Below, in pieces: positions 1 to 55,931 of a DNA stretch of 55,931 nt (within the stretch, counting starts at the first letter, position 1; each line of letters starts with the position of its first letter). The translations under genes and the position numbers were made by a program. This DNA comes from a virus. Taxonomy: Duplodnaviria > Caudoviricetes. The stretch spans positions 1 to 55,931 of the IMG/VR virus record IMGVR_UViG_3300037487_002061. The stretch is one strand, 5' to 3'. The notes beneath the pieces were generated by a model. It worked only from the letters and a program-made list of their open reading frames with translations, had not been told where the DNA came from and searched no databases.

Positions 1-769
1 CGCTTGTGAGAGATGAGCAACCGCTAAACATACTGCTCATATTTGTAACAGCGGCTGTATTGAATAGAGGTACGCTTGTGAGAGATGTGCAACCGCCAAA
101 CATATTAAATGTATTGGATATACTATTGAGAACATCAAAAGATACATTTTCTAATGAAGCCAAGAGCATAAATAAAGTAGAAAACGAAACAATTTGCCCC
201 ATGTTTACGCCACTAAAACTAACTAAGCTCTTGCAAAAAACAAATGAAGAGATAATATGACCTAATGCGATACTTGTTAAATTTGGACAAGAAAGTATTA
301 TTTCTAATATTGGCGAAGAATCAGGAAAAACAGATCCTGTTAATGCGTATTTTTGATTGAAATTTACACTTGTTATGTCTTGACCTGCTTGTGGAGTAAC
401 TACTACAATTGCCATTTTATAACCATCACTTGTAACAGTAGTATTTAAACCCGCATCTGCGTATGAATATTCGTGTTGAGCTTTTATTCCTGTCGCAACA
501 TGTTCTATATCACCGTCACCCCAATCTACGGTATATGCTCCAGCAACTGTAAATGCCAGAAAATTAGAACCTTGCTCAAAAACAGGCATGAGTATAGCTA
601 TTTTTTGCTCTGAAGATGTTATAGTCGGCATCGTCAACCAATCAGTTGGACGAATCCACATATTTGAAGATGTATTTTTTATACGCGAACTATCAAATCG
701 GTCTTTTTTAAAAAAAGAAGATTTGCGCGAAACTAATGGTGCAACTTTATTTCCATAACGAGCGCTCAT
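1..769 (-). CDS. Partial (runs off window) virion surface protein with PKD-like VDWGDG motif and BspA/DUF285-type leucine-rich repeats
   Basis: Not in the ORF track. ATG at 769 reads MSARYGNKVAPLV...WIRPTDWLTMP...YTVDWGDG...MFGGCTSLTSVPLFNTAAVTNMSSMFSGCSSLTS. 24-aa (72-bp) repeat with copies starting at 1 and 73. Confidence 0.75.
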   Translation of the reverse strand, partial: MSARYGNKVAPLVSRKSSFFKKDRFDSSRIKNTSSNMWIRPTDWLTMPTITSSEQKIAILMPVFEQGSNFLAFTVAGAYTVDWGDGDIEHVATGIKAQHEYSYADAGLNTTVTSDGYKMAIVVVTPQAGQDITSVNFNQKYALTGSVFPDSSPILEIILSCPNLTSIALGHIISSFVFCKSLVSFSGVNMGQIVSFSTLFMLLASLENVSFDVLNSISNTFNMFGGCTSLTSVPLFNTAAVTNMSSMFSGCSSLTS

Positions 770-770
770 A

Positions 771-1136
771 TTAACTTATTCTGTTTACATAACCAAAAAC
801 ATTGACACCGCTTGACACGCTTGAATTTCCATATATTGATAATCCTGTCGTGTCGTTTCCTTTAGCTATTAAAGCAGGACATATTAACACACTGCCAGCA
901 TACGCCTCGATAACTCCTTCAAATAAAATATCAGTTGTGAAATTTGTACCACCATACAATAAATTAAACATTATATCTGATGATGTAGGATTGGTGGCAT
1001 ATAACCAAACTTCATCAATTACACTCGATGAAGTTAGCGTTGTGTGTATAGTTGTTGTGGCACTACCAGATGCAGTAATATTAATTGATTTACCATTTGC
1101 ACTTTGTGATAAGAATTGTTTTGAGTATGTGGCCAT
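771..1136 (-). CDS. Hypothetical virion structural protein
   Basis: 121-aa Ser/Thr-rich beta-type ORF (DEVWLYATN, VFGYVNRI) in a co-directional structural cluster. Confidence 0.6.
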   Translation of the reverse strand: MATYSKQFLSQSANGKSINITASGSATTTIHTTLTSSSVIDEVWLYATNPTSSDIMFNLLYGGTNFTTDILFEGVIEAYAGSVLICPALIAKGNDTTGLSIYGNSSVSSGVNVFGYVNRIS

Positions 1137-1145
1137 AAATTTATT

Positions 1146-1337
1146 TTATAAAAAGATTGAATGACATATAATATTGTTTGAATTGTCTGCGGCATATCCT
1201 GAAAGGTCTTGGACATTAGTATCTGTTAAAACATTTATATTGTTTGCATCTTGAGTGATTATATTGATTTGATTATCAATACTATCTGAAATATTAATAA
1301 TATTTTGTCCCGTGCTAGGATTTACAATTATTGACAT
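1146..1337 (-). CDS. Hypothetical protein
   Basis: 63-aa ORF overlapping the upstream stop and filling the operon gap. Confidence 0.5.
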   Translation of the reverse strand: MSIIVNPSTGQNIINISDSIDNQINIITQDANNINVLTDTNVQDLSGYAADNSNNIICHSIFL

Positions 1338-1675
1338 GAAATATTTTGCGTCGAAGCTTCATCAGCCGTTATTATCCCCTTAACTAATCTTTCTGTTGTC
1401 CCACTTGTATTTAAAACTACGTCATAATAACACTCTCCAAAAGGCAAAATACTTGTTCCTTGTTCATTTAAACTAAGAATAATTCCACTAGGAAGTACTT
1501 CCGTAACTAAAAATCCAGTTATTGGAGGAAGCCCATAAAATTCAACAATCTCTGATTTAACGCAAACATCAGCATCCGTTAAATTAATATAACTTCCATT
1601 TTGCCTTTGGAGAGTCATAGAAATTGAAAAATCTACTCCTTTTTCAATAGTAAAATTATATTGTGCTGCTGACAT
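1328..1675 (-). CDS. Tail-associated Ig-like/adaptor protein
   Basis: MSAAQYNFTIEKG...YYDVVL...ERLVKG resembles common phage tail-fibre adaptor proteins. Preceded by GTGTAA-N9. Confidence 0.55.
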   Translation of the reverse strand: MSAAQYNFTIEKGVDFSISMTLQRQNGSYINLTDADVCVKSEIVEFYGLPPITGFLVTEVLPSGIILSLNEQGTSILPFGECYYDVVLNTSGTTERLVKGIITADEASTQNISCQ

Positions 1676-1698
1676 TTTTAATCTTTACACTTTTTTTC

Positions 1699-2319
1699 TT
1701 ATATTGAGTAAAACCATTTATTGCTATCTTCAGTAACCCATTTTTCATGAGATTCGCAATTCCAAACTTTTGAATTTCCTTTATAATCGGGTTTTTCTGG
1801 AAATTGTTTTGTTATAAAGTTTGGTTCTTTCCATTTTAAACGATTGTTTGGTTGCAAAACAAAGCATCCATTATTTAATTTAATAAAATGAGAAGATCTA
1901 TGCTCAAATGGATCTGTCGCCAAAGTAAAATCAATGCCATGAGTATTGTCGCTTCCCCATTGAAAAGTCCATAAATATTCTCCGCTTTCCCATTTTCCAT
2001 TTTTAAATTTTACGTCTACTTTTAATCCATTTAAATAATTAATACATATTACTGAAAAATTTGCAGAGGAACAATTCCATAATTGTAAATAATGAAATGG
2101 AATATTTGGAGCTTTTTGATTTAAAACAAAAGAGTGAATTGGAAGTTTATCTCTTAAAACCCCGTTTTCCATTAAAATTTGGAAAAGCATTGCGGAACCA
2201 GCAACAGATCTTGCGCTAACTAAAACTCCTTTTTCAAATTCGCCAAATCCTTTTTCCAAATCATAAAGAAATTCTTTTTTGATCCAAACTTTTAATGGAG
2301 GGATACTGGCCTCATGCAT
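1699..2319 (-). CDS. Conserved phage hypothetical protein
   Basis: 206-aa ORF (IPP..VWIKKEFLYD, LQLWNC, QPNNRL.W). Preceded by GTGTAA-N8. Confidence 0.65.
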   Translation of the reverse strand: MHEASIPPLKVWIKKEFLYDLEKGFGEFEKGVLVSARSVAGSAMLFQILMENGVLRDKLPIHSFVLNQKAPNIPFHYLQLWNCSSANFSVICINYLNGLKVDVKFKNGKWESGEYLWTFQWGSDNTHGIDFTLATDPFEHRSSHFIKLNNGCFVLQPNNRLKWKEPNFITKQFPEKPDYKGNSKVWNCESHEKWVTEDSNKWFYSI

Positions 2320-2333
2320 AATAAAAATTACAC

Positions 2334-2361
2334 AAAAAACCCCCTTGTTCCCAAGGGGGTT
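2334..2361 (-). terminator. Rho-independent terminator
   Basis: AACCCCCTTG-ttcc-CAAGGGGGTT stem with an A-run on its left (U-tract on the minus strand), just downstream of the holin-like gene. Confidence 0.85.
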
Positions 2362-2377
2362 AAATTAAAATGGCATA

Positions 2378-2584
2378 TTACTTGCCAGTTTGCTTTGCCT
2401 TGCCAATGTTTAAAGCAAGAATATCTATGATTTTATAAGCTTTCGCTAAAGCCGTCCCAGATTTTGGAGTTGGGGTAACGGCAGCAATTGCTGACGCGCT
2501 TGAAATAATTGCTCCTATAAGTGCAAACCAAGGGTATTGGTTAACTAACCCGATTGCTGTTTGAATTACGAATGTTTTATCCAT
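2378..2584 (-). CDS. Small membrane protein, putative holin
   Basis: 68 aa with a hydrophobic helix (WFALIGAIISSASAIAAVTPTP) and a basic C-terminus. Confidence 0.55.
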   Translation of the reverse strand: MDKTFVIQTAIGLVNQYPWFALIGAIISSASAIAAVTPTPKSGTALAKAYKIIDILALNIGKAKQTGK

Positions 2585-2592
2585 GTCGGATA

Positions 2593-2778
2593 TTACACAT
2601 TTTTTTTGAAAAGATCATTTTTTTTAACTAAGGCTTCATATGCGCCAAGTTTAATGATGTTTTCTCTTTCTTTCATTGCTTTGTCTAAATTATTTAAGTT
2701 TTCCTTAATAAATAGTAATTGACCGTTCTTTTCCAAACGATATTCAATGTAATATTCGCTATAAAATTTAGACTTCAT
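2593..2778 (-). CDS. Hypothetical protein
   Basis: 61-aa ORF in operon context. Confidence 0.5.
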   Translation of the reverse strand: MKSKFYSEYYIEYRLEKNGQLLFIKENLNNLDKAMKERENIIKLGAYEALVKKNDLFKKNV

Positions 2779-2785
2779 AAGTCAA

Positions 2786-3595
2786 TTATATCCAATCTTT
2801 AACGGTTTTCCATTTATAATCACCTATATCTTTATTTAATTTTGTTAAATCGGCGCGAGTAAACTCTTGATATTGGTTTTTTAATTCTTCTGGAAAATCT
2901 ATTTCAGTAATTTTGCAATTAGTTTTCTTCTGGATAATTTGAGCAACGTCTAAAAATGAAATCGGTCTCCCAGTACCTATGTTCCAAACCCCAGTTAAAT
3001 CTGGGCGTTTTAAAAATTTTAGATGCATTTCACAAATATCTTCGACACAAACAAAATCTCGTAAATATTTTTGGCTATTTTTAAATACTTTGATTTCTTT
3101 GTTTTGATCGGCTTGTTTAGTAAATTTATGTATTGGGCTAGATTGATTTCCTTTTTCGTCTTCTCCATTGCCATAAACATTAAAGTATCTAAAACCCTGA
3201 TATTGTTTCGCGCCCAAAGACAAGAAGCAATCGAACATGTATTTGCTAAACGCATAAGGACTAACTGGTTTGCAGAATTCATCTTCAATAAAATTTGAAT
3301 CTAATCCATAAACAGATGCACTACTTGCATATTGAAATTTTACATCGTGTTTGACACATTGCTCATAAAGTTTAGCGGAGAATTCAAAATTCTCTTTTAA
3401 AATTTTATTTATATTCCTCTCTGTCGTGCTTGAGTTTGCGCCTAAATGAATAATCCAATCATAGTTATAAACTGCTGGGAAATGATTTGGGTTTGTTGCT
3501 AAATCATAACCATCAACTAGATAACCTTTCTTGGAGAGAAAGGAAAATAAATTTTTTCCTATGAAACCAAGATGCCCTGTAATTAAAATTTTAAT
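2786..3595 (-). CDS. NAD-dependent epimerase, ADP-glyceromanno-heptose 6-epimerase (HldD/RfaD)-like; apparent ATT start
   Basis: The frame is open upstream of the tracked ORF: (I)KILITGHLGFIG, HLGANSSTTE, YASSASVYG, YAFSK (YxxxK), FRYFNVYG, YQEFTRAD. Confidence 0.8.
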   Translation of the reverse strand: MKILITGHLGFIGKNLFSFLSKKGYLVDGYDLATNPNHFPAVYNYDWIIHLGANSSTTERNINKILKENFEFSAKLYEQCVKHDVKFQYASSASVYGLDSNFIEDEFCKPVSPYAFSKYMFDCFLSLGAKQYQGFRYFNVYGNGEDEKGNQSSPIHKFTKQADQNKEIKVFKNSQKYLRDFVCVEDICEMHLKFLKRPDLTGVWNIGTGRPISFLDVAQIIQKKTNCKITEIDFPEELKNQYQEFTRADLTKLNKDIGDYKWKTVKDWI

Positions 3596-3625
3596 CTTAG
3601 AAAGAAGTTTTTTGTTTAAAAAAAA

Positions 3626-3808
3626 TTAAGGTTCGAATAATTCATTATGAATCTTCTCCTTTTCTTCTTCACTCATATTTTCGAAGATCTTTTCGGACTC
3701 TGCCTCTGCAATTTTCGCAATAATATTAATTGCTTCTGCGAGAGTGACTGATAATCCAAGTCTTTCGGCAATTTCCTTCTTGATTTTTTGTTGTGCTTCT
3801 TCGGTCAT
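3626..3808 (-). CDS. Hypothetical protein
   Basis: 60-aa helical acidic ORF with ATGA overlap to the upstream gene. Confidence 0.6.
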   Translation of the reverse strand: MTEEAQQKIKKEIAERLGLSVTLAEAINIIAKIAEAESEKIFENMSEEEKEKIHNELFEP

Positions 3809-4020
3809 TGGCTGTTGCTTTCGTTACCTTCGTTACTTTCGTAAATTCTAAGATCTGGTTGATTTGATGATTTATCCTTCTTATCGTTCACAAAGATAAC
3901 GATTTTCTTCTTTTGACCAGAAGCTTTATCAAGGATCTCTCCAGAGTAGAAGGATTGTTTGCTTCCATTGACCCGCCATAATGCGCCGACTTCCCGTTCT
4001 TTCCAATTGTTATTTTGCAT
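3805..4020 (-). CDS. DUF736-like small ssDNA-binding protein
   Basis: EVGALW...FYSG...IFVN...NQPDLRIY pattern. Confidence 0.55.
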   Translation of the reverse strand: MQNNNWKEREVGALWRVNGSKQSFYSGEILDKASGQKKKIVIFVNDKKDKSSNQPDLRIYESNEGNESNSQ

Positions 4021-4183
4021 TGAATTGTAATTTTAGATTGCTCACGAAATTTAACTTATCTTCGTGAGATAACTTACTATAAGCCTTCTTCAATCTTTTG
4101 TAAAGTCTTTTTTGAATGGGATTTGCTATTTTCAAATCTAAATTAATTGCTTCTTTAATTTCTTTTGCTTTTGTCGATCTCAT
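4010..4183 (-). CDS. Small basic hypothetical protein
   Basis: Likely start MRSTKAKEIK at 4183. The longer tracked start crosses the divergent promoter region. Confidence 0.55.
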   Translation of the reverse strand: MRSTKAKEIKEAINLDLKIANPIQKRLYKRLKKAYSKLSHEDKLNFVSNLKLQFNAK

Positions 4184-4238
4184 ACAAATATAATGAATTA
4201 AATTTGTCAAAATTCTATAAATAATTTTAATAATTTGT

Positions 4239-4266
4239 TTGACTTTAAAGAAATTAATGTTAATAT
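4239..4266 (+). promoter_or_regulatory. sigma70-type promoter
   Basis: TTGACT-N16-TAATAT with an extended TG; ATG at 4274 lies 7 nt downstream. Confidence 0.65.
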
Positions 4267-4273
4267 ATGGCAC

Positions 4274-4483
4274 ATGAAGAAACTAAATAAAAACCAAATT
4301 GGCGCACTAAATGCGATTCGTAATTCAAAGGGTCGTTTTTTTGGCCTTTACACTACTCAAGGGTCTGTAATTAACGCTCAGTTCCTTGGGGAAACAGACG
4401 AATATATTCGCATTTTTGATAGAAATCAACGTATTGATCGTAAGCTTGCAAAGTCGAGTGTTGATCGCGTTACTATTCGATAA
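4274..4483 (+). CDS. Small hypothetical protein, monocistronic and on the opposite strand to its neighbours
   Basis: MKKLNKNQ...SKGRFFGLYT...; flanked by its own promoter and terminator. Confidence 0.7.
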   Translation: MKKLNKNQIGALNAIRNSKGRFFGLYTTQGSVINAQFLGETDEYIRIFDRNQRIDRKLAKSSVDRVTIR

Positions 4484-4497
4484 TAATTAAGCCAATG

Positions 4498-4533
4498 AAA
4501 AAGGGTCAATCCAAATGGATTGACCCTTTTTTT
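4498..4533. terminator. Bidirectional Rho-independent terminator
   Basis: A5-GGGTCAATCC-aaat-GGATTGACCC-T7 between convergent genes. Confidence 0.9.
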
Positions 4534-4542
4534 ATGTAAAAA

Positions 4543-6873
4543 TCAAGACAACTCAATTTTGGTTTTTTGAGTTGCGACACCATTAGATATTTGAGAAATA
4601 ATTTTTAGTTCGATTGTATTATTGAGATCTTCAATAGCATTGACTTCAAAACAATTTTTATCAACAAATTCTTTTATGAATTTAAAATCAAACTTTAAAT
4701 TAATATCATTAATTTTTAGGTTCACTTGAATTTTTCTCAGCCTATTGAAAAGAATTCTTCTTAAATCTTTTTTATTTAATTGATCAAAGATAATCTTTTC
4801 CGTAACAAGGTCAAGAACTTGTTTCTCTATAATAGGAAGTGGATCAGAATTATCTGATAGATTGAACCCCATTGCTTTAGTTGATTGAATATTGCAAGTA
4901 ATGATAATTTTGCAATTAGAGAAATCCGCGATATCTCCATTATTCATTTGGAGTCTTCCCTCTTTAAGAATTTGTGAAAATAATCCGAAACAAGATGGAT
5001 CGACTTTTTCGAAATCATCAATTAAAATAATGCTATTGGGGTGAATGCAAATTTTCTCAGCAAGCGAAGTGTTTCTGTTTAAATCTGAAATAATTTTATA
5101 GGGAGCAAAGCGATCAGAAAATTCAACGCCATTGTAACTGATTGTATTGCATCCAGTTTTTTGCAGTTCTTCTTTAAGGAGTTTGCAAAATAATGTCTTG
5201 CCTGATGATTTCTTTCCGTAAAAAAGAAAGCAATCTGGTCTATAAAAACTATTTTTTTCCGCTAATCCTAAATTAGCTATATTTAAAGCAGAGAAGAATT
5301 TATTCAGTGATATGTTTTGACCTACGAAAGATTTCTTCAGTGAATGAAATATTTTTAAATTAATTTCTGTTTTATTCATTGGATTTTTTTTCTTTTCAAA
5401 AAAATCTTTTAAGTGACTCAATTTAACATGCGCCTCTGTTTTCATTATCTTTTCCTCCCAGTCTTGCAGTTTAGCATTGACCTCATCAATTAGAGATTTA
5501 TCTGCTTTCCCAGTTTGATCAATAGAATCAAAAATTTCTCTTTGTTTTAATTTAATGGAATCATCAACCTCCCAAAAATTAACCTTTGCTTGAGCGCCAC
5601 AATGATCAATAACGTCAATTGCTTTATCTGGATAAAATTTATTTGGAGTGAATCTTTCGCAATAATCAATAATATTATTGATGAATTCGTCTTGATATTT
5701 TACTCCGTGAAACTCTTCGTAATAATTTACGATTTGAGGGAGGATCTCTTTCATTTGAAATGAAGACGGTTCTTTGACAATGACTTTTTCAAAGCGACGA
5801 TCTAAAGCAGAGTCTTTCTTGATCGTGTTCGTGTATTCAATAATTGTGCTTGCTCCGATACAACTAATTGTTCCGCGAGCTAATTCTGGTTTAAGAATAT
5901 TCGAAGCTTCAAGTGAGTGATTTTGTCCTCCACCCGCCCCCACTAAAGTATGAATTTCATCAATAAATAAAATAAGGTTGCTATACTTCTTTGCTTCTTC
6001 AACAAAGTCTTGAAGGCGTTTCTCAAATTGTCCGCGATATTCAGTCCCAGCAACCATGCTTGCTAAATTAACAGAGTAAATAACTTTATTAGATAAAAGC
6101 TCTGGAGCTTCTCCTTTGACAATTTTAATGGCGAGTCCTTCTACTAAAGAAGTCTTCCCTGTTCCTGCTGGGCCAACCAAAATTGCGTTTGGTTTCTTCT
6201 TTCTGCAAAGAATTGTTGTTAATTCATCAATTTTATTATCGAAATCAACAATCTTGTCGAATTTACCTTGCGCGGCTTTTAAGTTTAAGTTCTCAGCAAA
6301 TTTCGAAAGAATCGGATTTTCAGAAAACATATCAATCCAATCTTCTTCCTCTGCTGCTTCTTCGTTTAAATTTTCATTTTCTTCAAACAAGAATGCCTCT
6401 GCACCTTTGCAGAATACCAAGGCTTGGGATATGATATTTGATACATCGTCGTTAATTAAAATTTCTTCATATTTTTTAAGTCCAACATACTTTTCGATAC
6501 AAGATGGTATTAATTTATCGGAAAAAAATGAAATCAATATTACTTCTGGGGAAATGTAATCCATTTCTAATGGATTATTGCAAAGACTTTCTGCAATAAA
6601 AAATATTTTCTTTACTTCTGGAAGCAGGTGATCAGACTGAATTTTGCATTTTCTCTTTTTAATTTGATTTAACGAAAGATCAAAGAGTATCTGTAAATCA
6701 ATATTGGTTTTTTTAAAAATATTTGAACAGGAGAAATCCAAATCTGACATAAAAGCATGAAAGAATAAGTCTACGTCTATACCATTTTTATGGTGTTCAA
6801 TTGATAATACCTGTGCTTTTTTAATTATTCCCTGCAAGTGAGGGGAGATTGGTAGTTTAGTCATTTTTTGCAT
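4543..6873 (-). CDS. ClpA/ClpC-type AAA+ ATPase with degenerate second NBD
   Basis: NBD1: GPAGTGKT, AGTEYRGQFE, LFIDEIH, LKPELARG, DSALDRRF, PDKAID. NBD2: GKKSSGKT, ILIDDFEK. MGF loop present. Confidence 0.9.
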   Translation of the reverse strand: MQKMTKLPISPHLQGIIKKAQVLSIEHHKNGIDVDLFFHAFMSDLDFSCSNIFKKTNIDLQILFDLSLNQIKKRKCKIQSDHLLPEVKKIFFIAESLCNNPLEMDYISPEVILISFFSDKLIPSCIEKYVGLKKYEEILINDDVSNIISQALVFCKGAEAFLFEENENLNEEAAEEEDWIDMFSENPILSKFAENLNLKAAQGKFDKIVDFDNKIDELTTILCRKKKPNAILVGPAGTGKTSLVEGLAIKIVKGEAPELLSNKVIYSVNLASMVAGTEYRGQFEKRLQDFVEEAKKYSNLILFIDEIHTLVGAGGGQNHSLEASNILKPELARGTISCIGASTIIEYTNTIKKDSALDRRFEKVIVKEPSSFQMKEILPQIVNYYEEFHGVKYQDEFINNIIDYCERFTPNKFYPDKAIDVIDHCGAQAKVNFWEVDDSIKLKQREIFDSIDQTGKADKSLIDEVNAKLQDWEEKIMKTEAHVKLSHLKDFFEKKKNPMNKTEINLKIFHSLKKSFVGQNISLNKFFSALNIANLGLAEKNSFYRPDCFLFYGKKSSGKTLFCKLLKEELQKTGCNTISYNGVEFSDRFAPYKIISDLNRNTSLAEKICIHPNSIILIDDFEKVDPSCFGLFSQILKEGRLQMNNGDIADFSNCKIIITCNIQSTKAMGFNLSDNSDPLPIIEKQVLDLVTEKIIFDQLNKKDLRRILFNRLRKIQVNLKINDINLKFDFKFIKEFVDKNCFEVNAIEDLNNTIELKIISQISNGVATQKTKIELS

Positions 6874-9199
6874 CTCTTAGTTTCATGTAAATTTTGCTAT
6901 CGACAACTTTAATTGTATCTACAAATAAAGTATCAGAGCTTTTGGTTCCAGACAAGACTAAAATATCTTGTTTTTGTATTTTATTCTTTTGTAAGAAATT
7001 TGTTAGCTTCTCTTCTCTCCTATTATCCATAAATAAGAATTTTTGAGATGCTTGATTATCTGAAAGCATAATCATCATATACTTGTTTCCATTAGAGCTT
7101 GTGCGAGTAAAATGATCATTTACCTGACCAACAACTTTAAACTCTTGCCTATCGTGGAATTCTTCAATTTCTTTAATACCATTTAAAGATCCAAACTCAT
7201 CTTGAAAACATTCTTTTAATTCGTGCGAATAACTATATCCCAACAAACTATTTTCATACCACCATTTAGAAAATTTATTATGTTTTTTATTGTGAGAATA
7301 AATGTCTTTGTATTTTGAGAAGTTTCTTTTGAAAGTCTCAAATCTTTTCTCTGATATTACTTGCTTATTATCATCTGCAAGAATTTTCTTTCCAACCACT
7401 TCTGCAATTGAATTAAGAATGTCAAATCCAAAGCGTTCTCCAATTTTAACAAAGTTTCGTTTTTCTCTATCGGTAAGAAGATTAAAAGCTTGGGCTTCTA
7501 AAACAAGTCTGCTTCTGTCTGAAGTGGTGTCTGCCATAGTTCCAGCTTGAATGAGTGCAGCTAAAACAGAGATGCTGATACCTGCATTCTTTGCCGCGAC
7601 AAATACTTCGTATTTATTATTGAATGATTTACCTCTGAAATCAATCAAAGCCTCTAATGCTTTGGTAGAGATTCCCTTGATGCTATTTAATCCATAACGA
7701 ATATCAGAACCCTCAATGGTAAAATTCATACTTGAATGCTCAAGTGAGGGAGGAAGCAATTTGATTCCAAAATCAACTAACTCTTTGCTGATTCCAGAAA
7801 TATTCTCTAATGGATCTGGTTCAAATTCAGCAGACTCAAGCAATGCAATGAAGAACTGCTGCGGATACTTATATTTTAGGTACACTGTTTTCGCCGCCAA
7901 GGTCGCGTAAGCAAAGCTGTGGGACTTGTTGAAGGAATAATCTGCGGAGGCTTGTAGCGCATTCCAATAGAAGTCGCTGATCTTCTCTTCGATGCCTTGT
8001 TTTTCTCCTGCCTCATAGATCTTGTTTTTCCAAGCTGGCATCTCATCAGCCTTTTTCTTGCCCACAATTCTTCTGAGAGTCTCCGCTTCTTCAAGAGACA
8101 ATCCAAAAACCTTGTTGGCGATTTGCATTAACTGCTCTTGATAAAGAATAACGTTCTTCGACCAAGAAAGAATTTCATCTAATTCTTTATGCAGATTTAA
8201 ATGTGTTGGTGCGTTTTTTTGATCCTTATAAACAGAAACAAATTGAAGCGCTCCTGGCCTCGCTAATGCAATAACATCAGATAATTCATCTAATGTCTCT
8301 GGTTTGATGTCTTGGCAGACCTTAAAGTTTGTTTCGGCTGAGATTTGGAATAATCCCATAGGGTGTTTAAAGTTCTGTAATCTATCATAGATGAATGGAT
8401 CATTGGCATCGATGTCGTCAATATTGATGTTTACTTTCCCACAAGTCTTATGAGCAACAGTAAGAGTTCTAAGACCAAGAATATCAAACTTGACCATTAG
8501 ATCGCTGACATCATTCATATCGTATCCAGTGATTAAATCACCATCCTTGGTTTTTTGTAATGGAACAACGTTGCCAATTGCTTGAGAACAAATTGCAATT
8601 CCAGATGGATGAACGCCTATATTTTTATTTAAATTTTCTATCTTGCAAGCATTCTCAAATGTTCTTTTGTGTTTCTTGACCCATTGGTCGAACTTTTCAT
8701 TTTCTGTTCTTGAGTCCGTAAGACTAAAGACTTTGCCGTGAATCTTTGGAATCATGTCGCTAACTTCATTGGCCTCATCTTCTTTAGCTTCGTCAAAATA
8801 TTTAGTTGCCTCACGAATACAAAGTTTAGAACTGAATGTATTGAATGTAAGAATCTTTGCGGTTCTTCCTAAATGCTTCTGCTCGATGTATTCAATAACT
8901 CTTTGGCGCTGATCATATGAAATATCAGAGTCAACATCAGGAAGTAAACTTCCAACTAGATACTCTTTACCCGCTTTATCATAAACTTTTTGAGCGCGAG
9001 ATTTAGAAACGAATCTCTCAAAGAAAAGATTATGCGGAATAGGATCAATGTTTGTGACTCCAAGCAAATAAAGAATTAAACTTCCAGCGGCGGAATTATG
9101 AACCGCAGCTCCATTTATATTATATGATCTAGAATTTGCGACTGATAAGTCGTAAACCTTGCCTTTAAATTGCTTGAATTGCTTTGATTGAATTTTCAT
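6857..9199 (-). CDS. dnaE: DNA polymerase III alpha, C-terminal part, preceded by a 35-aa C-intein
   Basis: VYDLSV...VHN/SAAGSL, then FERF, PDVDSD, GVHPSG, KFDILGL, RPG, YQEQ, SFNKSH and a C-terminal OB fold. Confidence 0.95.
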   Translation of the reverse strand: MKIQSKQFKQFKGKVYDLSVANSRSYNINGAAVHNSAAGSLILYLLGVTNIDPIPHNLFFERFVSKSRAQKVYDKAGKEYLVGSLLPDVDSDISYDQRQRVIEYIEQKHLGRTAKILTFNTFSSKLCIREATKYFDEAKEDEANEVSDMIPKIHGKVFSLTDSRTENEKFDQWVKKHKRTFENACKIENLNKNIGVHPSGIAICSQAIGNVVPLQKTKDGDLITGYDMNDVSDLMVKFDILGLRTLTVAHKTCGKVNINIDDIDANDPFIYDRLQNFKHPMGLFQISAETNFKVCQDIKPETLDELSDVIALARPGALQFVSVYKDQKNAPTHLNLHKELDEILSWSKNVILYQEQLMQIANKVFGLSLEEAETLRRIVGKKKADEMPAWKNKIYEAGEKQGIEEKISDFYWNALQASADYSFNKSHSFAYATLAAKTVYLKYKYPQQFFIALLESAEFEPDPLENISGISKELVDFGIKLLPPSLEHSSMNFTIEGSDIRYGLNSIKGISTKALEALIDFRGKSFNNKYEVFVAAKNAGISISVLAALIQAGTMADTTSDRSRLVLEAQAFNLLTDREKRNFVKIGERFGFDILNSIAEVVGKKILADDNKQVISEKRFETFKRNFSKYKDIYSHNKKHNKFSKWWYENSLLGYSYSHELKECFQDEFGSLNGIKEIEEFHDRQEFKVVGQVNDHFTRTSSNGNKYMMIMLSDNQASQKFLFMDNRREEKLTNFLQKNKIQKQDILVLSGTKSSDTLFVDTIKVVDSKIYMKLRDAKND
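9095..9199 (-). mobile_element. Split intein C-fragment (IntC, 35 aa)
   Basis: MKIQSKQFKQFKGKVYDLSVANSRSYNINGAAVHN followed by Ser+1; blocks F and G; own ATG. Confidence 0.92.
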
Positions 9200-9311
9200 G
9201 AATTGTCTTTGAGACTCTTTCGTTTTTCTTTAGGAAGTCGGAGCGGAAGAATACTCTAAATTTTAAATTATGGCAAGAACAAAATTTCTTAGCCGCTTCG
9301 CTTAAATTTCT
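9165..9311 (-). pseudogene. Start-less remnant resembling the C-terminus of a TnsA/gp4-like endonuclease
   Basis: An alternative frame reads RNLSEAAKKFCSCHNLKFRVFFRSDFLKKNERVSKTIHENSIKAIQAI* across the whole gap between the intein halves. Confidence 0.45.
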
Positions 9312-9904
9312 CTAATATCGTCAAATTCATTTAAATCAACAGCCTTTACCCAGCCTCTATTTTCTGTATAGAATTCATGATCTTGAGTGCATTTAACTTG
9401 GCTCCCATTTTCAAACTGAATAATAATTACTTCTTCATCAACATCGTAATTCAGGGTCATTTCGACAAGTTGAGGCATAGAATTGTGGTCCAAAACTGTA
9501 TCTCCAATTAAAACATCTTCAATATTTTTAATATCTCCATTATAAAGCTTAACAGACTGACCAGAGACGAAACAACCTCTCCCCGCGCCTGTAGGAATTT
9601 TATTTTGATGACAGAAGTTAAGAATATCCCAATTCAAAAGAATATAATCAGTGAAGCCAAGTTCGTCAAATGTATCTAACTCTTGTTTCGCTCTTTCATA
9701 ATATTTATTCTTATCAGCTTTTTTATTAATGCCTTTAGAAATAATTGCGTTTCTAGAAAGAGCCTTTAATAAATCGAAACTTGAACTATTCTTGTCTAGA
9801 GATGGATCAATGCTCTTAAGCACAGACTCTTCGACAAAAATCTTTGGGAGTTCTACGCCAGCAGGTTCGCAATTATCATAAATAGAAAACTCTTTAAAAT
9901 TCAT
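9302..9904 (-). CDS. dnaE: DNA polymerase III alpha, middle part (110 aa), fused to a 90-aa N-intein
   Basis: ELDTFDELGFTDYILLNWD...GAGRG/CFVSG...KCTQDHEFYT...WVKAVDL. Confidence 0.93.
   Translation of the reverse strand: MNFKEFSIYDNCEPAGVELPKIFVEESVLKSIDPSLDKNSSSFDLLKALSRNAIISKGINKKADKNKYYERAKQELDTFDELGFTDYILLNWDILNFCHQNKIPTGAGRGCFVSGQSVKLYNGDIKNIEDVLIGDTVLDHNSMPQLVEMTLNYDVDEEVIIIQFENGSQVKCTQDHEFYTENRGWVKAVDLNEFDDIREI
9305..9574 (-). mobile_element. Split intein N-fragment (IntN, 90 aa)
   Basis: Block A CF..G..V and block B TxDH, ending in a stop codon; strongly acidic. Confidence 0.92.
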
Positions 9905-10518
9905 AGTCCCATATTCTTTTTGATTTCGAGAAACACTTTAAAACACATTTGACAATCGTAGACGGCTTCATGCAATCTTTTTTCATCAAAATCGATGCCA
10001 AAAAACTTTAATTGTTGTATTTGAGATACTTTCGCTTTTAAAGATCTATCATGCATAATTTTATATTGCCATGCAAGTAGATCTCCTTTTGGCTTGTCAA
10101 GCTTTTCTCTATACGCTTTGCCGAAACATCTTGTATCATAAATACGATTAGTATAAGAGTAATCAATTTTTTCTCCAGCTAATCTCTGAAGAATCGCAAT
10201 CATATAAACATCAAACCCCAAAAGGTTTTGCCCAATAATAATATATTCTGGATCATTAAGGTATTTCTTAAACTTATCCCAAACTTCTTTTGCTGGTTTC
10301 TTTTTCTTGTTATAAGTATTCCAATTAAATCCAGTTAGCTTAACGATTACATCATTGACCGATAAGTCTTTATGATCAATATACTCATCATGAGTCTCTA
10401 CAATCTTATTTCCTTCTGCAACAACCCATGCAAGCTGCCAAGGTCTAGAAGAATAAAGATTTAAGCCTTCTGTTTCGCAATCCATGCATATGTATTTTTG
10501 ATTAAATGGCAAGCTCAT
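9901..10518 (-). CDS. DEDDh 3'-5' exonuclease (DnaQ/epsilon-like)
   Basis: ExoI DCETEG, ExoII GQNLLGFD, ExoIII HEAVYD. Confidence 0.88.
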   Translation of the reverse strand: MSLPFNQKYICMDCETEGLNLYSSRPWQLAWVVAEGNKIVETHDEYIDHKDLSVNDVIVKLTGFNWNTYNKKKKPAKEVWDKFKKYLNDPEYIIIGQNLLGFDVYMIAILQRLAGEKIDYSYTNRIYDTRCFGKAYREKLDKPKGDLLAWQYKIMHDRSLKAKVSQIQQLKFFGIDFDEKRLHEAVYDCQMCFKVFLEIKKNMGL

Positions 10519-11309
10519 GGGTATATTGTATATAATTTTTTCTTCTTTCTGTCAAGAAAATCTTTTGATGAAAAATTATTATTATAAAAAATTGCTTTAA
10601 ATTTTTCCGCTTTGTCTTTTGTTATTCTTGTATAAATAAAATATGTTTGTTTCGTTCTTTTATCTTTTTTAATTTCAGAACATTCTATATTATTTTCTTT
10701 TAGAAAATTTTTAAAAAATTGTAAAAATTCTAAATTTCCAAGTAATGAAAAAGTTAAATATTTTTTTTGAGTTATGCTAAAACATCCGTCTCCATCAAAA
10801 TAACCATGCAACGCTGATGATAAAAATTCTTTTGGAATCAAATTAAAAATTTCATTATTTATTTTAAGAGTTTTGTTTTCTATTAATCCTAAAGATTTAA
10901 GATCTTCTGTAATTTTTTTTCTGCAAATCATTAATCTTTTTTGATTTCTGTCATCGTAAATGGGTCCATTATAATTAATTCTTTTACAAAATTTATTAAG
11001 ATGTGTTCCGTCTTTTTTATTTAAACTTATTTGGAGTTTCCCATTATAAATATTACCGTCTGCGGCTATAAAACCAAACCAATAGGCTTTTTCATGACTA
11101 TTTATTTTTTCAAAAAAAGACTCATCACATAAATATTTATTATTTTCATATTCAATTCTAGTTCTGCCTCCAGAACCAAATTCTTTTAAAATTTTAATTA
11201 CTGTTGATTTTCCTATGGAATATTTAATCTTGATATCTTTTATTAATAATTTATTAATATAATAATCTTTTAAAATTTCTGGAATTTTTATAAGTGTATT
11301 TTTATTCAT
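10515..11309 (-). CDS. Free-standing two-motif LAGLIDADG homing endonuclease
   Basis: KAYWFGFIAADGN and LHGYFDGDG motifs, N-terminal HTH-like segment, more AT-rich than its neighbours. Confidence 0.88.
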   Translation of the reverse strand: MNKNTLIKIPEILKDYYINKLLIKDIKIKYSIGKSTVIKILKEFGSGGRTRIEYENNKYLCDESFFEKINSHEKAYWFGFIAADGNIYNGKLQISLNKKDGTHLNKFCKRINYNGPIYDDRNQKRLMICRKKITEDLKSLGLIENKTLKINNEIFNLIPKEFLSSALHGYFDGDGCFSITQKKYLTFSLLGNLEFLQFFKNFLKENNIECSEIKKDKRTKQTYFIYTRITKDKAEKFKAIFYNNNFSSKDFLDRKKKKLYTIYP

Positions 11310-11346
11310 AATATTTTATACACTCAATACGAGACAAAGGGACTGA

Positions 11347-12057
11347 TTATACGGTAGCATTTTCTAGAAAGGATTGCCAACAAAATTCATTTGAACAAAA
11401 ATGATTGAGATTGGGATTAGTAAACATTGGGCTTTTACCATTTGCCCGACCACAGATTGATTTGTACATTTGGAATGCGTCGAAATCATCTTTGTTTTTA
11501 TGATAGATTGATTTGGTTAAAATGGGTTCTTTGTTTTGGAGTTTAGAGAATGAAAAAACCTGTTCTCTTATTAGATCATCAAATGGATGATTATTTTGTT
11601 CGATGAAAAAATCAAAATTAAATTTAGAGACATCAATGTGACAAAGGCCGAAATGAAATAAATTATTGTAAATAAAAGAATCGTAAAAAGGTATAGAGAT
11701 TTTAATATTTTCGAATTCATCTTCATTGAAGTCTTTTAAGATTAAAACATTTTCTTTGTTTTCGAAAGACAAAGAATAAAGTTCTTTTATCTTCTTCATT
11801 CCTTCATTATTTTTGGCGAAGAATATTAATTTGCTTGGCAATTCATTAACAGAAGTTTGAACCACAGATAGTCTAATGCCAAAAATCAATTTTACATTAT
11901 TTTTAATTGCTTCCTTGTTTAAGGAACGGAAGCCATAAAATGAATCCTCGACAACTACGATTTCTTTTAGATCGTGTTGTTTCTGGATATCGAAAATGTC
12001 TTCTATATTAAGTATCGACTTGCCGATACTGTAATGAGTCTTGAAAAGAGGAATCAC
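11347..12057 (-). CDS. Stand-alone PHP domain of Pol III alpha (metal ligands degenerate)
   Basis: PLFKTHYSIGKS, VVEDSFYG, LIFGIRL, FAKNNEG match the DnaE N-terminal PHP layout. Confidence 0.82.
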   Translation of the reverse strand: MIPLFKTHYSIGKSILNIEDIFDIQKQHDLKEIVVVEDSFYGFRSLNKEAIKNNVKLIFGIRLSVVQTSVNELPSKLIFFAKNNEGMKKIKELYSLSFENKENVLILKDFNEDEFENIKISIPFYDSFIYNNLFHFGLCHIDVSKFNFDFFIEQNNHPFDDLIREQVFSFSKLQNKEPILTKSIYHKNKDDFDAFQMYKSICGRANGKSPMFTNPNLNHFCSNEFCWQSFLENATV

Positions 12058-12066
12058 GAATACATC

Positions 12067-13113
12067 TTATAGCAACTCATCAACTTTGTCAAACTTAAAG
12101 GCAGGACATCCAGCATATTCTCTTTTTTCTACAATAAAACCAATTCCGTTTTTTCTTTTTCTGTCCATATCGTTTTTATTATATGATGATGAAATGATAT
12201 TTTTTTCTTCATCAAGCAAAACAAAATAATTTGTTGGAAATTTAAATGGGCAATGCCACATTGTAGTGCCGTCTTTTTTTAATTGACCTTTGAATTCAGC
12301 TCTTCCACAAACCACTTTTCCACTGAATCCTTCTTCTTTACTTGGGTAGCCCTTATTAAAGGCTAAACCTCCAATTGCAGATTTTTCATTAAAATTATTA
12401 ATAATAGATTGAATTTGAGTTAGGAAATGCTCAAAACCTTCTAATTCGTCCTCTGCGATTTCTTTCATTTCTAATAGTCCTTTGTCTTTGCAATCGAACT
12501 TTAAAAATAAAAATTCCATGTCTCTTTTGAGGAATTCTGGATACAAGTATTTTACAGCGAGACAATACATTAAATTTTGCATATTGTCTTCAATTTCTGA
12601 GCCAGTAAACACTTGTTTAGAAGTTTTGAAATCTCTAATTAATGCAATTTTCTTTTTCTTGAACAAGAATAATTTGTCAATAAACCCTAAGATGCGATAG
12701 TTTTTGCCATCCGATATTGTTTGAATATCGAAATCTTTTTCGCTAATGGACTCATTTGGTTTCCCGTATTTATTTCCAAAGAAATCATAATTTAATCCCT
12801 CCATAATCATTTGATTAACTAAATCAAGATTTGCGAAATCATCTATCTTGTTTTTCTTAGCAAATGCTTTTACCATTCTTTCAATTGGTGGAGAAGCATT
12901 AATATTTTGTTCCTTGGTTAATTTAACATAGTGATGCTTATGCTTTGGGTTTCCCAGTGCTTCGAAAACAGCATGACAAATACTTCCCCTTAAACTACCT
13001 TCGTTTGTAGTGTCTGGTAGCTTTAAATGATATTTGCACCAATATTGCCATGAACAAGTTTGGAGGGTCTTAATTCTTGAAGCTGATAGTGGTTTGTTTA
13101 CGATTTTATCCAT
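12067..13113 (-). CDS. PD-(D/E)XK RecB/Cas4-like exonuclease
   Basis: LSASRIKT..C, GSICH, GFIDKL...IRDFKT, QNLMY, C-terminal Cys residues (WHCPF, GCP). Confidence 0.85.
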   Translation of the reverse strand: MDKIVNKPLSASRIKTLQTCSWQYWCKYHLKLPDTTNEGSLRGSICHAVFEALGNPKHKHHYVKLTKEQNINASPPIERMVKAFAKKNKIDDFANLDLVNQMIMEGLNYDFFGNKYGKPNESISEKDFDIQTISDGKNYRILGFIDKLFLFKKKKIALIRDFKTSKQVFTGSEIEDNMQNLMYCLAVKYLYPEFLKRDMEFLFLKFDCKDKGLLEMKEIAEDELEGFEHFLTQIQSIINNFNEKSAIGGLAFNKGYPSKEEGFSGKVVCGRAEFKGQLKKDGTTMWHCPFKFPTNYFVLLDEEKNIISSSYNKNDMDRKRKNGIGFIVEKREYAGCPAFKFDKVDELL

Positions 13114-14152
13114 AATTAAATTTGTAAAGTTTGTTTAACTTTTTAAGCGAATCATCAAAGGATTTGTTTGTTTTTCCTGATTTTTGCATGTTCTCTGCTG
13201 TAGAGATGACAAATTTAATAGATTCTTGGTGAGTCATATTGTCGGCCTTGAGCATGTAATTTTCTAAATCATTTTTATTCATATCTCCAAAATCATTTTG
13301 ATCAGGAGGAATAAAATAAATATTTTTAAAATCAATCGTATCAATCAATTTAAAGATTGATTTAATTGCCCCTTCGAATCCGCGATTCTTTTCAGAATTA
13401 TAATCATTATTGAAACAAACAATAATTTTCTTTGAAGATAGATTACTCAATTTAGAAATGAATTTGGGGGAAATGTTTAATCCAAATGAAACTAAAACAT
13501 TTTTAACTCCGTTTTCAAATAATGAAAGACAGTCTCCAATTGACTCAACAATAAAAATAATTTCCTTAGAGAGAATTGCATTGCGGCATTCTTCTACAGA
13601 GTGAAACGGATAAAACCAATCGGCAACTCTGCCAACATGAAGCCACTTTGGTTTATTATCGTCGCCATCTACTTTTCTACCAGAAAATCCATGAATGCGA
13701 CCATCTTGCCTAAAGATTGGAAAAATGGTTCTTTGATACATCTTTCCAGATGTTGATAAGCCACACTTGAATTTCTTGAGAACCTCTACAGAAATATTCT
13801 TATTCAAATAAAAATCATAATGAGGTAAAAGTCTTTGTAGCGATAGAATTGGATATGTCTTTTCTTCTTTCAAAAAGTTTTTTTCTTTTATTACACCTAT
13901 TCCATTTTTCAAATCCTTTACATAGCTTCTTATAATGCTGGGGTCATTCGTGTTAAGGGTTTTCGATACAAGGGCTTCGAACGGCATGAAGGTACTATCT
14001 TCAACAAAATCCTTCCAAACGCCTGTATCCTTATATATCTGCAAAGCACTGCCATTGTCTCCTGCTCTATAAACAGCATTAGTTCTCCAGTATTGGCCAT
14101 GATCTTTTAATCTATAGCCAAGATTCTCTAAAATTTCTCTGTAATCGGTCAT
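13106..14152 (-). CDS. DNA primase (TOPRIM)
   Basis: RTIFPI...GFSGR...PKW, IVESIGD, CFNND, NDFGD; adjacent to the helicase. Confidence 0.85.
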   Translation of the reverse strand: MTDYREILENLGYRLKDHGQYWRTNAVYRAGDNGSALQIYKDTGVWKDFVEDSTFMPFEALVSKTLNTNDPSIIRSYVKDLKNGIGVIKEKNFLKEEKTYPILSLQRLLPHYDFYLNKNISVEVLKKFKCGLSTSGKMYQRTIFPIFRQDGRIHGFSGRKVDGDDNKPKWLHVGRVADWFYPFHSVEECRNAILSKEIIFIVESIGDCLSLFENGVKNVLVSFGLNISPKFISKLSNLSSKKIIVCFNNDYNSEKNRGFEGAIKSIFKLIDTIDFKNIYFIPPDQNDFGDMNKNDLENYMLKADNMTHQESIKFVISTAENMQKSGKTNKSFDDSLKKLNKLYKFNYG

Positions 14153-15690
14153 TGAGTTAAAATACTAGGAATTGAATTATCGGGTTCATCCTCTTCCAAG
14201 TCAACGTCATTATTGTTCATAGACCTAACGATATCGTGTAAGTCTCCTTTTTCAGTGATATTAAAATTCTCAAACTGTAGATTAATAAAGTTTGGTTTAT
14301 TGCTTCCATCTGGCATTTCAACTGGGTTGATCGCCCGAAGTGGATCTTTGCCCAAATGTCTCGCTTTTAAATTAATGAATTTATGACTTCCAAAACGATC
14401 ACCTTCTGAATGAATTTCTTCGGCAACTTTCTTTCTAAGTAAAAAGAGATGCGAACAGAAATGTGTAATTCCATCAGATAAAGAAACTACGCTTTCGTCA
14501 TCAACAATATTATCTGCGCTTCTATTAGAAGTAATGCCAAGTCTATTTGATTGAACCGAAGTAATCATGGATACACACGGTTTATTATCGAAGCAAAGAT
14601 CTCTATGAATTGTTTGCTTAAATTTATGAACCATATATGAAACTTGTTGCCAACCATCAACCTTGCCCATACTCCCAAAATCACTTTTAATATAGTCGAA
14701 GCTAAATATAAGTGGATTACCTCTGCCGATTTTTGAATAGTAAAATCTTTTTAAGATAGAACACATTTCGTCTGGACTCATGCCAGCAACGTTTTCATAA
14801 TAAAACTTCATGTTCTTTATCTTTCCCCAAGCAGATCTTACTCTATTAACAACTTGTTCTTGAGTAAGGTTTTTATATGTAGATGTTCTCCATTTGCCAG
14901 TTTGTAAAAGCCAAACAGGAACTCCTGTCATTGCAGAGCATTGACGGAAGATAAGTTCTTCTTCGCTCATTTCTCCGTTATCAAAATGCAGCACGGGGAC
15001 ATCATGCATTGCTGATATCTTGGTTGTATAGTCCATGCAGAATTGAGTCTTGCCAACTCCAGAACGAGCAACGACAACCGTAATGTTCCCTGCCATAAGC
15101 AAAGATCCATACATATCATTGATCTTTTCATGTGGCCCCATTAGTCCAAATGTTTCGATTGGATTATTGCCTCTCTCTTCAATGACCTCTTCCATAATCT
15201 CAAATAGATTAATAGAGCCAGAATCGCTCATCTCAAAATTTTTGAGATTATTATTATAGAGCTTGTCTGCTTGATCAAGTATTTCGCTGTACTTTAAACT
15301 AGGGTCTGCGCCTTTAACAAAGGCGGCAACGTCTTTGCAAGTTTTATAAATCTCTCTTCGTGCAGTAAATTTTTTGAGTTCTTTTACTGAAGACTCAAAT
15401 ACTTCTTCACTAATTCTAAAGAAAGCCAAAGAGTAAATATATTCTGGAATATCAATGCTGTCAGGAAAACTAACTTTTAATTGATTGATTCTTTGAATCA
15501 AAATTGTTTCATCGATTGTTTCTGCATTGTCTAAAGCGTGTCTTAGCAGTTTAAAGATTGAAATATTTACTTTCGAGTCTTCTGAATTGAAATCATTTTC
15601 TTTCAAAAAACTAGATACTTCAGCCCATTTCTTTTGGTGCTGAATAATTCCGCTTAATACTTTTTTTTCTAATTCGTATGAAAAAATCAT
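14149..15690 (-). CDS. dnaB: Replicative DnaB-like helicase
   Basis: ARSGVGKT Walker A, GEMS, FDYIK, VQSNR, KAR. Confidence 0.9.
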   Translation of the reverse strand: MIFSYELEKKVLSGIIQHQKKWAEVSSFLKENDFNSEDSKVNISIFKLLRHALDNAETIDETILIQRINQLKVSFPDSIDIPEYIYSLAFFRISEEVFESSVKELKKFTARREIYKTCKDVAAFVKGADPSLKYSEILDQADKLYNNNLKNFEMSDSGSINLFEIMEEVIEERGNNPIETFGLMGPHEKINDMYGSLLMAGNITVVVARSGVGKTQFCMDYTTKISAMHDVPVLHFDNGEMSEEELIFRQCSAMTGVPVWLLQTGKWRTSTYKNLTQEQVVNRVRSAWGKIKNMKFYYENVAGMSPDEMCSILKRFYYSKIGRGNPLIFSFDYIKSDFGSMGKVDGWQQVSYMVHKFKQTIHRDLCFDNKPCVSMITSVQSNRLGITSNRSADNIVDDESVVSLSDGITHFCSHLFLLRKKVAEEIHSEGDRFGSHKFINLKARHLGKDPLRAINPVEMPDGSNKPNFINLQFENFNITEKGDLHDIVRSMNNNDVDLEEDEPDNSIPSILTQ

Positions 15691-15911
15691 TGTTGTGTTT
15701 CGTCTTGATAGTTGTCAATAAAAAGTTCCATTGTTTTTCTCAAAGCCATACTAACGCAAAGATTTTCGAATTTGTTAACAATTGCGGGTTCTCCATCTGA
15801 GTTGACATAAAATAAAATAAATCCTTTTGTCCCGCCACTTGATGTCCCAGTTAAATCATAAAGTTTTGTTGTAATTGATTCTGGTAATTTGAATGAATCT
15901 TCTCTTGTCAT
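15687..15911 (-). CDS. Hypothetical protein
   Basis: 74 aa with ATGA overlaps on both sides. Confidence 0.65.
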   Translation of the reverse strand: MTREDSFKLPESITTKLYDLTGTSSGGTKGFILFYVNSDGEPAIVNKFENLCVSMALRKTMELFIDNYQDETQQ

Positions 15912-16315
15912 ATTAATTCTAATTTTTTTAAAAGTTCTTCGTCTAGCTTATCTGATTCTAGGATTCTTACAAGCTTAATGTTATTGATGTCGCAAAAATA
16001 TTCTTTTTTTTCATCACGTTGTAATTGAGACAAAAAATTCTGTCTTGAATTTCCATGAAAAAATTTATTAAATTTATAATGTTGATTGCCGTCTACTTCT
16101 AAAGCAATTTTTTTATTGGCATTATAAAAATCAATAGTTAATCTAGTTCCTACAACTGGTATTTCTTCAAAAACAATATCAGCAATCCAATATTGCCTTA
16201 GTAAATCCTTAACTCTTTTTTGAATCTTGCTTCTACATTTTTTGTCCCATTTAATTAAATATTTTGTAGAGTTTTTAAGTTTTATAGAACGTCCTCCTGT
16301 TGAAAGAAAGATCAT
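15908..16315 (-). CDS. Vsr/DUF559-like endonuclease
   Basis: FEE..V...LTIDFY...ALEVDGNQH...RDEKK..FC..NNIKLVRI. Confidence 0.8.
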   Translation of the reverse strand: MIFLSTGGRSIKLKNSTKYLIKWDKKCRSKIQKRVKDLLRQYWIADIVFEEIPVVGTRLTIDFYNANKKIALEVDGNQHYKFNKFFHGNSRQNFLSQLQRDEKKEYFCDINNIKLVRILESDKLDEELLKKLELI

Positions 16316-17424
16316 TTTGATAGAAAGTTTTCCTTGACAAAATTCGCTAGGATTTTTGTCATCTCCTCATCTTCTTCTAAGAATTCATAAATAGATTGTG
16401 TCCCTTGAAATTTATCTTTAATAGTTAAACCCTTGCTTTCAACATAGGCTTTGACTTCTGGATCAATCGTAAACCAAGATCCCGCTTTCTCAATGAGACC
16501 CCACATCATTAACATTTCAACAACTTCGCGCTCGATCCAAATAGATTTACCATTTAGTCTTCCATGTTTAATTGGATATTTTACAGTTTGACCACTTGAT
16601 TCGTTTGTCGATTTACAGATCAAGATTTTAGCCATATGTCCATAAATTTTATTTTCTGGAGTAATTTGTTGATTAGGCTTCTCAAGAATTTTATCTGATT
16701 TGTTTTGTTTTTGAAACTCTAAAATCCAATCTGGATAATGCAATAGCGCGTTTCCTCCACTAGAGTTTGTTTGATTATTTGCTTCAGCCTTGGCGTAAGG
16801 GTTAATATCAACTTTCGCTCTAACTTGAGAGATCATAATACACATATGCCCAAACTTAGACATCCCTAAACTCACTCTCTTTAAGAAGTCGGAACTCATT
16901 AAGGCTCCTGCGGCAACTTTTGCTGCATCGCTTGTTGATTTTTCTAATTCTGCTTTTGGCAGAAGTCCATCCATACTATCTACAACAATGCAGAATTTTT
17001 CTTTGTCAGAGTTGTTCTTCAATAATCCGCGCAAAAAATCGAATACAACATCATAAATATTACATTCAAAAACTAAACAGGTTCCACATACCCATTCTTC
17101 TGCACTAAATACAAAGTTCAGACCAGCTCTTGCTCTTATATCTTTCGATAATCTTCCTTCTGCCTTAATATATAAACCCTTGCTATTACTAATAGTGTTT
17201 AACATATTAAACATAACATGTAGAGCCTCATTTGTTTTGCCCCCCTCATTTGCACCAATGAATCGGTGCATTCCGCTTGCAAATCCTCCACCTAAATAAG
17301 AATCTAAAATCATGCTTCCGCTTGAAACAAGATAATCTTCTGCCGTAGTTTCTAAATTGTAATGGAATTCCTTGTTACTTTTTAAGAATTCCTTTGTATA
17401 ATCAATTGTATTTGTTTTACTCAT
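16312..17424 (-). CDS. RecA/UvsX-like recombinase
   Basis: SSGSMILD, GANEGGKT, VVDSM, ISQVR, SGGNAL, KAGSWF. Confidence 0.9.
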   Translation of the reverse strand: MSKTNTIDYTKEFLKSNKEFHYNLETTAEDYLVSSGSMILDSYLGGGFASGMHRFIGANEGGKTNEALHVMFNMLNTISNSKGLYIKAEGRLSKDIRARAGLNFVFSAEEWVCGTCLVFECNIYDVVFDFLRGLLKNNSDKEKFCIVVDSMDGLLPKAELEKSTSDAAKVAAGALMSSDFLKRVSLGMSKFGHMCIMISQVRAKVDINPYAKAEANNQTNSSGGNALLHYPDWILEFQKQNKSDKILEKPNQQITPENKIYGHMAKILICKSTNESSGQTVKYPIKHGRLNGKSIWIEREVVEMLMMWGLIEKAGSWFTIDPEVKAYVESKGLTIKDKFQGTQSIYEFLEEDEEMTKILANFVKENFLSK

Positions 17425-17797
17425 TGTCTAAAAATTGGCGTATTGTTCTTGGCCTTGGTTTCACTATATCATCACCGAATTTCTCGCCTGAGTCAATAAG
17501 TATTTCTGATTTTTTAGGCTTGTATTTAAATTCTTTATATTTCAAATCAAGAAATTTAATTCCATCAGCAGTAAGAAGCCACTTTATAGTCCCAGATAAT
17601 TTAAATAATGGCTTGACCTTGGACAAGAAATCTAGATCATTATTAAATTTTTCAAAGACCTTTGTCGCGGTCATCATGTCTAAAGCAAAATTAGACGATT
17701 TACTTCCATCGAGTAATCGTTTTATAAATTCTTTTCTTTCTTTGAAAAAAGATTTAACCTGTTTCTTGGGTGCAGAAACTTTTTTAGGACGAGGCAT
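17417..17797 (-). CDS. Hypothetical protein, first gene of the replication operon
   Basis: 126 aa directly after a consensus promoter. Confidence 0.7.
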   Translation of the reverse strand: MPRPKKVSAPKKQVKSFFKERKEFIKRLLDGSKSSNFALDMMTATKVFEKFNNDLDFLSKVKPLFKLSGTIKWLLTADGIKFLDLKYKEFKYKPKKSEILIDSGEKFGDDIVKPRPRTIRQFLDNE

Positions 17798-17803
17798 TAT
17801 GCT

Positions 17804-17832
17804 AATATAATGCAGATTTATATTATTGTCAA
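17804..17832 (-). promoter_or_regulatory. sigma70-type promoter of the replication operon
   Basis: TTGACA-N17-TATATT, 6 nt before ATG 17797. Confidence 0.75.
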
Positions 17833-17928
17833 CTGTTTTGCAGACGAGACTTTAGAATCAACTAAATAAATTCAAAAATCTAGAGAACAGAGATGTGTTT
17901 GTAGAAGAGGTATAACCATTTTGTTTAA

Positions 17929-18117
17929 TTAAATTTCCTTTAGAAACTTAGCTTTTGCTTTCGCTCCGAAAACTAAACGCACTTCTTCTTTGGCGTATTT
18001 GTCGGCCTCGTCTCTAGTGTCTGCCCGAAAAGAAATAGTTAATCCTTCGGTACATTCGTGACTACTTTTAATAGAGTATATGTATTTTTTGGCTTTTGGT
18101 TGTGTTTTTGTTTGCAT
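17929..18117 (-). CDS. Hypothetical protein
   Basis: 62-aa ORF following gmd. Confidence 0.55.
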   Translation of the reverse strand: MQTKTQPKAKKYIYSIKSSHECTEGLTISFRADTRDEADKYAKEEVRLVFGAKAKAKFLKEI

Positions 18118-18124
18118 AAATTAT

Positions 18125-19174
18125 TTATAATATAATGTCATTTTTAACCATCTTCTTTACAAGATCGGCAAAAGTTGATTTAGGAATCCACCCTAGTTCT
18201 TCGCGAGCTTTGCTTGAATCTCCCAAAAGAAGCTCGACTTCTGCTGGGCGATAAAATTTAGGATTAATTTTTACTAGTTGAGTATTATGTAATTCACTAA
18301 AATCGCTAAGATAATTAGGGAGCTGATACATTTCATTTAATTTTTCTCCTGCCCATATGCCGTCAATACCTGCCGCCTTAAATGCTAATTCTACAAATTC
18401 GCGGATAGTGTGAGTTTCGTCAGACGAAAGCACATATTCTTTTGGGCTATCTTGATTAAGCATTAGCCATACTCCTTCGATAAAATCTTCGGCATCACTC
18501 CAATCTCTTTTTGCGTCTAAATTGCCAAGTTCAAGAGGTTCGAATTTTTCTTTGTTTTTTATTGCTTGAGCTATTCTTGCAACGTTTTTTGTAATTTTGC
18601 GAGTTACAAATTCTTCGCCACGACGAGTTCCTTCGTGATTAAATAACCAGCCTTGAATAGCGTAAAGATTATAGGAGTCCCTATAGACCTTAACAAGATG
18701 TCTAGCGGAGGCTTTGGACGCGCCATAGGGACTTCTTGGTCTAAGAGGATGATTCTCGTCTTGTGGAGAATATGCAACATCGCCAAATTCCTCTGAAGAC
18801 CCAGCATTATAATAACGACATTGTGGCGCGAATTTTCTAATGGCTTCTAACTGATAAAGAACTGCCATACAATTAGTATTCATATGATTAACTGGCATAG
18901 TCCAACTATTACCAACAAAAGAATTTGCCGCAAAATTAATAAAATAATCTGGTTTTTCTGTACGGATTACTTCTTCGACATTGTTCGAATCAGTAATATC
19001 TAAATCAATTAATTTAAATCTAGGATTATCTTTTAAATGATCTATGTTTTGATGATTGGTTACGCTAAGTCTACGAACGCCAGCAATAATTGCGTGTTCT
19101 GTATTCTTGAGAAGAAAGTCTGCCATAAAACTACCGTCTTGACCTGTAACTCCTGTTATAATGATTTTTTTCAT
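18125..19174 (-). CDS. gmd: GDP-mannose 4,6-dehydratase
   Basis: ITGVTGQDGS, PRSPYGASK, LFNHEG, FVTRKIT, LGNLDAKRDW, RPAEVELLLGD. Likely start MKKII at 19174. Confidence 0.93.
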   Translation of the reverse strand: MKKIIITGVTGQDGSFMADFLLKNTEHAIIAGVRRLSVTNHQNIDHLKDNPRFKLIDLDITDSNNVEEVIRTEKPDYFINFAANSFVGNSWTMPVNHMNTNCMAVLYQLEAIRKFAPQCRYYNAGSSEEFGDVAYSPQDENHPLRPRSPYGASKASARHLVKVYRDSYNLYAIQGWLFNHEGTRRGEEFVTRKITKNVARIAQAIKNKEKFEPLELGNLDAKRDWSDAEDFIEGVWLMLNQDSPKEYVLSSDETHTIREFVELAFKAAGIDGIWAGEKLNEMYQLPNYLSDFSELHNTQLVKINPKFYRPAEVELLLGDSSKAREELGWIPKSTFADLVKKMVKNDIIL

Positions 19175-19176
19175 AA

Positions 19177-20163
19177 TTACTTCCAAAAAGAATATATATT
19201 TTTCTCTACTTCGTAAAGCATTTTTTTAACATTTCTTTTTGGTTGATCCTTCGCCCATAAAAACATTTTATCAATTAAATTTTCTAATGAGGTGTTGTCT
19301 TGAAATTCTAATAATAATTTAGCTTTTGCATGATCACAAAAAGCATGTTTTACTTCGCGTCTATTTTCTTTATGTTCAATAGTTGGACTATATCCATATT
19401 TTAAACCAACTTTTTTAACAATTTCGGCAACTTGGCTTATTGACCAATATTTATCGGCCCCAATATTAAAAATTTCTCCATCAAAATTATTAATTAATTT
19501 TTCAAAAGGTTCCATGTAATATTTAATATCAGAAAAAGCTCTTGTTTGTTCTCCATCTCCATATATAAACATTGGTTGATTTGTAATTGTTTTATATATA
19601 AAAATACCAATTACATTTCTATATCTATCCCATATATTTTGATAAATCCCTAAAACATTATGAGGTCTAACTATATTATATTTTAATCCAAATTGTTCAT
19701 AACAAGTTTTTAAGTCCATTTCAACGGCATATTTAGCAATTCCATATGGATCTATTGGTTGAGGAATCATATTTTCTTTGAATGGAGCTTCTTGATTTCC
19801 ATAAACGGCCATTGAAGAAGTAAATATTAATTTACAATCATGTTTTATGCATTCATTAATAACAGAAGAAGAAGCTATTACATTATTTTTATAATTAAAA
19901 CATCGAATAAATGGAGATAATCCTTCTGCGGCATAAGCTGCAAAATGAAAAACTACATCTGGTTTATGTAGAGTAAAAATATCAGAGACATCTTCCTCTC
20001 CTAGAATTTTATTGTAAAATATAAAATTTTTATTTTCTGGAAGTAAATCTTTATAGCCTCCAGAAAAATCATCTATTCCTATTATTTGATAGCCTTTATT
20101 TAGTAAATATCTACAAAAATTATTTCCTAAAAGACCTGCTACTCCAGTAATTAAAATTTTCAT
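19177..20163 (-). CDS. NAD-dependent sugar epimerase/dehydratase
   Basis: ITGVAGLLG, TSSMAVYG, YGIAK, GDGEQTRAF. Confidence 0.9.
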   Translation of the reverse strand: MKILITGVAGLLGNNFCRYLLNKGYQIIGIDDFSGGYKDLLPENKNFIFYNKILGEEDVSDIFTLHKPDVVFHFAAYAAEGLSPFIRCFNYKNNVIASSSVINECIKHDCKLIFTSSMAVYGNQEAPFKENMIPQPIDPYGIAKYAVEMDLKTCYEQFGLKYNIVRPHNVLGIYQNIWDRYRNVIGIFIYKTITNQPMFIYGDGEQTRAFSDIKYYMEPFEKLINNFDGEIFNIGADKYWSISQVAEIVKKVGLKYGYSPTIEHKENRREVKHAFCDHAKAKLLLEFQDNTSLENLIDKMFLWAKDQPKRNVKKMLYEVEKNIYSFWK

Positions 20164-20726
20164 TGTTTTTTAAATGAACCCCATAAATTATTTTTTGCCT
20201 CATTAAATAAATATGGTTGTAAATTCAATTTATCAACGGCCCCTTTAATCGCAAACATATAGCTTTCTGCAATAGAAGGCCAATTAATTTCTGATTGAAT
20301 TCTATTATATGTTTCTGAATCATCCATAAAATCATGACACATGATAATATCTCCAGATTTTAAGCTTTCACTAAATACATTAAATTCGTGATTTTTATTA
20401 CCTCCATCACATAATAGTAATGTTTGTCCTTCAGATGAGATTAAATCATGAATCTCTTGAGAAGCTTCAGAAAAAACATTTTTTTGAATAAAATTAATAT
20501 TTTCTTTTTGTGGGTCAATCATTAAATATTCATCCGTTATATCAAATGAATAAATATCACATTTTTCAGGTCTATTATCGCTTAACCATAATGTTAAGCC
20601 GCCTCTATTAGTTCCAATTTCTATAATTCTAGAAAAAGAATTTTCTAGAATTACTTTTTTGAAAAAAATGTCAATAGTATTTGTTTGAGCTAAACAAATA
20701 TTTTTATAAAAGTAAAATGGTTCCAT
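20160..20726 (-). CDS. CmcI-like SAM-dependent methyltransferase
   Basis: IIEIGTNRGG, SFDI, LCDGG, MCHD. Confidence 0.7.
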   Translation of the reverse strand: MEPFYFYKNICLAQTNTIDIFFKKVILENSFSRIIEIGTNRGGLTLWLSDNRPEKCDIYSFDITDEYLMIDPQKENINFIQKNVFSEASQEIHDLISSEGQTLLLCDGGNKNHEFNVFSESLKSGDIIMCHDFMDDSETYNRIQSEINWPSIAESYMFAIKGAVDKLNLQPYLFNEAKNNLWGSFKKQ

Positions 20727-20768
20727 ATTAAAAATTAATGTTGTTGTATTATTTGTAAATTTAAATTA

Positions 20769-21308
20769 TTAATCATCTTTTTCTATTAAAATCATAACAT
20801 TATCTGATAAAGGTCTTTCATGTCTTAAATCTATTATTTTAACATTTTTATATAAATTTAAAAAATAATTTTTGTCTTTATCAATATTTTGAATATCTTC
20901 AATAATATATTTTCCTTTATTTTTTAATTTTTTAAATAAAAATTCAAATGATATTAATTGATCATCAAGTCTATGACTTCCATCATCAATAATATAATCA
21001 AAATATTCATCATTGAAAATATCACTAAATTCTTTTTTACATGCATTATTCTGTATAAATTTCCATCCTGTTTCTGGATAAATATAGTTTTTATGAATAT
21101 CAACTGCTATTATTTCGCTATTATCAAAATAATCAGCCCACATCATAGCACTGTCTCCCCTTGCACAACCAATTTCTAGTAGTTTAATATTAGATGTTTT
21201 TTCTAGAATTTTCTCGTAAGAATCTATATAAGAATGTAAACCACCCTTATCACCACTTCCTCCGTTTGGATTTTCATATTTTTTAAAGCTGTTAAATAAT
21301 TTTTTCAT
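20769..21308 (-). CDS. Class I SAM-dependent (sugar O-) methyltransferase
   Basis: LLEIGCARG, FDYIIDDGSH, YIIED. Confidence 0.82.
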   Translation of the reverse strand: MKKLFNSFKKYENPNGGSGDKGGLHSYIDSYEKILEKTSNIKLLEIGCARGDSAMMWADYFDNSEIIAVDIHKNYIYPETGWKFIQNNACKKEFSDIFNDEYFDYIIDDGSHRLDDQLISFEFLFKKLKNKGKYIIEDIQNIDKDKNYFLNLYKNVKIIDLRHERPLSDNVMILIEKDD

Positions 21309-21350
21309 AAATTTATATTTATTTTATGTTTTTAATATACATTTTTCTAA

Positions 21351-22109
21351 TCATACTTCAATGAATGAATAATTATGTATAAAATCTTTTCCATTAAATG
21401 GTCTACTAAATTCTTCTTCTATAATTTGATTCCAGTTTTTATCATTTGAATGACCCCAAGAAGAAACTTTTCTCAATAATTTAATTTTACATTCTTCTTC
21501 TGAATTTCCTTTTGCCCAACTATAATGATGTATAAGTGGCAAATTTATTAAAGATTTAACGTTTCTATGGCAAGGGTCTTTTAATAAATTCCATCTTTCA
21601 TGAGTTGACATAAAATCTTCATAAAATAAAATATTTTTTTTGCATAAAACTGGACCCTCTTCCCAAGTTGTTGCTTGATATTTTTTATTTCTAAAATACC
21701 AATAAACATTAAATATGTAAGAATTATATTGATTTAAATCTATTGACTCAATCCATTTTTTCATCTCGTCTCCATCAATTATTTCATCACCATCTAAAAA
21801 TAAAATATAATCATATTTAGCTTTAATATTATTATTAAAGCGAGTTATATTGTGCCAATATTTGAAACACATAGTTTGATTTTCAGATTTTTCTTCTACA
21901 ATTGGATTGTATGAAATTTTATTAAAATTAGCTTTATTTTTTAACAGATTTTTTGTTTTTTCTATTAAGTTTTTATTTTCATCTTCTCCGTTGAAAAATT
22001 TATCAACATATGATATTTGAATATCATCAGTAACTTTTAGAGCTTCTGTTATAGCTTTTTCCAAAAATTCAAAATCATTTGAGGAATAGTTATAAGAAAT
22101 TGTTATCAT
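21351..22109 (-). CDS. GT-A fold (GT2-like) glycosyltransferase
   Basis: YILFLDGDE DxD motif, HHYSW. Confidence 0.75.
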   Translation of the reverse strand: MITISYNYSSNDFEFLEKAITEALKVTDDIQISYVDKFFNGEDENKNLIEKTKNLLKNKANFNKISYNPIVEEKSENQTMCFKYWHNITRFNNNIKAKYDYILFLDGDEIIDGDEMKKWIESIDLNQYNSYIFNVYWYFRNKKYQATTWEEGPVLCKKNILFYEDFMSTHERWNLLKDPCHRNVKSLINLPLIHHYSWAKGNSEEECKIKLLRKVSSWGHSNDKNWNQIIEEEFSRPFNGKDFIHNYSFIEV

Positions 22110-22114
22110 AAATT

Positions 22115-22909
22115 TTAAATTTTTGACTTTATATAATTTATTAAAGAATTTTCGCTATAGTAATTCTTCCAAGCATTATATGAATTGGTGCATGAATTTT
22201 CTAATTTTTCTTTATTATTTAAAAGATCTACTATTAGATCAACAATTGATACTTCATCATTCCAATTTACTTTATAATAAAATTCTTTATCATAAAGCCA
22301 ATTTTTTGGTAAATTTTCACTTGCAATAATAGTACATCCAAAAATACAAGATTCAAAAAATCTAAAATTTTCTGGAGTTATTTGTCCATCTAAACATAGA
22401 GATATTTTTGAATTACATAAATTTTCAGAATATTCTAACATATTAGAGCTTTGTTTAAAACATGCTGATATAGATAAATTTCTTTTTTGTAATTCTTGTA
22501 TAATTGAATTTACTATAGAATATCTTGTTGTATGAAAGTTTCCTTGAAATGAAATATCGTATGATCTTTCATTAATATTTTTAAAAGGAAGTTTAACTAA
22601 TGATTTGTTATAGCCTTGTGGTATAGGAAATATTTTTAATTCTTCTTGTTCGGGAAATACATAATTTTTAAAAACAACTTTAATATTATTTATATAAGAA
22701 GGCGCTGTGTATTTTTCATCTGAAATTAAAAAAATAATACAATCTTTTTTATCATTGATTGGAAGTGTTTCTAAATTATCTGTAAAAATTATAGTTTCAT
22801 TTTCAAAAAAAATATCTTCTTGCATTAGCCTAAAGATATTAGAATAATATCTCCATTCCCATGACTCTTCATTTTTAAGTCTATTTGATTTATCTATTAT
22901 AAGTTTCAT
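22115..22909 (-). CDS. Exostosin-like/GT-B glycosyltransferase
   Basis: DISFQG...SKISLCLDG...FRFFES...G. Confidence 0.65.
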   Translation of the reverse strand: MKLIIDKSNRLKNEESWEWRYYSNIFRLMQEDIFFENETIIFTDNLETLPINDKKDCIIFLISDEKYTAPSYINNIKVVFKNYVFPEQEELKIFPIPQGYNKSLVKLPFKNINERSYDISFQGNFHTTRYSIVNSIIQELQKRNLSISACFKQSSNMLEYSENLCNSKISLCLDGQITPENFRFFESCIFGCTIIASENLPKNWLYDKEFYYKVNWNDEVSIVDLIVDLLNNKEKLENSCTNSYNAWKNYYSENSLINYIKSKI

Positions 22910-23503
22910 TTAATTAAGTTTTTCATGAAATCCAAATGTTTCCTTACTTAAATGTGCATTATTATTTTCTTTTGAAAATAAATCACATATATTAGATTCA
23001 CCAAATTTAATGTTATTATCTAAAAAATATTTTCTATTTTTAGAACAAAGAAACCAATCTTCTGGAGTTATATCATAAAAAGGGCTACATTGACTATACT
23101 TTAATTTAGAGCTTAATTCTAGAAATTTTTTACTTCTAAGGCAAAAACCACCATTTCCACAAATATTTTCATTTGGCCACATAGCTCCAATATAATCATA
23201 TTTTAAAAAATTTTCATTCCATAATTCTGGATTTATAATATATCCATCTTCTTGTACTATTAAAGTAAAATCAGTAAAAATATAATTATTTAAATCTTCT
23301 ACAATAAATCTATTATATTCTTGATAGGAAGGAACATTTACTTTTTTTATTTCTATGTCATTTATTGTATGGTTTTCATTTGCAAATAAAATACATTTAT
23401 CAAAATAAGGAAATATATTTTTGCAATGATTTAAAATTTCTAAAGATCTTATTGGTTTATCTGTTGATAAACAGATTATTGAAATTGATTTTTTATTAAT
23501 CAT
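22910..23503 (-). CDS. DUF5672-like glycosyltransferase
   Basis: LIVQEDG, FLKYDYIGA.W, GNGGFCLRS, PED, FGFH. Confidence 0.75.
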   Translation of the reverse strand: MINKKSISIICLSTDKPIRSLEILNHCKNIFPYFDKCILFANENHTINDIEIKKVNVPSYQEYNRFIVEDLNNYIFTDFTLIVQEDGYIINPELWNENFLKYDYIGAMWPNENICGNGGFCLRSKKFLELSSKLKYSQCSPFYDITPEDWFLCSKNRKYFLDNNIKFGESNICDLFSKENNNAHLSKETFGFHEKLN

Positions 23504-23517
23504 ATAATTATAATTAA

Positions 23518-24070
23518 TTATTTTTTTGTAAGTCTTAAATGAACTTGATCGTCTGTAATTACCTCTATATTAAATAAATCTCTATATTTATTTTTTACAT
23601 AATTAATCATATCATCTTTAAAGTAATGAAGTTCAATAACAATTTCTTTATATTCTCTTTCGTCAAAATTTATACTATCTAAAATATCAATATCTGCCCC
23701 TTCAACATCAATACTAAAAAAATCTATAACATTAATATTGTTATCTTCTAAAAGTTTATTTATATTAGCTGTTGGTACTTCAATTTTTTGACCAAGAGGT
23801 TCTGATCCAATAAAATATTTTTCAATTCTACCTCCAGCACCAAAAAGATCATAATCAAAAAAAGTAATAGTATCTTTTTTATAATCCCTTGGAACTAAAC
23901 ATTTATTTACAAATATATTTGTATCATTATTTCTATTGGAAACACATTGATTAAACAAATATGGATTTGGCTCTATTAACATTCCATTCCCCACTTTCTT
24001 CTAAAGATTTAGTTTGAGATTGAAAAATACCATCATGCGCTCCGACTTCTATATAGAATTTTTTATTCAT
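23518..24070 (-). pseudogene. FkbM-family methyltransferase interrupted by a frameshift
   Basis: The N-terminus MNKKFYIEVGAHDG...SGEWN (ATG 24070) and the C-terminal GMLIEPNP...FSIDVEG are in different frames; the junction lies at a (GGAAT)2 repeat. Confidence 0.8.
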
Positions 24071-24843
24071 ATTTTTAATTTGTGTTCTTGATAATTTTCT
24101 TGAAAATCTTCTAAGGATTTATGCACTTTATGCTGTGGCTCTTGTCCACCAGATTCTATTTTCCAATGATCTTCCCAGAAATTTTTATTTCTTAGCAATC
24201 TATTATTTAAATCTAGATAGCCATTATGAATAACAAATGGATAATCTTTAGTTCTTAAAGAATCAATATCAAATGGTGTAACTTGAGAATATTTAACTAA
24301 ATTACCATTTTCGTCAATTAATTCACATGTATCGCTTTTAGAGGTATCTACTGTACCATTATCTTTTTTAGCAAAATTTACTGCTCCACGATATAAATTT
24401 GATTTATGTAAATACCATTTTGGAGTAATTGAAAAATAATTATTTATATTTTTGTATAGGTTAATTGATGGAATCATATAACAATCACTATTGTAATCAA
24501 ATTTTAAATTAAAAGCTAGTTTTTTCCAAATTAACTTTTGCCATAATGGTATATATTCATCCATGTCAAGACCGATTTTAATTTCATTTGTTGTAGCTTG
24601 TAACGCTTTATTTTTTATTTTGCCATCTAACAAAGGATCTTCGTAAGAAAAATTAGATTCAATAATTATTAAGTTGCTGTAATAACTTTTTAATTTATTT
24701 AATTCTTCAAAAGTATCATCATCACTACTATTTACGCAAATAACTATCTCTTCTGCAAATAAACAAAAATTATTAATTGCTTCAATAAAATTGAATTTAT
24801 TTTTTAATAAATTAAACGCGCTACTATAAATTGAAATATCCAT
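24067..24843 (-). CDS. GT2-like glycosyltransferase
   Basis: SDDDT, KNKALQ, GLDMDE DxD motif, HNGY. Confidence 0.75.
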   Translation of the reverse strand: MDISIYSSAFNLLKNKFNFIEAINNFCLFAEEIVICVNSSDDDTFEELNKLKSYYSNLIIIESNFSYEDPLLDGKIKNKALQATTNEIKIGLDMDEYIPLWQKLIWKKLAFNLKFDYNSDCYMIPSINLYKNINNYFSITPKWYLHKSNLYRGAVNFAKKDNGTVDTSKSDTCELIDENGNLVKYSQVTPFDIDSLRTKDYPFVIHNGYLDLNNRLLRNKNFWEDHWKIESGGQEPQHKVHKSLEDFQENYQEHKLKI

Positions 24844-24865
24844 TTGTATTAATCTTTTTTAAAAT

Positions 24866-24896
24866 AAAAAACCTCTGAGTTAAAAACTCAGAGGTT
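24866..24896 (-). terminator. Rho-independent terminator
   Basis: AACCTCTGAGTT-aaa-AACTCAGAGGTT with an A-run on its left. Confidence 0.85.
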
Positions 24897-24931
24897 CAAA
24901 TTTATTGAACAATGGTTACTTAACTTTTGTA

Positions 24932-24959
24932 AGTATACCTTATGTTTATTTTATTTCAA
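24932..24959 (-). promoter_or_regulatory. sigma70-type promoter
   Basis: TTGAAA-N16-TATACT on the minus strand. Confidence 0.5.
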
Positions 24960-24968
24960 GAAAAACTT

Positions 24969-25946
24969 TTACAATTCTTCTTCTTCAATGAATGTTTTTA
25001 CATCTTGGAGATCTGGATTTTCTAAGAATAATTCTTCTTGAGAAGCAAAAGTAGAATCGTCCCAATCCCACTCTAATCCATCATCATCGCTCAACAAAAA
25101 CTCTTCAGCAGATGCTAAAGAAGATACTGGTTTAGAACTCCAGAATTTACAGGACCAATAACGAGCTTTATACTTTGGGCCGACATTAGTATCACACTGA
25201 TGTCTAGCTCTAAAATTTTTGCGCCTTGCTGGATCATCACGTTTGATTTCCATATTTGGATCACCAAATTTTACCATTACTACATTACCTTTGTCATTTT
25301 TAACATAAACGCCAAATTTTTTATTTGATCCAGAAGGTAGTCTAAAAGGTTTATTAAGCGTTTTCTTCTCAGCATCAGAGAATTCTAGATCTTCGGCTTC
25401 TTGATCTTGTTCGCAGACTTTAATTTCTGCTGTGATTAAATCTAATTTGGCCAAATAAAATTCAATATCTTCAAAATCCCAAAATGCTTCTCCATCTCTC
25501 TCTATATAATAAAGATCATGTCCTTGAGCGACATCTTGATCGGCTTTTCTATAAGAATCTTTGACGGCTCCACCACGGATCATCTTTAGAAACATATTGA
25601 CTCTAGCCATTGCCCATCCTCCCCTTGTCATTCCGACTCTATGACTAGATGAGAATGCTCCAGCACCACGACGATAAATCTTTTTTAACTGAGAAAGAGT
25701 TACTTTTTTGTCGTATTTTTCGTTATGTTCTTTTGCTTTGTTTTGTAAAGCTTTAGTTACTTTGTCAGAAAATGTAATAGATGATTCTTCACTAGAAGAG
25801 GCTGAGTCTTTTGCGTTTTTAGAAGAACCCTTCTTTCTTTCACTTGGTTTAGCTGGTGTTTGAGCGCCACTTTTTGGCCCAGAACGGGCAGCTTCTGAGT
25901 TATTAGAAAAATATTCTTTTATTTTATCTGAAAAATCAAGTTCCAT
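24969..25946 (-). CDS. Two-domain phage protein, probably head-associated
   Basis: Basic domain (LKKIYRRGAGAF...WAMARVN) plus NKPFR...FGDP...RRKNFRARHQC...YWSC..W domain, separated and ended by acidic tracts. GTGTAA-N9 upstream. Confidence 0.65.
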   Translation of the reverse strand: MELDFSDKIKEYFSNNSEAARSGPKSGAQTPAKPSERKKGSSKNAKDSASSSEESSITFSDKVTKALQNKAKEHNEKYDKKVTLSQLKKIYRRGAGAFSSSHRVGMTRGGWAMARVNMFLKMIRGGAVKDSYRKADQDVAQGHDLYYIERDGEAFWDFEDIEFYLAKLDLITAEIKVCEQDQEAEDLEFSDAEKKTLNKPFRLPSGSNKKFGVYVKNDKGNVVMVKFGDPNMEIKRDDPARRKNFRARHQCDTNVGPKYKARYWSCKFWSSKPVSSLASAEEFLLSDDDGLEWDWDDSTFASQEELFLENPDLQDVKTFIEEEEL

Positions 25947-25968
25947 ATATTATCGTTACACTTTTTTA

Positions 25969-27618
25969 TTAAGATTCGCATGTAGAACATGCATTAATTG
26001 ATCTGGCTAGTTCTTGTGATGGATTGCTTGAGCGCTGATAATACAAACTTTTAACTCCCTGTTCCCAAGCAAAAATCATAAGTTCATTGATATCTTTGGG
26101 CTTGGTATTTGCTGGAACCATGATATTAAGGCTTTGTCCTTGATCAATATATTTTTGTCTTTGCGCTGCTTGAATAACAATTTCTTTTTGAGAAATTTCT
26201 CCAAAGTTCTTGAATACGTCTTTTTCTTCTTGAGTAAAGAAAGAAAGGTGTTGAACAGATCCTCCATGTGAAAGAATATCTCTCCATGTTTCTGGAGTAT
26301 TCATGTTTTTTTCTTTAAGTAATGTATAAAGATATGGATTTTTATATGTAAATTTTCCTTTAGCTAAATCTTTTGTGAAGTAATTACTGTTAAGCGGTTC
26401 AATAGATGGCGATACTTGTCCCAAAATAAATGAGCTAGAAGTTGTTGGCGCTACGGCAAGAGTAGTCGAATTTCGACGGCCATATCCTTTGAGCAAATCT
26501 GGTTCGCCAAAGAGTTCTGCTAATTCTTGTGTTGCTTTATCCGCCTTTTCGCGAATTGTTTTCCAGATATTAATATTAAGAATTTTTGCGTCCATTGATT
26601 CAAAAGCAATAAGCTTAGATTGAAGTAACGAGTGCCATCCAAGAACTCCTACGCCTAATGCTCTTTGGTTGATTGCAAATTTTCTTGGCGCTTCCATAAA
26701 TTGGACTCCTTCTGTTTTTTCAATAAATTCAGACATGACTGCATCTAAGAAATAAATAAGAATCTCTACTGCATCAGTATTAGCTATAGAATCCCATTGC
26801 TCTAAGTTTAGAGATGAAAGATTACAAACAAATGATTCATCTTCTTGATTAGAAAGAAAAATTTCTGAGCAAAGATTGCTATTATTAATTTTTAATCCTT
26901 TATCTTTGTAGACTTGCGGAGCTTGATCATTTGCATTATCAGAAAAGAAGATATAAGGATATCCTGTTTCAAATCTTTTCTTGATGACAAGACCCCAGAT
27001 TTTTCTGTGATCTTTATTACCATCAATCATCTTTTGCATCCATTCGTTAGACACGCAAACTCCAATTGACATATCTTGGATCTCATGTCCATCTCCTTTA
27101 ATTTTTAAGAATTCTTCGATATCTGGATGATCAATAGGAAGATAACCAGCAAAAGATCCACGGCGAACATTGCCTTGCGATACCACGCCCATAAGTTTGT
27201 CATAAAGCTCCATGAAGTGAACTGAGCCAGTAGACTCTCCACCAGAATTGATGGAAGCTCCCCTACCGCGAAGTGCGCCAAAATAAGCAGAAGTTCCTCC
27301 TCCCATTTTCGTCATAATTCCAACCTCAGAAAGCTTACCAAGAATACCAGACATTGTGTCTGGAATGTAAGAACCAAAACAAGAAATAGGGAGGCCTCTT
27401 TTGCGTCCAAAATTTGACCAGATTGGACTCGATAAAGAGTAGAAACCCTTTGCCATATATCCTTCAAACTTTTTAGCAAATCCATCAATACCTAAATATT
27501 TTTCGGCAGTGTTTGCAATATCCAGAATTCTTTGTTCTGGGGTTTCTCCTTCAGTGAGGTATCCTCTTTCCAGAAACTTTCTGGAATCTTTGTTTAGCCA
27601 ATAATATTCAGTAGTCAT
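25969..27618 (-). CDS. nrdA: Ribonucleotide reductase class Ia alpha subunit (no ATP cone)
   Basis: ISCF, SNLCSEI, VCNL, APTTSSS, DQGQS, KSLYY, C-terminal CSTC. Confidence 0.95.
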   Translation of the reverse strand: MTTEYYWLNKDSRKFLERGYLTEGETPEQRILDIANTAEKYLGIDGFAKKFEGYMAKGFYSLSSPIWSNFGRKRGLPISCFGSYIPDTMSGILGKLSEVGIMTKMGGGTSAYFGALRGRGASINSGGESTGSVHFMELYDKLMGVVSQGNVRRGSFAGYLPIDHPDIEEFLKIKGDGHEIQDMSIGVCVSNEWMQKMIDGNKDHRKIWGLVIKKRFETGYPYIFFSDNANDQAPQVYKDKGLKINNSNLCSEIFLSNQEDESFVCNLSSLNLEQWDSIANTDAVEILIYFLDAVMSEFIEKTEGVQFMEAPRKFAINQRALGVGVLGWHSLLQSKLIAFESMDAKILNINIWKTIREKADKATQELAELFGEPDLLKGYGRRNSTTLAVAPTTSSSFILGQVSPSIEPLNSNYFTKDLAKGKFTYKNPYLYTLLKEKNMNTPETWRDILSHGGSVQHLSFFTQEEKDVFKNFGEISQKEIVIQAAQRQKYIDQGQSLNIMVPANTKPKDINELMIFAWEQGVKSLYYQRSSNPSQELARSINACSTCES

Positions 27619-27620
27619 AA

Positions 27621-28592
27621 TTAAAATAGATCGTCTTCACCAAACGATTGGTTCTTCTTGGAATATTCTGTTGGGCGACTGTGGAAAAAGTCAGTCATAT
27701 TATTCCCCAGAAGTTCTTCGTCAAACCAAGTAGTTAATGATAACACATCTTCATCTATTTTAAAGACTTTTTTGAAACCAATTTGCGTTAATGATTCGTT
27801 AATGCGATTTTTAATAAATTCTTTTAAGATTGGAGCAGAAAGAGACTTTTCTTCAATACCATTAATCATCCAATCAACAATTTTGCTTTCTGATTCAAAC
27901 GCTTGTTCTGCTTCGTGAGCAATTCTGCTTTCTAGATCTTCATCAAACAATTCTGGATATTCTTCACGAATAGTATTAATAATTTTAATTCCAACAAGAG
28001 CGTGAATATTTTCTTCGTTCCTAGTATACTTAACTTGCTGATCGGTATCCTTCATAACGTTCTTGAAACGCGCAAAATGATTGATAATATAAAATTGAGA
28101 AAACAAAGAAACATTCTCAACAAACAGAGTAAAAAGAATCAAAGCATAAAGATATTGCTTTTTGGAGTCTTTGTAAAACCTATGCGTATATTTTCTCAAA
28201 TACTTTACTCGCCCCTGAATCCATTCTAATTTGAGGTTCTCCTCAAATATGTCTTCAATATCCAAAGCGTTGAGAAGACGCTCGTAAGCATTGTTATGAA
28301 TAACCTCTGTGTTCGCCATAACATAACCCAGATCCTGCAAAGATGGATGAGGCAAATTGTCACCAAGTTTTGCCCAAAAAGACTTTACCGCAACCTCGAT
28401 TTGCCCAATAGCAGATAAAGTTCTAACAAGAATCTCTTTTTCTTGCTCAGTCAGATTAACCTTGAATTGCTGGACATCAGATTTAAATGAAAACTCTTTA
28501 TCTGTCCAAAATCCATTGTGCATAGCCTCAATAAATTGTTCAGTCCACGGATATTTATTAGGCTTGCGGGATATTTGTTCTTCGAAGATCAT
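27621..28592 (-). CDS. nrdB: Ribonucleotide reductase class Ia beta subunit
   Basis: GFWT, QIE, EVIHNNAY, FVEN, EENIH, DFF...Y. Confidence 0.95.
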   Translation of the reverse strand: MIFEEQISRKPNKYPWTEQFIEAMHNGFWTDKEFSFKSDVQQFKVNLTEQEKEILVRTLSAIGQIEVAVKSFWAKLGDNLPHPSLQDLGYVMANTEVIHNNAYERLLNALDIEDIFEENLKLEWIQGRVKYLRKYTHRFYKDSKKQYLYALILFTLFVENVSLFSQFYIINHFARFKNVMKDTDQQVKYTRNEENIHALVGIKIINTIREEYPELFDEDLESRIAHEAEQAFESESKIVDWMINGIEEKSLSAPILKEFIKNRINESLTQIGFKKVFKIDEDVLSLTTWFDEELLGNNMTDFFHSRPTEYSKKNQSFGEDDLF

Positions 28593-28663
28593 AGTTATTT
28601 TTACACACTTTAGCAGTTGATTTTTATTTTGGCAAGAAGTTTTTGTAAAATAAAAACTTTCCC

Positions 28664-28696
28664 TATATTATTACGAACGTAGTGAGTAATAATATA
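28664..28696. repeat. Perfect 11-bp inverted repeat
   Basis: TATATTATTAC-gaacgtagtga-GTAATAATATA in the divergent intergenic region. Confidence 0.85.
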
Positions 28697-28758
28697 CGCA
28701 ACCTTTACATTTAATCTTAAATTAAAATTAATTTAAATTAAACGCGAACCCTTTACAT

Positions 28759-28828
28759 ATTATATAAAGCTTTTTTTGTTTGTCAATAAGAAAATTTAAC
28801 TTGAAAAGAAAAAGAACTTATGTAAAAT
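28759..28828. promoter_or_regulatory. Back-to-back sigma70-type promoters
   Basis: Minus strand TTGACA(28786)-N16-TATAAT; plus strand TTGAAA(28801)-N16-TAAAAT. Confidence 0.6.
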
Positions 28829-28848
28829 GATTTTGTGATTGAGAAATT

Positions 28849-29463
28849 ATGAAAATTATAGCTGTATCAGGTTTAGCTCGTTCTGGAAAAGATACTATTG
28901 CAAATAAATTGCAACAAGTAATCATTGAGAATAACCCAAATCTAAAAGTTTCAAGAGAAAGCTTTGCTTCATTTCTTAAAGACGAAATGAACGAATTTGT
29001 TCTATCTAAGTTCAATAAAAATATCTATGAGTTAGACGGCGAAGATAAAGAAATGTTACGTCCACTTTTAGTTTCTTATGGTTTTGCCAAAAGACAACAA
29101 ACAGAAGGAAGATATTTTGTAGAACTTCTTTCTAGAAAAATGAAAAACGAGAATAACGATGTTTGCATTATTTCTGACATAAGATACGCAGACAAAGAAA
29201 ACGATGAACTTTATTGGTTAAAAAACGAAGTCGAGGGAAAACTAATTCATGTTGAACGTTATTCTTTTGAAGACTTGCTTGAAACAAAGAAAATTTTTAT
29301 AAAACCGCCAAATGAAGATGAGGAAAGAAATGACCCAATTTTAAAATCAACTGCGAATTTTAAAATTTCTTGGCCATCAGCAAAAAATAATGAAGAACTT
29401 GATAGTATGGCTAGAAAATACTGCGAAGACTTTTACTATGATAACATATCATGCTTTATATAG
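28849..29463 (+). CDS. Deoxynucleotide monophosphate kinase-like P-loop protein
   Basis: SGLARSGKDT, SFA..LK, RPLL, IISDIRY..E. Confidence 0.8.
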   Translation: MKIIAVSGLARSGKDTIANKLQQVIIENNPNLKVSRESFASFLKDEMNEFVLSKFNKNIYELDGEDKEMLRPLLVSYGFAKRQQTEGRYFVELLSRKMKNENNDVCIISDIRYADKENDELYWLKNEVEGKLIHVERYSFEDLLETKKIFIKPPNEDEERNDPILKSTANFKISWPSAKNNEELDSMARKYCEDFYYDNISCFI

Positions 29464-30053
29464 ATCAAGCAACAGATACTTTATTAGTTAATAAAGTAAA
29501 AGAAGACAACGACGAGAAGGCTTTGGAAGAATTAATCGTTCGGCATTCTGGAATTTATGTCCATATGATTAAAAGATTTGGAGGCAAATCTTTGAATAAC
29601 ATTCAAATTAACGACATGCTTGATGACAAAAATTATCAAATTTATAAAGCAGCATTGGAATTTGATGACACCAAAAGCAAATTCTCCACATATTTAGCAA
29701 TCAAAACTAAATATTTGTGCTTGACTCACAAAACAAATAACAAGAAAAACTCTAATATATTTAATTTTGATGATTTTGAATTTAGCTTGGAAGATAAGGG
29801 TTACAATCCTAGCGAGACATTATCAAGAAATGAATTTCTATCAAAAATATTTAGCTTAATTGAGAACCATCAAGATTTACGAGTCAAAACAATCTTTAAA
29901 GAAAGATATTTTTCCAATACAAATGGGAAACTAAAAGCTTGGAAAGATATAGCTCAAAAAGTTGATTTATCAATTCAGGGTTGTATAAACATACATAACA
30001 AAACAGTCAAAGAATTTCAGGAAAAAATAACAGATGAACAGTTTACATTTTGA
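29451..30053 (+). CDS. Phage sigma70-family transcription factor
   Basis: ALEELI..H, AALEFD...SKFSTY (region 2); C-terminal HTH WKDIAQKVDLSIQG (region 4). Confidence 0.8.
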   Translation: MLYIDQATDTLLVNKVKEDNDEKALEELIVRHSGIYVHMIKRFGGKSLNNIQINDMLDDKNYQIYKAALEFDDTKSKFSTYLAIKTKYLCLTHKTNNKKNSNIFNFDDFEFSLEDKGYNPSETLSRNEFLSKIFSLIENHQDLRVKTIFKERYFSNTNGKLKAWKDIAQKVDLSIQGCINIHNKTVKEFQEKITDEQFTF

Positions 30054-31122
30054 AGGACCAATTAACCCCCTTAGTTTGGGTAATGTTTCGTATAATTTTT
30101 TAAGAGAATTATATAATAAAAATATTGATACAGCCATCTTCCCAGTTGGCAACCAAGCTAATTTCGAATCATACGATAAAGCAAAACCTGAATTTTTAGA
30201 ATGGATTAAAAAAAATGCATTTGATAGATTTAAGAAATTAAATAAAAATAACCCAACTTTAAAAGTTTGGCATATTAATGGTTCTGAATTAAGAATAGCT
30301 CCCGAACAATATCTTTATACTTTTTATGAAGTCGATTCTCCCACACAAGAAGAAATTGCCATTGTAAATAGTCAAGAACATGTTTTCTTTTCTTCTTCAG
30401 AATCTCATAAATTCTTTAAAGAAAAAGGATGCGAAAACACATCTTTTGTGCCTCTTGGATTTGATGAGGATTTTTTCGTAACAAATAAAAAATATTTAGG
30501 AGATGACGTTATTCATTTTGGCCTTATAGGAAAATTTGAAAAGCGAAAAAATACACAGGGGATAATTCAACTTTGGTTACAAAAATATGGAAACAACCCA
30601 AAATACCAATTAACTTGTTTAATTAATAATCCATTCTTTAAAGAAGAAGATTTTGTTGAAATAATGAAACAAACTACCTATGGCGCAAAATGGAAAAACT
30701 TAAATATTCTCCCATACTTAAAAACTAATTCCGAAGTAAACGAACTTTTAAACGCAATAGACATTGACTTATCGGGACTTTCAAATGGCGAGGGGTGGAA
30801 CCTGCCATCATTTAATGCTACGGCCTTGGGCAAATGGTCTATTGTTTCAAATTGCTCGTCCCATAAAGATTGGGCAACACAAGAAAATTCTGTTTTAATT
30901 AATCCCATTGAAAAACAGTCGTGTTATGATAACTTCTTCTTCAAAGAAGGAATGCCATTTAACCAAGGAAATTATTACAAGCTAGATAGCGAATCCATTA
31001 TTAATGGGTTTGAAAAAGCAGAAGTCTTAGCTAAAACAGTTAATGTCAACGGATTAAAACTCCAATCAGAATTTACATATTCCCATTCTATTAACAAAAT
31101 TCTTTCAACAATGTTTCAATAA
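30034..31122 (+). CDS. GT4 glycosyltransferase
   Basis: VPLG, GKFEKRK, EGWNLP. Confidence 0.82.
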   Translation: MNSLHFEGPINPLSLGNVSYNFLRELYNKNIDTAIFPVGNQANFESYDKAKPEFLEWIKKNAFDRFKKLNKNNPTLKVWHINGSELRIAPEQYLYTFYEVDSPTQEEIAIVNSQEHVFFSSSESHKFFKEKGCENTSFVPLGFDEDFFVTNKKYLGDDVIHFGLIGKFEKRKNTQGIIQLWLQKYGNNPKYQLTCLINNPFFKEEDFVEIMKQTTYGAKWKNLNILPYLKTNSEVNELLNAIDIDLSGLSNGEGWNLPSFNATALGKWSIVSNCSSHKDWATQENSVLINPIEKQSCYDNFFFKEGMPFNQGNYYKLDSESIINGFEKAEVLAKTVNVNGLKLQSEFTYSHSINKILSTMFQ

Positions 31123-31499
31123 TGCCTATTTATATTTATAAGCACCCAGAAGAAGAAACCTATAAGGAAATCCTTCAAACAATGAATGATGCCCATATTT
31201 ATTCTGAAGATGGAGTTGAGTGGAAAAGAGTATTCACTGTTCCACAAGCATCAATTGATACTAAAATTAATCCATTTTCATCAAAAGAATTTGTTCAAAA
31301 GACAGGAAACAAAAAGGGTACATTTGGAGACATGATGGATTACTCTGCCGAAATGTCAAGAAAAAGGGAAGAAAAAGTTGGAACTGACGATCCAGTTAAA
31401 AGAAAATTCTTTGACGACTATACAAAGAAAAATAAAGTTAAACATGTTCAAGATAAACCAAAGGTTATTGAAAATAAAAACTTTAAAATTGAACTGTAA
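31122..31499 (+). CDS. FmdB-like small protein lacking zinc cysteines
   Basis: MPIYIY...E..Q.M...WKRVFT.P pattern. Confidence 0.5.
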   Translation: MPIYIYKHPEEETYKEILQTMNDAHIYSEDGVEWKRVFTVPQASIDTKINPFSSKEFVQKTGNKKGTFGDMMDYSAEMSRKREEKVGTDDPVKRKFFDDYTKKNKVKHVQDKPKVIENKNFKIEL

Positions 31500-32921
31500 T
31501 TAGTAAATATCTGCTATTTTAATAACGCACAAATTACTTGATGGAGTTGAACTATTTTGAAATACTGCGGTAAAACTACCCGTTGAAGAAATTCCTGACA
31601 AATTAAATTGAGTTCCTACATATCCAGTTGCAATTGTAGAAAAATTTTGAGAAATCATTCCAGTATTGCCCAAACCTATAATTATTCTTTGAGAATATAG
31701 TTTTTGATTTCCAGTGTAAAGAAATAAATCGCAATATCTTGGATCGAGTAAATCATCGTTGTTATGGCTTAAATTAATTGTCGCATTAATTAAATACATT
31801 CCAGAATCTGGAAGGGCATCACTTGAGATTAGTAATGTTGAACCCGTAAGAATTGCAGTATTAGCAGTTAAAAATTTATTTTGATAAATACTTCCAGTTT
31901 GAATCTTTGCGCCATTAACAGTTGGTGTAGAGGTAAATCTTTTACTTCCTCCAACAGTTTGGCTTCCAGTAGTCATTAAAAATTCACAATTTCCGCTCAT
32001 CTCTGGAACATTGTAAATCCTATTTGAGCTAGGAATAGAATTTGTTATTGAAATTGTATTGGAACCCGTGTTTCCCAAAAATATACCATTAGCAATTGGG
32101 GGCGATGTAAATGTTTTAATTCCACCAACAGTTTGGCTTCCAGTAGTCATTAAAAATTGACAATTTCCGCCAACATCTGGGATATTGTAAATCTTGTTTG
32201 AAGTTGGAGCAGAGTTAGTTATTGTAACTGTATTAGAAGCTCCACTTCCTAAAATTATTTTATCGAGACCAGCATTTAAAATACTTATAGAATTATTAAA
32301 ACTTGAAATTCCACTTACATCTCCTAAAAACGTTGCGTCCCCAGAAAAAATAGCCGAAGCATTTGAATGTAAAAGTAAATTTGAACTAGCATTTAATAAT
32401 AAATTATTATTTACTTCAACATTTCCTTTAAAATCTGTTCCGTTTGTAAAAGACACATAAAATTTATTATTTGTAGTAGCTATAGTCGAAGTATTTGAAA
32501 AATCAGATATAATCGCCGAACCAGAAATATTGGCATTTGTAGAATTCCCTTTCCCAGCCAAAACCGTACAAAATTTAGAAGTAGAATTAAATATACTTGA
32601 AAGAGAATTTAAATCTAAATTGTTTTTTCCATTTACAATAGAACCAGTAGAATTAATAATAGCATTACCTGTCCCAGCGGAAATCGTATTGGATTTACCT
32701 CCTAGAATTACATTATTCGTTGCAGTATAAGAATTTGTATTATCTGTTAAATATAAATTTGAACCATTTATAATTAAACTACCAGTAATATTAAAATTCC
32801 CAGTAAGGTTATTGCTCAAATTCCCATAAATATAGTTTGATCCTTTGGTGAAGGAGATACTTCCGCTTGGGCTAGAAAAAGTATGAATTTCAATTTGTTC
32901 TGGTTGAATTTTATTGTACAT
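31500..32921 (-). CDS. Tail-fibre-like protein with a 58-aa tandem duplication
   Basis: Gly/Ser/Asn/Thr-rich, ILGG..N beta-roll stretches, two FLMTTGSQTVGG.K.FTS units. Confidence 0.7.
   Translation of the reverse strand: MYNKIQPEQIEIHTFSSPSGSISFTKGSNYIYGNLSNNLTGNFNITGSLIINGSNLYLTDNTNSYTATNNVILGGKSNTISAGTGNAIINSTGSIVNGKNNLDLNSLSSIFNSTSKFCTVLAGKGNSTNANISGSAIISDFSNTSTIATTNNKFYVSFTNGTDFKGNVEVNNNLLLNASSNLLLHSNASAIFSGDATFLGDVSGISSFNNSISILNAGLDKIILGSGASNTVTITNSAPTSNKIYNIPDVGGNCQFLMTTGSQTVGGIKTFTSPPIANGIFLGNTGSNTISITNSIPSSNRIYNVPEMSGNCEFLMTTGSQTVGGSKRFTSTPTVNGAKIQTGSIYQNKFLTANTAILTGSTLLISSDALPDSGMYLINATINLSHNNDDLLDPRYCDLFLYTGNQKLYSQRIIIGLGNTGMISQNFSTIATGYVGTQFNLSGISSTGSFTAVFQNSSTPSSNLCVIKIADIY
31951..32158. 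repeat. 174-bp-period duplication within the fibre gene
   Basis: An identical 34-nt core CCAACAGTTTGGCTTCCAGTAGTCATTAAAAATT starts at 31951 and 32125. Confidence 0.85.
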
Positions 32922-32962
32922 TCTTTACTATAGGTTATCAATTAAAAATTACACTATTTCAA

Positions 32963-33541
32963 ATGAAATTCACTCTATATAAACCAAATTCAAAAAATAC
33001 AGGAGCAGCATTTAGTTTCGAAGCTGGAAAATCTAAAAACGGAGACATAGCCCTTTATGTTTCAATGATCCAACAATATGGTTGGAATGATGTCACAAAA
33101 AACGGCTCCTTTAAAGAAAACGCCAAAAATCCAGAAAAATCCGCTTCTATTAAGCTATCAGTAATTGAAGCAGGAGAGTTCCTATCTTCTTTTAAGACAA
33201 GAATTCCATATGTGGCTTTCCACAAGTCTAAAGACGATACTACTATCATTAAATTGACTCCGTGGGACAAGGTGAAGAAGGTAAAAGAACAAGATGGAGA
33301 AAAATCATACACAACTCCAGCATTTGGACTTAATGTTTCTAGAAATTCAAATCAAACATTCCGCATTCCCTTGGAAGCTGGAGAAACAGAGGTTCTTGCT
33401 CAATTTTTAGAAAATTATATCAAGTCTTCTTTTGATTTTGTCAAACGAGAACAAGAATCGATGTATTCTGGAAATAATACTCCTAAAAAAGAATATGTTA
33501 AAAAGCCTCAAGCTGAATCCGAAGAAGATGCCCCATTCTAA
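32963..33541 (+). CDS. Putative single-stranded DNA-binding protein
   Basis: Beta-rich core and an acidic tail ending EEDAPF, like SSB C-termini. Confidence 0.55.
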   Translation: MKFTLYKPNSKNTGAAFSFEAGKSKNGDIALYVSMIQQYGWNDVTKNGSFKENAKNPEKSASIKLSVIEAGEFLSSFKTRIPYVAFHKSKDDTTIIKLTPWDKVKKVKEQDGEKSYTTPAFGLNVSRNSNQTFRIPLEAGETEVLAQFLENYIKSSFDFVKREQESMYSGNNTPKKEYVKKPQAESEEDAPF

Positions 33542-35261
33542 AATAAAAGTTTTATTTCATTCTAATTACAGTAGAATGATTACTGGTTTTGGAAAAAATG
33601 TAAAGAATCTTTTGTTAGCTCTTCATAATGATCCAGATATTGAGGTAATCGAAGCTGCAAACGGGATTCCATATGGAGTAGATGCTAAAACTCCTTGGAA
33701 GTGTTATGGAACAGCTCCATCAGACCAAAACACAATTAACGAAATTGGTGGAGATGGATATAAACAAAGAATGGCTTCTTATGGAGAATATACTATTGAT
33801 AAAATTATTGAAGATTGTCAACCAGATATCTATCTAGGAATAGAAGATATTTGGGCGTTCAAAGATTTTGACAAAAAGCCTTGGTGGAATAAATTAAAAA
33901 CTATAATTTGGACAACGCTTGACAGCGTACCTATTTTAGAAGATGCATTCGAAATAGCCCCGAAATGCGATAAGTTTCTTGTATGGGCTTCTTTTGCAGA
34001 AGAAGAAATGAAAAAAGCTGGTTTTGAAAACGTGGAAACAATTCACGGAGCAATTGATTATTCAAATTTTAACCCTTTGAATAATAGACATGAAATAAGA
34101 AAAAAATTCAATCTTGAAGATAGTTTCGTTACTGGTTTTGTTTTTAAAAATCAGTTAAGAAAATCGGTTCCAAATCTTTTGGAAGGGTTTAAAATCTTTA
34201 AACAAAAAAATCCTAATTCAAATTTAAAGTTATTGCTTCATACAGATTGGTCTGAAATTAATCAAGGTTGGGATATACCAAGATATATAAAAGAAAAACA
34301 AATAAATGAAGATGATATTTTAGCTTCATATATTTGTCATCAATGTGGAGATTACTTTATTCATAAATATATTGGAGAAAAAAAAGATTGTATCTCTTGT
34401 GGAGCTAAAGAAAAAGTCCATACTAAAAACAGTGGTGTTGGAGTCTCTGAAATTCAACTGAATGAAATCTATTCATGTATGGATGTATATTGTCATCCAT
34501 TTACAAGCGGTGGACAAGAACTCCCAATTCAAGAAGCAAAAGCCGCTGGGCTAATTACATTAGTTACAGAGTATTCATGTGGAACTGATTCTTGTTACGA
34601 GTATCAAGGAGGAATTCCTCTCAAATGGAATGAATATAGGGAACCACAAACTCAATTTATTAAAGCAACAACTTGTGTCAAAGATATTGCCGACAAACTT
34701 AATTTTGTTTTCAATATGAACGTATCGGAAAAACAATCATTAATTAAAAATGGTAAAAACTGGGTAGAAAAAGAATTCTCTGTTCAAAAAATCAAAAGTA
34801 ACTTAAAAGAAATTTTTATTGATTTAAAAAATAAAAACAAAGAGGCTGACATCAATGATGAGAAAAAAAATGAAAAAACAATTTCATTTGAAAGTCTTTT
34901 AGATAAAAATCAAGAAGATAGAATTTTAATTGTTATTCCAGAATCTGCTGGAGATGTATTTATGTTAACTTCATTATTGCCCTCCATAAAAGAAGCTTAT
35001 CCAGAAAAAGACCTTTACTTCGCAACCAAAAAAGAGTTTTTTCCTATTTTAGATTTAAATGAATTTATATACAAAGTCATAGAATACGATCCATTTATGG
35101 AAAACCTCGTAATGATGGAAGGAAGATCTGATCATCAAGGATATTTTGAAATATGTTTTCTACCACATATTGGCACTCAAAGACAATTAGATTATTTACA
35201 TCACGGAAATAAAGACAAAATCATGTTTGAAATTCATTCAAATAACTATAATAAATATTAA
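33528..35261 (+). CDS. GT4 glycosyltransferase with a zinc-ribbon insert and a GT9-like C-terminal domain
   Basis: TGFG, NQLRK, CHQC...CISC, GGQELPIQEA, then ILIVIPESAGDV. Likely ATG at 33528. Confidence 0.8.
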   Translation: MPHSKIKVLFHSNYSRMITGFGKNVKNLLLALHNDPDIEVIEAANGIPYGVDAKTPWKCYGTAPSDQNTINEIGGDGYKQRMASYGEYTIDKIIEDCQPDIYLGIEDIWAFKDFDKKPWWNKLKTIIWTTLDSVPILEDAFEIAPKCDKFLVWASFAEEEMKKAGFENVETIHGAIDYSNFNPLNNRHEIRKKFNLEDSFVTGFVFKNQLRKSVPNLLEGFKIFKQKNPNSNLKLLLHTDWSEINQGWDIPRYIKEKQINEDDILASYICHQCGDYFIHKYIGEKKDCISCGAKEKVHTKNSGVGVSEIQLNEIYSCMDVYCHPFTSGGQELPIQEAKAAGLITLVTEYSCGTDSCYEYQGGIPLKWNEYREPQTQFIKATTCVKDIADKLNFVFNMNVSEKQSLIKNGKNWVEKEFSVQKIKSNLKEIFIDLKNKNKEADINDEKKNEKTISFESLLDKNQEDRILIVIPESAGDVFMLTSLLPSIKEAYPEKDLYFATKKEFFPILDLNEFIYKVIEYDPFMENLVMMEGRSDHQGYFEICFLPHIGTQRQLDYLHHGNKDKIMFEIHSNNYNKY

Positions 35262-35262
35262 A

Positions 35263-36399
35263 ATGCATTTAATACAAAGATATTCATTATCAACTGGATT
35301 AAAAATTAATAATCCATCAATTTCAGAACAATTTTTTCCAATCTCTGCTGATAAATTTGTATGTTTTCACACATCAGCAAAAGATAATTTAAGAGATTAT
35401 GATTATTGGAACGAAGTTAAATTTATTCTAGATCCCATTTTAAATAAATATGGATATAAAACAATTCAGATTGGGTTTGGAAAAGATCCAACTGCAAATT
35501 GCGACATAGATTTAAGGGACAAAACTTCTATTCGTCAAATGGCTTACATTGTAAAAAAATGTAATTTATTTCTTGGGGTAGATTCATTCCCAGCTCATTT
35601 GGCTGGATTCTTTAAAAGAAAAATGGTTTCAATTTACTCTAATTCTTTTATGGAATGTGTCAGACCTTATTGGGGAGAAAGAGAAGATCAAATTTTAATA
35701 GAAACTCATAGAGCAGACAAAGAAAAACCATCTTTTTCATTTAATGAAAATCCAAAAACTGTTAATAGAATAAAACCAGAAGAAATTGCAATTGCTGCAT
35801 TGAAATTACTTAATCTTCCTAGTGAAAAAATTAATTTTAAAACAATAAATATTGGCGCAAGATATAAGCAAGAGTGCATAGAAGTAATTTTGTCCAATGA
35901 AAAATGCAACTTAATATCTAATTTTATGAATGTAAGAATGGATATTAATCATGACGAGCAAGCACTATATCATATTCTTGTAAACAATAATGCCGAAGTA
36001 ACATTAACAAAACCAATTGACGATGAACTTTTATTTTCAAAAAAAATCACAGCTATTAATTATGTTACCGAAGAATTTGATATAGAATTTGTTAAAAAAA
36101 TTAAAAAATCTGGAGTTAATCACACATTGCTTTGCACTTCAAAAGAAAAACTTGCTCAACAAAGATTTAATTTATTTGATTTTACAATTCATTTATTTGA
36201 AATAAATGAAATAATCAAAACAAACAAAGAAAAACTACCTAATCTTGATTTAGAAAAAACAAAAGTTCAATCAAATAAAAAAATAATTTGCGGTAATAAA
36301 GTCTACGAGACATGCTATGATTTCAATAACAGGAGAAATGAAGATGATTTTTTTCTTGACTTAGATTGGTATTATTTGTATAATAACCAACATGAATAA
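35263..36399 (+). CDS. GT9 (heptosyltransferase-like) glycosyltransferase
   Basis: IQIG, DLRDKT, FLGVDSFPAHLA. Likely ATG at 35263. Confidence 0.78.
   Translation: MHLIQRYSLSTGLKINNPSISEQFFPISADKFVCFHTSAKDNLRDYDYWNEVKFILDPILNKYGYKTIQIGFGKDPTANCDIDLRDKTSIRQMAYIVKKCNLFLGVDSFPAHLAGFFKRKMVSIYSNSFMECVRPYWGEREDQILIETHRADKEKPSFSFNENPKTVNRIKPEEIAIAALKLLNLPSEKINFKTINIGARYKQECIEVILSNEKCNLISNFMNVRMDINHDEQALYHILVNNNAEVTLTKPIDDELLFSKKITAINYVTEEFDIEFVKKIKKSGVNHTLLCTSKEKLAQQRFNLFDFTIHLFEINEIIKTNKEKLPNLDLEKTKVQSNKKIICGNKVYETCYDFNNRRNEDDFFLDLDWYYLYNNQHE
36356..36384 (+). promoter_or_regulatory. Consensus sigma70 promoter
   Basis: TTGACT-N17-TATAAT, 7 nt before ATG 36392. Confidence 0.8.
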
Positions 36400-37171
36400 A
36401 CAAGACTCTTCAATTCCTCCATTAGAAAAATATGCTCGCAATGAGCATGGGCTTATTAAATCTGTAGAGTATACATATTCTGAAGATGGCTCTATTGACT
36501 GGAGAGCAATGATTAAACCAGAATTCCTTTACGCAAATAAAGGATGGTTTGAATCTCGTAATAAACCAGTGCCAACTTCAATTGAAGGACTAACTGATAA
36601 GCAATTATTAATTATGCTTGGAGGCATCAAAGAACTTGCGAAACTTCGTGGATTTCATTCTGTTACTTATGACATTAAACATGTTAACGAAAATTATGTC
36701 ATAGCTAAGTGCAAAATTTCTTGGATTAATAATTATGAAAGTGCTAACAATTATGATTATCATACCGTAGTTTACGAAGATGTAGCTAATGCTACACTCG
36801 CTAATACAGATGATTTCTGCGTTAAATTCCTTGAGACGATTGCATGTAATCGGGCATTTGTTCGTTGCGTAAGAAACTTTTTAGGAATTCATATTGTCGG
36901 GGCAGACGAAATTGATAGATCAAACAATAATTCATTCTCCTTTGAATCGCCAGAAGACACAGATGATCTTTCTGTCTTAAAGCCAAGTGGTCTTTTAGAA
37001 AAAATTGTTTCTGAGAAAGGGATAAAATCTTTTGATGATTTTAAGACTTGGTTAAGAGATCAATGGTTAACCAATACATATAGGAACGAAGAGGCTAAAA
37101 ATTGGAACAACTACAAAGATGTCCCAGCTAAAGATTGCCGCAAATTAATTACTATTCTTAAAAAGAATTAA
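36392..37171 (+). CDS. Putative Rad52/Sak-like single-strand annealing protein
   Basis: GGIKELAKLRG...A.A...ETIACNRAFVRCVRNFLGI resembles the core helix of single-strand annealing proteins. Confidence 0.5.
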   Translation: MNKQDSSIPPLEKYARNEHGLIKSVEYTYSEDGSIDWRAMIKPEFLYANKGWFESRNKPVPTSIEGLTDKQLLIMLGGIKELAKLRGFHSVTYDIKHVNENYVIAKCKISWINNYESANNYDYHTVVYEDVANATLANTDDFCVKFLETIACNRAFVRCVRNFLGIHIVGADEIDRSNNNSFSFESPEDTDDLSVLKPSGLLEKIVSEKGIKSFDDFKTWLRDQWLTNTYRNEEAKNWNNYKDVPAKDCRKLITILKKN

Positions 37172-39444
37172 TTTAACTTAAGGAAATTTTTAACTCCAGC
37201 GGTCATTTTCTTAGAATTAATTGTAGCATTAATTGACATGCCTTCAGACAATATTATAGATTGATCTGGAGGCAGAAAAGCTTTATTACTCTTTGTAATA
37301 GTTGTCGATACACCGTCACTACCAACAGATATCGAAACTGAATCAATTGAAATGTCCAACTTAGGTATTCTGAAATCATAATAAGTAACAGAAGACGACT
37401 TTAACGCCAAAGTAGATGACGTTAAACTAGCAGAATTCGAAAGAATTTCCGCCTCCGCTGCATTTCCAGAAAATGATTTTACTTCACTTTTAGAAAAGTC
37501 GTCTACACTTTGACTTTTTACAGCAAAAAATGTTTGTTCATAAGCTGGGTTCTCTTGATCTTCTTCATTGTCTGGGGCGTTTTCATTGTCTTCTCCATAT
37601 TTTCTAATTGCCGAAACTAATATTTTATTTACAAGATTGTTTTTAGCTATTTTATATTGGCCTTGAGAATTTCTTATTATCTTTGCAATGGAACTTGCTG
37701 TAGTTGGTGGGGATTTTATTGCCATATATGATTGGGCTTTATCATTAGTAAATCCTAAGACACATGAGTCTAAAAAAGAAAAATCTTCTTCATTTTCGGG
37801 AACTATCTCGCTAGCTTTTTGGGCCACCCAATAAATATCGCCAGCCCTAGTTCCAGCTTTTACTGCAAGCTGAGACATAGTTGGAAGAGTAAGGCCACAG
37901 GCGGCTATAAATTTAGCTAAATCAGAAAATAAATCTACCTCTTTTATTGACTTATTTCCGTCGAATGGTCCAGCAACAGTCACGGCACTATCCACAAATG
38001 TTAAAACATTTTTATAAGATTTTGCATATCCATTTGAAATAAAAGTTGATGACACATATTTAAAATAAAGAGATATAATAGAATAAATAAGATTTTCAGA
38101 GGGTTTTTGAGTTATACTAGTATTATCCTCGTTCATCATTGACAAATACCTTGAGCCTGTTTCAATATTACTTTTTTTAGTTGCTTTTTCATAATCTGAT
38201 AATAAATTTGCAGAAACTATATCTTTTAATGCTTTGGAAGTACCAGCCTCAAATACCTCATCGCTATAAACTGGAGATAAATCTAAGGAAGTAGCGTGTA
38301 AAAATAAATAAACTAACTTGTCAAAGTTATCCGCACTGTTTGCATAGTTCGTTGAAAAAAATGTGAAAAATCCAGACAATTCGTTTTCAGTTAAAGACTT
38401 ATTACCTGCTGCGGTAAAAAGATCGCCCAATAAAAGTCTTTTAAAAACTTTTCTATTAGCTTGAGGACCTATTTCCATTGAAGACCCTTTACCACTATTA
38501 TTATTTTCTGGATTAGTCGTTCCAATAAAAGAACAGACCATTCTTGGACTGCTTCCACCATTAGTAAAAGTTGCTGATAAAATAGCAGTATCTGTAGATT
38601 TAGTTTCATCAACGATTTGAATTGAATTAGCTATTTGAGAACTAACTAATATTATTGATTTGCCTTCCACATACCAATAATATCCATAAAAAGAAAGAAT
38701 AGAGGAAAGACAAGATCTCACCGTGCCAGAAACATCAAATAAATTATCTTTAAAAGCTGGAATACCTTTAACATTTAAACCAATTGAAGCAACAGCGCTA
38801 AAAAATTCTTTTGCCGTATATCCATATTTTATTGTTGCATCGCTATAAACTGCTTTCCACTCGCCCCCCATTGAAAGTGTCGGTATTTTTACGCCATTTT
38901 TATAAACATGAAATATTTTTTCATTTTGCAATGTATTTTGATTTTTTATAGTAGAAACTGCGGAATAAGTAGTACCCAAAACAATAATACGTTTACTACT
39001 GTCTGAATACGAGCCTTCCGCAGTTTTATTCATATCGTTTGGGCGCTGATCTCTATAAAAAGCTGAATTTGGAAATTCTGTAGATTGATATAGTTTTCCT
39101 TTATAGTTATAAGCATTAACTCCATCTCCAACTGGAGAAGCGGAAGAACCCCTAGTTAAAACAACCCAACTATCTAATGATTGAGACAATTTATCAATAT
39201 ATTTATATTGTTTTTTTATTCCATAAGCATCTTTTGTTGTAGACTCCTCTTGTAAAACAAAATCTTGTAAGAGTGCATCAATTTGAGCTTTAGTAAAAGT
39301 AGATCTTTTGCCAATTTTTCCACTTACAGAACCAAGCCCTCCATCTCCGCAAACTCCTTGGGTCTCAGATGTTGATACAGTGGCAACATGTGATCCTCCA
39401 CTTGTTGAAAAATTTACCTCTACTCCCGTAACTACTTCGCTCAT
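37168..39444 (-). CDS. Tail tip/baseplate hub-like protein
   Basis: 758 aa downstream of the tape measure gene; LSSILSFYGYYWYVEG hub-like segment. Confidence 0.55.
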   Translation of the reverse strand: MSEVVTGVEVNFSTSGGSHVATVSTSETQGVCGDGGLGSVSGKIGKRSTFTKAQIDALLQDFVLQEESTTKDAYGIKKQYKYIDKLSQSLDSWVVLTRGSSASPVGDGVNAYNYKGKLYQSTEFPNSAFYRDQRPNDMNKTAEGSYSDSSKRIIVLGTTYSAVSTIKNQNTLQNEKIFHVYKNGVKIPTLSMGGEWKAVYSDATIKYGYTAKEFFSAVASIGLNVKGIPAFKDNLFDVSGTVRSCLSSILSFYGYYWYVEGKSIILVSSQIANSIQIVDETKSTDTAILSATFTNGGSSPRMVCSFIGTTNPENNNSGKGSSMEIGPQANRKVFKRLLLGDLFTAAGNKSLTENELSGFFTFFSTNYANSADNFDKLVYLFLHATSLDLSPVYSDEVFEAGTSKALKDIVSANLLSDYEKATKKSNIETGSRYLSMMNEDNTSITQKPSENLIYSIISLYFKYVSSTFISNGYAKSYKNVLTFVDSAVTVAGPFDGNKSIKEVDLFSDLAKFIAACGLTLPTMSQLAVKAGTRAGDIYWVAQKASEIVPENEEDFSFLDSCVLGFTNDKAQSYMAIKSPPTTASSIAKIIRNSQGQYKIAKNNLVNKILVSAIRKYGEDNENAPDNEEDQENPAYEQTFFAVKSQSVDDFSKSEVKSFSGNAAEAEILSNSASLTSSTLALKSSSVTYYDFRIPKLDISIDSVSISVGSDGVSTTITKSNKAFLPPDQSIILSEGMSINATINSKKMTAGVKNFLKLN

Positions 39445-40208
39445 AAATTAATAACTTGAGTTGAATTAACTTCTTCAAAAATTTGACAAACAACTCCTGT
39501 CCTAATAAGTGTTACACCTGTAGTCATTTCGATCCATGAATTTTTATTTTGTTCCATTCCATTAATATATAAATTAACTTCATTCTCAATGAAATCTTGA
39601 CCATATACATCTTGTTTTAACCCAGTAAAATTTAAAGTATTCTTTTTTTGTGGAATTGCAAAAACCTTTCCAGTTGCAACGCCACTATACAGAAATCCAG
39701 TATTATTTACTATGCTATAAGAACCAGAACCGCTATATAATTTTTGACCGTTTAAAAAATAATCCAGTTGATTTAAATTTCCACTATAACCAGTCAAATT
39801 TAATCTTATATCCGAAACCAAAGAATTAGAAATTTGAGTATTGTTAACCCCAGTCCCTAAAGCTATTTTATTAAATGGCCTTAAATCGAAAAGAAGATTT
39901 CTTTGTAGTAATGGAACAGCGTCAAAATTTTCAAAAAACATTTTTGAAATAGATTCTCCAGTTATAAAATAAAAGTCACCACTTGTTGAATAAATTTTTC
40001 CAAATTGTGAATCTTGAGACGTTGGGTCTCTTTCAATTAAAGTTTGAGAATTAAGAGAAACAATTAGATTATTTGTTCCTGTTCTATTTAATATTGGTAT
40101 ATAAAAAGAATCCAAAATAAAACTTGCTTGTTGATTATTATCAACATCAGTAGAAACGCTACCAGTAATAGTAGAGGTTCCAGTATTTAACATGTAATTA
40201 TAAATCAT
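39441..40208 (-). CDS. Virion structural protein
   Basis: YFLNGQKL and LYINGMEQ repeats; TG/SG-rich. Confidence 0.6.
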   Translation of the reverse strand: MIYNYMLNTGTSTITGSVSTDVDNNQQASFILDSFYIPILNRTGTNNLIVSLNSQTLIERDPTSQDSQFGKIYSTSGDFYFITGESISKMFFENFDAVPLLQRNLLFDLRPFNKIALGTGVNNTQISNSLVSDIRLNLTGYSGNLNQLDYFLNGQKLYSGSGSYSIVNNTGFLYSGVATGKVFAIPQKKNTLNFTGLKQDVYGQDFIENEVNLYINGMEQNKNSWIEMTTGVTLIRTGVVCQIFEEVNSTQVINL

Positions 40209-41569
40209 GGTCTTTCTCCTAAATAGTAAATATAATTTTTCTTAAAATCTTTGGACGAAGTTTCGACAAAGGAAACTCCCGAAGTAGCAGCCCCCGTTTC
40301 ATAAATTTTTCCTGTTAGCGCGACTTGAAGATATCCAGTTATTTCTGTCGTGTAACCAGTTAACGCTGTTACTCCATAAAGCGGGACATTAACATATGTA
40401 TTTAATACTCCGCTTTGCTCATTAAATATATTAATATTCTGACTTACGTCTTGTAAACCAAAAGTATCAAAGGCATTTAACCCAGTAGGATTATAAGTTC
40501 CAGAATATCCAGAATGCAAAAGCCCAATTTCTTCTTTATATGAAATGCCGTCTCCACTGTAATAATTAAATATTCTTGACCCTTCTTTTCTAGAAGAAGT
40601 GCCGCTTAATGAAAATCCACCAGTTAAATAGCCCCCAGATCCAGTTATAACGCTTCTATATCCAGTTACCCCAGTGAAATAACCAGTTACACCTGTCGCG
40701 TATAATGTCGTTGTTGTGTAGCCTGTTATTGTAGCATACTCAGTAACCGCACCAGCGTTAAAATTATAACTTGATATTAAACCAGAACCAAAATCATATA
40801 GAAGTTCGCTTGTTAAATTTCCAGAGAACATAGCTATATTACTTATATATCCGCTAAATGTTTTTTGAATTGGCGTTTTAATCGAATAATAATTTGGAGA
40901 TGATCCAATATATAATAATTCAGAATTCTTAATATAATCCGTGTTTACATAAAATGATTCTGTTTGAATATCATTATTTAAATAATCAAAACGAGAAATT
41001 TCAATTTCATTTGACCCAACAGATAAACCAACAATATTTCTTTTGCTTAATTCAATATTATTCGCCGTGAAAACATATTCTCCAATATTAGATAACGATT
41101 GAAAAAATAATTTTCCTCTGTCGTTAATTCCAAAATTAAAACCCTTAGATCCTTTGTATATAACATTATTTATGGTCTCTTCTGTTTTTCGAAATGATCC
41201 AAATAAAATTCCATTTGAATATTTTTCATTTGAGAAATCAAAAACCATAGAACAATTATTAAAATTAAAATCTGGCTGACCACTAATAATAAGATTACTA
41301 TATGGAAAATAACCAGATCCATTTTGAGCCAAAAAAATACCTGTTGCCCTGTAAAGAGTGCCAGTAGCGGTAAAAGTAACACCAGTTTGGATAAACGCAT
41401 GAAATTTACCAGTATTAAAAGACGGACTAGAATTTTTTAAGTAGGCTCTATGAAGAACACCACTTTGAACAGTAAATACTGAACCAGTATCAAAATCATA
41501 AAAAACCTTTAACTTCTCATTTGAAAGAAGGTTAGTCGAAAGAATATATGACAATGCTTGTGCGCTCAT
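40205..41569 (-). CDS. Tail protein with LamG/ConA-like domain and (V/I)TGY repeats
   Basis: FYDF, LYIGS...FSGYISNIAMF, multiple TGY motifs. Confidence 0.6.
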   Translation of the reverse strand: MSAQALSYILSTNLLSNEKLKVFYDFDTGSVFTVQSGVLHRAYLKNSSPSFNTGKFHAFIQTGVTFTATGTLYRATGIFLAQNGSGYFPYSNLIISGQPDFNFNNCSMVFDFSNEKYSNGILFGSFRKTEETINNVIYKGSKGFNFGINDRGKLFFQSLSNIGEYVFTANNIELSKRNIVGLSVGSNEIEISRFDYLNNDIQTESFYVNTDYIKNSELLYIGSSPNYYSIKTPIQKTFSGYISNIAMFSGNLTSELLYDFGSGLISSYNFNAGAVTEYATITGYTTTTLYATGVTGYFTGVTGYRSVITGSGGYLTGGFSLSGTSSRKEGSRIFNYYSGDGISYKEEIGLLHSGYSGTYNPTGLNAFDTFGLQDVSQNINIFNEQSGVLNTYVNVPLYGVTALTGYTTEITGYLQVALTGKIYETGAATSGVSFVETSSKDFKKNYIYYLGERP

Positions 41570-43128
41570 TAGTAAAGTGAACTTATAGAATAAGTTATAT
41601 TGTCCTCTCCAATATTAGAAGATTCGTTTGTTATTTTACAATTTTTTGTTAAATATTTATTTGCTACCGATTTTAGAGTAGGCAAAGAACCTGATAAATT
41701 TTGAGAAGAAGCCTGAACATTGTATTCTCCAAGCATTCTATTCGCAACAAGTTGATTAACCAATCCGTTCATTCCTTCTTTAATTATTGTCGAAGCAATT
41801 GGCCTCGTATCAGTTATGCTTATTTCACAATTATTTAATGCGCCACTTGAAGGATCAATATTGTTGTTATAACTATAAGAATAAGAAATCGAATTTTCAA
41901 ATGGATTTTTAGTAATAGATTCTTCGTTTGCTATTGGATTTAAATAAGAAGAAGTTTCATAAATATTATTTGATAAAGAAATAAATGAAGAATAATGTTC
42001 TAACGCTAATTTATATGGATCTATTCCACTCAAAGCGGCATTTACTTTTATAAATCTGGCGCTATTTTCAATAGACGTTCCTGTTATGTATAAATCTCCA
42101 ATACCATTATATGTTAATTCTCCATTGACTGTGGAGGTAATTTTATTAGAGTCTTTTGATGCGGCAATTTGAACAGTATAGTTATTAAGCACATCTCCTC
42201 TTAAATCAGAGGGATCTTTAAATTGAAAAGAAAAATTAATACTATTAGAGGTAGCATTAGTTTCGTAATTTGAAGAAACTGGACCCCTTCCCACAAAACC
42301 ATAAACACCCGTTTCAAAATTTGATTTTGATTTAATCAATGCCTCAGAAGCGATTGTTTTTGCATCATTCGCAGTAAAATAACTTTCAGTAACAGGCGTT
42401 CCACCCATAGCACCAACTATTGTTCCATTTACAGTAACTTGCAAACGAGCTTCTTTACTATAATTAATTTGCGTTGTCGTGGATATAATTGAATCTGTTC
42501 TAATTGGATTAGAACTTGTGTTTAAGGTATAATTTTTTGTTAGTCCATAAAAACCTTTAAATTCATCAATGTCTTCAGTTGTGGATCTTAAAACAAAATT
42601 TGTCCCAGTATGAAAAAAACTATAATTTTTAGAATCATTGTGTTGTCCTGTTACCCAAGAATAAGCTTTGGATAATATGTCTCCACTGTCAGTTTTTGCT
42701 CCAATAGCGGAAACAGTATGAACGACATTAATAATTCTTCCATCTTGTTCCGTGTAAGAACGAGTATTTACTGGATCTTTAATCCCGAAATATTCAGAAA
42801 AACTTCCACTTTGATATCCTTCGAAATCTACAGAATAAGGTAAAATTGTAGTTAAATTAGAATCTTGAAAAGATACGGATACTGGTTTTACATAAGTAAA
42901 CGTTTTATCCGCCAATACTAAATTTTGATATCCAGACGACAAAGCTTTTAACATTGCCTGTTTAGTCAAATAAATTCCAGAAAGATTCGCGCCAGTAATA
43001 TTCCCAACTAAAGATATTTTTTTGGTAAAATGGTCTACAGAACCCTTCACATAAACTGCATTATCATCTACTGCAAAAAACGGAGAAGGAGTCGGAAAAA
43101 TATAAGAGCCATATTGTACGTTAATCAT
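41569..43128 (-). CDS. Tail/baseplate structural protein
   Basis: 519-aa beta-rich ORF in the tail operon. Confidence 0.6.
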   Translation of the reverse strand: MINVQYGSYIFPTPSPFFAVDDNAVYVKGSVDHFTKKISLVGNITGANLSGIYLTKQAMLKALSSGYQNLVLADKTFTYVKPVSVSFQDSNLTTILPYSVDFEGYQSGSFSEYFGIKDPVNTRSYTEQDGRIINVVHTVSAIGAKTDSGDILSKAYSWVTGQHNDSKNYSFFHTGTNFVLRSTTEDIDEFKGFYGLTKNYTLNTSSNPIRTDSIISTTTQINYSKEARLQVTVNGTIVGAMGGTPVTESYFTANDAKTIASEALIKSKSNFETGVYGFVGRGPVSSNYETNATSNSINFSFQFKDPSDLRGDVLNNYTVQIAASKDSNKITSTVNGELTYNGIGDLYITGTSIENSARFIKVNAALSGIDPYKLALEHYSSFISLSNNIYETSSYLNPIANEESITKNPFENSISYSYSYNNNIDPSSGALNNCEISITDTRPIASTIIKEGMNGLVNQLVANRMLGEYNVQASSQNLSGSLPTLKSVANKYLTKNCKITNESSNIGEDNITYSISSLY

Positions 43129-44642
43129 GAATCAGTTGTGTAATTAATTACACGGGTTGTCGTTCCATTTGCAGAATCTATTGATATTTGGTGAGAAGTT
43201 ACATACCCAGCAACACTCTCTGGGAGACTATCTAAATAATTTGCCCCGAACATTAATCCCTTTGATTTAAATGGCACAACAATTGCTGTTATTGATCCAG
43301 CTCCAAGACCCTTGTTACCATTAAAGACTACCCTTTCATTTAAATCTGAGATATCTATAACTCTTTGAATCAAGTCTGGTCTTTCTGTTTTAGATATTGT
43401 TTTTTTAAATTTCAATATTCCCCCACTTGTGTTATAAGCGGTATCAGTAGAATAACTTAAGTTTTCTGTTATTTTGCCCTCATGCTTAACAAATGAGGTT
43501 GACCTAGATTTTTCATAAATAGATCCGACAGAAGAGAAAACAGAGGAAATTTTTGTAGAATAAGTCGATTGATTTGAAGAGTATAATGATTTTACATTAG
43601 TAAATCTTTGTTCAAAATCTTTTCCGTCTGAAGAGTAATTTACAGTTAATTGATATTCAAAAAACGTCCCAACTTTATTTTTAACAACAGAATAAGAAAC
43701 AAAATTTGTTTGATTTTTACTTGGGTCATTTGTAAATGATATTTTTAAATTTACAATGCCGCCATCTTTATTTATTCCTTTTTCAATTAAAATCGGACGA
43801 CCATATAAAGAACTATTTGAAGAAACGTATTCATCAATAATTGTTTTGGTATAATTTAATGCATTTTCTTCTAATGGTTCTATTAAAGCTTTAATTTCTA
43901 CATTAAAATCTAAATTTGTAAATCCTTTTTCATCAATATTTTTTGATGAAGTAACTTTTTTAGAATAGGGCGAGCCACTTTCAATTTGAGAAGATTGGAA
44001 ACTTTCAGAAAGAGAAACACTTAAATTAATTAAATCAATACTTTCTGCTTTATTTGTTTTTAAATTTCTGGAATATCTTGCGTTCTCTGAAAGACCATCA
44101 TTTAACTTTCCATAACTTGGCCTTCTTAAAAAATAAAAATTTCTTAAAAAATATTTAGCGTTATTTAAAAATTGATCACCCGCATCTTGTTTATATTTTA
44201 TAGATACATTTCGCGTGAAAGAATAAGAATCATCTGATCTGGAGAAACTAAATGTTTCTTGAAAAGATTCTATCCACTGAGGACTCGCAAGATGTTTTGT
44301 GAAATCATCATTTGCATAAGAATCAAGTCTTTTTGATTCAGCAATAACTATTTTTGCTTCAGTCTCTCCTGTTAAAGAAGTGGAACTAATCGATAAAGAT
44401 TGAAATCTTCCATTAATGAATTCATCGCCGCCGATTCTAGCAATAATGTTCTTTCTGCCATACGCAGTATTTAATGCTTCTATCCCAGTTAATAATACCC
44501 CTGATCCATTGTCAAAAGCAATGTCAGCAACATCTATAGTATAATTTGCTACAATTTCATAACCAAATAAGTGAGTAGAATCAAGATAATTGTAATTTAT
44601 CTGACTTGATGCGCTGATTACTTTATTGACGATTAAACTCAT
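43125..44642 (-). CDS. Tail/baseplate structural protein
   Basis: 505-aa beta-rich ORF immediately after the tape measure gene. Confidence 0.6.
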   Translation of the reverse strand: MSLIVNKVISASSQINYNYLDSTHLFGYEIVANYTIDVADIAFDNGSGVLLTGIEALNTAYGRKNIIARIGGDEFINGRFQSLSISSTSLTGETEAKIVIAESKRLDSYANDDFTKHLASPQWIESFQETFSFSRSDDSYSFTRNVSIKYKQDAGDQFLNNAKYFLRNFYFLRRPSYGKLNDGLSENARYSRNLKTNKAESIDLINLSVSLSESFQSSQIESGSPYSKKVTSSKNIDEKGFTNLDFNVEIKALIEPLEENALNYTKTIIDEYVSSNSSLYGRPILIEKGINKDGGIVNLKISFTNDPSKNQTNFVSYSVVKNKVGTFFEYQLTVNYSSDGKDFEQRFTNVKSLYSSNQSTYSTKISSVFSSVGSIYEKSRSTSFVKHEGKITENLSYSTDTAYNTSGGILKFKKTISKTERPDLIQRVIDISDLNERVVFNGNKGLGAGSITAIVVPFKSKGLMFGANYLDSLPESVAGYVTSHQISIDSANGTTTRVINYTTDS

Positions 44643-44648
44643 TATTAT

Positions 44649-47600
44649 TTATTTCCCCGCCTGACCTAATTGTTTTTCTATATCAAGCAATCTTCCATTT
44701 ACTTGATTACTCAAAGAACTTAAGTTTTTGGTGAAATCAGTAAACCCAGCCAAATTATTCGCTGCATCTTTTACACTTTTAGTTAAAGATTCTACTGCTT
44801 TTGGTATTCCTGTGTCTCCAAACAAACTATTCAATTCGGAAATTTTTGTTTTTAATGTTTCTAGTTCTACATTTAGAGCTTTTTGTTGGTTTTGTAAAGC
44901 TTTTGATTCGGGGTCTTCTGTAGCAGTTGCTTGCTCAGATTCCTTTTTTGCTCTTTCACGAAGTTTTTCAGCTCGTTCTGGCGTAATTTGTTTTTTGGCT
45001 AAAGCCGCTGCAATCTCTTTCTCAGTTGATCCCGTTTTACCTAAACCAGTTAATGAATTAACAATATCTGAACCTCTCTCTGCTTTCTTTTCAGAACCAG
45101 TCACAGCATTTTTTTTCACTGTATCGATGAAATTTTGAATTTTTGTTGGATCACCTTGCGCGGCTTTAAGAGCCTTCATTGTTTCCATTAATTCCCCGCC
45201 AGCGAAAGTCTCTCTAATTGCCTTTTCCACTCCGCTTAAATCTGTAGCCGCCATGCTTGCTGACCCGATTGCCAACCCCGTGTCTTTAGCGGTTAATCCA
45301 GCGTCAGTTTGCATTTGAACTAATTTTTCTTCACCATATCTTTTTGCAAATTCCTTTTGATCTCCATCAGTTTGCCTTAAAATATCTCTTCCCTTTTCTA
45401 CATCTCCTTTTTTCCCAGACTTCAAAAGCCTACCTGCTTCTTCAATCTTATCTTGTAAGGATAACACATCTAATTTCGGACCAGACATTAATTCATTAAT
45501 TTTTCCAGACCCTCCCGCCATAAATTTCGTTCCAGCTTCTTTTATTTTTCCTATTAGTTCAGATAAATTGTTCTGGACTTCGGTTTCTCTATTTAGAGCC
45601 GCTTGCATAGATTCAGCGACATTATTTTTAAATGTTGCTGCTGATGAAATTATATTATCTTTAAATGTTTTCGCGTCTTCTGGTTTTAAATTTGTTTTTA
45701 AATATCCATCCAAAGCTTTTCCAGCTCCGATAGCTCCATCTTTCATATATGCAGAAAACACATCTTTAGAAATAGCTCCACTTATTTCTGCCCCGCTTTT
45801 ACCCTTTAACTTGTCCATTTTAATAGAGTCCATGTTAAGATTTTTTTGGAAATCTTCCCCTGTAAACTCTTTCATGAAGCCAACTTTTGATTCGGTGGCT
45901 AATGTTTTTTTCTGTTCTATTCCTATTGCAGCTTTTGTCGCCTCTGCATATGGTGCGTTTGCTGGCATTGTTACATTTGAGGCAATTCCTTCTGCAAATT
46001 TTTGTTGATCCAATGTGACGGCTTTCTTTTCAAGAGCCGCAGAGAATTTTGAAAGTGCGGAACTTAATGCTTGGAAATTTAATAGTTTTTGAGCTTCCTC
46101 CGCTCTGTTATTTATTATCTGAGACAATTTTGTCATTGCGTTGCCCAAAATAGCTGTATATTCGCCCTCAGCTTGAGTTTTTTCTTCTTCAGATGAGGTT
46201 GAACTTTGAAGAACAGCTTTTGCTTTTTGTTGTGCGTCAGTTATTTCTTTTGAAGAAACTCCACTTGATTTATAGGTTGAGATTATGCTGTTGTACCCAT
46301 TTCTAAGAGCATCAGCGCTCTCTTGTGTTTGATTTCCATTATCGTCAAAAACTTTAGATAACCCAAGTGCCGAACGAGTTAAATCTTTCATACGGTCCAA
46401 GCCTTTCATTTTAGCGTTTACGACTATTGTTGATTCAGCTAAATCTTTTTGCGCTTTTGCTGCTGCGTCTGAAGCCTCTTTGAATGCATTATAACCGCCC
46501 ATTGCCACACCAGCAATAGCACCTAATGCCGCTCCTACTGGACCAAATGACGCGCCCATAGCGGTGTATTGAGCGGTGGTAGAGATCGTGTTTATTGCAG
46601 CAGACTTAAGGGCGCTATCTTCTTCTTTTATTGCAGGAAGCAACGAAGGAAGCGCACTAAGACCCATTTGCAGAGCAATAGATTTCATTCCACCCATTCC
46701 ACCCATTCCACCTCCCGTTCCACCCATTTTAGATCCAGCTTCACCCGCAGTTTTTGCTACATTATTAGCTTTCGTAGTTCCTCCGAACTCAAAGAGATCT
46801 TTCAACGATGGCTTCGACTGGCGATTTCTTTGTTTACTAGACATTGTTGTCTCGTCTATTTTCAAAGGTTTTGCTTGGGGAGACATAGTTCCTGCGGGTA
46901 ACATAGAAAATGTTCCTTTCATAGCAGCTTTTTCTGCTCTTCCTCTTAGAAGTGCTGCATTACCCGCTCCTACGGGCATCATCCTTCCACCAATATTCAC
47001 TTTCGCATCGCCTCCTCCCTTTTCAGGAGGCCCAAGATCGGTAATGCCAAAGTCTTGAGGCTTTGGAGTTGCGCCAATATCTGGGGGTTTTATTGTACTT
47101 AAAGCTTTTCCCGCCTCTGTTGCACCTTTGTTAAGTGGCGCTATTGTTGCTCCCAATTCTTCCATTCTTTTTCTAAAAGCCGCAAGTGTCGCATCTGTAT
47201 CTGACATGCCTTTACTAGCAGGACCTCCTCCCTTCTGCGACGACACTTTTGAGATAGGATCTATGGGCGGGATTGCTCTGTCGACCATTTCTTCCACTCT
47301 TTTTCTAACCGCAATCATCGGATCTATATCTGGCATGCCCCCACTAGCAGGAGGTTCGGCAAAATTAGGAATAAATCCCCTCGCCATACCATAAGTTTTA
47401 ATGCTAGCCCCCTCTTTCTTCGCCCGATTTATACCTTGGAAGCCTCCTTGCGGTTCGTCGCGACGATTAGCGACCATTAATCCAGCGGGATTCATGGGAT
47501 TTTTTAAAGAATTATTTTGATCTACATAGACCTTACTTGGTTCAACTCCTGCGCCGATCTCTCTTGAAATTGCGTCATTGATCGCGGAAAAATTAGGAAT

Positions 47601-50600
47601 AAATCCTTTTGCATAAAAATCATCACTATCATCATCATTGTCTACGACAACGCCTTTAAATACCGCTGGTTTAGCTTTTGGAATGGACGATACAAGATAC
47701 CTAAGAATATATGGAGCAATATCAAAACCTAACGAAGGATTTGCTGGTTGATAAGAATTAATTGAAGACAGAGTCTTTTTTGAAGGAGCGGGTTTATTTT
47801 CGTAACGATCATTTAAAATTTTCTCTCCCGTTGAATTTAAATCCACATCCCATACATCTTTATAACTAAAGACATTTTTGCCATTTATTGTTTTTTGTTT
47901 TCCAGTAAATCCTCCCATTATTGGACTTTCACCATAAAAGCCACCCTTTTCATCAATCATTCTAGGCTCATTCTCGTTTGACATCCCAGTTTCTCTCGCA
48001 CTATTTGCGCTTTTAATCACCTGAGATGCTTCTGCACTATCCTGATAGAATGCTAAATCCCCGTTTTTCTTTTGAAAAAATTGAGACGGTTTTTTACCGC
48101 CATAATCTTTTATATAATCTTTTAGCGATTTTGTTCCACCTAAAAGCTTGTATTTCAAATATAATTCATCCAATTCAGATATTGAGGTTCCCTCTCCAAT
48201 TGGACGATTAGTTGATTGATTCATCTTGCCGTTTACTACATCAACGTACTTTGACTCACCAGAAGGTCTTTCATCTTTGGTTCCGACAATGACATTTTTA
48301 TTATTATAAAGACCCGTGTTTATTCTTGAAGCGGCAAATTTAGCAAAACGCTCTCTTAATATATCATTTCTTAATATTGTTTGAACAGCCGTCTTCGCAT
48401 CCATTAAATCTTTTTTAGTTTTTATTAATTTTTCTGGATCTTGAACGAATTTTGTCAAATTTGCCCATATTGATTCAATATTTAATTTTTCACCTTTGGG
48501 CATTGAGACTCCAAAAGCTTTAGCGGCTTTTGCAGCAAAAAGTCCAGTCTTAGCTATATTAATAGGATTAGTTGTAGCTACTGTTTTTGCAATGCTTGGA
48601 ATCGTTCCTGATGGAATTTTTTTATAAAGATCATAGGCCGATTTTAAAGAGCCATTCAAAGCAAAATTAGGAACAAAACCTCTAGCTGCATATTGAAAAC
48701 GATCCCCCATTTCTTTTTGAAGGCTTTCTATAAACTCTGGCTGATTTTTTTTAATAAAAGATGTATTCTCTAATTGTTTTTGAGACCTGAGATCATCACT
48801 TCCATTTTCGGCCCTTTTTAATCTTCTTTTTTCTATTTCTTCATCAGGAACATTTAAATATTTCAAAGTGCCACCAGAATCTCTAATTGCATTTAAAACT
48901 CCCTGAAGCTGTCCTGAGATACCAGTAGGAGTTTTTGCTAACTCAGATCCAGAAAGTAATGTAAATGAATCGGCTTTTTTGACATCGTCTAAAGAACGAA
49001 TAAACTTGCCCATTCCCATAGCCAATGTCGATTTTCCAGCACCAGAAGGACCAATTATTCCATCTTTTCTTTTTTTTGTTGGTGTTTCTAATATTTTAGA
49101 AAGAACTTGTTTGCTTAATGTTGGGCCTAGCTTGTCTGAATCATAAATATAATTACCACTTTTGGTAGTAGATCCTTTACCAATTTTGGGAACAGATCCT
49201 TTACCAATTTTGGGAATAGATTCTTTAGCAAAGTTTGGTATAAAACCTTTGGCAGCACCATAAGTCTGAGCATTTACTCCCTCTTTCCTAGCTCTAGCTA
49301 TTCCTTGGAGTCCTCCTTGCGGCTCATCACGGCGATTAGCAACCATCAGACCCATTGGGTTCCCAGAGTTCTTCAGAGAGTTGTTCTGATCAACGTAGAC
49401 TTGACTAGGATTAACTCCTGCGCCGATCTCTCTTGAAATTGCGTCATTAATTGCAGAAAAATTAGGAATATAACCAGAAGCAAATCCTTTTAATCCTTTT
49501 ATTTTTGCCGCTCCTTTTGTAATTAATCCTTTGGGAGCATATATAGGAACATTATTTCTATTTGTTACTTTGCTCTCTTCTCTTTTTTTGATTTCAGCGG
49601 CTAATCCAAATAATCTAGTTGTTGGAATATTAGACCTTAATATATCAGCTTGCCTAAGCCTTATTAATTTATCATCATAATCACTGATGGCATTACTTGG
49701 CAAAACTAATCCTTTACCTTTTGGTTTTCCCTCTCCAAAATTAGAATCATTATATGCTGACTTACCAGATATTTTAGCCTCTCTAACTGCGAAAGACCCA
49801 GAAGTGATATCAGGTCCGACTTTATTTTCAGTCATATTAATAGTCGTCTCGTTTCTCAATAACGCTTCGAATATTCTTCCAGCTAATACATTATTTGATA
49901 AATTTGCATCTAAACCATTTATTGCAAAATTAGGAACAAAACCCTTGCTCTTTACTATATTTCTTAAAGGCGCGGGATTAAGTTTTGTTTGCTTGTTAAA
50001 TTCTTCAAAAACTTTTTCAGTCGATGCTGTTGGTCCAGCAGAAGAATAAGCCTTGTCAATAAAGCCTGATATCCCTATTTCTGAATCAAGCTTATCAAAA
50101 ACTTCCCTTAAAGAAATTTTTGCGCCCTTTGAAGAAGAAACAGGAAGAGATTTCCCCCCTTTGAATTTATTTTTAAATATTTCTTGTTCGTTTTTAGAAA
50201 ATCCACTGTTTCCTTCTTTTATTCTTTTTAAAGTTTCGGAAACGTAATTGGGATTAACGTAATTGGGGATAAAGCCACCAGAAGCTCGACGAGTAGGGCG
50301 TGAAGTTGCAGGGGAGGTTATCCCCTTAGTAATATCTTCTCCACTTACAACTTTATTTTGTTTTTTCTTTTTTTCTAAAGCTTTTTCAAAAGCACCTTTA
50401 ACTAGCCTTCTTCTTTCATTAATTTCTGGATCAATTTTTTCTCTATATTCTTTATAAACTTTACCCGCCATGCTTTGTTTAGTTGAGTCCGCAGAATACT
50501 TAAAATCAGCAACTGGAGCGGGTAAAGAATTATTTCCAAATAAATCTTTTAATTTTTTTTGTTCATCTATTTTCGGATTTCTTACATCAAAGTTGCCTTG

Positions 50601-53012
50601 ATCTTTGTCATTTTTTGCTGTCCCTAATCTCAATGTAGTATTAACCGCCGCTTCAAATAAAGCTCCAGAAGCAGCTCTTATAGCCCCTTTAAACCCTTCT
50701 CCTTTAGTAATTTCATCTACGGTATTTGGTTCTGCTGGTCTCAAACCTAAAGCCTCAGCTATAACTTTCGATTGATCAATAATATGTGTTCTAGCTATTG
50801 CTTCAATTTCATCAGATCCAAAATTTGTTTTAAAATTTTCTGCTAATCCAGCCATATTTGAAGCGGCAAAAGCATCAAATTTATAATTTAAGATAACTCC
50901 ATTCGTCTTATCATATTCTTGATTATAATTAATCCCTCTTGAATTATCATTTGGAGTCAATATTGTCGGCATTTTTTGAACCAAACTATTAACATTAATA
51001 GCTTGGTCAAATTTTCTTTCTTTAAGAACAGCTTTTTTTTCATCATCACTTAAAACAGAAGCGCTTCCTGTTTTTTTCAGAGTTTTTTGGCTTCGTATCT
51101 TTTCATTAAACGCCAATTGATCGTCAGTCAGTTTTTTTTGACCTTTTTCTAGAACAATGTAACCTGTAGTTGTATTTATTTTCCCTTGAGGTATAACAGC
51201 GTCCTCAACAGTGGGTTTGGCCGTTTTCCCAAAATTAGGAATAAAACCTTTTGCATAATGAGGTATAACAGCAGAATCTCCGTTTCTTCCAAAATTTGGA
51301 ATTTCGGTTTCTTGGTTATTCATTATGAACTTCTGTCCACCAATCGTTCCTTTGCCTTGTTTAGCTTTTACAGAAGAAGTCGCCCCAAGCATTCTTGCCG
51401 TAGCCTCTTCTGCCATATATCCATCCGCAAATCTTTTGCCACCTTTTCCAGAAAAACCACCACTTGAACTATAACCAGCAACACCTCTTTGAGCCGCCGC
51501 TGTAGCAATACTTCTTAATAATTGTTCTTGTTGAGTTAACAACGCATTTTCTCTTTGAATTGCGGCGATTATAGCAGCTTGTTTATCCGCTTGTGATATA
51601 GTCGTATTTACAATAGCAGCTCTTAACTGTTGGTCTCTAGATAAAAGACCTACAATGCCTCCTTCGATACTTTTGATTTTCTCTGATTGAGAACCAATAT
51701 CTAAAATTGTTTTAAAACCTTCTTTAGCAAATTTAGCAACAAGAGTAAATATCTTAAGAAACGCAGTTGTAATTAATATAAGTCCTGGACCTGATAGAAA
51801 AGCTCCAATTGTTTTGAGCAATCCTTGGATAAATTTATTCCCTTTTTCTGGATCAAGAGCCTCTTCTAAAAATGTTGAGAATGTATTTGCTAGGCTTAAT
51901 AAATTCTTAATAATAGGTCCGAAAGTAATCGTGCCAATTTTTTCTGACAAATTGACAAGCCCGACAATCAATGAATTAATTTGAGCGCTAATACTTTCAT
52001 TTAATTGAGCGTTCTTTGTAAATGCCTCATTGGTTGCTCCCGCTGCTGTTTTAGCTGCGGCTGCAAAAATTGAAGTATCTGATCCCAAATCTTTTAAAGC
52101 AGCACTAACTACGTTAATTTGGAAAACGCCACCAGCAAGTTCTTTTATTTGGTTGGCTACCGTAGGATCTGCTATCTTTTCTAAGGAGGCAGATAATGCT
52201 TGTAGTTTTTGAATGCCTGTTTGAGAAGAATCTATTTCGACTCCTAGTTCTTTTAAATCATCAATAACTTTTGCGCGACCTAATCTAGCGAAAATAGATT
52301 TTAATGCGTTACCAATAACCGCACCACCACGCGCAGTCTTCTGTTCTACTGCTGTAATAATGCCTAGAAGCTCGTCAAAGCTAACTCCCGCATCTTCTGC
52401 CGTCGAACCAGCTCTAGAGAAGCCATCTGCAAGATCTTGAGCAGAAACAGCAAACTTAGTATCGACTGCAACTAACTTATTCGTAATTTGCTCTGCTGTT
52501 AGTCCTGCGCTAGTAAATCCGTTAATAGCGGAGGTTAAAGCTTTAACAGACTTAACTGAATCAAGTCCAGAAACTCTTGTTAAAATGAGAGCGGCGCTTA
52601 ATCTTTTAGAAGTGTCTTCTGCGCTTAAACCTTGACGAGCAAGTTCTGCCGCAGCATCCGCTACAATTCCAAATGCTTGCCCAGTATCTTTAGCTACGGC
52701 GAATACAGAATCTCTTAATTGATTTAATTGATCGCTAGTCCCACCTAAAATAGAACCAATTTCATTAATTCTTTTCTCTACTTCAATTGTATTAGAAATA
52801 AGAGCAGAGAACGCTTGACTTACTCCGTTTAAAATTGTTGTAGTTGCACCGAAAGCAAAAACACGCGCCGTAGAAGCATCAAGAGATTTCTGGAATTCTG
52901 AAGCTTGACCCGTGATTCTTCCGAGTGCTTGCTGTGCTTGTTTCGAAGCCGCATTTAGACTCTGAGTGTTCAGAGTTAAGTTCGCATTAAGATTAATTGA
53001 GCCAGTAGCCAT
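44649..53012 (-). CDS. Tail tape measure protein (TP901-type core) with a central multi-domain cargo array
   Basis: N-terminal core ELARQG...AVSAQDLADG..RAG..A..AGVSFDEL...RGGAVIGNALKSIF, hydrophobic segments and coiled-coil C-terminus; eight G[FY][IV]PN[FY] motifs. Confidence 0.9.
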   Translation of the reverse strand: MATGSINLNANLTLNTQSLNAASKQAQQALGRITGQASEFQKSLDASTARVFAFGATTTILNGVSQAFSALISNTIEVEKRINEIGSILGGTSDQLNQLRDSVFAVAKDTGQAFGIVADAAAELARQGLSAEDTSKRLSAALILTRVSGLDSVKSVKALTSAINGFTSAGLTAEQITNKLVAVDTKFAVSAQDLADGFSRAGSTAEDAGVSFDELLGIITAVEQKTARGGAVIGNALKSIFARLGRAKVIDDLKELGVEIDSSQTGIQKLQALSASLEKIADPTVANQIKELAGGVFQINVVSAALKDLGSDTSIFAAAAKTAAGATNEAFTKNAQLNESISAQINSLIVGLVNLSEKIGTITFGPIIKNLLSLANTFSTFLEEALDPEKGNKFIQGLLKTIGAFLSGPGLILITTAFLKIFTLVAKFAKEGFKTILDIGSQSEKIKSIEGGIVGLLSRDQQLRAAIVNTTISQADKQAAIIAAIQRENALLTQQEQLLRSIATAAAQRGVAGYSSSGGFSGKGGKRFADGYMAEEATARMLGATSSVKAKQGKGTIGGQKFIMNNQETEIPNFGRNGDSAVIPHYAKGFIPNFGKTAKPTVEDAVIPQGKINTTTGYIVLEKGQKKLTDDQLAFNEKIRSQKTLKKTGSASVLSDDEKKAVLKERKFDQAINVNSLVQKMPTILTPNDNSRGINYNQEYDKTNGVILNYKFDAFAASNMAGLAENFKTNFGSDEIEAIARTHIIDQSKVIAEALGLRPAEPNTVDEITKGEGFKGAIRAASGALFEAAVNTTLRLGTAKNDKDQGNFDVRNPKIDEQKKLKDLFGNNSLPAPVADFKYSADSTKQSMAGKVYKEYREKIDPEINERRRLVKGAFEKALEKKKKQNKVVSGEDITKGITSPATSRPTRRASGGFIPNYVNPNYVSETLKRIKEGNSGFSKNEQEIFKNKFKGGKSLPVSSSKGAKISLREVFDKLDSEIGISGFIDKAYSSAGPTASTEKVFEEFNKQTKLNPAPLRNIVKSKGFVPNFAINGLDANLSNNVLAGRIFEALLRNETTINMTENKVGPDITSGSFAVREAKISGKSAYNDSNFGEGKPKGKGLVLPSNAISDYDDKLIRLRQADILRSNIPTTRLFGLAAEIKKREESKVTNRNNVPIYAPKGLITKGAAKIKGLKGFASGYIPNFSAINDAISREIGAGVNPSQVYVDQNNSLKNSGNPMGLMVANRRDEPQGGLQGIARARKEGVNAQTYGAAKGFIPNFAKESIPKIGKGSVPKIGKGSTTKSGNYIYDSDKLGPTLSKQVLSKILETPTKKRKDGIIGPSGAGKSTLAMGMGKFIRSLDDVKKADSFTLLSGSELAKTPTGISGQLQGVLNAIRDSGGTLKYLNVPDEEIEKRRLKRAENGSDDLRSQKQLENTSFIKKNQPEFIESLQKEMGDRFQYAARGFVPNFALNGSLKSAYDLYKKIPSGTIPSIAKTVATTNPINIAKTGLFAAKAAKAFGVSMPKGEKLNIESIWANLTKFVQDPEKLIKTKKDLMDAKTAVQTILRNDILRERFAKFAASRINTGLYNNKNVIVGTKDERPSGESKYVDVVNGKMNQSTNRPIGEGTSISELDELYLKYKLLGGTKSLKDYIKDYGGKKPSQFFQKKNGDLAFYQDSAEASQVIKSANSARETGMSNENEPRMIDEKGGFYGESPIMGGFTGKQKTINGKNVFSYKDVWDVDLNSTGEKILNDRYENKPAPSKKTLSSINSYQPANPSLGFDIAPYILRYLVSSIPKAKPAVFKGVVVDNDDDSDDFYAKGFIPNFSAINDAISREIGAGVEPSKVYVDQNNSLKNPMNPAGLMVANRRDEPQGGFQGINRAKKEGASIKTYGMARGFIPNFAEPPASGGMPDIDPMIAVRKRVEEMVDRAIPPIDPISKVSSQKGGGPASKGMSDTDATLAAFRKRMEELGATIAPLNKGATEAGKALSTIKPPDIGATPKPQDFGITDLGPPEKGGGDAKVNIGGRMMPVGAGNAALLRGRAEKAAMKGTFSMLPAGTMSPQAKPLKIDETTMSSKQRNRQSKPSLKDLFEFGGTTKANNVAKTAGEAGSKMGGTGGGMGGMGGMKSIALQMGLSALPSLLPAIKEEDSALKSAAINTISTTAQYTAMGASFGPVGAALGAIAGVAMGGYNAFKEASDAAAKAQKDLAESTIVVNAKMKGLDRMKDLTRSALGLSKVFDDNGNQTQESADALRNGYNSIISTYKSSGVSSKEITDAQQKAKAVLQSSTSSEEEKTQAEGEYTAILGNAMTKLSQIINNRAEEAQKLLNFQALSSALSKFSAALEKKAVTLDQQKFAEGIASNVTMPANAPYAEATKAAIGIEQKKTLATESKVGFMKEFTGEDFQKNLNMDSIKMDKLKGKSGAEISGAISKDVFSAYMKDGAIGAGKALDGYLKTNLKPEDAKTFKDNIISSAATFKNNVAESMQAALNRETEVQNNLSELIGKIKEAGTKFMAGGSGKINELMSGPKLDVLSLQDKIEEAGRLLKSGKKGDVEKGRDILRQTDGDQKEFAKRYGEEKLVQMQTDAGLTAKDTGLAIGSASMAATDLSGVEKAIRETFAGGELMETMKALKAAQGDPTKIQNFIDTVKKNAVTGSEKKAERGSDIVNSLTGLGKTGSTEKEIAAALAKKQITPERAEKLRERAKKESEQATATEDPESKALQNQQKALNVELETLKTKISELNSLFGDTGIPKAVESLTKSVKDAANNLAGFTDFTKNLSSLSNQVNGRLLDIEKQLGQAGK
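47361..49475 (-). repeat. Dispersed duplication of a 76-aa module (49230-49475 and 47361-47606)
   Basis: SAINDAISREIGAGV.PS.VYVDQNNSLKN..NP.GLMVANRRDEPQGG; 61/76 aa identical by manual alignment. Confidence 0.92.
49170..49216. repeat. 24-bp tandem duplication (PKIGKGS x2)
   Basis: AGATCCTTTACCAATTTTGGGAA occurs twice. Confidence 0.85.
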
Positions 53013-53021
53013 TTCTACTAA

Positions 53022-53027
53022 TTACAC
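53022..53027 (-). promoter_or_regulatory. GTGTAA motif, putative phage late promoter (one of 8 copies)
   Basis: GTGTAA-N9-ATG; also at 1685, 2328, 2593, 11318 (GTGTAT), 25956, 28601 and 32949. Confidence 0.7.
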
Positions 53028-53031
53028 AATA

Positions 53032-53913
53032 TCATGTTAAAAAGTCTTCGGCTTTTAAAGATCCGCCGTTTGCTGCGCTTTTTTCTCTTAAGTCTTCTAT
53101 TCCATATGTTGTCTTAGAATCAGAGGAACGATCTTTTTCGATATAATCAAATATTTTAACTGGATCATCGAGTATTTCGTCTGGAATAGAAACATTTTTA
53201 AATTTATTAAGCAGGGAATTTGCATATACTAATATATTTTTTTGATATATTGTTAAATTAAATCCAGACTTATCAAATACTATATGTGGTTGCCTATAGT
53301 TCAAAACAAACAATTCAAAAAATGATGTTGAATAAGCGGCATTTAATATATTTTTTTTATCTAGTAATTCTGACATTTTGTCAAATAACTCAGATATGTA
53401 TTCGTATGACTGCATCTCCCCCAATGGCTCTTCGAAATTTTGATCTTTAAAAAATGTCAAGAGCATTAATTCTCTTATTTTTTTATTTTGAGCAAAACTT
53501 TCGGCACTATAACTTGAGATTTTCGCCCTATCTTCTTTTATTTTTTTAAGGGCTAATTCTTTTTCATTGATATTCCCTTTAATTAAATATTTTTGCATGG
53601 GGTCCGACATCTTAATTCTTGCTTGATCCAATTTTTTAATTGACCAATCAAGAGATTTGATTTCTTCTTCTTTATTAATGCTCCAATAATTATTTTTTAT
53701 TGCTAAAGCTATAATTTCGTCTTCTGTTTTAATGCCAGACCTTTGAGCATCATTTATATATTCTTCGTACTTTTCGTCTAGAAAAATATAATCCCTTAAA
53801 GTAAGGTGTTTAAAATAAAATTTTTTACTATTAACATAAATTATGCTATAGCCGCGAACAATATCAATTAGAGCAGAATTTGCTTTTCTAAGAACATCGT
53901 CTTTATCCTTCAT
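53032..53913 (-). CDS. Putative tail assembly chaperone
   Basis: Helical protein directly upstream of the tape measure gene; likely ATG at 53913. Confidence 0.55.
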   Translation of the reverse strand: MKDKDDVLRKANSALIDIVRGYSIIYVNSKKFYFKHLTLRDYIFLDEKYEEYINDAQRSGIKTEDEIIALAIKNNYWSINKEEEIKSLDWSIKKLDQARIKMSDPMQKYLIKGNINEKELALKKIKEDRAKISSYSAESFAQNKKIRELMLLTFFKDQNFEEPLGEMQSYEYISELFDKMSELLDKKNILNAAYSTSFFELFVLNYRQPHIVFDKSGFNLTIYQKNILVYANSLLNKFKNVSIPDEILDDPVKIFDYIEKDRSSDSKTTYGIEDLREKSAANGGSLKAEDFLT

Positions 53914-54754
53914 CAGCTTGTTGATCTTCGGCAACTACTTCTGTCTTAGAATCAGCTAGATTTTCGGAAGACTCATTAGTTTCCGAAAACATTTCAACCA
54001 AAGACGCTTCAATGTCTTCTTGTTTTTCGGCAATCTTATTGTACCAAATACTGGCGACACGGACAAGAGTCGTGAAGGCCTGATCGAATATTCCCTTTAC
54101 CTTTAAAAGAGATTGGTCAGTGATATCTTCTACTGATTCGCATAAGCCTAAATAAGCTAGACGTTTTTCGTCAAAATTATCGCCTTGGAAAAGTTGAAAT
54201 AATTGCTTTTTACTATCCACTTCTTCTTCGTAGTAAGAAAGGCTGAATACCAACCATTCAATCAATTTCTGTTCTGCTTTTGCATCAGCGGTCTGAGAGA
54301 ATTGAGAGCGCATTGCTTGTTCGTATTCAAGAAGATTATTTTTGGTGATGACAAAAGATTCTTTTGCTTCGACAAGCTTTTCCTTTTGATCATCATTTAG
54401 ATCTTTTGCTCCTCCGTAGAATTCAATAACCCTAGAAGCTTCAAAATTATCAAGAATGGACTTCTGAAGACTTTCAACATTTATTTTAGATGTGATTCCT
54501 CCAATGTCTCCCATTTTTTTGTTTAACATTGCCTTGGTTAGAAATCCAGAATTAATAAATTCATTGAATTTTTGACCATAGAAGAATTCGGCTTCTTCAA
54601 TAGTCGCCATAGACGGCTTAACAAAAACAATACGATTACTGGTTTCCTCTATAATCTTTTTTGTTGATTCAACAGCTTCTCCCTTTACCTTTTTGACATA
54701 TGGGACTGTTTTTTCTATTTTTCTAGTTGCGGAAAAGCTATAAATTTCTTTCAT
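53903..54754 (-). CDS. Putative tail assembly chaperone
   Basis: Helical acidic protein paired with the preceding entry; both have a G(I/F)xT...coiled coil...(S/T)A(E/D) layout. Confidence 0.55.
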   Translation of the reverse strand: MKEIYSFSATRKIEKTVPYVKKVKGEAVESTKKIIEETSNRIVFVKPSMATIEEAEFFYGQKFNEFINSGFLTKAMLNKKMGDIGGITSKINVESLQKSILDNFEASRVIEFYGGAKDLNDDQKEKLVEAKESFVITKNNLLEYEQAMRSQFSQTADAKAEQKLIEWLVFSLSYYEEEVDSKKQLFQLFQGDNFDEKRLAYLGLCESVEDITDQSLLKVKGIFDQAFTTLVRVASIWYNKIAEKQEDIEASLVEMFSETNESSENLADSKTEVVAEDQQADEG

Positions 54755-54758
54755 TTTC

Positions 54759-55223
54759 TTAAAGTGATAAAGTTCTTAGTAACTTATTATCGCTAGAAAC
54801 TAAATAAATTCCATCATAATCTGCAAAAGAATAAAAAATATCTCCTATTTTATCATTAACAGAGACCAAAGCAGTCGAATTATTTATTTTGTCGAATTCA
54901 ATGCAATTAACCAAAGCCAATGAATTTTTAAAGGGTAAATAATTAGACATTAAAACATCATTATAGAAATAACTTATTCTTTGCCCACTGTCGAATAAAT
55001 GGCAATTTAATGTAAATTGAGCGCCGCTACTATAACCGCCAAAAAATGTTCCGCTGTGATCAAATATATATCCGCTATATCCAGAAAATCCAAATCCCGT
55101 TATGAAAGAACTTCCGCTTAAATTGCCTAAATGAAATGAAAATCCAGATTCTGGAGAATTAATAATAAAACTTGTGTTTATTACGCAATCATCAAAAAGA
55201 TCAACTGGAGTATAAATTTTCAT
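54759..55223 (-). CDS. Virion structural protein
   Basis: Likely start MKIYTP at 55223 (TAATG overlap); SG-rich. Confidence 0.6.
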   Translation of the reverse strand: MKIYTPVDLFDDCVINTSFIINSPESGFSFHLGNLSGSSFITGFGFSGYSGYIFDHSGTFFGGYSSGAQFTLNCHLFDSGQRISYFYNDVLMSNYLPFKNSLALVNCIEFDKINNSTALVSVNDKIGDIFYSFADYDGIYLVSSDNKLLRTLSL

Positions 55224-55931
55224 TAGAGTGGAAGATAGTTTAGAGTAACATGCAGGGTTTTTGCAGTTCCAGAACATGGATCACCAAAAGTAATATTATT
55301 CGCAACGATGCTACCAGTGGTTTGACCAACAAATACACCTGCGACAAGAGTACTTGAATTAGATGCATGACAAGTGCCTTGAACAGTGCTAGTGCCGTTT
55401 CCATAACTTGCGTATGCTACTGAAGAGAAATAATATCCAGATGGAGCAGTTAAAGTTAATGTGACATTTTCTGCCGCAGATCCAGAAAGAGTGGAAACCG
55501 CCGAAGCAACGGTAATACTCACCGAAGCGGTCGTTGAACCGCCAGTATTCGTGGCGGTGACGGTGTAGTTGGTGGCGGCAACCACAACTGTCGGTGTGCC
55601 GCTGATCACACCTGTGGTAGTGTTCAGCGAGAGTCCCGCAGGAAGTGGGGGTGAGACCGCGTAGGAAACCACCGCTCCACCGCCGCTGGTTGGCGTGTTG
55701 TTCGTAATCGCCGTGCCATTGGTGTAGGTGGCGGGGTTGGTGGAGTAAGTCAGCGCCGAAGGTGCGACTGCATTGACCCTAATGCTCAACGTAACTGGCG
55801 CTGCACCGCCAGTATTCGTGGCGGTGACGGTGTAGTTGGTGGCGGCAACCACAACTGTCGGTGTGCCGCTGATCACACCTGTGGTAGTGTTCAGCGAGAG
55901 TCCCGCAGGAAGTGGGGGTGAGACCGCGTAG
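55223..55931 (-). CDS. Partial protein with putative Ig (He_PIG-like) repeats and a C-terminal SUEL/Gal-lectin-like domain
   Basis: LPAGLSLNTTTGVISGTPT...YTVTATN repeats; ASYG...CHASNS...FGDPC.GT.K.L. Confidence 0.82.
   Translation of the reverse strand, partial: YAVSPPLPAGLSLNTTTGVISGTPTVVVAATNYTVTATNTGGAAPVTLSIRVNAVAPSALTYSTNPATYTNGTAITNNTPTSGGGAVVSYAVSPPLPAGLSLNTTTGVISGTPTVVVAATNYTVTATNTGGSTTASVSITVASAVSTLSGSAAENVTLTLTAPSGYYFSSVAYASYGNGTSTVQGTCHASNSSTLVAGVFVGQTTGSIVANNITFGDPCSGTAKTLHVTLNYLPL
55538..55931. repeat. Exact duplication with 267-bp period
   Basis: 55538-55664 is identical to 55805-55931 (127 nt, truncated by the window end). Confidence 0.95.

Follow-up and report, generated by a model that had tools for sequence, protein, structure and literature searches.

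A junction-punctuated array of exchangeable cassettes within a giant phage tape measure protein

Tape measure proteins (TMPs) are usually regarded as rulers that sometimes bear a lysin. In viral polyproteins, each junction has its conserved cleavage site, and asparagine peptide lyases occur among virion proteins. Among TMPs with domains other than the ruler, that of mycobacteriophage TM4 contains a peptidoglycan-hydrolase motif (PMC1796659), enterococcal TMPs have embedded lytic transglycosylases (PMC10194240), and Thermus phage P23-45 has its virion RNA polymerase fused to a giant TMP (PMC10770324); the available text of the last paper makes no mention of TMP proteolysis, its only match to "cleav" being an expression tag. 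Polyvalent proteins (Iyer et al. 2017, PMC5512222) are regarded as capsid-packaged and carry recognizable conflict domains, with processing by a zincin-like metallopeptidase proposed; the words "tape" and "linker" are absent from the available text. In a systematic study of mosaicism (Smug et al. 2023, PMC10684548), TMPs show a sequence mosaic signal, and the authors report that they were unable to confirm, for TMPs, a single genuine and recent case. Here we describe the TMP gene in a 55,931-nt stretch of phage DNA (the window), in which a conserved junction peptide punctuates an array of exchangeable domains.

The tape measure gene and its junction peptide

The gene, P0001, is a single ORF of 2787 aa at 44649..53012; like every feature located below, it lies on the minus strand. 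Its product is a TP901-family TMP, since both family cut-offs are exceeded: PF10145 matches residues 107-294 (E 1.1e-20, 74.8 bits against a cut-off of 33.2) and TIGR01760 matches residues 63-384 (99.9 bits, cut-off 28.8), the latter setting the limits of the core at 51861..52826. These two matches confirm the TP901-type core of the preliminary description, and tape-measure matches in PHROGs reach a best E of 2e-40. Residues 401-430 (51723..51812) form a hydrophobic, membrane-helix-like segment (Kyte-Doolittle mean 1.94 over 19 residues), the sole stretch of P0001 with a mean above 1.5. The C-terminal part (44652..47360, 903 aa), delimited by sequence and composition, runs from a Pro/Gly-rich linker through a Gly/Ala-rich hydrophobic stretch to an Ala/Lys/Glu-rich region, and it is poor in Pro (1.3%, vs 4.9% in the array) and Tyr (1.3% vs 2.9%), a composition consistent with the coiled coil earlier ascribed to the C terminus. 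Lysozyme, SLT, VanY, GH19, NlpC/P60 and glucosaminidase domains of relatives map to this C-terminal part; in P0001 itself none of these domains was detected. Because all 13 of the 13 hydrolase domains in relatives are positioned after the last motif, outside the array, the array differs from the usual TMP lysin. The VanY and NlpC/P60 domains are cell-wall enzymes, not processing peptidases. In 202 proteins, the N part is near constant in length (median 609, IQR 582-629) and the length of the array shows no correlation with that of the C part (r -0.08). The central 1296 residues of P0001, between the TP901 core and the C-terminal part, are best read as an array of domains that evolve independently, and not as ruler.

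This array is delimited by the motif G[FY][IV]PN[FY], of which a regular-expression search returned eight exact copies in P0001: GFIPNF at residue 589 (51231..51248), which opens the array, GFIPNY at 913 (50259..50276), GFVPNF at 1024 (49926..49943), GYIPNF at 1180 (49458..49475), GFIPNF at 1256 (49230..49247), GFVPNF at 1445 (48663..48680), GFIPNF at 1803 (47589..47606) and GFIPNF at 1879 (47361..47378), the last junction. The positions, nucleotide sites and spacings (324, 111, 156, 76, 189, 358 and 76 residues) given in the preliminary description are reproduced exactly; a ninth copy is absent from all six frames of the window, and composition predicts 1.8e-4 copies per protein of this length. 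The full junction has ten residues, A-A-x-G-[FY]-[IV]-P-N-[FY]-A, with G, P and N near-invariant and two aromatics and one aliphatic residue among them, and this one short sequence stands at every domain boundary, as it does in a polyprotein. The codons differ among the eight copies (GGT/GGC/GGA, ATT/ATC/ATA/GTT, CCT/CCC/CCA, AAT/AAC), and across 232 copies from 55 genes every motif position uses several synonymous codons. It is because synonymous codons vary while the amino acids stay fixed that the peptide, and not DNA alone, must be considered conserved, as had been proposed from the eight copies. Motif codon usage is nevertheless skewed to TTT, ATT and CCT vs the rest of the gene, with p-values that ignore shared descent. 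When the junction was tried as a member of the SurA P1 ligand class, whose consensus is quoted as Ar-X-Ar-X-Pro (PMC11401910, in the part available), it did not fit: the logo reads x-G-[FY]-[IV]-P, with G (36%), S (19%) or K (14%) at the position of the first aromatic.

The motif is a property of the whole clade. It occurs in all 120 listed giant relatives, at 2-13 copies each (550 exact motifs in total vs 0.02 expected), and in 86 of 135 relatives of at least 700 aa retrieved with a motif-free core query (residues 1-560). In 60 loci, TMP ORFs hold 257 copies vs 0 in 581,533 nt of flanks read in six frames, and in all 60 the copies are confined to one ORF. With a looser pattern applied to 262 proteins, there are up to 18 junctions per protein and arrays reach 4084 residues. 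In the alignments examined, TMP cores share no more than 31-49% identity, yet the ten junction residues are almost invariant. In the literature searched, the motif strings are absent from the relevant papers.

Cassettes of the array and their exchange

The seven inter-motif segments of P0001 fall into six families, in the order 1-4-7-0-3-5-0; only the two 76-mers (family 0) group together, which bears out the earlier claim that the segments are otherwise mutually unrelated. Cassette 1 (family 1, 50277..51230, 318 aa) is the commonest first cassette, with 83 copies in 82 of 120 relatives. It has no Pfam, PHROG, PDB or Atlas match, and free-standing relatives of 174-557 aa were not found; its alignment conserves G..FE, D and [DE]xK positions. 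A PD-(D/E)xK nuclease fold, with an alpha/beta core and the pattern E...D...(D/E)xK, was considered for this cassette, and a pattern of this kind is present in the alignment. The AF2 fold model is weak (pLDDT 51.6), its best structural Z, 4.7 from this low-confidence model, is to unrelated helices, and there was no Pfam match in 26 members and no PDB profile match. Cassettes 2 (family 4, 49944..50258, 105 aa, 26 copies among relatives), 3 (family 7, 49476..49925, 150 aa, 9 copies at varying array positions) and 6 (family 5, 47607..48662, 352 aa, 12 copies) have no family match in Pfam, PHROGs or NCBIfam; for cassette 6, free-standing relatives of 193-616 aa were not found, and in the Atlas it meets unnamed viral clusters only.

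Cassette 5 (family 3, 48681..49229, 183 aa) gives weak AAA and ABC Walker A matches in Pfam and PHROGs, below family cut-offs, with the Pfam AAA_29 and ABC_tran stretches at residues about 1318-1330 (49023..49061); a PDB profile search returned P-loops only, again below cut-offs; and its alignment keeps the invariant P, G and GKST of GPxGxGKST in 8 of 8 sequences, as well as YDSD and DLRS. By its Walker A, cassette 5 is classed as a predicted P-loop NTPase, of no assigned subfamily. Beyond this motif, the cassettes of P0001 have no PHROG matches, and among 58 cassette representatives only 3 have a Pfam family at E <= 1e-3, leaving 55 without. The annotated cassettes are the P-loop, a GNAT in relatives and a weak cytidylyltransferase-like (nucleotidyltransferase) match. 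Of the several recognizable conflict or effector domains that characterize a polyvalent protein, P0001 shows only the Walker A signature; the cassettes can be regarded as putative effectors. The earlier description of the segments as globular is well supported for the 76-mer and the enzyme-like cassettes, but not for cassette 1, since its AF2 model is poor.

The 76-mer, as cassette 4 (49248..49457) and again as cassette 7 (47379..47588), which closes the array, is a small domain with the signature NxRDEP. The two copies are 70% identical in protein and 74% in DNA, and an alignment of 41 sequences has invariant E, G, NP, G and N and nearly invariant DEP and GG. AF2 gives it a small alpha/beta core (pLDDT 70-79), and when it is modeled with a motif on either side, its core reaches moderate confidence whereas the two junctions come out as linkers of low confidence. 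Searches by fold and by sequence matched it to nothing, and so to no peptidase. In 152 of the 172 relatives having this domain, it immediately precedes the last motif, and it is a conserved terminal element of nearly all arrays. The 76-mer as terminator, the co-variation of the junction Asn and the position of relatives' lysin domains outside the array are points beyond the preliminary description.

Junctions were typed with a flank-filtered motif in 262 proteins. Here, 201 proteins have Asn without Lys/Arg, 12 have Lys/Arg only and 7 are mixed; over 826 generalized motifs, the fourth core position is Asn in 768, Ser in 18, Arg in 16 and Lys in 12. The Asn motif and the 76-mer occur together in 169 proteins and are both lacking in 36, while 35 have the Asn motif without a 76-mer detected by HMM. 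The single Asn-type locus read by eye, L072, has a 57-aa short form of the 76-mer, and a comparable last spacing of ~55-65 aa in many of the 35 would fit similar short forms. Two apparent exceptions to the pairing carry GKIPNF/GRVPNY or IPNF variants. Short relatives without the 76-mer use Lys/Arg junctions, which flank one cassette. Since Lys, Arg and rarely Ser stand at the Asn position in relatives, the junction is independent of Asn chemistry in general; an Asn-specific step, such as self-cleavage of the asparagine peptide lyase type, for which Asn at the scissile bond is essential, may nonetheless operate in the 76-mer-bearing arrays, the Lys/Arg subgroup being without that domain.

Clustering of 430 inter-motif segments at >=70% mutual coverage gave 68 cassette families in 120 proteins, with number and order varying between relatives. 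P0002 and P0004, whose cores are 94% identical, read 3-1-4-7-0, and P0003 reads 7-0-3-12-5-2-2-32-2. Moreover, 467 of 736 BLAST HSP ends (63%) fall within 10 aa of a motif, vs 12.5% expected. Homologues are not colinear: they keep the N-terminal core and differ in the number and order of their modules, with homology breaking at the motif, just as expected of the swappable array that had been suggested. That this is a cassette array with shuffling at its junctions is, in our judgment, nearly certain.

The most direct evidence for shuffling comes from lake metagenomes. A block of 1869 nt (623 codons, 47544..49412) is absent from phages near-identical to that of the window, with the joint 47543->49413 found in a 36,721-nt contig of lake run X5 (side 222) and in a 289-nt contig of run X3 (side 83); run X3 also has 100%-identical contigs inside the block, and so both forms are present in one run. 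The block begins with the first 76-mer minus its first ~15 codons, motif 5 and the P-loop cassette, and continues with motif 6, the 352-aa cassette 6, motif 7 and the first ~15 codons of the second 76-mer. It is in-frame, and the net difference is the P-loop cassette, the 352-aa cassette and one 76-mer. This three-cassette block is a natural in-frame gain or loss between near-identical phages. The crossover zone, the only one mapped, is a 36-nt run (47544..47579) identical to 49413-49448; it lies within the duplicated 76-mer, 9 nt from motif 7 or motif 4, beside the motif and not in it. Other breaks are at motif edges: homology breaks in a near relative at 51230 (motif 1), a homology piece of the X5 contig terminates at 50277 (motif 2), and a contig of run X3 diverges exactly at 47378 (motif 8). 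The earlier notion of the motif as a recombination anchor is borne out in altered form, with breaks at motif edges and the mapped crossover right beside a motif. Recombination at the junctions or directly next to them adds, removes and reorders cassettes, and the process is ongoing in lake populations.

Two conserved genes lie upstream of the TMP gene, where a tail gene cluster would be expected to have the major tail protein and chaperone-like genes. The first, directly upstream (53035..53913, 293 aa), is present in 49 of 55 loci and in 26 of 26 further loci covering both motif types, its ATG at 53913 overlapping the stop of the preceding gene; the second (53906..54754, 283 aa) is present in 47 of 55 and again in 26 of 26. 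Neither matches a family in Pfam, PHROG, NCBIfam or PDB, and by position only both are tail-assembly-chaperone candidates. Also upstream is a protein with an Ig-like and lectin C terminus, typical of tail tube decorations; genes downstream of the TMP have no matches in Pfam or PHROGs. The phage encodes a UvsX-like recombinase, exonucleases and a two-ring, ClpA/ClpB-type AAA+ protein, the last of which recurs in both of the two complete relatives (about 134-140 kb). By the TMP core at E <= 1e-30 the clade has at least 1404 relatives, many with arrays; none was found in 50,697 deposited phage records or 185,579 species genomes, nor was a cultured relative.

What the junction may do

The explanation that we favor, though only tentatively, combines the array with a junction that serves as its processing site. 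The TMP would be incorporated into the tail as a single chain, and since it is built as one chain, its ejection would carry all of the cassettes into the cell envelope; cleavage of the chain at the junctions would follow once the tail is assembled or the TMP has been ejected, and some of the cassettes so freed would be enzymes needing cytoplasmic cofactors, such as the P-loop NTPase here and the GNAT of relatives. The 76-mer would be a candidate factor recognizing or processing Asn-type junctions. These components are of unequal strength. A single trans-acting factor probably recognizes the junction as a peptide, with a specificity that extends to the fourth core position: the uniform junction type within each protein, the pairing of Asn with the 76-mer, the terminal place of the 76-mer and the low-confidence linker junctions of the AF2 model all support a common reader. 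Cleavage specifically at the junctions is putative and may well not occur, and it is doubtful that the 76-mer is the reader of Asn-type junctions. The P-loop, GNAT and weak cytidylyltransferase-like cassettes, together with hydrolases lying outside the array, support reading the cassettes as cargo.

Several results count against processing. Searches for peptidase families found none in the TMP (Pfam, PHROGs, NCBIfam), the cassettes (Pfam and PHROGs; six of seven also NCBIfam) or the neighboring genes scanned (PHROGs and Pfam; NCBIfam for the two upstream genes), and a processing peptidase of the zincin-like MPTase or assemblin-like kind was found neither in P0001 nor in 16 relatives scanned. 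To this lack of a protease must be added the failure of the 76-mer to match any known fold or sequence, the Lys, Arg or Ser at the Asn position and the 55 of 58 cassette representatives without a Pfam family. Moreover, since the role as ruler needs the N- and C-terminal parts connected, cutting before tail assembly would be harmful.

The alternative that survives best, which we consider unlikely, is that the junction is structural: the motif would be a tight hydrophobic turn or clasp, with neither cleavage nor an outside partner, by which folded or partly folded domains are spliced into the trimeric TMP with chain register and tube fit undisturbed, the attached cassettes, for example, spanning the periplasm, binding the envelope or filling the lumen. 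G, P and N are classic turn formers, and thus a purely structural linker is possible, the more so with two aromatics and one aliphatic residue set between these near-invariant positions. The motif is exclusive to TMPs in the P0001 window and 60 loci, and its confinement to one ORF in all 60 means no gene fission at junctions. The one Lys/Arg-flanked cassette kept by short relatives indicates a junction older than the large arrays. Cassettes 1 and 6, having no free-standing relatives, fit TMP-specific structural domains as well as they fit effectors, and the scarcity of Pfam families is likewise expected of such domains. A turn, however, leaves unexplained the uniform junction type of each protein (201, 12 and 7 mixed), the pairing of Asn type with the 76-mer, and ten residues almost invariant across TMPs of such divergent cores. 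The P-loop and GNAT cassettes resemble enzymes, not spacers, and, given the usual dimensions of a tail tube, its lumen would hardly admit three copies of 300-aa folded domains.

We consider it distinctly unlikely that the junction is instead a short linear motif docked by a folding helper, be it a host PPIase-chaperone of the periplasm (SurA or FkpA, for example), a chaperone of the cytoplasm or the ClpA/ClpB-like ATPase that the phage itself encodes, with one site per cassette keeping the domain unfolded in the tail to be pulled out and refolded after ejection. Phage HK97 reportedly needs the periplasmic PPIase FkpA along with its TMP (Cumby 2015, cited in PMC10031210). The two-ring AAA+ protein, here and in both complete relatives, would suit this role, and the junctions are predicted by AF2 to be flexible and accessible. 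GYIPNF also resembles WEYIPNV in its Y-I-P-N and following hydrophobic residue; the latter is a phage-display peptide that, in the available parts of two reports, binds the SurA P1 domain with a Kd of 1-14 uM and is present in a crystal structure (PMC7195389, PMC11401910). Import of colicin M depends on FkpA as well (PMC2615193, as far as its available text goes). But the first aromatic of the quoted SurA consensus is missing, the residue two before [FY] being G, S, K or R, and general chaperone sites are degenerate while the junction is nearly invariant. With no relative found among the 185,579 species genomes, a diderm host would be an assumption; the P-loop and GNAT cassettes require cytoplasmic cofactors; and the link to the 76-mer is unexplained. 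That the motif DNA is a microhomology for cassette exchange and its peptide functionless is highly improbable: homology breaks at motif edges, the indel adjoins a motif, the codons are skewed and a UvsX-like recombinase and exonucleases are encoded, but synonymous codons vary over fixed amino acids (232 copies in 55 genes; copies 2 and 5 of P0001), a stretch of eighteen bases that vary makes a poor target for recombination, the mapped crossover used the 36-nt run beside the motif, and the p-values for codon skew ignore shared descent.

The boldest form of the processing proposal, and one more doubtful still, is that the TMP is a self-contained delivery polyprotein in which the NxRDEP domain acts on the P-N-[FY] bond region, cutting the array and freeing the cassettes. 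If so, this domain would represent a novel type of module, one that reads or processes junctions specifically, the freed cassettes would be rapidly exchanged, mostly unknown early-acting proteins reaching the cell before the DNA, and an exchange of Asn for Lys/Arg junctions, or the reverse, would amount to a change of processing system. Whichever reading holds, the TMPs of this clade contain a modular array that follows a fixed junction grammar and ends in a conserved terminator domain, and the junction peptide with its Asn vs Lys/Arg co-variation yields a well-defined hypothesis open to mutational testing. Should the cassettes be delivered, they would constitute a large unexplored reservoir of first-wave phage proteins, nearly all unannotated, and the array would offer a natural point at which to plug cargo into a phage tail.

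Comparison with known systems

Like viral polyproteins, the array has one short conserved sequence at every domain boundary, and its junction, in a virion protein that takes part in entry, has an Asn with an aromatic or small residue after it, as do asparagine peptide lyases of virions; relatives, by contrast, swap the Asn for Lys or Arg, and cleavage here is putative. With the SurA ligand WEYIPNV (PMC7195389, PMC11401910, each as available in part) the junction shares [FY]-[IV]-P-N-hydrophobic, a likeness of sequence only, and it differs from SurA ligands in being without the first aromatic of Ar-X-Ar-X-Pro. Polyvalent proteins, as far as the available text describes them, are similar in that many unrelated domains are combined in one virion-delivered polypeptide of variable architecture, theirs with proposed proteolytic release, but here the carrier is a TMP, no peptidase domain was detected, the domains are unannotated and the junction peptide is conserved.

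Other precedents are found among TMPs. P23-45 provides one for enzyme cargo on a giant TMP, its enzyme acting in the cytoplasm, but what is described in the accessible text is a single N-terminal enzyme, with no variable array and no repeated junction. The TMPs of TM4 and the enterococcal phages, to the extent covered by the sources at hand, likewise hold non-ruler domains within the TMP that are carried to the envelope. The difference is that the lysin domains of our relatives lie outside the array (13 of 13), and that the array is a separate region, in which the listed 120 relatives have as many as 13 exact-motif junctions, with a fixed junction peptide, a near-universal terminal domain and mostly unannotated cassettes. 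Finally, whereas the systematic mosaicism study (PMC10684548) reports being unable to confirm a recent case among TMPs, a recent in-frame cassette-block difference is seen here directly in near-identical genomes, the first domain gain or loss of recent date to be directly observed in a TMP.

The tape measure protein and its junction motif

This fragment of an uncultured phage (55,931 nt, the entire record) encodes replication genes, a ribonucleotide reductase and tail genes, and its tape measure protein (TMP; P0001, 2787 aa) is read from a single ORF at 44649-53012 on the minus strand. TIGR01760 matches residues 63-384 (99.9 bits, with a cut-off of 28.8), PF10145 matches residues 107-294 (E 1.1e-20), and tape-measure PHROGs are matched with a best E of 2e-40. 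The preliminary description had located the motif G[FY][IV]PN[FY] at residues 589, 913, 1024, 1180, 1256, 1445, 1803 and 1879, and these positions proved exact; no copy beyond the eight occurs in any frame of the whole window, and the composition-based expectation for a protein this long is 0.00018 copies. Half-motifs are found as well. Upstream of the first full motif (51249-51305, minus strand; residues 570-588) stand E-I-P-N-F and A-V-I-P-H-Y, both of which recur in 60 of 255 relatives of at least 700 aa, Lys/Arg-type proteins included (the type being named for the residue at the fourth core position), and thus the core of that subclade closes with three tandem [IV]-P-x-[FY] units. Right behind motif 5 (49170-49223, minus strand; residues 1264-1281) stands SIPKIGKGSVPKIGKG, two half-copies of the Lys-type junction that short relatives have ([IV]-P-K-x-G-K-G); in the alignment this stretch is a 24-column insertion unique to the window's sequence, without a counterpart in the seven further P-loop cassettes.

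With residues 560-1900 as query, 306 proteins were found at E <= 0.001, and the 120 of them that were listed (1.5-4.7 kaa, with PF10145 in most of those having a precomputed Pfam entry) all carry the exact motif, in 2-13 copies each, 550 copies in total versus 0.02 expected. Since this search is seeded by shared words, it is biased towards motif carriers. Against 1.84 billion representatives, a control search with the motif-free core (residues 1-560) hit 10,330 proteins at E <= 1e-3, of which 1404 reach E <= 1e-30; the best 150 included 142 new proteins, and of the 135 with at least 700 aa, 86 carry the exact motif and 77 at least two copies. The full motif read from the logo is A-A-x-G-[FY]-[IV]-P-N-[FY]-A. 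In 51 one-mismatch variants the G is never altered and the P only once; the Asn is the most tolerant position, accepting Ser and Tyr, to which a wider scan adds Lys and Arg. Across 60 IMG/VR loci, 257 motif copies lie within TMP ORFs and none in the 581,533 nt of flanking DNA, read in six frames. In distant members of 5097-5354 aa (L056-L058, with the ORF at 2054-17344, L059, L060 and the 5354-aa P0218), whose motif-bounded segments span 750-930 aa, the first aromatic is replaced by Leu, Lys or Ser, as in GLIPNY; such variants suggest further junction dialects. At one locus (L004, ORF 1984-6285) the longest TMP ORF ends 214 residues past the last motif though the contig goes on; this break lies away from any junction and reflects a split or frameshifted TMP or else a sequencing error.

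Several other features of the window were recorded. A DnaE-like DNA polymerase (phrog_405; 6857-12057, minus strand) comes in three pieces, covering profile positions 407-1085 (ORF 6857-9199), 327-406 (ORF 9302-9904) and 50-291 (ORF 11347-12057), and between the pieces lie an exonuclease-subunit ORF (9901-10518) and an endonuclease ORF (10515-11309), all on the minus strand; this could be a split gene or one invaded by a mobile element. Nucleotide-sugar epimerases, methyltransferases and glycosyltransferases are clustered at 18125-24843 (minus strand) and 30034-36399 (plus strand), and may serve modification of DNA or surface glycans; part of the cluster falls in a stretch (20-24 kb) with a G+C content of only 22-23%, where no ORF has a PHROG. 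At 55223-55930 (minus strand), an ORF cut by the contig end carries first a He_PIG Ig-like domain and then a galactose/rhamnose-binding lectin domain of the SUEL type, and is probably the decorated C-terminus of the major tail protein.

Cassette shuffling and recent exchange

The array is bounded by the motif, exchange takes place at or beside the junctions, and the junction peptide is under selection; the array and its dynamics are the solid part of our results. Cutting the 120 listed proteins at the motif gave 430 internal segments, which fall into 68 families when clustered at 70% or more mutual BLAST coverage, a threshold which means that homology spans motif to motif. The order of families is 1-4-7-0-3-5-0 in P0001 and 3-1-4-7-0 in P0002 and P0004, whose N-terminal cores are 94% identical to that of P0001; P0003 reads 7-0-3-12-5-2-2-32-2, and many relatives have the architecture 1-3-0 or 1-4-0. 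Homologues keep the core while varying in number and order of modules, and breaks in homology cluster at the motif: of 736 BLAST alignment ends within residues 560-1900, 467 lie no more than 10 residues from a motif centre and 588 no more than 20 (12.5% and 24%, respectively, expected for random ends). In the 202 proteins of Asn type, the region ahead of the first motif hardly varies in length (median 609, IQR 582-629), and the array, 63 to 4084 residues long, shows no correlation in length with the C-terminal part (r -0.08). The median length of relatives that lack an Asn-type motif is 1517 aa, and the array therefore has the look of an addition to a ruler of about 1500-1700 residues.

Exchange is also seen at close range. 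Contigs of four public runs were placed on window 44000-54000 at 90% likeness or more; in two of the runs (X3 and X4) they leave parts of the stretch uncovered. In another run (X5), a 36,721-nt contig of depth 16.1 tracks the window and joins 47543 to 49413, skipping 1869 nt (623 codons). The skipped block reaches from about 15 codons into the first copy of the 76-mer (the small NxRDEP domain that makes up cassettes 4 and 7) to the matching point in the second copy, and its loss removes one 76-mer equivalent, the P-loop cassette and a 352-aa cassette. The crossover falls within a 36-nt run that is identical in both copies (47544-47579 and 49413-49448) and lies 9 nt from the motif; overall, the two copies are only 74% identical at the DNA level. 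A 289-nt contig of X3 has the same joint and otherwise agrees with the window. Further X3 contigs match the window without any difference at 47672-47989 and 48715-49003, within the block that is skipped, so that the two forms occur in a single data set from lake water. Elsewhere, the long X5 contig loses homology at 50277 and 51230, the bases adjoining motifs 2 and 1, and at the latter 599 nt stand where the window has 140 nt. Two X3 contigs likewise diverge at 51230 and run on into a P-loop-type cassette, and another X3 divergence, at 47378, is the edge of motif 8. Joints with short sides (20-25) at or near motifs (47378 to 51230, 47613 to 51304 and 48680 to 49864) were read as other phages sharing motif DNA only, and were not counted. 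The authors of a systematic study of phage-protein mosaicism report that recent mosaicism in TMPs could not be confirmed in any case (PMC10684548).

Cassette content, the 76-mer and junction type

The seven cassettes of P0001 match nothing in Pfam, PHROGs or NCBIfam (the last searched with cassettes 1-6) except for a Walker A signature in cassette 5. There, the P, the G and the GKST of GPxGxGKST, together with YDSD and DLRS, are invariant in all eight aligned copies, and a profile search of PDB sequences with the P-loop cassette alignment (A3) matched P-loops only; the same search with A1 (the 76-mer), A2 (cassette 1), A4 and A5 gave no significant match. When 58 of the 82 cassettes listed from relatives were scanned against Pfam, three had a family at E <= 1e-3; one cassette matches a GNAT acetyltransferase (E 7.8e-7), one a cytidylyltransferase-like family (E 1.3e-4) and one, below threshold, C19orf12. 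A GNAT domain in P0054 likewise lies inside a motif-bounded segment. Cell-wall hydrolase domains (lysozyme, SLT, VanY, GH19, NlpC/P60 and glucosaminidase) were found 13 times in 16 scanned relatives, in every case in the C-terminal part behind the last motif, and so the array differs from the familiar tape-measure lysin. It is also distinct in composition, with 4.9% Pro and 2.9% Tyr in the array and 1.0% and 0.5% in the N part. Cassette 1, the commonest first cassette, has conserved positions (G..FE, D, [DE]xK) that we take to recall PD-(D/E)xK nucleases; none of its 26 members has a Pfam match, its structure model is poor (pLDDT 51.6), and the best structural matches of that model are unrelated helical proteins at Z 4.7. 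For cassettes 1 and 6, the ESM Atlas gave no usable match or unnamed viral clusters only (0.88-0.90), and no free-standing relative was found at 0.55-1.75 times their length.

The 76-mer (99 copies in 95 of the 120 listed proteins) is conserved far above everything but the motif. Identity to the P0001 copy is 50-70% for most copies and ranges over 36-70% in 41 aligned sequences, although the cores of the proteins that carry them are 31-49% identical in the alignments inspected. Its invariant residues are E, G, N-P, G and N, and D-E-P, G-G, Q-G and R-A come close to invariance. The AlphaFold2 model of the 76-mer with its flanking motifs (mean pLDDT 63.9) has a small alpha/beta core (70-79) between two motifs that appear as low-confidence linkers. 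No sequence relative was found, Foldseek searches of PDB and BFVD with the model gave nothing at E <= 0.001, and the best VIA Z is 2.9. In 152 of the 172 proteins having the domain, it lies directly ahead of the last motif, in which P-N-Y is preferred.

Presence of the 76-mer goes with junction type. Short relatives (1.3-1.9 kaa), with cores 60-70% identical to that of P0001, have a single family-1 cassette flanked by G-x-[IVM]-P-[KR]-[FY]-A and no 76-mer; in close cousins of theirs whose junctions are of the Asn type, the domain is present in a short form of 57 aa. By HMM, 169 proteins have both Asn motif and 76-mer, 36 have neither and 35 the Asn motif only, counts that share descent; in many of the 35, taken as a group, the last spacing is about 55-65 aa, like the short form read in one locus (L072). 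Both apparent exceptions to the coupling carry motif variants outside the regular expression. Junctions are mostly uniform within a protein: among 262, whose counts again share descent, Asn-type junctions occur with no Lys/Arg ones in 201, Lys/Arg-type ones alone in 12 and the two together in 7.

Directly upstream of the TMP gene, at 53035-54754 (minus strand), lies a conserved pair of genes (283 and 293 aa), about twice the usual size of tail assembly chaperones and joined by an ATGA-type overlap. They recur in 47-49 of 55 loci and in 26 of 26 further ones, and have no relative in Pfam, PHROG, NCBIfam or PDB. A programmed frameshift between them was ruled out, because the ATG at 53913 is in frame and overlaps the stop ahead of it. 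Both are present in all 26 further loci (16 Asn-type, 10 Lys/Arg-type), and hence they are not type-specific partners of the junction.

Readings of the junction and nearest known systems

Because junctions are of the same type within a protein and the Asn type is coupled to the 76-mer, we infer one common reader of the junction, whose specificity would include the fourth core position. When the 76-mer core (A1 17-83) was modelled in complex with a junction from another source (A2 316-350), the uncontrolled prediction gave ipSAE of 0.03 and 0.02, values that count neither for nor against binding. Our preferred notion, held tentatively and at somewhat less than even chances, is that the junction is a putative processing site at which the chain would be cut. 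The TMP would be built intact into the tail, cutting would come after assembly or after ejection, and the freed cassettes would include enzymes needing ATP or acetyl-CoA. The polyprotein-like layout, with one site per boundary, first and last included, favors this idea, as does the fact that cassette order does not matter; it is weakened because most cassettes have no known function, and the failure to identify a protease for the proposed cleavage counts against it as well.

A purely structural junction is less likely: a mere turn would not yield a single junction type per protein, nor the coupling of the Asn type to the 76-mer. Less probable again is a docking site for a chaperone or unfoldase, though several facts speak for it. 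For injection by HK97, its TMP and the periplasmic PPIase FkpA are reportedly both needed (Cumby 2015). The phage itself encodes, at 4543-6873 (minus strand), a 776-aa two-ring AAA+ protein of ClpA/ClpB/Hsp100 type (AAA, AAA_lid_9, AAA_2) that falls below the ClpA and ClpB equivalog cut-offs, and an AAA+ gene 35-36% identical to it is present in both complete relatives (about 134-140 kb) reached through the loci; an unfoldase gene in phages with folded domains in the TMP may not be a coincidence. Moreover, GYIPNF has Y-I-P-N plus a hydrophobic residue in common with WEYIPNV, the micromolar ligand of the SurA P1 domain (PMC7195389, PMC11401910). Against docking, the junction lacks the aromatic that comes first in the SurA consensus, and the search of species genomes turned up no host. 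A recombination signal at the DNA level only is highly improbable; several synonymous codons are used at every motif position (232 copies, 55 genes), with a skew to TTT, ATT and CCT versus the rest of the gene whose p-values ignore shared descent, and what is conserved is the junction peptide.

No array relative was found by tblastn of residues 539-1884 against deposited phage records, and the core meets only PF10145 regions of 25-32% identity in cultured phages (Bacillus, Lactococcus and similar phages). None of 23 pattern matches in 185,579 species genomes was confirmed, and these genomes gave no prophage relative and no host. In the literature text searched, GFIPNF, GYIPNF and FIPNFA do not occur, the sole match to GFVPNF is a human serum proteomics paper, and no description of the array was met in articles that treat tape measures in connection with motifs, shuffling, polyvalent proteins, effectors or chaperones. 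The nearest known systems are TMPs with embedded lysins, the TMP-fused RNA polymerase of P23-45 and the capsid-packaged polyvalent proteins; none of these is known to have a repeated junction peptide, an obligate terminal domain or a hypervariable array midway along the ruler.
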